A stretch of 63,845 bases of DNA, filler included, from Collodictyon triciliatum (Eukaryota), in the NCBI GenBank assembly GCA_043381765.1. It is 7 parts of 7 records of this genome, joined end to end, with 100 filler letters (N's around TTAATTAATTAA, not from the genome) between each part and the next. Parts side by side here need not be neighbours in the genome. Positions count along the whole stretch, not along the records: positions 40,526 to 53,902 come from JBHJMP010001995.1; 6 more parts are not named here. The stretch is one strand, 5' to 3'. Below are positions 1 through 63,845 of this stretch, in pieces. The position numbers were made by a program, and so were the translations under genes. The first letter of the stretch is position 1. Every line of letters starts with the position of its first letter. Under the pieces are notes generated by a model that had not been told where the DNA came from, did no database searches, and was given only the letters and a program-made list of their open reading frames with translations.

Positions 1-229
1 AAAGTAAAATAAAGTAAAATAAAGTAAAATAAAGTAAAATAAAGTAAAATAAAGTAAAATAAAGTAAAATAAAGTAAAGTAAAATAAAGTAAAGTAAAAT
101 AAAGTAAAATAAAGTAAAATAAAGTAAAATAAAGTAAAATAAAGTAAAATAAAGTAAAATAAAGTAAAATAAAGTAAAATAAAGTAAATAAAGTAAATAA
201 AGTAAATAAAGTAAAAAAAGTAAAAAAAA
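1..229 (+). repeat. (AAAGTAAAAT)n tandem repeat at contig start, degenerating at its 3' end
   Basis: Directly visible 10-nt unit; lies upstream of the first visible ankyrin exon, probably intronic. Confidence 0.95.
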
Positions 230-299
230 AGGAGCAATAATACAGTAAATGGAGACGTAAAAAACATGCCATAAAATTCCATATACATATATTCTCCAG

Positions 300-1521
300 C
301 CAATGGTCTTTGCAAACATCAATCTGGAGGCAAGAGATAGCGACTATATGACCCCTTTTCTTTTGGCCTGTCAAACTGGGTAAGTTTTATATTTTCATTT
401 GGTTGAGGTTTCCTGATATACCAATTATTAAAATCATTATCATTTATCAATTAAATATTATATTAATACGATTTTTCTTAATTCCGATGAAAAATTATTC
501 TCCTTCCATTTCTCATATAATCGAACATAATTTTCTACATGATTTTTTGGTATATAATTCTTCATTTGTATTCCATAAACACTCAATTAGACATTTTTTT
601 CTTTATTCGATTCAACTCAATTAAGCGTACTTAATATTCAAGAAGTGGTTATCATCTATGTATATTTCACATCTCATAATTTTTTTTATCTTCTCTTTAT
701 CATTAAATTCTTTTGGAGATTTTTTAAAAGTAAGAATCAGCTGGTGTGTTCTTTTCAAAGCATAATATCATTTCATATCCATCATGATGTATTTTTTCTT
801 TGATTGCTCATGAATCGTTTATCCAAAATAGAAAGAAAAGTTACTAAAACAATTATTTCTTTTCTCTAGAAATGAGCCAGTCATAAACGAGCTTTTGAAA
901 CATAATATCAACATGTTTGCTACAGATTCATCTTCTACAAATGCACTTCACTATATTGCAATGAGCGGTTCATTACCAACTGCACAAACATTAGTAAATC
1001 ATTACAAAATAAATATCAATTCAAAAAACAACGACTCTATCAGCCCTTTACATCTTGCTGCGCGCTACGGTGAGTAAAAACTAAATAAAACAAAGATGGA
1101 AAATAAAAATCAAATATCTTACTAATACCAAGTTGCTTTTTTTTTTTATTGATGCCATTCTATTTTTTGATTTATCCGATGGCATATCGGTAATATCACC
1201 ACGTCCATGACCATCACCATCTATTTTTAAGCAAATTATAAAGCAACAAAAAATTCTTTTCCAGGCAGAATACATATGATTCGCTTTCTGTGCGCGGAGG
1301 GTGCAGACTTGAATTTGCAGACAAGCAAGGGAAACACTCCTCTTCATGTTGCAGTCATTTTCGGTCAATCTGAATCTGTTGAAGCACTCCTTGCAGAAGG
1401 TGCTGACCATGCAATCATAAACATCAATGGACAAACTCCCAAGGATTTAGTCGATCCTAGTAACCACTTAATTATTTCAGCCTTGGTTTGTGAAACATCT
1501 ACACGAATTATAAAAGCATAG
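300..1521 (+). CDS. Ankyrin-repeat coding region (5' partial); exons 300-379, 870-1069, 1265-1485 (or to stop 1521)
   Basis: GT-AG joined exons give consecutive ankyrin motifs: MTPFLLACQTG, TNALHYIAMSG, ISPLHLAARYG, GNTPLHVAVIFG, GQTPKDL. Probably continues into the Tubby exons via the donor at 1486. Confidence 0.9.
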
Positions 1522-1654
1522 AAAAATGAAAATTTTTTTAGTCTCTGATAATCAATATAACTGATCGAGATTGTTTACCAAGGGACGCCTTGATACATTA
1601 TAATCTTTATTTAGTTATCACTTGTACTTAGATGAGAAATTGACATCATATTAG

Positions 1655-3757
1655 GAGACATCGGTAAAAATACCTCACATCAATCCAAGTGCAAATACGG
1701 CATCAATTTTGAGAGCGGCAAATTCCAAGGAGTTAATATTCAAGTATATCATTCGAATTGATTGGCTACATTATAAACTCTTATCCATCTTGTCTTTACA
1801 CTAACCCAGCAATGCATCAGAATTTGCGCACGATTTTCATATCGCAAATAATTTATTATAATCATCGCTGGGCATTGATAGCTTAAGCAATAGTTTATTT
1901 TGATTTTGCATACATAATTAGCCCATGTCCAGAGGGAATCATGATGCACGCATTTGTCGAGGTTTCTAAAGTGAGCTTTATTTTTTTTTTTGAGTCAAAT
2001 CGGTATTTTTTTTTTGGTTTCAATACAACCCATATTTTTATTTTACAGCTACATATTTACATAAAATATAGAAATATCGAAAGGACCATTATACTATGTT
2101 CTTCAAGAAACGCAACGGAGGAGTAAAGTCGATTTTGTTTGCAGTAATAAATTAAAATAACAATTTGTGCCTACTTCAATTGTTTTTATTGTGTGATTTT
2201 TTTTTTTTTGCAAGCCACCTTTTGATGGAATAACTAATGATATGTGCGATTTTATCTAAACAATATCTGTCCAACATGAGGTGCCTTACTTTGACTATTC
2301 GGCATATGGGATTTACTTCAAGCTCGGCGTCGACGAAAGAGAAGATATACACATCGGAGATATATCGTAATGTGTCTTTTAACGTATTTTTTTTTTCCAA
2401 AGATAGACTTGAGAAATTTTTTTTTTCGAGACATCAAATTATTGAATACATTCGTATAAATAAATCCTGGCAGAATGAACAGAGAAAAAACACATTTTCT
2501 GGGCTATACAACAGCAGATGCAGAGAACATAGGACTTCCATCCTACCCAACAGAGCAAATATTCGCACAATTCGTATTAACTCAAAATATATGAAAAATT
2601 CCAATAATTCAACCGAACATATATATTTTTTTTTAATACTGAATCCTCTAAAAAATGGCAGCAATTCAAGTTTGAAAAATCATTGCATTTCTTGAATTAT
2701 CCCAGACAAATTTATATCCGAGAGAGTTGGTTGTTGTGCTCCCAAAAAGCAATGTTGTTTCGGCTCCAAAGACAGATTTGAATTACGTCCAAACAAATCA
2801 CTCTAAGTAGGTCATGCAACTCATTTTGGTGGCAACCAAAGAATGATTTTTGGGACATTAATGTTATGGATATTTCATCATAATATATATATATATATAT
2901 ATTTAAAAAAAAATAAACGAAAACTGGCCTACATAAGCTTGTCAAAATTTTGGGCAGAGGAACACAGGGAGTCTATAATTTTTTTGAGGAGTAAACATCC
3001 AGAATTCGACCATGGTATATTGCTTGACATAAAGACCATCATTATAACTAAGACTATGAAGCAAATAGTGTTTCTGAACTTTGTAAATAAATCAGTGAAA
3101 AATTAATAAAACTCTTTCACACAGTTCTGTACTTTGTTCTTTAAACTCTATATATACTCTCACAAGGACGAGGTGGTTACGTGTTGGACTTTTATGGCCT
3201 TATCGAAAAAAGTTCACGGAAAAACATTGTTTTATTTAATGGACAACTGTCGAATAGCCCTCCACAAATTCCAAACAACACCAATTCAAAGCTTAATGAA
3301 AAACCTGCCGTGTCTCTATGGAACAGACTCTTTGGATACGTTTCACCAACTCAAAGTGGCAAGCTCGATGGTTAAATTCCTTTTCTCTTAAATATACAGC
3401 AAATGATTTCTTTTCATTCACCACAATTTAGTTGCACAGCCAAAATTATTTCATTTCTGCATCATTCATAATCTAATTTCCCCCGCTTTTCTTTTATACG
3501 GTCGCAGTTTCCATTGACGATTCAAAAGTATATCCATGCCTTGTCTGTGGAAGAAGCGAAGACCAGACCGTGCTGGAACTACATTACGCAGCACCTTTCA
3601 ATGCATTCCAAGTGAGTTTTTCTGGTCTAGATGGCGCATGACGTCAAGGGTGATGTGTATAATCTCATGGACGTCCTTTTTTTCTTTTTTTATTGGTTTT
3701 TTTTTGCAACTGCAGGCGTTTGTTATCGCCATTTCACAGAATTCTGCCAAAGGATAG
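1655..3757 (+). CDS. Divergent Tubby C-terminal domain; exons approx. 1655-1731, 1922-1970, 2072-2122, 2281-2366, 2474-2573, 2706-2806, 2968-3014, 3167-3370, 3508-3611, 3716-3757
   Basis: Phase-consistent exons give DPCPEGIMMHAFV, IGDISMNREKTHFLGY, YPRELVVVLP, LRSKHPEFDHGRGGYVLDFYGLIEKSSRKNIVL and YAAPFNAFQAFVIAISQ*. These follow the Tubby blocks PAPQG, IGKLRSN, GPRKMSVIVP, NKxPxW...YVLNFxGRVTxASVKNFQ and YPLxALQAFAIALS in order. The start of the 2281 exon is the least certain boundary. Confidence 0.8.
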
Positions 3758-4827
3758 GCAGATATACAAGCATTACTTGAAAAACCAAATTGGTTCGCCA
3801 TCTTCTAATGTACATATCATGATATATATATGTAAACAATCAATATTCTGGAGTACATTTCTTTCATAAAGTGTATGACTTGTTTTTCTTGTTGATTTAT
3901 CTCATAATTCCAATTGGTTCAGTATTGGTAATAAATGAAATCGGCCCAAAATGCATATCTAGAAAATCATCGTGCTGGATGAGGGATAAATGAAACGAGA
4001 GAAAGTAAAATCGAGGCTTAGTCTATCAATTAGCCACCCATGCCTTGCGTCCTTTGCGTATAGATTACAAAATAAATATACTTAACCCACAATCGTGCAC
4101 CTTCCACTTCGAAAACCACAAAGCTGTTCTTCCCTTTTTTTTTTTTAATTTTTTTTTTTTTTGTTGATATTTTGATTCAATGGAAGGAAAGAATTATAAA
4201 CGAGTTCTTATCAGTGAGTAAAGTAAAATTGAGTCTTAACCCTCAAACCTGCGCCAAATGATGCTAAAAAATAAGATGATGAAATGCAATGCACTCGACA
4301 GAGAACGAAAACTCACCCAGATGCTAGATATGTTTGATGGACAAGCGGACATAATTCACTACTTTTTTTTTGACATACCATCGTGATTTACAATTAGTGT
4401 ATTTTTTTCCTTTTCCCTTTCTCGATAGAACAATCACCTCAATAGACGAGTATAAGCGCAGTATGAGGCATTGGTGGAGATGAATAATTCGATAGTTGGA
4501 ACTTGCATGGAAACCTGATATTTTATTTCGTTCTCTATCAACGCAAAAGCCAGCCACGAGCTTCAACGTTTTTTTCAAACATGCACTTAAGTAATCGCAA
4601 CGGGAGTCTTCTCGGGAGCATTTTATTGAAAATATAAGAGTCGATTTGCTATATTTCTTTGGCCCCGTCCCATATATACAGAAATATTGAAGAAAAAAAA
4701 AGAGAAAAGAGAACTAATATACGACAAGTTCCTTCAGATGTGCTGTGCAATAATGACATTGCATTCCTCTTTTTTTTTCATCATTATTGACAGGGTATGC
4801 TCCAAGGGTGTAAATCGGGACATACAT

Positions 4828-13406
<8,579 letters not shown>

Positions 13407-13506
13407 NNNNNNNNNNNNNNNNNNNNNNNNNNNNNNNNNNNNNNNNNNNNTTAATTAATTAANNNNNNNNNNNNNNNNNNNNNNNNNNNNNNNNNNNNNN
13501 NNNNNN
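13407..13506. other. Artificial contig linker N44-TTAATTAATTAA-N44
   Basis: 100-nt spacer whose 12-mer has stops in all six frames; six identical copies in the window. Confidence 0.97.
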
Positions 13507-13537
13507 TTTTTTTTTTTTTTTTTTTTTTTTTTTTGTT

Positions 13538-13592
<55 letters not shown>

Positions 13593-14082
13593 GGATTGTG
13601 GAATGGAACATTTCAACAAATGACGCGCAGACTTGTTTATTAATCCAAGTGTAAAAGTTTTTTTTTTTGTTTTTTTTTGTTTTCTTGTTTCTCCTTTTTT
13701 TGATTAGATGTAATCATTATCAAAAGAAGGGGCTGTATTTTACTTTCTACATGTCTCATTCAAGCGAAGATAAAGGACCAGACAAGGAAGTAAATATGGT
13801 GGTATAAATGAAACGAAAATAAGAGTAAGGAAGAACAAACTGACGAATCATACACAAGTGTATATTCCTGAATGAATGAAAAGAATAAAAACAGCAGACA
13901 TGAAGTGACATGTATCATTTTCTTCAAAAAATATTATTATTATTATAATTTTTTTTTTTTTTAAAAAAAAAGGGGGTGATAATTTTACGACAGAACCAAA
14001 CCTCGGCACAAAAATAATGACAATGATAAAAAAGAAAGATAGTAAACAAATGAAAACAAAATTATACACGGACAGGAAAGCC

Positions 14083-16906
14083 TCAAGAAACCATGGACGA
14101 CAATTGCGAGTCTGAAATCTTGCGAGGAAAGGCAGAGCCCGGTTCGGTTGGGAGAGCATAAATCATGGGCGGGGTTGACTGTTGGGCGCAGATGGGCTGC
14201 AGAGTAGTCGAGGAGGGCACCGGGACGGAGCCGATTGAGCTGTAAAGCAGGGGCGGAGGCTGCAGCGGAGTCAAGTGCGACTGGGCCGCAGGGGCGAGGC
14301 GGACAGGAGTTTGGGGGCACGCAGAATACTGCGGCAAGAGCGAGGAGGGAGCGAGGCTTTGTTGAGGAGAGGAGGATGCGTGCGTGGGGTTATTTGCCGG
14401 GCGAGTGGGCGTTGTTCGCAAGTCTGCATTGACCGACCTGCGCTCCAAGACTGCATCGTGGTATGTCTGTGCATAAGGATTGAGTTGCGGGCGTGGTGGA
14501 GTTTCATCCAGGCGATACGCAAGGGCAAAACGCATGTCCGTCTGCACGGAGGGCGGCCGCTGTTGATGGGATGAGACGGGCGGGAAATGAAGCGCGTTTG
14601 CACCTTCCGGCTGGACAGCGCCCAGCTTGTTGAACGAGCTTGTCAAGTCGCGGATGCCGCGGATGGAGGATGCTGACCGGAAGCCAAGGTCGCGCTCTGT
14701 GGCGCGTTCGGGTGTTTTCTCGATGGCTCGATGCTCTTGGGCTCTCTTGCGGGAAAGCAGGGTGCGGTACATGTTTGTGACTCCGTTGCGGGTGCGCGAC
14801 TTTGCATATTCTGCAATGAGTTTGGCTCCGAAGCCGATTTCATCCATTTGCTGGAGAACCTGCTCGTCTAGAGGAAAGTTGATAGGTGTGTGGAGCTCCG
14901 CGTTGTCATGTGGAGAGGGAAACATCCCCATCCACGGGTGGCGCCGAACATCGGCGAGGGTGTATCTCTTTGTCGGATCAGTTATCAGGATGTTGCGGAT
15001 AAGGTCCTTTGCAGCTGGGTGAGTTTGGTAGATTGAGTAGTTGGTTTCTGAAAGGGACTGACAAGATCTCCAGGGATACAGATGGATGGATGGGTGAGTA
15101 GCTATGCATTAATCTTTTGATGTGATTGGAGAGAGGTACAAATGTGTCTTTTTCAAGCGCACTTGTAAAAAAAAAAACTCTAAAGAAATAACCAGAATTA
15201 TGTAAGATAGATATATAAAAGGAAATTGGAATAGAAAGAGAGGAAAAAGAAAAAAAGAAAAAAAAGAAAAAAAAGAAAAAAAAGAAAAAAAAAGAAAAAG
15301 AAGAAAAAAAGATAAAAAAGATAAAAAAGATAAAATAGATAAAAAAAGATAAAAAAAGATAAAAAAAGATAAAAAAAGATAAAAAAAGATAAAAAAGATA
15401 AAAAAAGATAAAAAGGATAAAAAAGGATAAAAAGGATAAAAAAGGATAAAAAAGGATAAAAAAGGATAAAAAAGGATAAAAAGGATAAAAAGGATAAAAA
15501 AGGATAAAAAAGATAAAAAAGACAAAAAGACAAAAAGAAAGAAGAGAGAGGAAAAAAAAATATCATTCGTATATACTTACGTTCGCTAAGATATCGGGGC
15601 AAGTGATATTTTCCCTCCACAATTTTTTCCAGTAATTTTGTAATATTCTCATCAGTGAAAGGAACATCCCCTGTGAGAATAGAGTAAAGTATCACACCGA
15701 GAGACCATACATCGACCGACGGCCCATATCCTTTCCCAGAAACCATTTCAGGGGCAACATAGTAAGGGGACCCACACCTAAAGGGTATTCATTCGTGGCA
15801 TATGATATAATAGAAGTGTTATACTTTCTCCTTGTCAAAACATAACTCTGCCAACGAATAGACGAATTATCTCACACCTTGACCGTAAGCTATTATCACG
15901 TCGCAAAGTATTCGATAGACCAAAATCTATCAGCTTAATCCTCTTTTGATGATCAAGTAGTATGTTTTCGGGCTTCAAGTCCCTAGCGGTAAAAAACAAA
16001 ACAAAAAAACAACCTAAATTAGTGCTTCAGCAATAAGATTGAGTAAAATTAATGTATCATATATATTAGAATTACGATATTTGAACTTCATAAAAATAAT
16101 AGTAAGTAGTGTTTCGTGTAGCATGGTAAACCTGTGTATGATATTGAGGCCATGAATATAGTCAATGGCATCGACCAGCTCTTTAAAAATTTTTTTGGCT
16201 CGGTTTTCTTTAAGCCTTTGGTGGGCAATAATGTAATCAAAAAGTTCACCACCATCAACAAACTCAAGTACGACATATATCCTATCTCCATTATCAATGA
16301 CCTGTTATCGAAACGCAAATGCACAACATTAAGTTTGGCTGATTTTCTTCGAGTATCCCATAAATAATTATATTCTAAATAAATAGCATATATGGTGCAT
16401 ATTCTTTGCGAGCATGCTGTAATCTTACATCAATAAATTGTATGATGTGCGGATGTCTGATAATCTTTAGTATGCCAATTTCGCGCAAAGTTCTTTCCAT
16501 TGTTTTTGAATCATCTTCATGCACAGTTCAATAATCATATATTAATTTTCGTCTTTTAAATATATACTTAAAGAAATTTCAAACTTACTAATCTTTACTT
16601 TGTCGATGATTTTTATCGCAACCTGTAGAAAGAGATCGAAAAAAAAAAGAAAGGTGAATGCTCTATAGGGTATATCAAATAGATGCGATACAGCGGGTGC
16701 GATGTTATTCATCTTTGTAAGACTGCTCAAAATCACGTAAATGTATAATATATGTAAAAGGGTAAAACTTAAGTATTCATAAAAGAAACCTTTTCCCCGG
16801 TTTTCTCGTCGAAGGCCACTTTCACTTTCCCAAAACTTCCCTCACCGATAGTCTTTCCCAGCACATACGGACCGATGTAATTGAGTTTCTGGCGACGATC
16901 ATCCAT
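14083..16906 (-). CDS. AMPK-related (SNF1/MARK/KIN1-like) Ser/Thr kinase with UBA-like domain and low-complexity tail
   Basis: Spliced exons give [62 protein letters not shown] and [10 protein letters not shown], then UBA-like [13 protein letters not shown]...MYRTLL. Confidence 0.93.
15236..15560 (+). repeat. Graded A-rich simple repeat (A6-8G, then A6-7GAT, then A4-6GGAT) in a kinase intron
   Basis: Directly visible. Confidence 0.9.
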
Positions 16907-16969
16907 GTGAGATATAAACCCTGGTGTTGTCCAGGTAGTTGCAAACCGAAATCAGATTACTGAAAGGAA

Positions 16970-16976
16970 TAATACA

Positions 16977-17075
<99 letters not shown>

Positions 17076-17190
17076 ATGAATGAATACATAAATGGATGAA
17101 TAAATGAACGAATAAATAAATAAATAAATAAATAAATGAATAAATAATGAATAAATGAATGAATAAATGAATGAATAAATAAATAATAAA
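16970..17190 (+). repeat. (TAAA)n/(TGAA)n microsatellite
   Basis: Directly visible. Confidence 0.9.
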
Positions 17191-17747
17191 ATTAAACGAA
17201 GGCAGTAACCGCATATCTTTGAGAGGAAATGATCGAGTCAGCGCTTAGTGATACGTTTCAAGCATATGCTCTAAAAAAAAACAACCTCCAACAACCGTTG
17301 ACACATAACTTGTCATATGAGTGTTAAGATCATGAAAGAATCGGGGTTGAGTGGCGGCTTACTTTTATATAACACGATCACCTACTTGGAGAATGCACTC
17401 GTACCCCAGTTTGACAGAGTATGCTTTATTCTTGGGCACGCTTTGGTGTCGGTAGATTAATCGAAGTACGGGACGGGTCTGCAAAGCCTTATTGACGAAG
17501 ATGCGGTTCGTTGGTGCGCTTCGTGAGGCGATGAGTTGACCCGAACGATGTCAGTGACCATAAAAACGTCAAAGACAACTCATCATTGAGCAATTGATTG
17601 ACAGATTGATTGATATATTAAAAACAAAAAACGAAAAATACGAAAAAGAACTAATATCAACAAATAATATCTGCGTTATTGTCCACTGTTCGCTGATTTC
17701 CGTGAAGACAATGCAATCGCTCCATACCCAACTCCAAGAACTCTCCT

Positions 17748-17921
17748 CTACATACATACATACATACATACATACATACATACATACATACATACATACA
17801 TACATACATACATACATACATACATACANNNNNNNNNNACATACATACATACATACATACATACATACATACATACATACATACATACCTACATACATAC
17901 ATACATCAAACATACATACAT
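17748..17921 (+). repeat. (TACA)n microsatellite with a small internal N gap
   Basis: Directly visible. Confidence 0.95.
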
Positions 17922-18097
17922 ACGAAGTTAATGACGATAGACATATTAAATCGTGGATTCATAAGAAAAGCTTATCAAAGAAAAACTCCAAAAGACATCC
18001 TCTTCTGTTGAGTTATTTTGTATTTCGTTGTTTTGGGTTCAAGAACGTATTGAATGTCGACTCGGGCGATTTTATTTTTAAAAAAACCTTTAATTTA

Positions 18098-21000
18098 TCA
18101 TAGTAAATTCTCATCAGTCGAAATTGAGAACATATCCCTTAATTCTTGTTCTTTTGGTTTTTCAACATCTCCACCGAAGCATTTCCTGATAAAATTACTT
18201 TTCATCAATACTCCATATACAGACGAGACGAATTCTGTAATTCTCCCAAGTATTATCCTCAACAGATAAGGTCCGGCGATAGACAAAAAGCGAATCCCTA
18301 CCATGCCATTCAGGAAAACTACAGAGTAAAGCAAAAAGGAGGACATTGCATAGCTCAAATTTGTATATCGAAACAATAAACTAAGCATTAAAGTAAAATA
18401 AAGAACTATTAATGATTGTAATTGAGATTCTTTCATTCTGTTGGACATAAATGGTTGGAAGTAAATAGTTGAGGCTATCATTACAAAAATAACCCATAAT
18501 CCAAAGTATATTTGCAGCGATGCCGAAAAAAACACACTTATCATAACTATGAGCAGTTTTTGAACCATAATAACGATTTCCCAATGCTGACGTTTATCAT
18601 TATACCCATCAACCAAAAATCTTAAGAGAGCGTATGTATTTGATGTTGGATTTTGAAGAGCAGTTTTTTTCCTTATAATTCTTATCATAAGTATTGACGG
18701 ACCCATAAAACTATATACTGCGATAAATAAAAACGAAGCATTTCTCCAGCTTTTATAAACAAAATCGTCACAATCAATTGACATGTCTGATTTAAGGTAG
18801 CTTTTTTGTCCTAAGGTTTGACAAGGGAATATAGTTGATATGTTTGCTGTTATTGTAGGATGGATAAAAAATAGCATAACTAGAAAGGAAAAAAGGAATT
18901 CTGTCCGAAATTTCCTGTAAGTCAATTCGCTACGTTTGAGGTCCCCTTTATATATTCTCCAAAAAAACTTTGTTACGACGATAAGGAATACTAAGAGGGC
19001 CATGGATACTGGGGTAATCATTGAAAAGAGAATTTTTTCATAAACAGATAAATTGAAGCGACATTCTATAGGATAACTGTCTATAGAAAGTGAGAATGAA
19101 AATAATGACGGTATTTTCATCAATGACATTAAGCTTGCTCCCCAATTGACATCAAAATTTGCTATATAAGATAAAATCTGAAAATGTGCTGAAAGTGTTT
19201 TAAGAGTTTGAATATTTCCGGTTTTTGGTTGCCTCGATTGTTCTATCATAAAAATCACAAAGTAAACAGGTATAATGATACTAACAACAATTAAAATGTA
19301 ATTAATACTGTCGACTTGGCACTTGATACAGTAAGAACTTGTTTTTCCGTAGCCTTTCTCGCAGGCACTGCACAAGACGCCAGTGTAACCATCAGCACAT
19401 GTATTATTGCCTCCTTTGCAAGAATCTTCATTAATGCACTTGTAAGCCTCATAAAAACCTTCTAAACTTGGAGCTCGCCAATATCCTGGTGCAACAGTAA
19501 GGCGGCTAGTTCCATCACATATGAATCCTTCGGGACAGATCTTGCATTGTTTGGTGATCACATCCAAATATGTTGTCTTTAAACATCTGCAGCTATCTAT
19601 TGATGTTGAACCAGTAGAATTTGTAACTGAATTAGGGGGACAGTCTTTGCATGAAGTCATACCATATTCTGAATTGAATGTGTTAGATGCACAGGAGAGG
19701 CATTCTCCAATTTTCTCATACTTTCCTGCTCCACATCCACAAGTACCATTATAATAATCATACTCAATCTTACAAACACAATCATCTGGGTCATTAGAGC
19801 CCTCTTTTTTTGTCGTAAATTTACTGGGGCAAGCTATACAAAAGCTTGTATCATTGATAGATTTATATGAACCAATCCTACATGGAATGCATTTATCCCC
19901 ATCCTCAAACTGTCCTGGAGGACATGTACAAAGCCCATTAAACAAAATATATGTACTAATGCATACACAATCTTCTATGCTTTTTGAGCCTATGTCTTCT
20001 GTAGTTTTTCTTGTAGGACATGAATTGTGAGTTATACTCCTCTCTAGACAATAGCTTCCGATAGGACATGTTTTGCACAAAAAATTATCAGATAAACCAG
20101 TTTCTTCATTAAATGTTCCAGCTGGACATGACATGCATGATGCTTGGCCATCATCATTATTCCAAGTGCCTTGTGGACAATCAATACATGATTTGTTTCC
20201 ATATGAGCCGGAGTTTGAGTTGAATGTGCCTTTTGGACAAGCATAGCATGATTGAATGTCTTTTAAATTTCCTTCTTTTTGATAAAATCCTGATGAGCAT
20301 AGACTGCATGATGAGCTTCTCTCTGAGCTGTAACTTCCATTTTGACATGAAATGCATGATGATTGGTTGGCTGAGCCAGTTTTATTGTTGAATGTACCAG
20401 CTGGACATGATGTGCATGACGCTTGACCATCCTTATCATTCCAAGTGCCTTGTGGACATTCGATACATGATGAGTTGCCATATGAGCCGGAGTTTGAGTT
20501 GGATGTGCCTTTTGGACATGTGAAGCATGATTTTGATTCTTTTGCAATACCTTGTTTTTGATAGTATCCTGATAAACATAAGCTGCATGATGAGCTTCTC
20601 TCTGAGCTGTAGCTACCGTTTGGACATGAAATACATGATGATTGATTGAATGAGCCAGTTTTGTTATTGAATGTACCAGCTGGACATGATGCGCATGATG
20701 CTTGACCGTCTCTATCATTCCAAGTGCCTTGTGGACATTCAATGCATGATTTGTTTCCATATGAGCCGGAGTTTGTGTTGAATGTGCCTTTTGGACAAGC
20801 ATAGCATGATTGTGAATCTTTTGTGATTCCTTCTTTTTGATAGAATCCTGATGAGCATAGACTGCATGATGCGCTCCCGGCTGAGCTGTAACTTCCATTT
20901 GGACATGAAATACATGATGATTGATTGTATGAACCAGTTTTGTTGTTGAATGTACCAGCTGGACATGATGTGCATGATGCTTGACCATCTCTATCATTCC

Positions 21001-24000
21001 AAGTACCTTGTGGACATTCAATGCATGATGAGTTTCCATATGAGCCAAAGTTTAAATTGAATGTGCCTTTTGGACAAGCATAGCATGATTGTGAATCTTT
21101 TGTGATTCCTTCTTTTTGATAGAATCCTGATAAGCATAGACTGCATGATGCGCTCCCGGCTGAGCTGTAACTTCCATTTGGACATGAAATGCATGATAAT
21201 TCATCAAATGAGCCCGTTTTGTTGTTGAATGTCCCAGCTGGACATGATGTGCATGATGCTTGACCATATCTGTCATTCCAAGTACCTTGTGAACATTTAA
21301 TACATGATTTGTTTCCATATGAGCCGGATATTGAGTTGAATGTGCCTTCTGGACAAGCATAGCATGATTGTGAATCTTTTGTGACACCTTCTTTTTGATA
21401 GAATCCTGATAAACATAAGCTGCATGATGCGCTTCTTTCTGGGCTGTAACTTCCATTTGTACATGGAATGCATGATGATTGATTGAATGAGCCGGTTTTG
21501 TTATTGAATGTCCCAGCTGGACATGATGTGCATGATGCTTGACCCTCTCTATCACTCCAAGTACCTTGTGGACATTCGATGCATGATAAATTGCCATATG
21601 AGCCGGAGTTTGAGTTGAATGTGCCTTTTGGACAAGCGTGGCATGATTTAGAGTCTTTTGTGATTCCTTCTTTTTGGTATAATCCTGATAAGCATAGACT
21701 GCATGATGAGCTTCTCTCGGAGCTGTAGCTTCCATTTGGACATGAAATGCATGATGATGGTTTGAACGAGCCAGTTTTATTGTTGAATGTCCCAGCTGGA
21801 CACGATGTGCATGATGCCTGACCATCTCTATCATTCCAAGTACCTTGTGGACATTCAATGCATGATAAATTGCCATATGAGCCGGAGTTTGAGTTGAATG
21901 TGCCTTTTGGACAAGCATTGCATGATTTCGAGTCTTTTATGATTCCATCTTTTTGATAGAATCCTGATAAGCATAAGCTACATGATGCGCTTCTCTCGGA
22001 GCTGTAGCTTCCATTTGGACATGAAATGCATGATGATGGTTTGAACGAGCCAGTTTTATTGTTGAATGTCCCAGCTGGACATGATGTGCATGATGCTTGA
22101 CCGTCTTTATCGTTCCAAGTACCTTGTGGACATTCAATGCATGATGAATTGCCATATGAACCAGAGTTTGAGTTGAATGTACTTTTGGGACATGCATAGC
22201 ATGATTTTGAGTCTTTTGTGATTCCTTCTTTTTGGTATAATCCTGATAAACATAAGCTGCATGATGCACTTCTTTCTGAGCTGTAGCTTCCGTTTGGACA
22301 TGAAATGCATGACGATTGATTAAATGAACCCGTTTTATTGTTGAATGTCCCAGCTGGACACGATGTGCATGATGCCTGACCATCTCTATCATTCCAAGTG
22401 CCTTGTGGACACTCAATACATGATTTATTTCCATATGAGCCAGAGTTTGAGTTGAATGTGCCTTTTGGACAAGCGTGGCATGATTTGGAGTCTTTTGTGA
22501 TGTCTTCTTTTTGATAGAATCCTGATAAGCATAAGCTGCATGATGAGCTTCTATCTGAGCTGTAGCTTCCATTTGGACATGAAATGCATGATGATGGTTT
22601 GAACGAGCCAGTTTTGTTATTGAATGTCCCATCTGGACATGATGTGCATGATGCTTGACCATCTCTATCATTCCAAGTACCTTGTGGACATTCAGTACAT
22701 GATTTGTTTCCATATGAGCCGGAGTTTGAGTTGAATGTACTTTTGGGACATGCATAGCATGATTTTGAGTCTTTTCTGATTCCTTCTTTTTGATAAAATC
22801 CTGATGAGCATAAACTGCATGATGAGCTCCCGGCTGAGCTGTAACTTCCATTTGGACATGAAATACATGATGATGCATTAAATGAGCCAGTTTTATTGTT
22901 GAATGTCCCAGCTGGACATGATGTGCATGATGCTTGACCTTCTCTATCACTCCAAGTACCTTGTGGACATTCGGTGCATGATGCATTGCCATATGAGCCA
23001 GATATTGAGTTGTACGTGCCTTTTGGACAATTATGACATGATTTTGAGTCTTTTCTGATTCCTTCTTTTTGATAAAATCCTGATGAGCATAAACTGCATG
23101 CTGAGCTTCTCTCTGAGCTGTAGCTACCGTTTGGACATGAAATACATGATGATTGATTGAATGAGCCGGTTTTATTGTTGAATGTCCCAGCTGGACATGA
23201 TGTGCACGATGTTTGACCGTCTTTATCGTTCCAAGTACCTTGTGGACATTCAATGCATGATTTGTTTCCATATGAGCCAGAGTTTGAGTTGAATGTGCCT
23301 TTTGGACAAGCATAGCATGATTTTGAGTCTTTTCTGATTCCTTCTTTTTGATAAAATCCTGATGAGCATAGACTGCATGATGAGCTTCTTTCTGGGCTGT
23401 AGCTCCCATTTAGACATGAAATGCATGATGATTGATTGGATGAGCCAGTTTTGTCGTTGAATGTACCAGCTGGACATGATGTGCATGATGCTTGGCCATC
23501 TCTATCATTCCAAGTACCTTGCGGACATTCAATGCATGATGTGTTTCCATATGACCCGGAATTCGAGTTGAATGTGCCTTTTGGACAAGAGTAGCATGAT
23601 TGTTCGTCTTTTAATATTTCATGTCCCTGATAAAACCCGGGAATGCATAAAGAACATGATGCGCTTCTCTCTGCACTGTAGCTTCCATCTGGACATGAAA
23701 TACATGATGATTGGTTATATGAGCCAGTTTTGTCGTTGAATGTACCAACTGGACAGTTAAGACATTCTGTGGCAAGGATTTCCCCGTATGTTCCCTTAGG
23801 ACATGCAATGCATGAGGTATTTTTAATGCCACCAAAATTGGGGTTATATGAACCTAAAGAACAAGCAGTGCATTTCATCTGATTCTTATAATTGTTGAAC
23901 GAGCCTGGAGGACATGGAGTGCATAGTGACTCCCCGGGAGACGATGAATAAGTACCCTCAGGACAAGCTAAACACTCATTGAAATTTACAGATGCTATTT

Positions 24001-26340
24001 TGGAATTAAATGTACCAGCAGGACATGAATCACACTGAATTGTCCTTGTTCTGTTACTATAATATCCTAAATTGCATGGGAAACATTGTTTTTCTCCATT
24101 TTTATCGGTATAAAATCCTTTAGGACATTCGATACATTGATTTTGACCAACGGCGCCATTGAATGTACCCGCCGGGCATTCTGTACAGTTAGAGCTTTTC
24201 GTAGATGGATTGAATGTTCCAGCTGGACAACCTGTGCAAACATTTGCTCCTGAATGACTATAAAACCCAGCCAAGCAATTATAGCACGTTGTCTGCCTTT
24301 TAAAGTTATTGAAAGTACCAGGTTCACATTTCATGCATATCCCTTGACCGATTACAGCGTTATATGTTCCTTCTTCACAAGATATACATTCATCTATACT
24401 GATAGAACCTGGTTTTGGATTGTATGTTCCAACAGGACATGAAACGCATGTATATTGATCGTAAGCGCTGTTGTATGTGCCTGGGGGACAAAGTTGACAT
24501 GATTTCGAAGTTGTGTTAAAGAAATACCCAACTATGCACAGTTGATAAACTAACCATACTTTAAGGCTAGAATCTGCACTTCCAGAAATTATTCTAGAAC
24601 TATCTGGTGTTATAGTTATTGCTGTAACGCTTTCGCTATGACCTATGATGTTACGAATAAAGGATCCATCAGAAAGATTCCATATTTTGATGATTCTGTC
24701 GCTGCTTCCAGATACAATCTTCGACCCATCAGGTGTAATTGAAACGCTATTAATCCTGCCTGAATGTTGTGTAAGTGTCACTATCAGATGCCCATTAATT
24801 AAGTCCCATACTCTAACAGTATTATCCCCAGCACCAGATACTATTTTCGACCCATCAGGAGATACAGATACTGTTAACACGGTGCTTGTGTGTCCTACAT
24901 ATGATTTTTGCAGTGTTCCATCAGATATTCTCCATAGTTCCACGTTTTTATTACTCCCACCGGATATAACCTTTGAACCATCAGGTGTTACAACAACTGA
25001 GTATGAAGGACTTCTTCCGTGAACAATAAATGACCGAATAAGAGTTCCATATGATAAGTCCCATATGAATAAAACCTTTTCAGCCCCTCCGACAATAATT
25101 TTAGAGCTATCAGGAGTTACTGCCAAGGTATAGATCCACCCATTTCCAGAAATACGTCGTATTTGTGTACCCATCCTTATGTCCCATATAATCACAATTC
25201 CATCTCCACTTCCTGACACGACATATAATCCATCAGGTGTCACTGTTGCTCTTACACCGAAGCCGGAATGTCCGACTAATGAACGGATGAAGTTTCCATT
25301 TGAAATATTGTAGATGGGTACTTGAAATCCGTAGTCACCAACAATTATTTTAGATGAATCCACAGATACTGTTACGGTATTAGGGCTCTTTACAACGCTT
25401 GGTATCGTCATAATCAAACTTGTACTATACTCCCACACTTTAATAGTCATGTCTGAGCTACCTGAGATAAACTTAAGTCCATCAAAGCTAGTTGTGAGAC
25501 TATTAATCCATCCATTATGTCCAGTAATCGATGATATCAATATCCCGTTTGAAATATCCCAAACTTTAATAGTCTTGTCAGCACTACCAGAAAAGACTCT
25601 CACATCTCCAGGGGATATAAATACACTTATCACCACATCATTGTGTCCCAATATTGTCAAGGTTAGGCTCCAATTAGAGACACTCCAAACTTTTATTGTT
25701 TTGTCGTAACTGGAGGAAACTATTTTAGAGCCATCATGAGTAACGTCTAGGGAAGTAACATAGTTCGTGTGTCCCAAGAGAGTTTTTAAATGAGAGCCAT
25801 CGTGTAACCGCCACACTTTAATTGATCTATCATTACTTCCAGATATAGCCAACGAATTATCAGGTGTGACGACGACGGCATTTACAGTACCTGTGTGTGC
25901 AGGTATTGTTCTGAGAATACCTCCATCAACAAAATTCCAAAACCGTACAGTATTATCAGATCCTCCAGAAATAATTTTCATCCCATCTGGAGAGACATCT
26001 ACACAATTTACAGTACTAGTATGTCCGGTCAGTGTTTGTGTCCAAGAGTCATCATGCAAGCTCCAAATTTTAATTGTCTTATCAGAGCTAGCAGATATAA
26101 TCTTAGAATCATCAGGAGAAATAGTAACTTCTTGGATGCTTCCGGAATGGCCCGTCAATGTGCGGCATAAGGTGAAGTTTGAGTAATACCAAACTTTGAT
26201 GGTTCTATCCGTGCTTGCAGACACAAGATACATACCATCTAAGCTGACAACGATACTGTTAATGACATCGCTATGTCCATTTAGGGTATTCGTAAGAATT
26301 TGTGCGTTGAGCTTCGACAGCAGGGATAAAACAAAGGCAC
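18098..26340 (-). CDS. Giant cell-surface protein: 14 WD40 repeats + long CxxC (GCC2/GCC3, ephrin-receptor-like) repeat stalk + multipass TM domain
   Basis: 2711-aa ORF. The frame extends upstream of the listed Met through a first WD repeat (TLNGHSDVINSIVVSLDG) and a hydrophobic stretch (AFVLSLLSKLNAQ) to an AG acceptor at 26341. C-terminal hydrophobic helices carry LxxDxSIDC, GY...WExV...K and QPF motifs. Confidence 0.9.
20090..23760 (-). repeat. Intragenic tandem array of 13 x 279-nt units (93 aa, five CxxC pairs each)
   Basis: The anchor CCAAGTRCCTTG recurs at 20162, 20441, 20720, 20999 ... 23231, 23510, a spacing of 279 nt. Confidence 0.93.
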
Positions 26341-26860
26341 CTATTATAATTAAGTTTTATCTCTAAATTTACTTATGAGCAGTAAACTCAAAATAATTCA
26401 AAACATTCCCTCTTGCAATAAATTTTCTATTTTATTACTTTTTTTTGTCCATATAATTAGATGATATGACCTTGAATGTTTCATTCCAAATAAAAATGTC
26501 GCTAGAATTGGTTTAACTCACTTATTATAACGCTGATCCACTTCACAGAATGGAGCATCATCATAAATTCCTAGAAAATTAGAATAAAACCGCTTTTAGA
26601 GCGATCTTCGGCTGAAAATATACCGCTAAATAGTATAGGTTCGATGAAAATTGGTAAATGGAAAAGACTAGGGGTAATAGCACATATATTATACGAATAA
26701 ATGAGGAGAAAGATTGTCTATCAAAGGGACTAACTTTAAGTTAACTTCACTATATCATCAAATTAAAAGCACCAATTTAAAAGCAATAAAAGCTTCCTTA
26801 TGTTTTTAAGCCATATTATCCCAAAATTACGGGAGAAAGTGACAACACCCCTCCCCAGAA

Positions 26861-26940
26861 CAAAAAGAAAAGAAAAGAAAAGAAAAGAAAAGAAAAGAAA
26901 AGAAAAGAAAAGAAAAGAAAAGAAAAGAAAAGAAAAGAAA
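26861..26940 (+). repeat. (AAAAG)n at contig end
   Basis: Directly visible. Confidence 0.95.
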
Positions 26941-27040
26941 NNNNNNNNNNNNNNNNNNNNNNNNNNNNNNNNNNNNNNNNNNNNTTAATTAATTAANNNN
27001 NNNNNNNNNNNNNNNNNNNNNNNNNNNNNNNNNNNNNNNN
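26941..27040. other. Artificial contig linker
   Basis: N44-TTAATTAATTAA-N44. Confidence 0.97.
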
Positions 27041-27137
27041 TTGTTTTTGTTTTTGTTTTTGTTTTTGTTTTTGTTTTTGTTTTTGTTTTTGTTTTTGTTT
27101 TTGTTTTTGTTTTTGTTTTTGTTTTTGTTTTTGTTTT
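27041..27137 (+). repeat. (GTTTTT)n at contig start
   Basis: Directly visible. Confidence 0.95.
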
Positions 27138-27139
27138 AG

Positions 27140-27345
27140 ACCCTTCAACCAAGCGCCCTGGTTTCTTTTCAAACTCTCCCAGCGACTCGAAGCTGGCCAT
27201 GCGTCATCATCTCCTGAAGCCATCAGAAACTGCGGTGCGGAAATCATCAACGACGACACAGATACGCGCGATAGAAACTTATCGTTATGGCCGTGCCGCA
27301 CTGTCCTCACTTGCCGAAAAACACAAAATCTTACCACGAGCATAA
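27140..27345 (+). CDS. Possible terminal exon of an unidentified gene
   Basis: A T-rich tract plus TAG acceptor is followed by a GC-richer open frame PSTKRPGFF...EKHKILPRA*. No recognisable homology. Confidence 0.35.
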
Positions 27346-27832
27346 GCACCCGCTCCTCAAGTTAAATATCATGTTAACAAAGCTGAGCGCAATTATTTTG
27401 CCTTTATGTTGTGTGCTTGTGTGCAGTATACCGCGGATTACTGATGTTGATATGTAAGTTCCACAAATGAAAAATACTGACGCATCTGTGACGACACCAC
27501 AATTCTGGAGGAAAATCGAGGGTACTTTTGACAGATCAAAGCCAAAAGGAAGGGAGTATCTTTTCGACATAGCAGGCTCGCAATTTCTTCTCGCACAGAG
27601 TCTACCTTCGTGGAGCGTACGCCAGCAACACCACACGCATCCGGTGCCCTATCACGGACCCCAGTCAATCATTTCCACATGATTTTTTTTTTTTTACTAT
27701 TTTTAAGACTAACAAATCTTTTTATATGCCGGTTCTGTAGGTTATGGGCTTCTCTTTTTTTTTCTTTTGGGATTATTAATTACTTTTTCTATCGCCCGCT
27801 CTTTAGGTATTTCCTTAGTTCACCCGTCGCTG

Positions 27833-30206
27833 ATGGAGAGCTCCTCAACTGTTCGAGAGGTGGATGTTGCCATAATAGGAGGTGGAATATCCGGGCTCTG
27901 TGCTGCGCGCGACCTAGTTGCGGGAGGAATTACCAACGTTTTGGGTCGCTCTGTCTTTGAATTATTCTTCTCTCTCATCCACAAAGAAACTGGTCTTCCT
28001 AATCATACACCATATCACAATACCGAAGCGGCCACCTCGACTGATTTTCTTCTATGAAATTGAATAGTTTTTGAGGCCCGAGATCGTGTTGGCGGAAGAA
28101 CATATTCCACACAAGTTGGCAAGGTACAAGTCATACATGCACCATTCTATGATTTCACTCTGGGTGGTTTCCTCACTCACTTACAGGAACTCGACCTTAT
28201 TCAAGGCTGTTGTCGATCTTGGAGGGCAATGGCTTGGTGTTGGCCAAAGTAGGATGCTGGAGCTGGCGAAGGAGTTTGGTATTGAACTTCACCAACAGTA
28301 TGAGACTGGAAGGAAGGTTCTTATCATACTCTGCATTTTTTATGTTGAATATCCTGTATTGATATTGACTTTGAAATCGAACACCTTCCTGCTTTCCATG
28401 ACACAATGAACTCTGCTTCTTTTTTCTGTATTTATTTTCTGTATTTTTCACCAGAACGTCTTTGATACGTCTAGTATGCTTGATTCATCCGATAAATCTC
28501 TTTGCCCAGATAATTGATTTCGATGGGCGCATGTCTTCTTATGATTCGAACATCCCTAGCATGGGTGTGTTCAATCTAATTGACGTCCAATTGATGATTC
28601 AAAAGGTTTTCATTTTTTTTTAATAAAAAACAAAAACAAAAAAAAACATCTTTAGATGGACTACGTATCTTCAAGTCATATTTTTAGCTCAGAAAAAAGG
28701 AGCATAAATGGACATTTAGGACATTATGTATGGCTCTTGATTTACCTATAGAGTAAAATTTTAGGTCGAAAGCATGGCGCAAACAGTACCGAAAGACAAT
28801 CCTATGGGAGCGCCAAATGCAAAGGTTTTGATATTTTATCTTTTAACAAAATTCAGACTTTTTCAAAAAAGAACTCAAAAAGGAATGTAAATCAACTATT
28901 CTATAACTTTAGGAGCTTGATTCAACAAGTGTTGAGACATTTCTCAATCAGTGTTGGACAAATGGTGCCAAGTTGTTATGCAGAGGTTCTTTTTTAAAAA
29001 ATTTTTGTGTATTTTTATTTTTATTTATTTTCGCCTGTACAGCCATACATTTGCTGCATTTGAGATTAATCAAGTTATTCTTCACAGCTGCCGTTCAGGC
29101 TGTTTTCGGGACTGAGCCAAGGGATATAAGCGCACTTTATTTCTTATGGTACATTTCCTGCTCTGGCACGTTCGAGTCCTTGATTACTATCCGAAACGGG
29201 CACCAACAGTGGTAGGTCTTCTAATGATGGATATCGGGGTTCTTTTTTCTTTTTTAATATATGAGTAATTGAATATATAACAATTTTTAAGTGAAAATTT
29301 TACATATGGAGGACTTAATCGCACCGATTCTGGCACCTCATAAATAGCCCACTGATGAGTTTAACACACAGGACGATGAAAGGAGGCGCACAACAAATAT
29401 CCCAGAAACTTGCAGAGTGTGTTGGCAAAGAGCGTGTCCTTTTTTCTCACGAGCTGGAGCGGGTGGATTTGCAAGAATCTGGGGTTGGAGCTCTATTGAA
29501 ATTCTCAAACGGAGTTGTTGTGAACGCAAAGAGAGTTGTGTTTGGTATTGGACCTGCCATTCTGTCGCGTATCCAACGCGGTCCCAAGGTTTTTTCTGTG
29601 GCCAAAGAGCAACTGCAGCAACGCAAGTTCATGGGCTCCATCATCAAAACTCTGGCAATATATGACAAACCCTACTGGCGCGAAAAAGGTTTCTCTGGTG
29701 AGGTAGTTGGTGACGCGTGTGCAACCAGCGGGCCAGGGTTTAATGCTTTTGATGATAGCTTACCCATTCTGGTAGGTAATACCGAGGGACAATCGGCATT
29801 AGCAAACAGTTTCTCGTCTAGCGAACTGCAGCCTGCTATTGTCGTCTTCATTAATGGTCAAGTTGCCCGTGAGTCAAGCGACTTACAAACATTCGAAGAT
29901 CGACGAGCTGCGATTATCAAGCAGTTGGTTCGCTGGTTTGGACCCGAAATGAATAATCCTGTAACTTATGTTGAACAAGATTGGGTCCGCGACCCATATG
30001 CACGAGGCTGTCCGGTAGGATGCTGGCCAACAGGTTTGCTGGCGGCTCATGGGTACGCCCTGAGAAAGCCCGAGAGATTTTTCCATTACGCTGGAACTGA
30101 AACAGCGACAGCTTACCAAGGCTTCATGGAGGGTGCTGTCGAGGCAGGACGCCGTGCAGCCAAAGAGATATTGGACATGAAATTCGATCTCTCGAAATCA
30201 CTATAG
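27833..30206 (+). CDS. Flavin-containing monoamine oxidase family protein (8 exons)
   Basis: DVAIIGGGISGL FAD fold, FEARDRVGGRT, VDLGGQWLG, EPRDISALYFLWYI, MKGGAQQIS, MGSIIK, and YAGTETAT...GFMEGAVEAGRRAA. Confidence 0.95.
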
Positions 30207-31091
30207 TATGAAAAGCAAAGAATTATCATTGCCGGCAACAATGGCCAAAATACGCACGAGAATACAAGCAATCACGTCCATTTGAGAGAATTGCCCAAAG
30301 CCGTCGTCTTGTTTCTCAAAAGGAGGATTCAGACGAGCCCAGTTAATAATAAAAAAAAAATCACAAAAAGGAACATAGGCACTGATAGTTGGTTGTCATT
30401 TATGCCGGAGTCTTGATTGCTTGCCGGTTCGATGCGACGCGTCTTCGCTCGACACATACGCGCTGAGAATCCTGAAGCCGGAAAAGCCTGACAACACCAC
30501 AGATTCAAGCTCCTTAGCGCCCTTGTCTTTTAATCGCCATATATGCTTTCCACATATAGAAGCACTAAGTGAAAATGCGTTTTCACAATGCATTTTGATT
30601 GGGCATAGGCAACCTGCCACCATAGCAAAGTGCCACTTGAAACACGCCCAATCCCGACAGAACTGGGTCATGGATGTGTGAGTCAGGCAACTTGTTTGCC
30701 ACAGGAGAAGACTCGCCTCCGCCGCTTTGACAGATATCTTCTTTTTTTTCTTTCTCCTCCTCTGTGTAGCTTGAACACCTTTTTTTTTTTCGCAACTGCA
30801 CTTGGGTACAACCTTGACTAGTTGCCGCCTTACCGCCTCAAGTTTTGCCAAGCAACTCTTCAAGACTCCAAAGAAATAAAAGAAAAAAAAGGGAGGAAAT
30901 AAATACCAAGGAGGCGAACAAAGCTGTTCTTAGGAGAGTGAGGTGCTCCTGTGCTGCTCTTTGGCTGCACACGCCGGCAAAATATCGAAATAATGAACAA
31001 GACCAAAGGTTATTTTCGTGATGGTGTCGCTCAGACTGACTCTATTGTTATTGCTAGGGTTCCTTGAAAGAACGCTTATCACTAGCATCAA

Positions 31092-31192
31092 ATGGCGTAA
31101 GTTGCCAGCGCTTTAGAAGCTTTTGCACAATGTGTCCATCCTCTTTTTCTTTTCACTTTGAACCGATTAAAATGATCATGGCTTTACCTTTT

Positions 31193-31288
<96 letters not shown>

Positions 31289-33861
31289 TTTCTTTCTTTC
31301 TTTCTTTTTCTTTCTTTCTTTTTCTTTCTTTCTTTTTCTTTCTTTCTTTTTCTTTCTTTCTTTCTTTTTCTTCTTCTTTCATCAATCATTCAGAGAGGCG
31401 AGCATCTCGAGCGCAAACATCCAACCAAACTTGTTCGATGGGAAGCAGTGGGTTCCAAAGTCTCCCAGCTTCATTCGCGTTGATCTGTACCACAGTAGCG
31501 CAGCCAACACGTATCGCTACATCGGTTATTCTGGTTCCACGGTATTTTTCTTAGCTTCGATTCTTTTTGAACCAGAGACACCAAAGCTCGCTTCAGGAGC
31601 AGCAGTTTCCTTGCCTCACCTCCCCTTCTCTTTTTTTCTTTTCTCTTATGTGTCTTATTTGTTACATATTGTAGCGGAATATAACAGACATGTCCGCCTA
31701 AAATAATTAAAATCTAAGAAGACGATAGAAGCTCGTTCAAACGTATCATATTGTCGTCTACTTACTACTTCATTTAAAGCTCGTTTTGAACTTGAGTGTC
31801 ACAAAAGAGACTGTTTACAGCATTACGCCGGGGTGGCACACGCACCAGGTTTGTCTCCATCACACTAAGTCCTTTTGGATGGATGATAAGACTGCAAGTT
31901 TAATATATTTAAGAGAAAATAGAACTCGCTGGAAGGACTTTATTTAATTCTGAACCTTACATGTTGTTTCTTGTATCTTGTATTGCGTATGATTGCCTCT
32001 TTTCTTTCTTCCTCCTTTTCATCCGTTCTCCCAAGGACGCTCAAGGTAGCTGGGGCTTCAGATTCAATACACCCGAGGAAGGAAATAGCTTTGGGCATTC
32101 AGTCACCGCAGCCATCGGCAAGCTGAAAGGAGGAGCCCCGCCACCGCCTCCTGCTGGACGTATAATATGATTTATAAAATTGGCTCCTGTGACGACTCCA
32201 TTTACTCACATATAACTTACTTACCTATATGGCAATCCTGTTGATCCAAAATGACGTACCTTTCGTTGTAATTAATGTATTTTCTCTCCACGGGATGATT
32301 CCTCACCACCAAGCCCCCAAGCCTCCAACTGCCCCGCCAGTGGTACTCCGTTTTACCTTGGAAATTCATTACTTGTTTAATCCCAAAATAGTACATATTT
32401 ATGCCTGAAATTACGGATTAACCAAAGTTCATTCCATCACTTGATATCACCATCACCTCTCTTTGGGAAAAAAAGCCACCATCGGGGCCACCCAAGGTTG
32501 ATAATTAGACTCTTAATTATTCATATGCTTACAATTTTTATCGTAAGTAGTTTTAAGCAGTCCTTTTTTTTCTTGGAATAATATTGACTATTTATCCATT
32601 AACCCTTTTCCTAACGCAGCCTCCTAACGCCCCTCCAGCCCCAGCTGTGAAACCAGCGGCCCCAGTGGTAACAAACCTGATCACTTATAGTCTTTTTGAT
32701 TTGTTTATTATGTTCTATAGCTTTTAGGCCAACCAGAAAATAAATAAAATCGAAAATGTGTATTTTCTGCGAGTCTCGTCCATTTATGCCCTCAAATAAT
32801 AAACCATTTGCAGTCAAGTGGTGATGGCGATGAAGGAGAAGAGCGAAACGCATTGTTAGCTGCAATTAGGAAGGGAGCCAGCTTGAAGAAGGTTCACTTT
32901 TCGTATCCCTTTGAACTTTGTCTGATATCACCCTTTAAAAATTTGAAGCTTTCTTGCTGAAGTTGTGATTCCATGTAGGTAGCAAATCCCGACGAAGTTC
33001 GTGAAGCAGCCGCTCCTACTGGGCGTGTAGTGGACGGGAACGCAAAGCCAGCTGGCGGAGCCCCTCCTCCTGCCCGACCTGCTGCAGCAAAGCCTATGGA
33101 CATGGGGTCTGAGCTAGCCATGAAGCTAAAAGCGCGTTCTCAGGTATATAGCTATCCTCTTTTCAGCACTACATTTACCTAGTCCCAAACGACATCATGG
33201 ATCTTCTAAATTCAGATTCTGGTCACATCATCTTCACAAATATGTATTCATATCCTCAGAATGGTCATGTGAACAATCTATTTATATGTTTAGGGTGGCG
33301 GTGGACCAGCCCAGGTTTGTGGGATGACATAATCACTTTATTATTCCGCACCCATCTTACTTGCCTTGTTTTTTGTGACGAGTTTTTTGTCCCAATAACC
33401 AGGGTGCCTCAGCTCCCCCTTCAGCTCCCCCCTCAGCTCCTCCGTCTGGCCCACCTAAGGTTCCCCCAGCAGCTCCTCCGTCTGCTCCTCCATCTGCTCC
33501 CCCCTCAGCTCCTCCGTCTGGCCCTCCTAAGGTTCCCCCAGCAGCTCCTCCGTCTGGCCCGCCTCGTCCACCTACAAGCGGCCCGCCTGCTGCTCCTCCT
33601 TCAGCTCCTCCATCTGCCCCGCCTGCTGCTCCTCCCTCTGCTCCTCCTTCTGCTCCTCCTTCTGCTCCTCCTTCTGCTCCTCCCTCCGCTCCTGGTTCTT
33701 CTGGCAGCATGCGAGCAAACCGTCCACCTGGTGAGGCGCAGATTCCTGACTACAACGCTCTCCGCCAAGAATTGGATGCATTTAAGGCTGAAGTCTTGCA
33801 GCTTGTCAAGGACGAGATGCAAGCTCTCCGCAGCGAAATCGCCCGTCTTTCTGGGAAATAA
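31092..33861 (+). CDS. VASP: Ena/VASP-family actin regulator: EVH1 - polyproline - WH2 - FAB-like - proline repeats - C-terminal coiled coil
   Basis: Spliced EVH1 (LFDGKQWVP...IRVDLYHSSAANTYRYIG...LVLNLSV...TPGWHTHQDAQGSWGFRF), WH2 RNALLAAIRKGASLKKV, MGSELAMKLKAR, PPSA repeats, and LDAFKAEVLQLVKDEMQALRSEI*. Confidence 0.88.
31188..31380 (+). repeat. (TTTC)n microsatellite in the first VASP intron
   Basis: Directly visible. Confidence 0.95.
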
Positions 33862-34445
33862 CGGATTATGTCAGCATCCCCTGCAGCCTAGGGTGAGCTG
33901 AGCGGAAATGCTCACTCTTCTATTCTCTTTTCCTGCAAAGATTGCTCGATTGACCCGCACCAACACTTCCATTTGTCTCAAGTCCTCTCATGCATTCGCA
34001 GACATCGGCTGTGTGACAATTGGGCACATCGTTGTGGTACTCGAAAAAAAAAACAATATCAATCCCTCTGTCTTCTTTCGACAATCATTGGCATCAATAA
34101 AACACGACTTAATCCATGAAGGATGACACAACTGTGAGGTTGGCAAGTGTTGTGCTTTGTGACACGCCACAGATAAAAAGTATGCCTGACTCGCCGTTGA
34201 CAAAGACAGGCCAGCGGGGCGTTGTGGGTGTGTGAGTCATCCTTGTGTTGGCCATTTTTATTCAAGGCAGCCTTTGATGCATAGATTGATTCTTCTTCGC
34301 GTCCCAAAATTAGTTCTGTGTTTGTTGCCCACTGGAACCACAGCACCATTTGCCTATATGTCCGAAAAATTACCTGCTTTTCATGGTTAGGGTTACATAG
34401 TAACCAAAGCAATCAATATGAAAGGAGACGAATCGAAAGAAAGGG

Positions 34446-35077
34446 ATGAATGAAGCCATTTGTCCTTCGGCACCAAAAGAGACGTCAAGTGAATTAAACG
34501 AATGCAACCGCCGAAGACCTCATACATCAGATGTAGAAGCCGCTTTGAAAACAAGTTAAACTCTCGTTTCATATGTGTAATAAATAGTCACACAAATATA
34601 CGAAGTTTTATGGCAGATACAAACACGTGTAGTTGAGAAGATTCGAGCGAAGTTGGACTCTATTGCTCCATCTGGTATCTCCACTAATTATAATATGTAT
34701 TTATGCGTAAATGCGTGAGAATAACAAACGATTTGGTGACCAGCTCTTTTTGTGTTATTCTAACGGTGAATATCTGATCCATATGAAGACCCCAGAAGCT
34801 CCCGATATCTATATAGCGCCGCACGAAGGCCGCAGGTAATAACTTCCCCTAGACGATTTGAGTGCGAGAAATGAAGAGAGTGGGGACTTAAGAATTTTTC
34901 ACATAAAATAAAGGAGTCGACTTTGCAGCAGCACGACCGCCTTCTCTCTGATATCAGCGAACATTTGAATAAGGCTTCGAACCTAGAGAAGCAAGTTAAT
35001 ACCTTATTTTCTATTTCAAAAATGTCTGCGATGTATCATTACGAATCCCAAAATTATTTCTCTTACTCTTTCTCTCT

Positions 35078-35117
<40 letters not shown>

Positions 35118-35653
35118 TTTTTTTTTTTTTGATACAATTCAAATAGATTTTAGTTGGTAATGAAAAGATTACCGGGCTGTGTAATCTTTTGCATTTGCCA
35201 GAGACCAGGTATTCGTTTCATTATTGCAAAACTGTATCAGATAAAGTCTGTCGATTTTTTTTTTTATTGATATATCTCCCTTCGAGTAAACAAAGACGAC
35301 CTACTTACACCCCAATATATCTTTGCCTTTCTGGTCATTTTTTTCTTTCTCATAAAAAAGGCATGCCTATGCTCCTATCAAGTATATTTTAACTCAGTCG
35401 CGGCCGAATATTTACCTATTATTCATTGAAACATCAATATTAATCTGACCAGCTCTCTCACAACGGGCCTCCAACTCCTTGTGCTTGCCAACCCGGGCTG
35501 ATACGGAAGCCCTTCGTCTGCTCCATCCATCGAGTTTCTGGATTGTGTCATGAAGACACGCCAGCGACTGATACCATATTTAGACCATCTTCAAGGAAGC
35601 CTCCAGCACCGAAAGCGGCAGCAAAAGTCCTAATGCCAAAATCTCAGCCCTAA
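34446..35653 (+). CDS. Possible small multi-exon hypothetical gene
   Basis: GC-richer blocks flanked by AG/GT give helical-looking peptides (DVEAALKT, IEKIRAKLDSI, LQQHDRLLSDISEHLNKASNLEKQ). Phases could not be fully reconciled. Confidence 0.3.
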
Positions 35654-36751
35654 GCACTCAGCCTTTATCCGGATTTAGTATCAAAGCGAAGCCCAAGAAA
35701 ACGGATCAGATTAATCCACAACCAATAACATCACCCAATCAGCCACACACCCCGGCCTTTCCTCCTCAAGCTTCTTCCCTTTCCTTCCGTGTCCTCGATC
35801 GTCGCCCTTTCCTTCTTCCTGGTGATATATTCCCAAAGAAAAAACGGAGGGCCCTGTCTTCAAATTCCACACAGAGTATAAAGTATTAACAATCTTTCGT
35901 ATACTTTTATTCTCCCACTCTTCTTTTCCACCCACCCATCCTCTCGGCCTGATCACCCAACGCGGCTACTTTCACAACCTCAGAGAGGCTCAGAAAATAA
36001 GAATGAGGTATTTTCCTGGCTGAGACAAAGTCGTCTTTGAAATCGTGTGGAGCAGACCGGCAGAAGAGGCAGGCAGACAGCGTTGGGTGGGCTTCAACCT
36101 CGAAAGTCTGAGCAGATTCCACACGGTGCGGAGCTGATCGCCTTCAAACGAAACATTCTTCAAGCAAAGTATTACCAAAGACACGATCCTCTTGAAGGAG
36201 AGAGAGAGAGAGACACCAAACACCAAGAGCAAAGGACATCAAGTATTGCAGCCAAAATGAACCCGGATCAGCAGCAAGTTAACAAAACCTCATAAGATCT
36301 ATCTTGAGGAAAGACTCTGCAACTTAACAGGCCAGTCTGATTTGTCCTCCTCACAACAAACCTCGCGATCGCTTCACTTGCCCACCACCCAAGAAAAAAA
36401 AAGCTCCCAAAACGACCCACTCTGTCTGCTCCTCTCTGCCCGGCTGCTCCTCTCGCAAACCTCTCCAAACTGCCTCACAAGCAGAGCCGGCTATTATTTC
36501 CCCCCAAATCCCCCCATCCTGACGCACATATCTACCCTCTTCGTCCTTATCACACTTCTCTATCATATAAGCTTTTCGAATTACATTCCCGTGTATTGTA
36601 TGCATCTGGCTATCAAACACACACGAAAGCATCCCACGGCCCATGGTAACCATACACACAGATACACTTCTGACTCTGACGCGCATTTTTCTCTCCCACC
36701 ATTTTTCTCCTTTTCCTCCCCTTCCTTTATATATTCACAGGCGCTCAAACG

Positions 36752-39700
36752 ATGCACCCCGGCGGTTTCCACCCGCATCCCAATCGCCCGCACTCGCATG
36801 GAAACATGCATCAACACGGACAGCGCTTGCACGGAAACCCGGCGCACAACGCACCCTTTCATTCACGCTCTCCAGGAAATCCGGGCATAGCCCATGAAGG
36901 AAACATGTCGCCCCAGTCCGGCCGACCATTCCACCCGCATTCGCCGCGTTCACGTCCACAAATGCCTCCAAATAACCGCAGCCCAATCTTTACATCTCCG
37001 CCACCCGCGCAGCAGATGTCGGGTCCCCGGCCACAATTTGGGGGACGCCCACCGCTTGACGCACCCAATGACGTATGTTGACTCATTTGTCTAGATTTCA
37101 TGCGCACTATATATGTATGCATGATTAGGGTTTAATGATGTCATGTGTCTATGTCCTTGTCGGGTACAGTATAGATTTGCTTACTTCCTACTCTTCTCAT
37201 CCATATATGCAGCAAATGTCACGCCGCCCTCATCGCCGCTTCCCACCAAACCAAACCCCCGATTTCCCTCCACCAGACGAGCGCCCTTCCATGCCAATCC
37301 TCCCAAAGCAGCCGATTTTTCCGGCCCCGCCTGTCTTCCCTACCCAACAGCGTGAAACGATTCCATATGCCCAGCATCATGCACAACAATACTCACAGCA
37401 ACAACATCAGCAACATCAGCAACATCAACAACACCAACAGCATCAGCAACAGCATCAGCACCAACAGCATCAGCAACAGCATCAACAGCATCAACATCAT
37501 CATCAACATCATCATCAGCAACATCAACAACAACATCAACAACATCAGCAACATCAGCAACATCAGCATCAGCTTCAGCACCAGCACCAGCAACATACAC
37601 ATCAGATGCATCATCACCCTAGTGGACCCATACTAGGTGGCCCTCCAGAACCGATGCAAATGCCTGTCGGGCAAACACCTCTGCTCGATGTCGGCCCACC
37701 AGGTCCGCTTATTCGTGCAGGCCCAGCATCAAACAATCCTATATTACCGTCACAGCCATTCCTAATTCCGCCTCCCATGCCTGGTCCCTTGCCACAAATG
37801 CAAGCGTCGGTGTCACAACAGCATTTTATGAACCAGCAATATAGGCAAGAGACTTCGGTGGATATGTATTCACAACAGCCAAACACAGATCAACAAGCAT
37901 TCCCACAACAACTAAATATGCCGCAGCAACAGCAGCAAAAGCAAAAGCAAGAACAGCAAAAGCAACAGCAAGCTGAGACACCAGCAGTGATAGCTATTAG
38001 AATCCCTAATTCTGTCTGGATTGAACAGACAACACCTGACGGATTGAAGTGTTACTATAATACAACGGACGGTACCTTTTCGTGGGACAAACCAGACGAG
38101 ATTAAATCTCCGGAAGAGGTTCGACTTCCCCTTTCATTTGTTGTAACAAAAATAAAAATAAAAAACGACTCGTCTATTCTCTCTTTAGACTTGTGATCAA
38201 GTATGACATGCGATAATCGTGTCTTTGTTTTGATTTATTGACACTGACGAGTTAGTATTTTAATTTTTTTTTTATTGCGTCAATTATTGATACTTATTCA
38301 TAAGGAGCTACTCTAAAATTACTGTATTCTGTAGAAAATGCTTCCAAAGTGTGTCTGGAAAGAATTTCTGGCTGAGGGAGGGAAAAAGTACTACTATAAC
38401 TCTGATACTCAGGAGTCGGTCTGGGATATGCCTGATGAATATAAACGTTTGAATTATTTTGTTGCTTTCATTGAACTTTATGACTTTGATGCCTATTTGA
38501 AGTCAAATACAGCCACAATAATGAACAAAACTTTTTTTTTCGGTTTCCTTCCACTTTATTTAGCATGATTGGTAATAAACAAACCTTTTATTCAGATATT
38601 ATGATTATGATAATTTTTTATAATATATCTTTCAAACATAGAACATTTATTCCTGGCTAGTCAGATTTCATCAAAGTATGTGCTTAATCGATAAGGATTC
38701 TTGAGTCTTGAATACCAATATTATCCATACTGGATTCATCATCTACTCAACCACCACTGAAATGACAGGAAGGGCAACTTATGATGTTTTATATCCTCCA
38801 TTACGGCTGATAGATCGGTCACCTCTTCTGCCCCGAAGTCGGCGTCATCCTCGATAGTATCTTCGATTAAAAGCCAACCTGCCGAAGTTCTCAGCGAGAA
38901 GAAAGGTTTTCCTTCTGCCTTGCTCTTGATACCAATTATATTTAATAATATATGTTTGATATCAGCTTTCATTTTAATAAGCCCTTTAACTGTGACTATG
39001 TGTGATTGGCATTTTTCATTACTTTGTAGCTTTTCTGATAATGTTGCATTAGTAATAAGAATAGTAATTAATATTCAATAATGTTATTAGACCAACCCAA
39101 GAAGTCTATTCGTATCGCTCAAAAGATCAAAGAGGTCAAGGTCTATGAAACAAAAGAAGAAAAGATAGAAGCGTTCAAGCAGTTACTGGTCGATAAGGTT
39201 TAAATTGCTCAATTCTTTGATAAATACTCCCAGAGGAATTTGCTATGTATTCATATATTCCTATATTTCTCACGCATGACCATAAGTGGTTGTTTATACT
39301 TATGTACCTTAAATAAATATAATTTCATTCGTGCTGAACCTCCTTCCTTTATTTCTTCGTACAGGATATTAAAGCGGACTCTACGTGGGATACATCATTG
39401 AAACTAATCATGAATGATGAAAGGTACCAGTAAAAAAAAAAAAAAAAACATTTTTTATAAAGGTTAAATCTGCCAATCTGAAAGCTCCTATTATCTTTGG
39501 AAGCCATAAAAAACGAAAAACTTCTATGAACAAAGTCTAGTAATTTTTTTACACCTTGATTCACTTTGAGATGTATAGGTACGAAATTCTAAAAATTAGC
39601 GAAAAGAAACACATCTTCAACGAGTATATCACCCAACTGAACAAAGAGGAAAAGGTATTCTTTAAAATCTTGAATGCTTGTATAGAAATTTGAGTATTTT

Positions 39701-40320
39701 GGATCATGTGCTTTTGTAAGCTTCTAATTCCATCCAAATTAAGGAAGAGAAGCGAATCAAGGAGAGAAAGTTTCGTGAAAGTTTCATGTTCATGCTTCAA
39801 GAACGCACAGATATCGATCACGATATGCCAGTCAGGTAAACAATTTTTTCTATCCATGAATTTTTGAATTTTATGTTCACTGTATTTTGTACCCCATGAC
39901 TCACGTTATTGATCTCTGGCACAGGAAAGTCATATCCATAGTCGAGAGCGACCGACGTTTCAATGCTGTGGCGACGGAGAAAGATAGAGTGGGTGTTTAT
40001 TAATATGAATTTTAAACTTCTGATTCAATTCTATTCCCTCCACTAAACAGTAATTTTGGTGAAAAATCACTCCTTTTTAGGAAGAACTTATCCGTGACCA
40101 TCTTGCGGAACTAGAGCGTCTAGAAAAGGTTTCTTCAACATCCTTATAAACTCCAAGTTTTAGTGCAATGAGGAAAGTTCACGCTATTTGCAAACCTCTT
40201 AACTGATTTGCACTTACTCTGCAGGAACGCGCAAAAAAGAAGAAAGATGAGGCAAAATATGAATTCCGGAAACTTTTGGAACGAACATCATCGATTACGT
40301 CAAAGACGTCGTGGAAGAAA
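36752..40320 (+). CDS. PRPF40: Pre-mRNA processing factor 40 (two WW domains + FF domains), 3' truncated
   Basis: Pro/Gln/His-rich N-terminus; WW motifs [26 protein letters not shown] and [40 protein letters not shown] and successive FF repeats. Confidence 0.92.
37381..37615 (+). repeat. Coding CAG/CAA/CAT repeat (poly-Q/H tract) in PRP40
   Basis: Directly visible within the open exon frame. Confidence 0.9.
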
Positions 40321-40425
40321 GTGTGTTTGTTTATTAGAATAGAATAAAAAAAAAAAAAAAAAGGGGGGGGGGCTTTTTTCTTTGGATTAATTTTTTTTTT
40401 TCAAAAACACGTCGACACAAAAAAA

Positions 40426-40525
40426 NNNNNNNNNNNNNNNNNNNNNNNNNNNNNNNNNNNNNNNNNNNNTTAATTAATTAANNNNNNNNNNNNNNNNNNN
40501 NNNNNNNNNNNNNNNNNNNNNNNNN
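40426..40525. other. Artificial contig linker
   Basis: N44-TTAATTAATTAA-N44. Confidence 0.97.
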
Positions 40526-40622
40526 TTTTTATTTTATCTTTTTTATTTTATCTTTTTTATTTTATCTTTTTTATTTTATCTTTTTTATTTTATCTTTTTT
40601 ATTTTATCTTTTTTATTTTATC
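40526..40622 (+). repeat. (TTTTTTATTTTATC)n at contig start
   Basis: Directly visible. Confidence 0.9.
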
Positions 40623-40683
40623 TTGTATCTTGTATTTTTTATTTTATTGATTTATTGCTGAAAGAGTGAATTAAATCCGCTAG

Positions 40684-40987
40684 AGCGGAGACGACAGAGC
40701 TGAGCCGAGGTATTAAAAAATGCCTGCAAAAGAAACCCGCCCCTGAAGATCGCACCCGACACGAGAAGCTGGGCTCTCAGTTCAACGTTGTCCTCCGAGA
40801 CTTTGAGGCGGTTTCTTCGGATTCATTGGTGAAGGAGAAAGAGTTATTCCACGACCAAGGTATCGTTTGTTTATGAGCACTCAATTGCCAACATTTCAAC
40901 AATACACTATTCCATCTTAATCACCATTTGATTTATTTGATGTTATCTATGTGCATAATCTTTCTCTTTATCTTTGGTGCAATCTTC

Positions 40988-41063
<76 letters not shown>

Positions 41064-41642
41064 GAAAAGACTATATTGTGCAAACCCCCAACATTCTCGT
41101 ATTTAGAGACGGGACGAAGCCACACAGATGACTCTGGAGCGCAGCTCCTTGTGCAAGCGAAAGGCTCCACACAAATCACGGCTGACGATGTCTTATTGAA
41201 GCAGGAGCAAGAGCGAGAGATTCAGCGCCTTGAATCAGACTTAGTGGCGCTTCACGAGTGCTTCTTGGATATGAAGGCATTGGTTGATGTGCAGCAGGAG
41301 TCCATTGATGTCATCGAGGGCAACATAGCGCAGGTGGTCGTCTCGACCCAGGAGGCCAACAAAGAGCTGACCAAGGTTGCCCTCCCAGCTTTGCTTTACA
41401 CCACTTTTTTTTTTTTATTTTTTTTTTTTTTTTTTTACCTTTATTCGATTCAAAGAGCTTTGAATTATGTCATAAAATATTCACCCTGCAACGCTTTTTA
41501 AACCCCACCATAACGGATGATAACTTTACCACAGGCCAGCGACTACCAGAAGAGCAGCAGGAAAAAGATGTGTTGCCTGATGATCGCGATTTTAATTATA
41601 GGCGCCATCATCCTGGTTGTCTTTCTCACAAAAAAGAAATAA
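40684..41642 (+). CDS. Qa-SNARE syntaxin, STX7/STX12(Pep12)-like, 5' partial
   Basis: Habc helix HEKLGSQFNVVLRDFE; SNARE motif EREREIQRLESDLVALHECFLDMKALVDVQQESIDVIEGNI; ASDYQKSSRKKMCC followed by a TM helix and stop at 41640-41642. Confidence 0.9.
40988..41064 (+). repeat. (TTG)n microsatellite in a syntaxin intron
   Basis: Directly visible. Confidence 0.95.
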
Positions 41643-42016
41643 GCAGCCTTTTGCCCTCCCCTCCTTAACAACTTTTTCTTTTTCCTTTTTTCTCCTCTTT
41701 TCTATTTTTTCCTCATTCTTATTCGCTCACCACGCATCTGAGGTTAAAGTGATGATTCTACTTACATCACTGCCATCGTCATAAACTCAAACACCAGACC
41801 CTTCTTTTTTTTTCTTTTTTTCTTTTTTTTTATGGGTGTTGCCTTACTTGATTTGTGAATCCGTTGAAGAGATATATATGCCAAAGTAAAGCAACAGACC
41901 GACTCCACAAAAACCAATCGAATCAATCCGAAACACTCGGCCGACAGAACACATCAACTTTCGCCTGCTCACTTGTCCGCAACCTTTTTTCACTAAGCTC
42001 AGCGATTGTTGGCAGA

Positions 42017-45000
42017 ATGGAAGGTGATCAATGCATTCTGCTTCGACACATTGTCAGTGCCGCCAGAGAAGCTCAACCGGATCACAGCGAGACCGGGCTC
42101 TGGACGCTCACCTGGGCTCTGCAGGATCTGAATGGAACCAAGACAAGAAACCAGTGCAATGACTCTATCCAAGAGCAAAGCTTCGAATGGACAGTCACAT
42201 GTGTGAACGAGGCTACTCGATCAATGCTTGACCCTTCACATCTGCTTATTGAAATCCCTCTTCCTCCAATGCTGCACAACTCATTCGAGTCAGTCGCCCA
42301 CTGGCTCGAGAAGATCGCCTCGAACTCCATCCTCCTCATTACTGCAAGAAGGCTCTCTACTGAAGAAGCTAGCAAACCAGAATGTGTCCAGCCACCTACC
42401 CACGGATATCATCTAATGAAGCGTGAATATGGTCGTTTGTGTCGAAGGGAGTACATACAAGGATTGCGTGGTGGCGGTGCCGTCTGCTCAAGTCCAAAGA
42501 AAGCTCTCATCCATACGCCAGAGGCCATCCCATTATCACGACCTGCTTCTCTATACACAGAACCGCAATCACAAGCTGCAGAATCGAAGCAATTCCATAC
42601 TTCACTCTTATCTGAGCATGACAACTCTGGGAGCAATCACGCCGACGTGCAACAAAGCAAAAGTGTCCGGGTCGAGAAAGAAGTGGAGAGCACCGTGCCC
42701 AAGCGAGATAAAATGATCCCAAAGACCATTGAACGAAAAGAAAAAGACACTGGTCCAGCTACAGAGGACTTTGAAGTTGCAAAAGATTCGGAGCCATCTT
42801 TTGTGCAGTCAGATATGGAGAAGCCGCCTGTTCCTGATCCTGGAGTTCCTACAGTGGCTTTATCGTCCACCCAAAAAATGCAACAGACACCAGGGAAAAT
42901 TGACCGACTCTTTCATGAAAACCCTCCGTTTGCAGTTCCCACCCCAACGCAGGTTGACCAGTCTTGTCGTGATCTCAGTATTCGCATACTTCGGTCCCAC
43001 CTATCCCAAAACACACTGCCTTTACTGTCCCATGTAAATCAGGACGTCGATGCGAAGGACACCTCCTTCTCTACAACATCGTCAAACTCTTTGTTGTACA
43101 AACCCTTAGAGGATGCAGGAATAGTGCAAGCTACAAACATTCCTTTGGATGAATCTAATCGCCATAAAAGTTTCATTTCGAGTGCTGCACATACCCAAAC
43201 TAGCAGTATATCCGCTATTGTTCAAGCTAAGCGTGTATTTGATGCTTTCTTGAGTCGAAATCCTAAAACAAAGGATGATTACGATGAAGTCAGCACTTTG
43301 GCAATAGCCAACCACTCTGAAATTACTCGTGCATTGCTTCGCTGGATGCTAACAACTCCGGACACCAGTTTCGGTATCGTCCCCATGGAAGGAACAAACG
43401 AGCTCACAAGGACATTTAAAGGAATGGACTCTAGAATCGATATAGAAATGAATGCAGATGACGATTACGATGTTAATATTGAAATGGCATGGAAGATTAA
43501 AGCTGTGGGCTACATTATGTGGCATTGTGCCCCAGAGTTTATCGACGAAAAATTTTGGATTGCAGCATACCAACTTCTGCAAAAATATGTCCACCTATTG
43601 TACAGAAAGCTAGTCACACCAGAAGACCGTTCACTGTTTGTCCAGGGCACATCCCGTGTTCTAATGGCTCTATATTCCTCATCTTCCCTTCCTGGTGTGT
43701 GGCAAAATCGGAGCGGACAAGAGTCAGTCAGTCCGAACTCAGAACATTTGACCCAATTACTGGATGTGCTTTCCAAGGACCGTACTCAACCAGAGGTTTA
43801 CGCTTGGGCATCTGTGGCGAGAGATACTCTAATGCGCATTATAGCAGAACTTCATCAACCCCGACATGCCGGCCCAATTTCGATTCAAGTTGGACAGTTC
43901 AGCTCAACAACATTGAATGAGCGCGATTCATCAAGTATGCACGCAAAGTCAAAGACAGAAAGCAACGCTGACGTAAACCCAGACATTGGAGTGGGTGCAG
44001 CCATGGGTGTTGGCAGCATTCATAGGCCCATTGCGTGTGTTAGTGCAGTGAATATGGATTCAACAGCCCATCTCGTCCCTCACGTGGGCCTCGCTTTAGC
44101 AGGGAGAATGCCTACCTTTAGTACCATCAAAACATCCCAATCCAATAGCAATCCCAACCAAGTGTCAATCGAGGGTGCAAATAAATCATTTCGAATGACT
44201 CTCAGTTCCATACTTCAGTCAGTATTGCCCTTATCGTTGGGCCTTACACCTTTGGAAATGCCTCCTCCTTCAGGAACTGGTATGAATATTTTAAACGCAT
44301 ACAATCAGTACTCCGAAAGAGCTCGGTACATAAGCGATGCGAGCTCTTCAAACGTACCTTCTAGTAACTTCCCCAGTGTTGCTGCTCAACCCAAGATGGC
44401 ACAAATAAATGAAAATGGCTCTCAAAGGACACCAATCTACTGGCTAGACCAAATACTGATGGTGTATGTTCTCATACAATGCAATCTTTTTAGGGAGTTG
44501 GAGGAATTTCTTGAGCGAGAGGACACAAATAGAATGTCACAACCCTTTGCCTGTCATATTGTATTGGCCTTATGCGAGGTTGCTGTTCATCACGATGACC
44601 CTCTCACAAGAATTTCATGCATTCGCATGATTGGGGAAATGTATATGGACCCAAATGATATATGGAACACCCAAATATTATTCAAAGAGCTTATATTCAC
44701 CAGACTTATTCGACTGTCTCGCTCGAATGACCCCATAGTACACTTCAATGCGAGAACCCAACTTCACACAATCCATGCACGAATGGCATCTCACGCTCGA
44801 ACTCGCGATTTGTTCGACAAGCATCTCGATGGAAGGCTTGATGAGTTCCTTCCCCTAACAGCATTAACCCACCATGTCTCCCCAAATTCAGATTCATCTG
44901 ATCCAATCAACCCGTCACAAGGCCTATCCCTGACAGGTCCTTATAAACTGTACAATCCGGCTCGTGCAGACGGATTCTTTCCGACATCTCTATTCCGAAT

Positions 45001-48000
45001 GGCCTTATCATCCAATTCTTCAATTCCTGATATTCTGCAGCTTATACAAACCAGTGTGCTACATTCACCTCAGCTAAGAGATCGCCTTCAATCCTTTATA
45101 TCTCCACTTTGTCTAGTCCAACCAGGTGTTTCGTCCCAATCTGGATCTCCCTCGGGGTTTTCTTCAGATCCTCATACATACATAGATGCGACTACGTTTG
45201 TTCAAAATTTCCTACAGAACCAAAATCATAGGACGTTGGTTGTATTTGGGCAGCCGGGTGTTGGGAAATCGTCCTTTCTTTTACATATTCTCAGGCAGTT
45301 ATGGGCAGGCTGGAATGATGAAAATCCAATTCCAATTTATATTCCTCTCCAGACATTGTCTCGTCCAGATACTCATGCTATTGAGGAGGCTCTTACAAGC
45401 GTTTTCAAAAATGGAATTCCTCCACTACAACAGCACATATTTCCTTTTCTTAATCCCCATGTATACGGTCAATCATCACAATCCCAAAACGCCACCAATC
45501 AAGAATATTCGCTTGCCTTCTCAGACGAACAAGCCGAAAGAATGCGCCGAGAAAGGAATTTTGTTTTTCTTTTCGATGGTTATGACGAAATATGTGGAAA
45601 CATTTCTACTGTTCACTCAGCTATGTCAAATATCATGCATTCTATTAACACAGCAGTTACAAATCCAGCCCGCAAGGCCAGTATAAAAAATATCAATCTA
45701 TATGTTTCCAACAGGATGCAACTATGGAAAGCAAAGTGTATTTTCACATGCTCAACGATATCACCCGTACCTAATGTTTCTCTACTTAAATTGTTTGCAC
45801 CTTATTCCAATGGATCGCCATCATTTCATAGTATTCAATCGATTCATTTGATGCATTTTGAGGACAAACAGGTGACCAAGTACCTGTCTGATTATAGTCA
45901 AATAAATCCTCGCGATGAATATGAATCTCCCGATGTTTATTGGAAATATTTGAACAAAATTCCACTCATGAAAAAATACAGTAGATTCCCATTCGACTTG
46001 TTTGTTTTTACATCATCGTTGCCACATGTTCTGCTCAAATCGAGAATCTTACAAGACAACCCGTATCCTAACTTGTGTAGGTCAGATTTCTACGATTCAT
46101 TTACACAAAGCTGGTACGAGGACTATGAAGAAAAAATAATGCAAAATCCTAACTCGAATTATCCAACCAATCTTATGAATCGTTTGGATCAATACCATAA
46201 ATTATTGGCTACTATGTGCTATCTCAAGGGTACCAATACCATATCGATTGACTCTAGTATAATTGGGTTACAAAAGAAAAAAATAGACCTTCAGAGAACC
46301 ACAAAGAAGAGAACCTCCAATATCGGTAACTCGATGAATCCACCCATTGGTGCTTCTCCAGCTATGCTGCAGATGTTATATCATGCCCCTACAGGCAATT
46401 CTTTTTCCATCAAAAAGGGAAACATGTATTCTCCAAGTTTGAATATGGAGGAGTCTCTCAACACAAAAGCAAATAGCCTGGAGGACTTTGATTCATTCTT
46501 TTCAGAGGTCGAGCCTATTCGCACTTTATCACAAGGGGCAATGGTGCGCCGGATAGGCCAATGTCATTATGAATTCATTCACCTTTCTATACGGGACTAT
46601 TTTTTTGCAAAAAATATTTATGATTCTATCATGGGAAAGTCAGGATCTGCTCTAGACTTGTTCATGTCCGATCAAAATATTGCTACCTTTGACGCTGAAA
46701 TGATGTCCCAATTAGAAAAGCAAACTGTCCACGCAAGAGAATACCTGGCGTCATCCCTATCTAAAACAATCATCGCATTCCTGGCAGACCGCGCAAAGAA
46801 TGATTCATTATTCTGTGAAAAGTTGTATGAATATATAGATAGGAGTAGAAAGCTTGTAGAATTATCTGCCTTGGCTTCAAACTGTATCACAATATTGAAT
46901 TTTGCTGAGGTTTCGTTTTCTTCAAAGAATTTGCGTGGTATTTCCATCCCATACGCAGATTTGAGCGGTGCAATTTTAGATAATATTGACTTCAGCGAGG
47001 CAGACCTTAGGGGAGTCCAAATGACTGATAGCTTCGTTAGGGATTGCAACTTTACTAATTCGCTGATGGATAAGATAGAGTTTGGGAAGTACCCACTCTT
47101 CCCTCATGATGAGGAAATTAAGTGTATGGGATACTGGCATAACAACGGCTTGTCCTACTTGGTTTCCTCCAGTGGAGACAACTTATTCATCTGGGACTTG
47201 CACTTATTTCAATTGTACCAGATTATACCAGTTCAGCTTGAGAAGGTTTCTTGCATGGACATTCTAAGTCCTGTCAATGAATCAGGTGCAGATCGCAACA
47301 TTCCACTGTGTATTATAGGTACTGCTTATGGTATCATATCGATTTGGAATCTTTTGAACGGCGATCTCGTGAGAGAGTGGAATGGCCATAATAGCAAGAT
47401 AACAACTATCAGGTTTATAGAGCCTTCCAATCCATCCAGTTACTTTGTCACTGCTGACGAAAATGGATGTATTATTATGTGGGATAAATCAAGAGGAGCT
47501 CAAATTTGGAAAATTGAGCATGCGCATACAAAAAGAATTACGGATATGGACATACATGTGCCGCATTCAGGTCTTCCTTTACTTGTTAGTACTGGGTTGG
47601 ATTTATGTATATGCTTCTGGGATATTGCACGCGGGTCGCTCTATAAAAGCATTCGGGGAATGGCATCTAGTCCTTTGTCGATTATGTGCATTCCCCAGGC
47701 AGAGAAAGAACCTTGGTTAGTTGTTGGATGCAGAGACGGAAAAATAAGGGTCTATGACTGGGTTACAGGTTTGATGCTGGGTGACTGGGAGAGTGGATCC
47801 AGTCATGTTATTCGATTGTGCTGGTGGAAAGACCCATTTAGTGATGATGTCCTCGTAGGAAGTAGCCAATTAGACTATGGCATTCACATTTGGAATTGGA
47901 AAGCAAAGTCACTAATCAGAGCATATGAAGGCCACCAAAATGTTGTGACTGGTTTAGTGCCGATAATACCTCAGAAAGGAAACCCTATACTAGCTTCTTG

Positions 48001-51000
48001 TAGTAAAGATTGCACAATTCAGCTTTGGAAAATTGAGTATCTCTCAATGAGTATCCCTCCCCAAATGAACTCTCGTCCATCAAAGAATATACACTGCATT
48101 GAAATTTGCAATCTCGTCAACGACGTCACCGTGGTTGCCTGTGGTGATGACCAAGGCGTTATTCATATATATGAGCTGTCCAACGGACGAGAGCTTCAAA
48201 AACTTGTTGGACATACAGGCCCTGTCAGGTCGATATCCCGAGTTTTATCTAGCTATTCTGACTTTGCTCTTGCTTCTGCTGGAGAAGATGGAAATATTAT
48301 TGTGTGGGATTTACAAACAGAGTATGAAGATCGTATGCAAAGCAGTGTCTTGACATCAAAAATAGCAAAGACATTACCTCATTTGGTTTCCAATAGTGCT
48401 CCATTAAATCAAGGTCCTGTGGCTTCAACCACTGATACATATTCCCACCTACCCAAACAAAATGATGGATTGCAAATAATAGATAAAGATTTCGAAAATA
48501 GTTTGCAAGCTCCTTTGGTAGAGAGGAAAACAAACTTAAACACAGAAAGTAATGAAGACGTTTATGTGAGCCCTAAACTTCAACAGGTTGGCAGAATTAT
48601 CAAGCAGACATCAACAAAATCGCCCATTATTTGTACGTGCGTTATCAACCAAAGCCCATCAGTGAGATATCTAGTATCAGGGGGTAAAGATTGTCTTGTT
48701 AAGGTTTGGGACATGGACAATCTCAGCCTGGTTATGGAGCTTGAAGGACATTCTGGGGTTATTGAATCAGTACAGGGAAGTCGTTTAAATGAAGATGTCA
48801 CCCTCCTGGTCTCAACCAGCTCATCTGGTGCTGTTCTCATATGGGATACTAGGGAATGGGAACTTGTAGAGAACTACAAAAAGCATGAATCACCCGTACA
48901 TGCGCTATCAATAGTCTCACCAGATGCTTCTCATAACTTTAAGAAACATTCAATGGGTTCCAATGACGAGGAAAGTGATGAAGAGGAGAATTTACGTCCA
49001 AACACACAAAAAGGAAATATCAGTGGGACGAATGGAAATCAAGAGGGCGACACAAGTCCAACTAATCGTAAAGCTGGACTACAAGATAATATCGATGAGA
49101 GTGAATCTAACCTTCCAAAACACTCAGTTTTGACATGCTCAAATGATGGGCAGATAAGATTGTGGAGTTTGAGAACTATGAAGGATTGGAAAATTATAGC
49201 TGGTCATTTCCAAGGGACGTTTTGTGTTTGCGGATACTACCCAAAACAAAATAGCTCGAATGCTTTGGATAAGCTGTCTAAAGTATCTGAGGAAGACAAA
49301 TTTACTGCCGGCTACAGAAAGGCCTCTAATGAATATGACTGGGAATGGCTATTATCTGGTGGAGGAGATGGAATGATACGCATATGGAATGTCAAACATA
49401 ATCAAGAAGGAAAATGGGTCAGGGCACACAGCGGTGTTGTACTCTCTCTTTGCGTATCAGAAGATGGTAAGTATGTAATCAGCGGTGGCTCTGATGGTGC
49501 CCTGAAAGTATGGAAAGTGAAATTCTGCAAAGAGAGTGCTTTACTGCATGGCTTTCAGTATTCCAAATATGATCGCGATATAAGTAGCCAGTCTGAATGT
49601 GCATCTCATGATTCTAACTATATCGGTGGGAATAAGGAAAATACTACAGGAAAGAAGGAATTTGAACAGAATTACCCTGTGGCAAACCGTTGTCAATCTG
49701 ATGAGGCAAGTATAGATAGTAGAAGCACACAAAGTAAATCCAAGGAAAGTATGCAAAGAGGGAAACTAGATAAGGATTTTGATCCAGGGCATCAAAGCAT
49801 GAGCGTTGTTGAGAGCAGCAGGGCTAGCCAAGATTTAATGAGAAATAGAAATACGCAGGAAAATAGCAGACCAAAGTGTGACAATAGTCACAAGCTACAG
49901 ATGGAACTGGAGCTAGTGTGGACATCAAAAGACATTCTTATTGTGGACGGGAGTCTTACGGTAGGAGCAAAAGGTTTGACAAGCGCTAATGGGCATCTTT
50001 TGGAGCAGTCTACCTATGTTGCCAGAATAATTCGACAACCCCAAGCTATTGCTCGCGTTGTTATGGATGCTAAATGCAGCTGTCCAGATGCACTGACTGC
50101 TCTTGGGATTCGTTATTGGTATGGAGACATGAATGGAGATCTTCCAAATCCTACCGCTGCGGCTCCTCATTTCTTGTCAGCCGCCCAATTAGATAATCCT
50201 GAGGCTATGGTTTATCTTGCCAAGTACATTCTATACAATCAAAGCGCTCATTTGAAAAGTACTAATATTGCAAGCGGCATCAGCAAATCACCTATGAAAA
50301 TCATGGTTGACCCCGGTACCCCACGGATGCAGGCAGAATTATCCACATCCATCTCTTCGTCCACCTCGAATGTTACATTTAAGTCGAATTTTACCAACGG
50401 CGCCATATCAGTGGAAACCATGTTATCTTCGGAGCCTCGGGCCCGTGCCATGTACTGGCTGCGCAGGGCTGCTACAGTGCATCGTGACCCAGAAGCTATG
50501 GTTTTACTCGGTCTTTGTATCGAGTCATACGGGGAGGAAGATCCGTCACATATACAAAATGCAGCTCATATTCAGTCCCAATCAATGGATGGTACCGGAA
50601 AGTCCTCCAAGTTTAGTCATTTGATGAATCATGCTCACAACTCGCAATCAAGTCTTGGTGTGATTTCTAGGAAAGATAGCGCTTCTGTAGACACAGCTGT
50701 CTTGAAATCTTCCTCTACCGCACCCAGTAATGTAAATAGCAGTGAAGATATGACGTCTGATGTGGAGGATATGTCCTTTTTACCATCCTTTGCACCTCAA
50801 ACGTTAGAAACCAATCCTAATGAGTCTATAGCAGACCAGGTGGCTGATAACATGCCTGTCTCCACAACAAACACAAACTCTGGACCTTCGTCAGGGCACA
50901 ACTCGAAAAAAAATTACTTGGCTTTTGATTGGTACAGAAAAGCTGCTGAGCTTGGGCATGCCCATGGTTGCTTCAAGCTTGGATATGCCTTTTGGAGTGG

Positions 51001-52096
51001 GATGGGTCTGCCCAACAACCGTCGGGATTTGGAACAGTCTGTTGATTGGTATGTTCGCGCAGCATCCCAAGGTCACAGCATGGCCCAGTATAATTTAGCA
51101 TGTGCTATTCGCGATGGTATAGCGGTCTCAGCCTCTCAAGCCACGTTGGCCATTGGGCGAAATTTGTTATTGAAGATAGGTGGTGATGAAAATCTTACTT
51201 CAAATGTCGGAAATGCTCTGCCTCAACATGCCATTCAACTTTTAGCAAAGTCATCACAAAAGGGGAATCCGTATGCCCTGTCCACCTTGGGTAAATGTTA
51301 CGAAAATGGCTGGGGCGTTGCTGTTGATTACAACATGGCCATATATTGTTACCGGCGAGCTCTCAGGTATTCAGCATATTCGATTAATTTGAGCGAAACA
51401 GGTTCACTTTGGTTCGACTCTGCCCCCAAAAATGACAACGACTTTGGTAAAATGGATATGTTGGTCGCAGACAAGATGAAACTCCTCAAACTGCAAGAGG
51501 GTGACCTTTTGTTTTCGAAGGGTTCTGTTGATTTTATTCAATGTGATTCGTTGAAAGCAGAGCATGTGGTCGCTTTGTACAATCTTGGGATGTGCTTTAA
51601 AACCGGAAGGGGAGTGGAAAAGGATATACGCGCAAGCGCTGGGTGTTTTTCTTATGCTGGGGTGTTTATGCATGCAGATGCGCTGTTTAATCTGGCGATT
51701 TACCATCAAAACGGCCTGTTAGACGAGGGTGAAAATCTTGCACAACAATCTCATCCTCAGGATGGAGACGCTATCAAGCAGGGAGGTAGAGAACGAGCTT
51801 TACGGTTATTCCGTGCATCTGCACAACTGGGCAATGTCTCTGCTATTAGCAACATCGGGGTTTTCTTTGAAAATGGGTGGGTAGTCAAAAAGGATTTCGA
51901 AAAGGCTGCAAAGTACTATAGAGCAGCCGCTGATAGAGGCTCAGCTCCTGGTATGTGCAACTTGGCAGACTTGCTGGAGTATGGGCGAGGAGTTCGTCGT
52001 GATTTGGAGGAAGCTAAGCGCCTCTACTCGCGTGCTGCTCGTCTTGGTAATCCGGTGGCTGTTCGCGCACTCAAACGCATTGGAATGATTTCTTAA
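42017..52096 (+). CDS. Intronless NLR-like STAND protein: LRGG-containing N-terminus, helical region, NACHT NTPase, pentapeptide repeats, WD40 repeats, Sel1-like repeats
   Basis: About 10 kb uninterrupted ORF, first ATG at 42017. Walker A GQPGVGKS (45248-45271), Walker B FVFLFDGYDEI (approx. 45560-45592), winged-helix YEFIHLSIRDYFFAK, pentapeptide YADLSGAILDNIDFSEADLRGV, GH...WD repeats, and Sel1 motifs such as AFDWYRKAAELGHAHG and KAAKYYRAAADRG. Confidence 0.93.
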   Translation: MEGDQCILLRHIVSAAREAQPDHSETGLWTLTWALQDLNGTKTRNQCNDSIQEQSFEWTVTCVNEATRSMLDPSHLLIEIPLPPMLHNSFESVAHWLEKIASNSILLITARRLSTEEASKPECVQPPTHGYHLMKREYGRLCRREYIQGLRGGGAVCSSPKKALIHTPEAIPLSRPASLYTEPQSQAAESKQFHTSLLSEHDNSGSNHADVQQSKSVRVEKEVESTVPKRDKMIPKTIERKEKDTGPATEDFEVAKDSEPSFVQSDMEKPPVPDPGVPTVALSSTQKMQQTPGKIDRLFHENPPFAVPTPTQVDQSCRDLSIRILRSHLSQNTLPLLSHVNQDVDAKDTSFSTTSSNSLLYKPLEDAGIVQATNIPLDESNRHKSFISSAAHTQTSSISAIVQAKRVFDAFLSRNPKTKDDYDEVSTLAIANHSEITRALLRWMLTTPDTSFGIVPMEGTNELTRTFKGMDSRIDIEMNADDDYDVNIEMAWKIKAVGYIMWHCAPEFIDEKFWIAAYQLLQKYVHLLYRKLVTPEDRSLFVQGTSRVLMALYSSSSLPGVWQNRSGQESVSPNSEHLTQLLDVLSKDRTQPEVYAWASVARDTLMRIIAELHQPRHAGPISIQVGQFSSTTLNERDSSSMHAKSKTESNADVNPDIGVGAAMGVGSIHRPIACVSAVNMDSTAHLVPHVGLALAGRMPTFSTIKTSQSNSNPNQVSIEGANKSFRMTLSSILQSVLPLSLGLTPLEMPPPSGTGMNILNAYNQYSERARYISDASSSNVPSSNFPSVAAQPKMAQINENGSQRTPIYWLDQILMVYVLIQCNLFRELEEFLEREDTNRMSQPFACHIVLALCEVAVHHDDPLTRISCIRMIGEMYMDPNDIWNTQILFKELIFTRLIRLSRSNDPIVHFNARTQLHTIHARMASHARTRDLFDKHLDGRLDEFLPLTALTHHVSPNSDSSDPINPSQGLSLTGPYKLYNPARADGFFPTSLFRMALSSNSSIPDILQLIQTSVLHSPQLRDRLQSFISPLCLVQPGVSSQSGSPSGFSSDPHTYIDATTFVQNFLQNQNHRTLVVFGQPGVGKSSFLLHILRQLWAGWNDENPIPIYIPLQTLSRPDTHAIEEALTSVFKNGIPPLQQHIFPFLNPHVYGQSSQSQNATNQEYSLAFSDEQAERMRRERNFVFLFDGYDEICGNISTVHSAMSNIMHSINTAVTNPARKASIKNINLYVSNRMQLWKAKCIFTCSTISPVPNVSLLKLFAPYSNGSPSFHSIQSIHLMHFEDKQVTKYLSDYSQINPRDEYESPDVYWKYLNKIPLMKKYSRFPFDLFVFTSSLPHVLLKSRILQDNPYPNLCRSDFYDSFTQSWYEDYEEKIMQNPNSNYPTNLMNRLDQYHKLLATMCYLKGTNTISIDSSIIGLQKKKIDLQRTTKKRTSNIGNSMNPPIGASPAMLQMLYHAPTGNSFSIKKGNMYSPSLNMEESLNTKANSLEDFDSFFSEVEPIRTLSQGAMVRRIGQCHYEFIHLSIRDYFFAKNIYDSIMGKSGSALDLFMSDQNIATFDAEMMSQLEKQTVHAREYLASSLSKTIIAFLADRAKNDSLFCEKLYEYIDRSRKLVELSALASNCITILNFAEVSFSSKNLRGISIPYADLSGAILDNIDFSEADLRGVQMTDSFVRDCNFTNSLMDKIEFGKYPLFPHDEEIKCMGYWHNNGLSYLVSSSGDNLFIWDLHLFQLYQIIPVQLEKVSCMDILSPVNESGADRNIPLCIIGTAYGIISIWNLLNGDLVREWNGHNSKITTIRFIEPSNPSSYFVTADENGCIIMWDKSRGAQIWKIEHAHTKRITDMDIHVPHSGLPLLVSTGLDLCICFWDIARGSLYKSIRGMASSPLSIMCIPQAEKEPWLVVGCRDGKIRVYDWVTGLMLGDWESGSSHVIRLCWWKDPFSDDVLVGSSQLDYGIHIWNWKAKSLIRAYEGHQNVVTGLVPIIPQKGNPILASCSKDCTIQLWKIEYLSMSIPPQMNSRPSKNIHCIEICNLVNDVTVVACGDDQGVIHIYELSNGRELQKLVGHTGPVRSISRVLSSYSDFALASAGEDGNIIVWDLQTEYEDRMQSSVLTSKIAKTLPHLVSNSAPLNQGPVASTTDTYSHLPKQNDGLQIIDKDFENSLQAPLVERKTNLNTESNEDVYVSPKLQQVGRIIKQTSTKSPIICTCVINQSPSVRYLVSGGKDCLVKVWDMDNLSLVMELEGHSGVIESVQGSRLNEDVTLLVSTSSSGAVLIWDTREWELVENYKKHESPVHALSIVSPDASHNFKKHSMGSNDEESDEEENLRPNTQKGNISGTNGNQEGDTSPTNRKAGLQDNIDESESNLPKHSVLTCSNDGQIRLWSLRTMKDWKIIAGHFQGTFCVCGYYPKQNSSNALDKLSKVSEEDKFTAGYRKASNEYDWEWLLSGGGDGMIRIWNVKHNQEGKWVRAHSGVVLSLCVSEDGKYVISGGSDGALKVWKVKFCKESALLHGFQYSKYDRDISSQSECASHDSNYIGGNKENTTGKKEFEQNYPVANRCQSDEASIDSRSTQSKSKESMQRGKLDKDFDPGHQSMSVVESSRASQDLMRNRNTQENSRPKCDNSHKLQMELELVWTSKDILIVDGSLTVGAKGLTSANGHLLEQSTYVARIIRQPQAIARVVMDAKCSCPDALTALGIRYWYGDMNGDLPNPTAAAPHFLSAAQLDNPEAMVYLAKYILYNQSAHLKSTNIASGISKSPMKIMVDPGTPRMQAELSTSISSSTSNVTFKSNFTNGAISVETMLSSEPRARAMYWLRRAATVHRDPEAMVLLGLCIESYGEEDPSHIQNAAHIQSQSMDGTGKSSKFSHLMNHAHNSQSSLGVISRKDSASVDTAVLKSSSTAPSNVNSSEDMTSDVEDMSFLPSFAPQTLETNPNESIADQVADNMPVSTTNTNSGPSSGHNSKKNYLAFDWYRKAAELGHAHGCFKLGYAFWSGMGLPNNRRDLEQSVDWYVRAASQGHSMAQYNLACAIRDGIAVSASQATLAIGRNLLLKIGGDENLTSNVGNALPQHAIQLLAKSSQKGNPYALSTLGKCYENGWGVAVDYNMAIYCYRRALRYSAYSINLSETGSLWFDSAPKNDNDFGKMDMLVADKMKLLKLQEGDLLFSKGSVDFIQCDSLKAEHVVALYNLGMCFKTGRGVEKDIRASAGCFSYAGVFMHADALFNLAIYHQNGLLDEGENLAQQSHPQDGDAIKQGGRERALRLFRASAQLGNVSAISNIGVFFENGWVVKKDFEKAAKYYRAAADRGSAPGMCNLADLLEYGRGVRRDLEEAKRLYSRAARLGNPVAVRALKRIGMIS

Positions 52097-52266
52097 CATA
52101 TTTGCTTTCACCTGTTTCTTTCATTTCATTTTATATTAAAAAAAAAAAAAACAAGCTTTTGTTAAAAAGAAATAATTCACCCCATCGACTATTTCAATAA
52201 ACCACATCATTAAATGTTTCCATTAAATAACACATATTTATGTTATGCTTCTTTTGGTTTCTTTTG

Positions 52267-52380
52267 TTTCTTTTGGTTTTTCTGGTTTTTCTGGTTTTTC
52301 TGGTTTTTCTGGTTTTTCTGGTTTTTCTGGTTTTTCTGGTTTTTCTGGTTTTTCTGGTTTTTCTGGTTTTTCTGGTTTTT
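52267..52380 (+). repeat. (TTTTTCTGG)n tandem repeat
   Basis: Directly visible. Confidence 0.93.
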
Positions 52381-52537
52381 TGTTTTTTACGTATTATTCT
52401 TGGTCAGCGTATCCCTTTTTATTAGATGTAAAATAATATCATGTGGCTTTGCCCTCAGCTTGAGGCGCAGAAATTACTAATGAAATTTCATTTTGCTGGT
52501 GCTGTGACTTTTGGTATTTATTTTTTCATAAAATAAA

Positions 52538-53538
52538 TCATTCTTCCGCCCGTTTATGTAATCGAACAGTATCTGTGCGTTTCCTTAGGTAAAAACCAAT
52601 TCCAAGACCAAGTATGATAAATCCTGCCACAAACAATGATACAAATATTCCTTGGCTGGTGTCCCAAGAAGCATCCAATACATTCTGCCTAGCACCATCA
52701 GCGTTCTGTGCACTTGGGGCATATGTATAATTTGATAATCCCAAAGAACCATTGAATCGAACTGCCTCTGCTTGTGTGGATTCGTGTGGTGGTAGAATAA
52801 CATGCCGAGGGGTAGCTGGGCTTTTGCGGTCGTAGACTTTCAACGCTTTGTATGCAAAAACCAAGGCTTTGTTCTGCGGTGCGCATCGTCCTTCATGAAA
52901 ACAAACATTCAAATAAACACGCGTGTTCTCCTTGTCAAATGGATACGGGAGTGCTGGAGAGATACAGATGATTTCGTTCAGATCGATGCTAATAGGGGGC
53001 ACTCGCACATTCCCAAACTTGCAGTCATACCGAAAAGACTCTAGGAAAACACCTCCGTTGATGGTCACCACAGTCCCTCCGGTGCTTATCCCTTTAGTGG
53101 GCTTTGCACTACGCAGGATAAGTGTATTTCCTCGCATAGTCTGTCTTGTTTCTAATGCAAGTACATTGGATATCATTTTAATTCTAACCAACCCAATAGA
53201 GGGGTCAGCAATATATAAACCCCGGCTTCGATCTTTTCATAGTTGCTAAGGTTTGGTACTCAAACAGTTGAAAGTTATTAAAAGATATGTAAAATAATTG
53301 GTTTTCATCTTTTTGGTTCTTGGAGTAAAACATGGAGTAAATATACGATAATTGTGTGTTCGACCGACTCCAGGTTTTCCTCGAGAAGGAATAAGAGCAG
53401 GGTCTAAGTCCCCTTTGTTAATCTCACGGACGTGATCTAGATTTTGATCTGACGGGTTCATCCGCTCAGGTGTTTCCTTAGAGTGTTTTTTTACATGGTG
53501 GCCAAAGTAAGGTCGAGTACCTTCTTTGTGAACTATAC
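52538..53538 (-). CDS. Single-pass membrane protein with IPT/TIG domain, 5' partial
   Basis: PTKGISTGGTVVTINGGVF...CKFG...IICISP matches the IPT/TIG pattern; C-terminal TM GIFVSLFVAGFIILGLGIGFYL followed by RKR. An upstream exon (approx. 53538-53365) joins in frame via an AAG acceptor. Confidence 0.8.
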
Positions 53539-53803
53539 CTCGTTTTAATTCTAGATGTGCCTTACTCGCGATACTAGTCTTTTCCTGAACACTCTGATCT
53601 GGGCGATTAAATGCTGCATTATGGAATCATGGTATTTTACTAATCTTATACTTTTGAGTTCAATCCATTGATTTGTAAACGAAAAGACACACTGGATACA
53701 AATAAGCAAAAAAGGAAAAAAAGGTTTGCTTTCTAATTTGTCCTGTTCAATTAGATAAAAGCGTATGTTACTAAGCAGTATCATTATATTTTGAAATAAT
53801 GTG

Positions 53804-53902
53804 TTTTTATCATCGTTTTTTATCATCGTTTTTTATCATCGTTTTTTATCATCGTTTTTTATCATCGTTTTTTATCATCGTTTTTTATCATCGTTTTTTA
53901 TC
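53804..53902 (+). repeat. (TTTTTTATCATCG)n at contig end
   Basis: Directly visible. Confidence 0.93.
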
Positions 53903-54002
53903 NNNNNNNNNNNNNNNNNNNNNNNNNNNNNNNNNNNNNNNNNNNNTTAATTAATTAANNNNNNNNNNNNNNNNNNNNNNNNNNNNNNNNNNNNNNNNNN
54001 NN
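53903..54002. other. Artificial contig linker
   Basis: N44-TTAATTAATTAA-N44. Confidence 0.97.
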
Positions 54003-54076
54003 AAAAAAAAAAAATATTATTTAAAAAAAAACAAAAAAGTAATTTTTATTATTTTTTTTTTTTTTTTTTTTTTTGC

Positions 54077-56220
54077 CTCGTTCGAGATCAAATTACAAGG
54101 ATACAAGACCATAATTTCATTCCCTCTGTCAATCTTGTAGTGGAACCGATAGTTATCCCGAATCAATACTATCTCCGACATCCCACTGTACGTAACTGCC
54201 TGGCTACAGTCAGAATGAAACCTTCGTCACATCACTTTCTCAAGGCAATTAATTAATTTTTTTTAAAAAAAAAAAAGAGTGACAGAAAAGCCATTATAAC
54301 ACGGCACGCATATCTGTGCGTTGTATCAACAGTCGGTGTGTTGGGGTCTGCAATCAAACTCGCATCACCAAATATTTGGGCAATATGTACGCAAAAATGA
54401 TAACAAGATAACTGTACCAGACATCAACATAGAACCACCAAAACAATTGGAGGACATGCTTCTGCTCCGTTTCTGTTGGAAGCCTTAAAGGAGGTGCTGT
54501 TACTGTCTGGTTAGAATGACATAGTTAGCATCACATTAAAAATGTTCGTGGATACCCTTTTGCCAAAAATACTCATGGATTAAACTGAAATGCTATTCTT
54601 TATTTTTTTCTCCCGTTTCTTTTCTTATATTGCGAAAAAAAATTAAGGTAGAGATCAGAAACCGGTTGGTGATAAACCAACTTTTTTTTGGTTGCCTAGT
54701 AAACAAGAAGGAAAAAAAAAAACATCAGCCAAAAAAATCGCTTTACCTTGGTTCTCAAGTTCAAGTGAGCAAATGCAAGAACTTCTCGAGGTGCGTACTG
54801 CCGCACGTGGAACATGGGTTCCTGGTAAGAATAAAAACAAGAATAAAAGGATAGTTCAAAAACAGAAACAGAAAGAAAAGTCATCGACCACCATGATTAA
54901 TGCCCAAGATTCATTTAGAGGATAGTAATAATAAATTCAATGTAGTAAATCTGATATTTAAAGTCTGTCAAATCTTCTGTTGTTTCAAACCTGAGAAGGT
55001 AGCTCCATTTCAGAGTCATGGAGGGATGTCTCGAGGCCCTCTACAGCAGCTTCTACTTTGGAGTACGTCGTTCTTAGGTCGCATACGATTGCAAGGATAA
55101 ACTCACGCATGGATATCTTTGGAAGTGATGAAAGAATTGTGAATATCATGTGAACATCCTTCTTTGTAGTCTATAGTCAATTTGATGATAGGAAGTGATT
55201 ATTACGCATCAAAGTGGATTCGCGCATACTTACAAGAGAAAGATTGTACCAATTTCCCTCCAAGAATATTGGCGTTATGCGCGCTCTTTCAGTCAGTAGA
55301 GGCCTCGTCTTGACAAAATGTACTATCTTATTGCCATTTGAATTAAAGGATATACTGATGAGTAATTTTGCAGAAACGCGTTCTTTTCATTTGGCGATTT
55401 CATTCCTGCCGAATTATATGCTGTGGTCGAACTCAAATTAGGTCATGTGTGATGTTCATAATGAATAAAACCATTTGGGAGGCGACGGAAGGAAGTCTGC
55501 TGTGGAGGATTGTTTTGTTTACAAACATCAAAGAGCCTCTGACCTCCTCTAAAGAATAAAGATTTTAGCCCTTTTGTCCGAAAATTGCACTTTTTATCCC
55601 AATTAGATATCCAACATATTCCTCCGACGACAAGATGGGAAAATGAAATCTCACGGATATCTTCCAAGCTTGCAAGCCATCTATCGATCTGATTTCTCGT
55701 GTGCCCGTCAAGTGGAATCTGGTGTGTTTATCAACAGAACAATTCTTCTTTAATATGATTAATAAGAATTCCTTAAAAACAAACAAACAAACAAAAAAAG
55801 AAGGATACTGATATTTGTGTGCTTGATTGTTTCCAAGGAGGTAAGAAACGTGTATATGTTGATGTGTGCCTGGTCTTCATTTTTTTTTTATTTTGGCCAT
55901 ACCTGTTCAACACCCCCAAGCATAATCGAATAGTCCTGCTCCATTCGGCGAAGAACGGAGTCAACAAGATCCTATGGTGATGCAGCATCTGAATATTTTC
56001 TGAAGAGATTTCACTCCACAGGGTTTTTTTTCCCTTTTGTTTTGAAGATAAGAATAATCAAGAGGACATTTCATTCTCTATCAACCTCAAAACCAGACAA
56101 AACAAGCATGTCATCGTCCCACTTTTCCACCGGCCCGAAAAAGAAAACCAGCATGTCCTTGGCAATTAATAAGAAATTGAACGTAAAACTGGCACTTGCT
56201 CGTAGCATTTATTCAACACT

Positions 56221-56252
<32 letters not shown>

Positions 56253-56898
56253 GAGAAAAAGATATTCGGGCTGAATAAATCTACCACTAACTCACTTGCA
56301 TGAAGCAGAGTATCTTCTGAGCAAATGCTGATGCGTTGGTTGGAGATGCGGTGTGGATAACAGCAAGGATTTCGCTGGTCAGATTCATGAAGTGGAGATA
56401 GGAGTTTTCGAACACAAAGGAAGCGATACGCTGATTCATCAAGGCCGACGCAAAGACTGTTGCAGATGTGTGGAAGGCCACGAGGCGCTCTGTGTCCAGA
56501 ACCACAGAACCAACTGAGGCACATGGCAAACAACAGGGAATGATTACACATCCACACTCGCACGCATTCAGTATCGTTTCCTTTCGAGTGTTGCATCATT
56601 TCGAAAAAGAAAAACGGAGAGTGATAAAAAGCGCAGAGACGGAATATATGTATCAAACAAGTTATGTGTATGAAGCATGGCTATGTGTGGTGGTGGTGGT
56701 GGTGTTTTTTTTTCTTTTGTTTGTATTTTAGCCAACGAGAATAGAGCCAAGCTAAGTAGATGTTCCTCTGAACTGGTCGTATGCACATATCATTTTGCAT
56801 ATAATTCGGCGCGGTGGGCATTCATGCACAAGAGACTCACACTGGCGTCGAAGAAGGCACTTTCCATCCTTTGTGAGAAGAACAAAGCCGTCGATCAT
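54077..56898 (-). CDS. MON1/HPS1/Fuzzy-family tri-longin protein (Rab GEF subunit-like), about 11 exons, 3' truncated
   Basis: Phase-consistent exons give MIDGFVLLTKDGKCLLRRQFGSVVLDTERLVAFHTSATVFA..., ILCFMQDMLVFFFGP, DLVDSVLRRMEQDYSIMLGGVEQIPLDGHTRNQID, GSLMFVNKTILHSRL, RPLLTERARITPIFL, VLQLFWWFY and EIVLIRDNYRFHYKIDRGNEIMVLYP. The family call is by motif recognition only. Confidence 0.7.
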
Positions 56899-57422
56899 GG
56901 TGTTGCTTCGTCGAGACGCCTGGGTGGCAAAAGTCTGGCACAGAAACTAAAACATTACTCTGTTCAGCCCGTCTTTTTTTCTTTAGGTTTATTTAAGTGT
57001 TTTATGGAAGGAACGCGCCGCTGTGTGAGAGAAAAAATAAAACCGGGGAAGTAAAAGAAAAAAGAAAAAAATGAGAAATAAAAGAGATAGAAGGGAATGC
57101 GAATAAAAAAAAAATAAAGAAGCGTTTATTGTGTGTCGGTTGCTTCTAGTTTGGCGAATCAGTGGATCAAACAATCAATCAGCGAGGCAAAACGCTACGT
57201 GACGCGCGCATCCGTGATTCCCTGTGCGTGGTTGATTTCCGCATGAAAAGAATAAAAAAAAAAAAAATAAAGGAAAATAGTTCCCGTGAGAATGGTCATC
57301 AAGAGATAAGAAAGGAAGAGACGAGAAGCCGAAGCCGATCCCGCAGTCTTCATGACACCGAACAAAGCAGAGAGCATCAGCACTACGGTCTTCACGTGGA
57401 AGAAAAAGAGAAGAGAAAAAGG

Positions 57423-57512
57423 AAAAGAAAAAGAAAAAGAAAAAGAAAAAGAAAAAGAAAAAGAAAAAGAAAAAGAAAAAGAAAAAGAAAAAGAAAAAGA
57501 AAAAGAAAAAGA
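57423..57512 (+). repeat. (GAAAAA)n at contig end
   Basis: Directly visible. Confidence 0.95.
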
Positions 57513-57612
57513 NNNNNNNNNNNNNNNNNNNNNNNNNNNNNNNNNNNNNNNNNNNNTTAATTAATTAANNNNNNNNNNNNNNNNNNNNNNNNNNNNNNNN
57601 NNNNNNNNNNNN
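57513..57612. other. Artificial contig linker
   Basis: N44-TTAATTAATTAA-N44. Confidence 0.97.
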
Positions 57613-57714
57613 AAAAAAAAATTTCGTCTCATTTGAAATGCTAACAAAAAAAAATATTACTTCATGACAACCGGATAATGGTTCTTTTGTGATGGCGATA
57701 ATAAAATACCAAAG

Positions 57715-59007
57715 GGAAACTATGACATGGCTTTGAGGGATTACAACCAAGCAATAATTTTAGACCTTAATAATCCGGTTCTATATGGAAACCGGGCTCA
57801 CGTTTACACCATGAAAAAGCAATGGGACAATGCCATAACTGTATTCACGATACCATCATTACACTTATTAAATCAAAATATATTTATTGTTAGAAGTTTA
57901 AACAATATTTCAAAGGATTGCACCTTGGCTATTGGAATGAACCCAGATGACCCGTGCCTCTATACGCATCGAGGAAATGCATTCGACGACAAGGCAGAAA
58001 CAAATCTCCTGACAAATCTATTCCGAATTTCTAAGGGGAATAGGAACAAACACTCGATGGATTTGAGTTATATTTTATGATTATTTTTTTTTTAAAAAAA
58101 AGGACACATGTATATCACAAAGGCAGTCAGTTGGCATGCGCACATGTTTTTGCCATACTAAGTTTGGTTTTCAAAAAACACAGGGTGACTGGGAGTCTGC
58201 AATTAAGGATTTCAATACGGCCATATCAATATCGCCAAACTACTTTTACGCGTTTCACAATAGGGGGTATGTCTTAACGAAGCGTGCTCAATGGGAAAGA
58301 GCTTATAGAGATTATACCAGGTGGTAGTCAACTCTACCCTATCTGCATAAAATCTATCTAGTTTAAAAGTATATAAATAGTAGGAACTTTACATTCACAA
58401 TTAACACTTGATACATAAATAAAGGGCTCTTGAAATTAACCCCGACAGTGCTACAACACTAAGCAACAGAGGTTATGTCAGTGTCATGAAAGGTAAAATA
58501 TGATTACAAAATACCCGACGCGCCCGCCATTTTCTGGCATATGAAGATACGAAGCAGCGAGAGACTTATTAACTAAGCAGTGGAAGCTTCTAACCAGACT
58601 TGAGAACCAATTAAAATTTTCATTTAGCTTTTTTTTCCCCAAACGATGCTCTATTATTTTATTATTTTTAATGAAGGAGATTTCACTGGTGCCATCGAAG
58701 ACTGCACTAAAGCATTGAAATTAAACAAAACCGACTCAAATGCTTATCGTCATATGGCAGCTGCATACAAGGTTATTATCCCAAATTGAAATACATGTTA
58801 TTGGATTATTATAGTACTTCTGCAGGCAATACGACCTGCATATAATATTCCACCTTCTATGGATTCCGTGCAAACGGATTCTATTAGGGACTGATGCAAT
58901 ATCAAAAAGCGGTAGATTGCCTTCGTAAATCTCTAGAAATTTCTCCTGAATATGCTGCCGCAAAACGTGAACTCCAAATAATTCTACGAGAATTTGTAAA
59001 TAAATAA
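57715..59007 (+). CDS. Tetratricopeptide-repeat protein, 5' partial; includes GC-AG intron 57994-58183
   Basis: Successive TPRs: GNYDMALRDYNQAIILD, LYGNRAHVY, GDWESAIKDFNTAISISP, AFHNRGYV, GDFTGAIEDCTKALKLN, QYQKAVDCLRKSLEISP; stop at 59005-59007. Confidence 0.9.
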
Positions 59008-59270
59008 AATAAAATGAATAAAAAACACCGCAATTCTGATACAAAAGGCGATATATAGCCCATCGCTTTAACGTGTGTTGTATTTTCCTATCATGGAGCC
59101 ATATTTTTTTTTATTTAGATTCAAACTTCCTCTAGATATCACTTAGATTTTTCAATATATGCGAATTGGGTTTCCAGTTTCTAGGGTATTGGGTCGTTGG
59201 TGTTCGGTACATTTTCTATTTCACTTTTATTCTAACGGTATACGTGTAAAATAACATCCCTAATTAACCA

Positions 59271-60632
59271 TCAATTCTGTCGTACGCGATGACCATGAGC
59301 AAATAAAACATAGCCTGAAATGTTGCTGAATCATAGCAGAAATTCTTTTCTATTATTTATAAGTGCGTTGTATTTTAATTAACTTTATAAATGTCCTACT
59401 TCGCGATTCGAAAGAAGATACAAATTGAAATATATGTTACAAATAAAAAAAAACATACAAACCAACAAAGGCATCCACAGCAATTATCCCTCAGAAGCTG
59501 ATGCGGTGTGGGTGCGTCGATCTGGTCGTACTCTGACCGATATCTCACCATGTGTATTAGAATCGACGCACCAGCGATATCTGTCAGAAAAATGATGGAC
59601 ATGAAAATTGACATAAAATGATCTTCTGACTGATATTCCTGGCGTATTGTATTTCCTGTAAGATACCATGCGCCAATAAGGAGCGGGGCACAACAAACTA
59701 TCCAAAAGACTTTTGCCATTATGACCCAGTCTTCCAATGGCCAAACAAGAAATAGACCATAACGCCGTTTTAAATACAGCTGGCTCAAATATGTTTCTGT
59801 GAAAGTAAGAACAACAGGGACCCAGTAGCAGCAAACGTGCAAAACCCAGGCCTTCTGTGTAGGGATATTATCATCCTGGGCTCGATCTTCAATCAGATGT
59901 TGGTCAACACATGAGACAAAGACACCGACCGTAAATGATACGAACGAAACGACAAAGGATATTGGGTGTGTCAACACGATGAAGGGACCGTTCAACGATG
60001 ATTCGATGTCGAGGGAGTAGTAAACAAGATCGCATATTAGTGCCCAAAATGCTAGATCAGTGTGCATGGATGGCGCCTATGTGATTAATTTTATCTTAAA
60101 GTTTATATAAAAAGGAATAAAAAAGGAATAAAAAAGGAATAAAAAAGGAATAAAAAAGGAATAAAAAAGGAATAAAAAAGGAATAAAAAAGGAATAAAAA
60201 AGGAATAAAAAGGAACAAAAAGAAAAAGGAACAAAAAGGAATAAAAAGAAGGAAAATATAAAAGGGTCAATGAAAATATATGTGAACTTATTCTACATTC
60301 ATTGTGTGGGATGTTATATTTTTTTCATTACCGAGCAAATATCTTATCAACAGATTTAAACTTAAGCGCGTTATGGCGACTGCAATAAGCGCTCGAAGTA
60401 TTTTTTTTATCATTATTTTTTTCTTTGTACGGGAAGGAAAAAAATAATAGCAAACCGACGAAATGATCACAACCACACAAGCCAGAACAAAAAAGAACGA
60501 AGCTTTCCGGAAGATGAAGGAAATCCTGTGGCGATTCTGGTCCTCGTCTTGCAAATAATCCAAATCTAAGTCTGACTTCGAGCCACTCCCACTGAACGAC
60601 ACCGATCCGGTTCCGATCCGGGAGACATCCAT
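59271..60632 (-). CDS. Multipass membrane protein of unknown family
   Basis: ORFs 60288-60632 and 59396-60067 carry about six hydrophobic helices and can be joined across the repeat-containing intron. The 3' end is tentative. Confidence 0.65.
60108..60255 (+). repeat. (AAAAAAGGAAT)n intronic repeat
   Basis: Directly visible. Confidence 0.9.
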
Positions 60633-61101
60633 TCCTAGTGGATTGTAACTTTATTGTTGCGCATTAAGAAAATTGAAAAAAGAAAAGAAAAAAGAAAAGA
60701 AAAAAGAAAAGAAAAAAGAAAAGAAAAAAGAAAAAAGGAAAATTAATAATAAAAAAATGATTAGAATGTTTCGACGTGGTTGTAGCCCTTCTGTTCCAAT
60801 TTGTTATCATAAAGACAGACTCAACGACATATACATTTTTTTCAGGCCAAAGTATTTAATTGCGACGTTTAACCGACCAGAGGATTTAAAAATGGGTCGT
60901 ATCATAACTAAAATAAAATAGAAGATATTTTCCGCAATTATCCTACTGCTTTTAAGCAAACGGCATCCAAATTCGGATAAAGGAGCAAATTCACTTATTG
61001 ATACTTAATCAGTCACATCACAGATCGGACAGGATCAATAGCGGAGCAGAGCACTAATCACAAAACAAACACAAACCCTTTACTCCATAGCAGAAGATTC
61101 C

Positions 61102-61200
61102 AAAAAGCAAAAAAGCAAAAAAGCAAAAAAGCAAAAAAGCAAAAAAGCAAAAAAGCAAAAAAGCAAAAAAGCAAAAAAGCAAAAAAGCAAAAAAGCAAAA
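61102..61200 (+). repeat. (AAAAAAGC)n at contig end
   Basis: Directly visible. Confidence 0.95.
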
Positions 61201-61300
61201 NNNNNNNNNNNNNNNNNNNNNNNNNNNNNNNNNNNNNNNNNNNNTTAATTAATTAANNNNNNNNNNNNNNNNNNNNNNNNNNNNNNNNNNNNNNNNNNNN
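61201..61300. other. Artificial contig linker
   Basis: N44-TTAATTAATTAA-N44. Confidence 0.97.
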
Positions 61301-61416
61301 ATTTATTTATTTATTTATTTATTTATTTATTTCTTTATTTATAGGTATGTCTGCCTTAATTTTTTCTCATCTATGAATGACTCTCCTTTCTTTATTTCTT
61401 TCTTTTTTGTATGTAG

Positions 61417-62979
61417 AGAATCAAACTTAAAGGCAAAATACGCAACAAGTCTAACTCAGCCGCTACAGCATCTTAAACAGCTTAGTAAGCTTAGTGTCTT
61501 GATTCAGGTAGCATCGAGAACCACACCATTATCTTAGCTTTCGTATTTACTATGCTATTTTGATAACTGCAATCTATTCAACCATTTGCCGTCTTTTTTT
61601 TTTTTTTATTTATCTAGAGGGCAACCTAATTTTTGATTTCTGTTGCCTTTTCCTTTCCCAAATTCTTACATTTCCTTTTACTTTTCTAATTTTTTCCTTT
61701 TGTTTTTCCTTTTTCCTTTTTCCTTTTTCCTTTTTCCTTTTTCCTTTTCCTTTTTCCTTTTCTTTCCCTTTCTCACATTCTTACATTTCCTTTTACTTTT
61801 CTAATTTTTCTTTTTTCTTTTTTCTCTAATTGGAGTGTGAGGAATCAAACCTAGATTTACACACATTTCGGGGGAAGATGCTGTCCGGGAGTTGGAAAGG
61901 GAACGCCTTTGAGCATGATGGAAATATTTTGGGATTAGACCTAGACAATTTAATCTTACGGGTTATTGTTATATAGATATGAAACGCAACTTAATACCCT
62001 TGATGCAAATCTACCATCGACTTTTTGATAGGATTTTAGCGTTAACATTCCTTATATATTTTATATATACTGCACAGGGATGTGTGATAAAAAATACACC
62101 CTTTGTCTACGCCTTGGTTGTCTACACAGGTTTTTGATACATTTGTGATTGAAAACTTGAGCTTTTCAATCAATGTACTTTGCATTTATTTGAATATGTA
62201 TTTCGAGCCAACTGCTGCAAAATATTATTACTTGTAATGTATACAGGAGAGGATACAAAACTGATCTCCAACCAGCAAGATCCGCCCTCAAAATTCTCTA
62301 CAATCGAAATAAAACTAAACTACACGCTGCTGGTTATATTGATGTTCCAGGTAAAATTATTCTGACGTTGATAATGTTCCCTTTTTTTTTTTCCATAACG
62401 TGTGGCATCTGTCAACTCGTGTTTATGAAGAAAAAAAATATAGATATTCCTCTGCATAGTCCTCTGTTTGCTATCATACGCTTGGAGGGTATATATTACA
62501 TCGAACTTTACTTTGAATCAAATACAGGGAAAAAATATTGCATCGAATTTTGTTAAATTTATGGGTACGCTAACATGTTGGGCGTGATGTTAAAATATGT
62601 TTTTCTTATCCATATTTTTTCCCTTTATTCGATTCAACGTCTTTCATATCATTAAAATAAAACCACTAGGAATCGAATGACAAGGATCACTGGTATTTGC
62701 AACTAAACTCGTCAGAAAAGCATGAATCCGTTCAGACAGTCCTCGATTTCTTTACTTTTTTTGTAAGTAACATATATATTATCATGATTGTATTAAAGGT
62801 AGATGCCTTCATATCAAACTCTTATCAATTATTGTAAATGTAATGTGACACTGGAACTATTTTTAGGTTTTGTTAAATTACATGATTCCTATATCTTTGT
62901 ATGTTACCGCTGAACTATGCAAGGTAATTTGAAAAAATCATTTACATTTAATTGCTTGTTTTTAAAAAGAAGATACTTC

Positions 62980-63014
<35 letters not shown>

Positions 63015-63688
63015 CTTTACCATTATTTTTATCATTACTATTATTAACGATAGGAAATTTTAATATCTAATTTTTAAGGCTATTATCTCCTACTTGGTTG
63101 TCAACGATATAGACATGTACGATGAGTCGAAAGACCAGCCAGCTATCGTTAAAACCTCGAATCTTTTGGACGAGTTGGGGATTGTGAGAAGCATTTTTTT
63201 CAATCAAATGAATGCTTTAATTGAAAATTATATGATTTAACGAAAAAGATATACTTGCGATTTACAAATAAAACTTATAATTGTCAAAATGTTAAATAAT
63301 AATCCAACCCAAAAGATCAATTACGTCTTTACGGATAAGACTGGTACTCTTACAGAAAATAAAATGGAGTTTAGAAAATGCAGTATTGCGGGTATTGTCT
63401 ACGAAAGAGCAACAGAGCAGGATTCCGATGTAAGGCATGAGTCCCCTCTTGGAAAATCCTTCTCATCCTTGGTTTTTTCTCCAAAATCGTCATCTACATT
63501 AAAGAGAGCAGTCCCTTTGGAGAGCAGAAATAGCCAGTCAAGCCTCTCTGGGGTTATTTTTTCGTCGCAAAGAAAAGAGCTATCTTCTATTCAATCGCCA
63601 GGTGGATTTCCGTACGGAGACACTCCAGAGTGCCATTTTTGGCTGACATTAGCTTTGTGTCACACAGTTTGCATAGAATCAAATGACG
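61417..63688 (+). CDS. P4-type ATPase (phospholipid flippase), internal fragment
   Basis: ESNLK, LILRGCVIKNT, VVYTGEDTKL, P4-diagnostic MIPISLYVT, TSNLLDELG, phosphorylation motif DKTGTLTEN, and LALCHTV. Confidence 0.95.
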
Positions 63689-63845
63689 GTACTCTATCTT
63701 TCTTCCCTTTCCTCCTCCTTATCGATGCTACTATTATCATTAAAAAAAATTATACAAGCTCTAGAAGTTGGCTTTTGATGATTATAAAGAATAAAGGGAA
63801 TTCCTTCTTCTTTTTTTTCTAACCTCTTCCCCCCCCCCCCCCCCC

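Follow-up and report, generated by a model that had tools for sequence, protein, structure and literature searches.

Domain architecture of the Collodictyon STAND protein

The window, i.e., the whole stretch of DNA analyzed here (63,845 nucleotides), is from the freshwater protist Collodictyon triciliatum. On its plus strand, which carries every feature described below, lies an intronless open reading frame (42017..52096, stop codon included) that encodes, when translated from the first ATG at 42017, a NACHT-pentapeptide-WD40-Sel1 STAND protein of 3359 amino acids. From the N to the C terminus, the protein consists of an N-terminal domain of about 150 residues, a low-complexity linker, a helical region, the NACHT domain, pentapeptide repeats, WD40 repeats, and Sel1 repeats. 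The N-terminal segment (residues 1 to 153; 42017..42475), which has no known family and ends in the tetrapeptide LRGG, is referred to here as the putative pro-domain. The linker (about residues 163 to 400; 42503..43216) was delimited by composition and is rich in Ser, Pro, Lys, and Thr; Ser and Pro account for 13.5% and 8.6% of residues 154 to 420, respectively, and the fraction of polar, disorder-promoting residue types is 0.57 to 0.75 per 40-residue window from residue 161 to 360. The helical region that precedes NACHT (residues 799 to 1040; 44411..45136) is the first part of the protein with clear homology to a protein from Diphylleia rotans (its residues 437 to 640), which is described below.

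The NACHT NTPase core (residues 1072 to 1198; 45230..45610) matches PF05729 with an E value of 8.6e-10 and, at 39.1 bits, exceeds the curated cut-off of 26.7 bits, and it contains both a P-loop with a Walker A motif (GQPGVGKS, residues 1078 to 1085) and an acidic Walker B-like motif (FLFDGYDE, residues 1184 to 1191). It is followed by pentapeptide repeats (residues 1647 to 1681; 46955..47059; Pfam, E = 3e-08), WD40 β-propellers (residues 1714 to 2526; 47156..49594; PF00400, E = 1.5e-41), and a C-terminal Sel1-repeat region (50102..52093; Pfam, E = 7.4e-41), in which the first unit was placed by eye near residue 2696 and the best Pfam stretch covers residues 3311 to 3345. Given the NACHT model, the Walker motifs, and a C-terminal repeat sensor domain, the protein is a NACHT-type STAND NTPase and NLR-like. 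FIIND, CARD, PYD, and other death-fold domains were absent from the Pfam scans (the best 25 of 44 families, and three parts of the protein at E ≤ 1), and no protease domain was recognizable in the Pfam scans, which covered residues 1 to 153 at E ≤ 10 and residues 1 to 1100 at E ≤ 1.

The LRGG motif and its transcript

Bases 42461..42502 encode G149-LRGG-GAVCSSPKK162 in the translation from the first ATG, within the context REYIQG-LRGG-GAVCSSPKKALIH. The LRGG tetrapeptide (residues 150 to 153; 42464..42475), which is identical to the last four residues of ubiquitin, NEDD8, and ISG15, is proposed to form positions P4 to P1 of a cleavage site. The segment behind it, GAVCSSPKK (residues 154 to 162; 42476..42502), is the proposed new N terminus, with Gly at P1', Ala at P2', Cys at P4', Ser at P5' and P6', and Lys at P8' and P9'. 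The preliminary description of this DNA had recognized an NLR-like protein in which IQG-LRGG-GAVCSSPKK stands about 150 residues after the first Met and is followed by a long low-complexity linker, and each of these elements was recovered, the motif at exactly the bases given above. A six-frame scan of the window gave three matches of the L[RK]GG type, and only the one in the NACHT open reading frame lies in a long open frame; the frames of the remaining two are closed within 29 and 86 codons. A lone LRGG, i.e., one tetrapeptide in 3359 residues, is not above chance by itself.

The coding exon opens with a part of the 5' untranslated region (42003..42016) directly after a 3' splice acceptor, which is recognized by a pyrimidine tract and by cag at 42000..42002. 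A cDNA-type contig (record 4 of X1) is unbroken over 42004..43036, and its first AUG is that at 42017, so that a translation start downstream of the motif, which had been named beforehand as a finding that would speak against cleavage, has no support. In spliced mRNA, the motif comes after the first AUG, and X1 and X2 both have it unchanged. Ahead of 42004, the contig carries 25 loose letters, a leader for which no match exists in the window even when as many as 3 mismatches are allowed. Because this 25-nucleotide leader has no in-frame stop, a longer N terminus contributed by an unseen exon may exist. No literature linking Diphylleia with a spliced leader was found. As side observations on X1, a spliced joint is seen in the neighboring gene, and its ends are oligo-like and presumably derive from SMART-type cDNA adapters.

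A single homologue in Diphylleia rotans

Homologues were searched for with residues 1 to 1070 against 1,835,955,588 representative proteins at E ≤ 1e-3. Two matches were obtained, and the credible one is a D. rotans protein of 2197 amino acids (BLASTP E = 1e-85 over the NACHT-WD40 body), for which a precomputed PF05729 match also exists. The other, a repetitive protein (E = 3.1e-4), aligns only with the low-complexity linker (residues 331 to 387) and was rejected as spurious. None of 3908 candidates among proteins of near length was homologous to residues 1 to 500, and none of 3086 candidates among shorter proteins was homologous to residues 1 to 330; residues 1 to 700 of the D. rotans protein retrieved only that protein itself among 8000 scored. 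In metagenome contigs, no match was found with Collodictyon residues 1 to 340 (0 of 52 stretches) or with the Collodictyon/D. rotans alignment (0 of 213 stretches). The same two queries gave 0 of 2 and 1 of 130, respectively, in viral contigs, and the single hit, which matches the pentapeptide repeats only, was set aside.

The D. rotans homologue carries LRGG-GCGVSSQRK (LRGGGCGVSSQRK) at residues 169 to 181, with the tetrapeptide at residues 169 to 172, and the distance of the motif from the N terminus is thus similar in the two proteins (residue 150 in Collodictyon and residue 169 in D. rotans). Both share one register: LRGG with a third Gly behind it, Ser in positions +5 and +6, a Cys close by, and a basic pair; the position of the Cys shifts from +4 in Collodictyon to +2 in D. 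rotans. The surrounding sequences are very different. The D. rotans pro-domain (172 residues) cannot be aligned with that of Collodictyon (z = 1.65 in global and 0.92 in local alignment, relative to shuffles), the linker behind the motif is only about 30 residues long in D. rotans, and LRGGG is the only 5-mer common to the two N-terminal regions.

The pattern L[RK]GG-G-x-x-x-S, which had been stated beforehand in the preliminary description, has a chance expectation of 5e-4 for the whole D. rotans protein and of 1.5e-4 for its N-terminal 660 residues; shuffling the latter 200,000 times never produced it. When Collodictyon residues 1 to 798 were compared with D. rotans residues 1 to 436 without presupposing any motif, the motif pair itself came out as the highest-scoring ungapped 13-mer; its score of 37 was reached in 6 of 300 shuffles. 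BLASTP on the motif segment gave an E value of only 0.21 in the pairwise search space. Because the D. rotans homologue carries it, the motif appears to rise above chance, and because the flanks lack conservation and LRGGG is the sole common 5-mer, the island seems to be under its own constraint. The 13 residues L-R-G-G-G-[AC]-[VG]-[CV]-S-S-x-[KR]-K are probably a conserved short linear motif (n = 2 sequences), which, judging from the two proteins, sits between a fast-evolving pro-domain of about 150 to 170 residues and the rest of the NACHT-pentapeptide-WD40 STAND protein. Its recurrence in the one relative known makes it probable that the motif is functional. Its conservation in homologues, on which the original proposal had been made to depend, holds for the single detectable one, with the flanks having diverged beyond recognition.

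The putative pro-domain

Neither pro-domain matched any Pfam family at E ≤ 10. At E ≤ 10, phmmer against the PDB returned Asf1, with E values of 0.66 and 1, and a dehydrogenase, with one of 1.6, but no ubiquitin chain. Single-sequence AlphaFold2 prediction yielded models with mean pLDDT values of 34.5 and 31.6, with none of 168 and none of 175 residues reaching at least 70, respectively, which is too low for the models to be of use, and the best ESM Atlas score for the pro-domain was 0.79, for a 'hypothetical protein', which is below the threshold for a lead. The suggestion that residues 1 to 153 are ubiquitin-like is therefore not supported, as there is no Pfam match, no PDB ubiquitin chain, and no likeness between the two pro-domains. 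A C-terminal LRGG with its Gly-Gly followed by an extension, as in cleavable tails, is present in Collodictyon (where G154 comes next) and in D. rotans. Both pro-domains contain Cys and His, including a His 18 to 22 residues before LRGG; an alignable Cys/His pair between them was not found.

A candidate acylation site

When numbered from a cut behind Gly-Gly, both proteins have Gly at position 1, Ala or Cys at position 2, Ser at position 5, Ser (not Pro) at position 6, and basic residues at positions 8 and 9, with no acidic residue among the first 15 and a single Cys, which occupies position 2 or 4. A small uncharged residue at P2' and a residue other than Pro at P6' are the rules of the PROSITE-type pattern for N-myristoylation; such patterns are permissive and common. 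The other positions compared, i.e., Gly at P1', Ser at P5', and a Cys close by, were taken from AvrPphB, ORF4, and NopT, for which myristoylation and palmitoylation of this pattern after self-processing have been demonstrated experimentally (PMC2708883). GAVCSSPKK and GCGVSSQRK both agree with this sequence pattern at every position, so that the earlier proposal of an N-myristoylation and palmitoylation context in G-x-x-x-S with a nearby Cys and Lys holds for both proteins. The register fits a cut at GG|G, since a cut after Arg (LR|GG) would place Val, not Ser, at position 5.

On these grounds, and from two sequences, we tentatively read the motif as a protease-exposed acylation site, a reading to which we assign slightly less than an even chance. 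An endoprotease would cut behind Gly-Gly, which would remove the pro-domain and uncover Gly154; N-myristoyltransferase would then acylate the exposed Gly, the neighboring Cys would be a site of S-palmitoylation, and membrane binding would be helped by the two basic residues (Lys/Arg), so that the processed sensor would be held at the membrane through the flexible linker. The cutting, the protease, the lipidation, and any change of localization or activity are what we infer from the amino acid sequences. The enzyme could be a dedicated host protease, a papain-like or DUB-type protease of a pathogen, or the pro-domain itself acting in cis. Most DUBs need a ubiquitin-like fold, and because the pro-domain has no sign of one, a protease that reads linear LxGG or LRGG would be likelier than a classical DUB, which depends on the body of ubiquitin.

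Several points stand against cleavage and lipidation: there are two sequences, the segment has the BLASTP E value of 0.21, the pro-domain is without evidence for a ubiquitin-like fold, and the protein is without a recognizable protease domain. Moreover, a Met-Gly at the true N terminus would give the same anchor more simply, so that the pro-domain would have to serve some further purpose. Other types of processing were considered and rejected, namely, bacterial lipobox or Hedgehog-type GG|C processing (the position of the Cys is not conserved, and no Hint domain lies behind it), 2A-type ribosome skipping (there is no NPGP), and a metacaspase cut after Arg (with the same displacement of Ser by Val at position 5).

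Comparison with known systems

No description of an LRGG-type site ahead of a cryptic myristoylation site was found in the literature, as judged by titles and abstract openings. The precursors of ubiquitin, NEDD8, and ISG15 and the ubiquitin-ribosomal protein fusions contain LRGG followed by further residues and are cut behind Gly-Gly by deubiquitinating enzymes, whereas the 149 to 168 residues before LRGG in the present proteins match no ubiquitin-family model and no PDB ubiquitin chain. In BID, a caspase cut exposes an internal Gly, which is modified by N-myristoyltransferase, and the fragment moves to membranes; however, that cut occurs after Asp, by caspases in apoptosis, whereas the Collodictyon site is ubiquitin-tail-like and is located in an NLR-like sensor.

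The exposed residues resemble those of AvrPphB, ORF4, and NopT, type III effectors of the YopT family with embedded acylation sites. In these, proteolysis strips off an N-terminal segment, and the new N terminus, with Gly at P1', Ser at P5', and Cys close by, undergoes N-myristoylation and S-palmitoylation and reaches the plasma membrane (PMC2708883). Those proteins are bacterial self-cutting papain-like proteases, while the Collodictyon protein is a eukaryotic NACHT-WD40 protein that has no recognizable protease domain and has LRGG at P4 to P1. Plant coiled-coil NLRs such as RPS5/PML7 and PML5 are likewise STAND/NLR-type immune receptors, and both their function and their membrane location depend on N-terminal Gly/Cys lipidation sites (PMC11467418). 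In them, the Gly stands next to the initiator Met, its modification is co-translational, and the domains are NB-ARC and LRR; the Collodictyon protein has NACHT and WD40 domains instead, and its Gly lies 153 residues inside, such that a cut would be needed first. NLRP1 and CARD8 have an N-terminal protease site as a trigger, and cleavage of this tripwire gives a new N-terminal Gly (PMC7857732). NLRP1 acts by FIIND autoproteolysis and by N-degron degradation that sets a CARD fragment free, and no such domains are among the Pfam families listed for the Collodictyon protein.

Alternative readings of the motif

The alternative that survives best, unlikely in our estimate and yet a serious one, is that the island is conserved and functional without being cleaved; it might combine internal S-palmitoylation with a polybasic membrane patch beside a Gly hinge, dock a partner, or mediate RGG-type methylation or RNA contact. 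Conservation by itself is silent on function, neither a protease nor a ubiquitin fold was found, and membrane binding through Cys and Lys/Arg does not require an N-terminal Gly. However, an uncleaved island leaves unexplained why LRGG, the third Gly, and Ser at +5 keep one register while the Cys moves between +2 and +4, and a single RGG makes for a weak RGG box.

Cleavage behind LRGG for something other than lipidation, either to create a Gly/N-degron for functional degradation in the manner of NLRP1 or to free the pro-domain as a ubiquitin-like modifier from a fusion precursor, is decidedly unlikely. The modifier version would follow the ubiquitin, NEDD8, and ISG15 precursors, which are cut behind LRGG, but the two pro-domains show no sequence relationship and no hit to a ubiquitin-family HMM, in contrast to what would be expected of a conjugatable modifier. 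The degron version has a model in the cleavage of the NLRP1 tripwire by a viral protease, after which ligases act on the new N-terminal glycine (PMC7857732); the NLRP1 tripwire sites evolve fast (PMC7857732), whereas here the site is the one conserved island. Furthermore, with no FIIND, CARD, or death-fold domain among the Pfam families listed, there would be nothing to release by degradation, and neither a degron nor a leaving group requires the conserved Ser5-Ser6, the Cys, and the basic pair.

A variant of the favored reading, in which the pro-domain is a small protease that cuts in cis at its own C-terminal Gly-Gly, is very improbable. Viral leader papain-like proteases self-cleave at G|G in a comparable way, and the Cys and His in both pro-domains, with the His shortly before LRGG, would be compatible with such an enzyme. 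AvrPphB-type self-processing also exposes a P1' Gly and a P5' Ser (PMC2708883). Against this variant are the absence of any protease family match, the lack of an alignable Cys/His pair, and the low confidence of the AlphaFold2 models. Finally, it is likewise very improbable that the motif is a coincidence in both proteins or a functionless remnant of common descent, for although short motifs are permissive, only two sequences are compared, and the segment E value and the 13-mer shuffles would allow it, the pattern was expected 1.5e-4 to 5e-4 times, was never recovered by shuffling, and lies at a similar position in both proteins, and a neutral remnant should have decayed along with the randomized sequence around it.

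Implications for NLR-like signaling

A bolder form of the protease-exposed acylation site, which we consider quite unlikely, is that the island, as a mimic of the ubiquitin C terminus, acts as bait through which the NLR-like STAND sensor detects DUB-type or LxGG-specific papain-like proteases of viruses or intracellular bacteria. The pathogen enzyme's cut would remove an inhibitory pro-domain, the exposed Gly and Cys would be lipidated, and an infection signal would thereby be converted into recruitment of the NACHT-WD40 protein to the membrane. Such a bait could be stable over evolution because the pathogen enzyme must keep its specificity for the ubiquitin tail, and this stability would account for there being a single conserved island, the site itself, amid rapidly changing sequence. 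A protease-gated lipid switch of this kind would be new for NLRs, and a pathogen-derived protease would make the protein a tripwire whose output is lipidation instead of degradation.

If the motif is indeed a protease-exposed acylation site, ubiquitin-tail-type proteolysis, post-proteolytic N-myristoylation and palmitoylation, and NLR/STAND signaling would be joined in one protein, and this in a barely studied branch of the eukaryotes. The signature L[RK]GG-G-x-x-x-[ST], at about 150 to 170 residues from the N terminus, would be searchable, and it would be clear that a protease can gate the attachment of NLR-like proteins to membranes, a step that takes place co-translationally in plant NLRs.

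Domain architecture of P0001

The NACHT protein P0001 is translated from an uninterrupted ORF (42017-52096, + strand; 3359 aa) and consists, in order, of approximately 150 residues without a family match, the LRGG motif, a linker, a helical region, the NACHT domain, and repeats. The linker is rich in Ser, Pro, and Lys and reaches approximately residue 400. The NACHT domain (PF05729; E = 8.6e-10, 39.1 bits, cut-off 26.7), with the Walker A sequence GQPGVGKS at residue 1078, is followed by pentapeptide repeats, then by two regions of WD40 propellers, and finally by Sel1 repeats. The defining features of the NACHT class of STAND proteins were looked for and found, and P0001 belongs to this class; because of its NACHT plus pentapeptide/WD40/Sel1 architecture, the "NLR-like" label used in the preliminary description is fair. 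The sequence G149-LRGG-GAVCSSPKK162, encoded at 42461-42502, also reads as reported there in both DNA and translation. P0001 has no ubiquitin-family sequence match that would make it a ubiquitin-like fusion and, among the matches listed, neither the FIIND/CARD of an NLRP1-type sensor nor the protease domain of the YopT family.

Conservation of the motif in Diphylleia rotans

By itself, the LRGG motif of P0001 is not above chance: it is a single tetrapeptide in a chain of 3359 residues, and patterns of the myristoylation type are easily satisfied. When residues 1-1070 were searched against 1,835,955,588 representative proteins (E ≤ 1e-3), only two matches, P0002 and P0003, were obtained; no self-match was returned, so P0001 is absent from the protein libraries searched. 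P0003 is repetitive and aligns with the low-complexity linker only, and it was set aside. P0002 (2197 aa; EP00002_Diphylleia_rotans_P040774) aligns with P0001 by BLASTP (1e-85) from residues 437 and 799 on, respectively, through the NACHT, pentapeptide, and WD40 regions, and on this alignment is judged a true relative.

Residues 169-181 of P0002 are LRGG-GCGVSSQRK, preceded by ...WRLEFSFFS. The pattern L[RK]GG-G-x-x-x-S, which the preliminary description had fixed in advance, is expected from composition 5e-4 times in P0002 as a whole and 1.5e-4 times in the 660-residue part ahead of its P-loop, and none of 200,000 shuffles produced it; conservation of the motif is real, with n = 2. In a motif-free test, the top ungapped 13-mer between residues 1-798 of P0001 and 1-436 of P0002 was LRGGGAVCSSPKK / LRGGGCGVSSQRK, whose score of 37 was matched by 6 of 300 shuffles, and LRGGG is the only 5-mer shared by the two N-terminal regions. 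BLASTP on the motif segment alone, the weakest of the three measures, gave an E value of 0.21. The residues before the motif (149 versus 168) are not similar in sequence, with z-scores of 1.65 in global alignment (24 of 300 shuffles equally good) and 0.92 in local alignment (57 of 300). Since the pro-domains are dissimilar, the motif forms an island of conservation, which lies at a like distance from the N-terminus (residue 150 versus 169) and is followed by a linker of ~30 to ~250 residues. Additional protein, metagenome-contig, and viral-contig searches yielded no further family members, and the case for function is built on these two sequences from a poorly sampled lineage.

Transcript and start codon

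RNA sequencing run X1 is cDNA-like, as it spans the 159-nt intron of the neighbouring gene and carries oligo-like loose ends, which we take to be SMART-type template-switch sequence. A 1073-nt X1 contig lies gap-free on 42004-43036, and thus the pro-domain, motif, and linker are on a single RNA; run X2 covers 42233-42481, and the motif is identical to the window in both runs. The 25 letters that precede 42004 in the X1 contig have no match anywhere in the 63.8-kb window, even with 3 mismatches allowed; as a control, the upstream exon of the neighbouring gene was found by the same method at 40828-40857. Because this leader is missing from the window and 42003 comes directly after a strong 3' splice acceptor (pyrimidine tract followed by "cag", 42000-42002), the coding exon begins 14 nt ahead of the ATG, and the sequence spliced onto it comes from a remote exon or a trans-spliced leader. 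In the literature sources as available, no paper linking Diphylleia with a spliced leader was found. The 25 leader and 13 exon letters contain no ATG, which makes 42017 the first AUG seen; they contain no in-frame stop either, so a longer N-terminus is formally possible. Fourteen of the 18 variant rows between window and RNA are inside the ORF (8 synonymous, 6 not), none of them within 42461-42502. T>C accounts for 9 of the 15 changes, by kind, between the window and X1 contigs at 41000-45000, an excess that may be strain variation.

Neighbouring genes

The window is eukaryotic, with AT-rich spacers, an RNA-confirmed GT..AG intron, and WD40/Ephrin-receptor-like and protein-kinase genes; no tRNA genes were found in it. 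The neighbouring gene upstream of P0001 (40828-41800, + strand) has at least two introns and is represented by spliced contigs in X1, X2, and a third run, X19. Its intron 1 (40858-41104, +) is placed from a loose contig end, and its intron 2 (41374-41532, +; 159 nt, GT..AG) is bridged by an X1 contig. At its 3' end (41672-41713), ~35-40 nt are matched at <90% identity by many short contigs of a freshwater metagenome and of an RNA run, whose sequence on either side is unrelated; the stretch is probably a dispersed low-complexity repeat.

A giant open frame of 2752 codons (18098-26356, - strand) opens with a hydrophobic N-terminal stretch. It encodes two WD40 propeller regions and 36 Ephrin_rec_like cysteine-rich repeats (E = 3.9e-257), together with NCD3G-like matches, and its long C-terminal part is hydrophobic and looks multi-pass; its product is an unusual giant membrane protein combining WD40 and cysteine repeats. 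The N runs at ~26800-27150 have simple repeats at their edges, one tract being (TTTCTT)-like (FSFLFF) and the other of dinucleotide type (KTKTKT or FVFVFV), and have the look of a gap in the assembly of microsatellite DNA; the filler joining two records (26,940 to 27,041) falls in this interval. Several short open frames and an ORF at 29355-30206 (27900-30206, +; flavin amine oxidase PF01593, E = 1.1e-31) look like a single gene interrupted by introns.

Proposed processing and acylation

A ubiquitin-like nature of residues 1-153 found no support in Pfam, PDB sequence, or ESM Atlas searches. No Pfam family matched either pro-domain at E ≤ 10, and residues 1-1100 of P0001 gave none at E ≤ 1 except weak P-loop matches at the end; PDB sequence matches at E ≤ 10 included no ubiquitin chains, and the best ESM Atlas score was 0.79. 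Single-sequence AlphaFold2 models of the two pro-domains (mean pLDDT 34.5 and 31.6, pTM 0.27 and 0.26) were unusable, with no residue at pLDDT ≥ 70 in either.

In both proteins, a cut behind Gly-Gly would leave Gly at position 1, Ala or Cys (small and uncharged) at 2, a single Cys at 4 or 2, Ser at 5 and 6, and Lys/Arg at 8-9, and positions 1-15 would be free of acidic residues. This N-terminus is similar to the SH4-type N-termini at which Src-family kinases are dually acylated. Were the cut one or two residues earlier, position 5 would be Val or Cys instead of Ser; the conserved register thus fits cleavage between Gly-Gly and the next Gly. Both halves of the composite motif, LRGG and the acylation context, are conserved together in the two sequences, which neither alone would require. 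According to the accessible text of Dowen et al. (PMC2708883), AvrPphB, ORF4, and NopT, whose sites have the same arrangement of P1' Gly and P5' Ser close to a Cys, were shown to be N-myristoylated and S-palmitoylated after self-processing.

What the data show directly is the motif with its conservation and register, an mRNA in which it follows the first AUG, and a protein of NACHT architecture. We tentatively suggest, at somewhat less than an even chance, that the island is a processing site uncovering a dual-acylation N-terminus; of the original proposal, the conserved motif with its acylation context is borne out by P0002, and the ubiquitin fold, with no Pfam or PDB match, is not. A protease would cleave at the island, and the exposed Gly would be myristoylated by the universal eukaryotic N-myristoyltransferase, with palmitoyl-transferases also acting. 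Without a ubiquitin body, a classical DUB is less plausible than a protease reading linear LRGG/LxGG; such a protease could be supplied by the host (a dedicated enzyme), by a pathogen (papain-like or DUB-type), or by the pro-domain itself.

A conserved motif with a different, non-proteolytic role is unlikely rather than remote; the joint conservation of both halves favours processing. A pathogen tripwire, with the island as bait mimicking the ubiquitin tail, is attractive because a bait copying that invariant tail could stay conserved amid evolving surroundings, yet we hold it improbable. If cleavage served instead to create a degron or to release a ubiquitin-like modifier, it would use the same LRGG and leave the acylation context aside; this reading is rather more doubtful. 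The variant of the processing reading in which the pro-domain is a cis-protease would parallel AvrPphB, and with no protease domain recognisable anywhere in P0001 among the matches listed it is quite improbable. Coincidence, compatible with the BLASTP value of the segment, is made the least probable by the pattern shuffles.

In its proposed working, the island of P0001 comes closest to the acylation sites embedded in AvrPphB-type effectors and to caspase-exposed myristoylation sites. In the literature sources as available, no description of an LRGG-type site ahead of a cryptic myristoylation site was found among the matches listed. NLRP1 differs in its FIIND/CARD logic, FIIND/CARD being absent from P0001 among the matches listed, and in its tripwire sites, whose evolution is fast according to the accessible text of PMC7857732. 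Lipid-anchored NLRs are known among plant CNLs, for example RPS5 and PML5, whose Gly directly follows Met1, as described in the available part of PMC11467418; the outcome proposed for P0001 is the same, in that its NACHT-WD40 body would be tethered to the membrane via the flexible linker.
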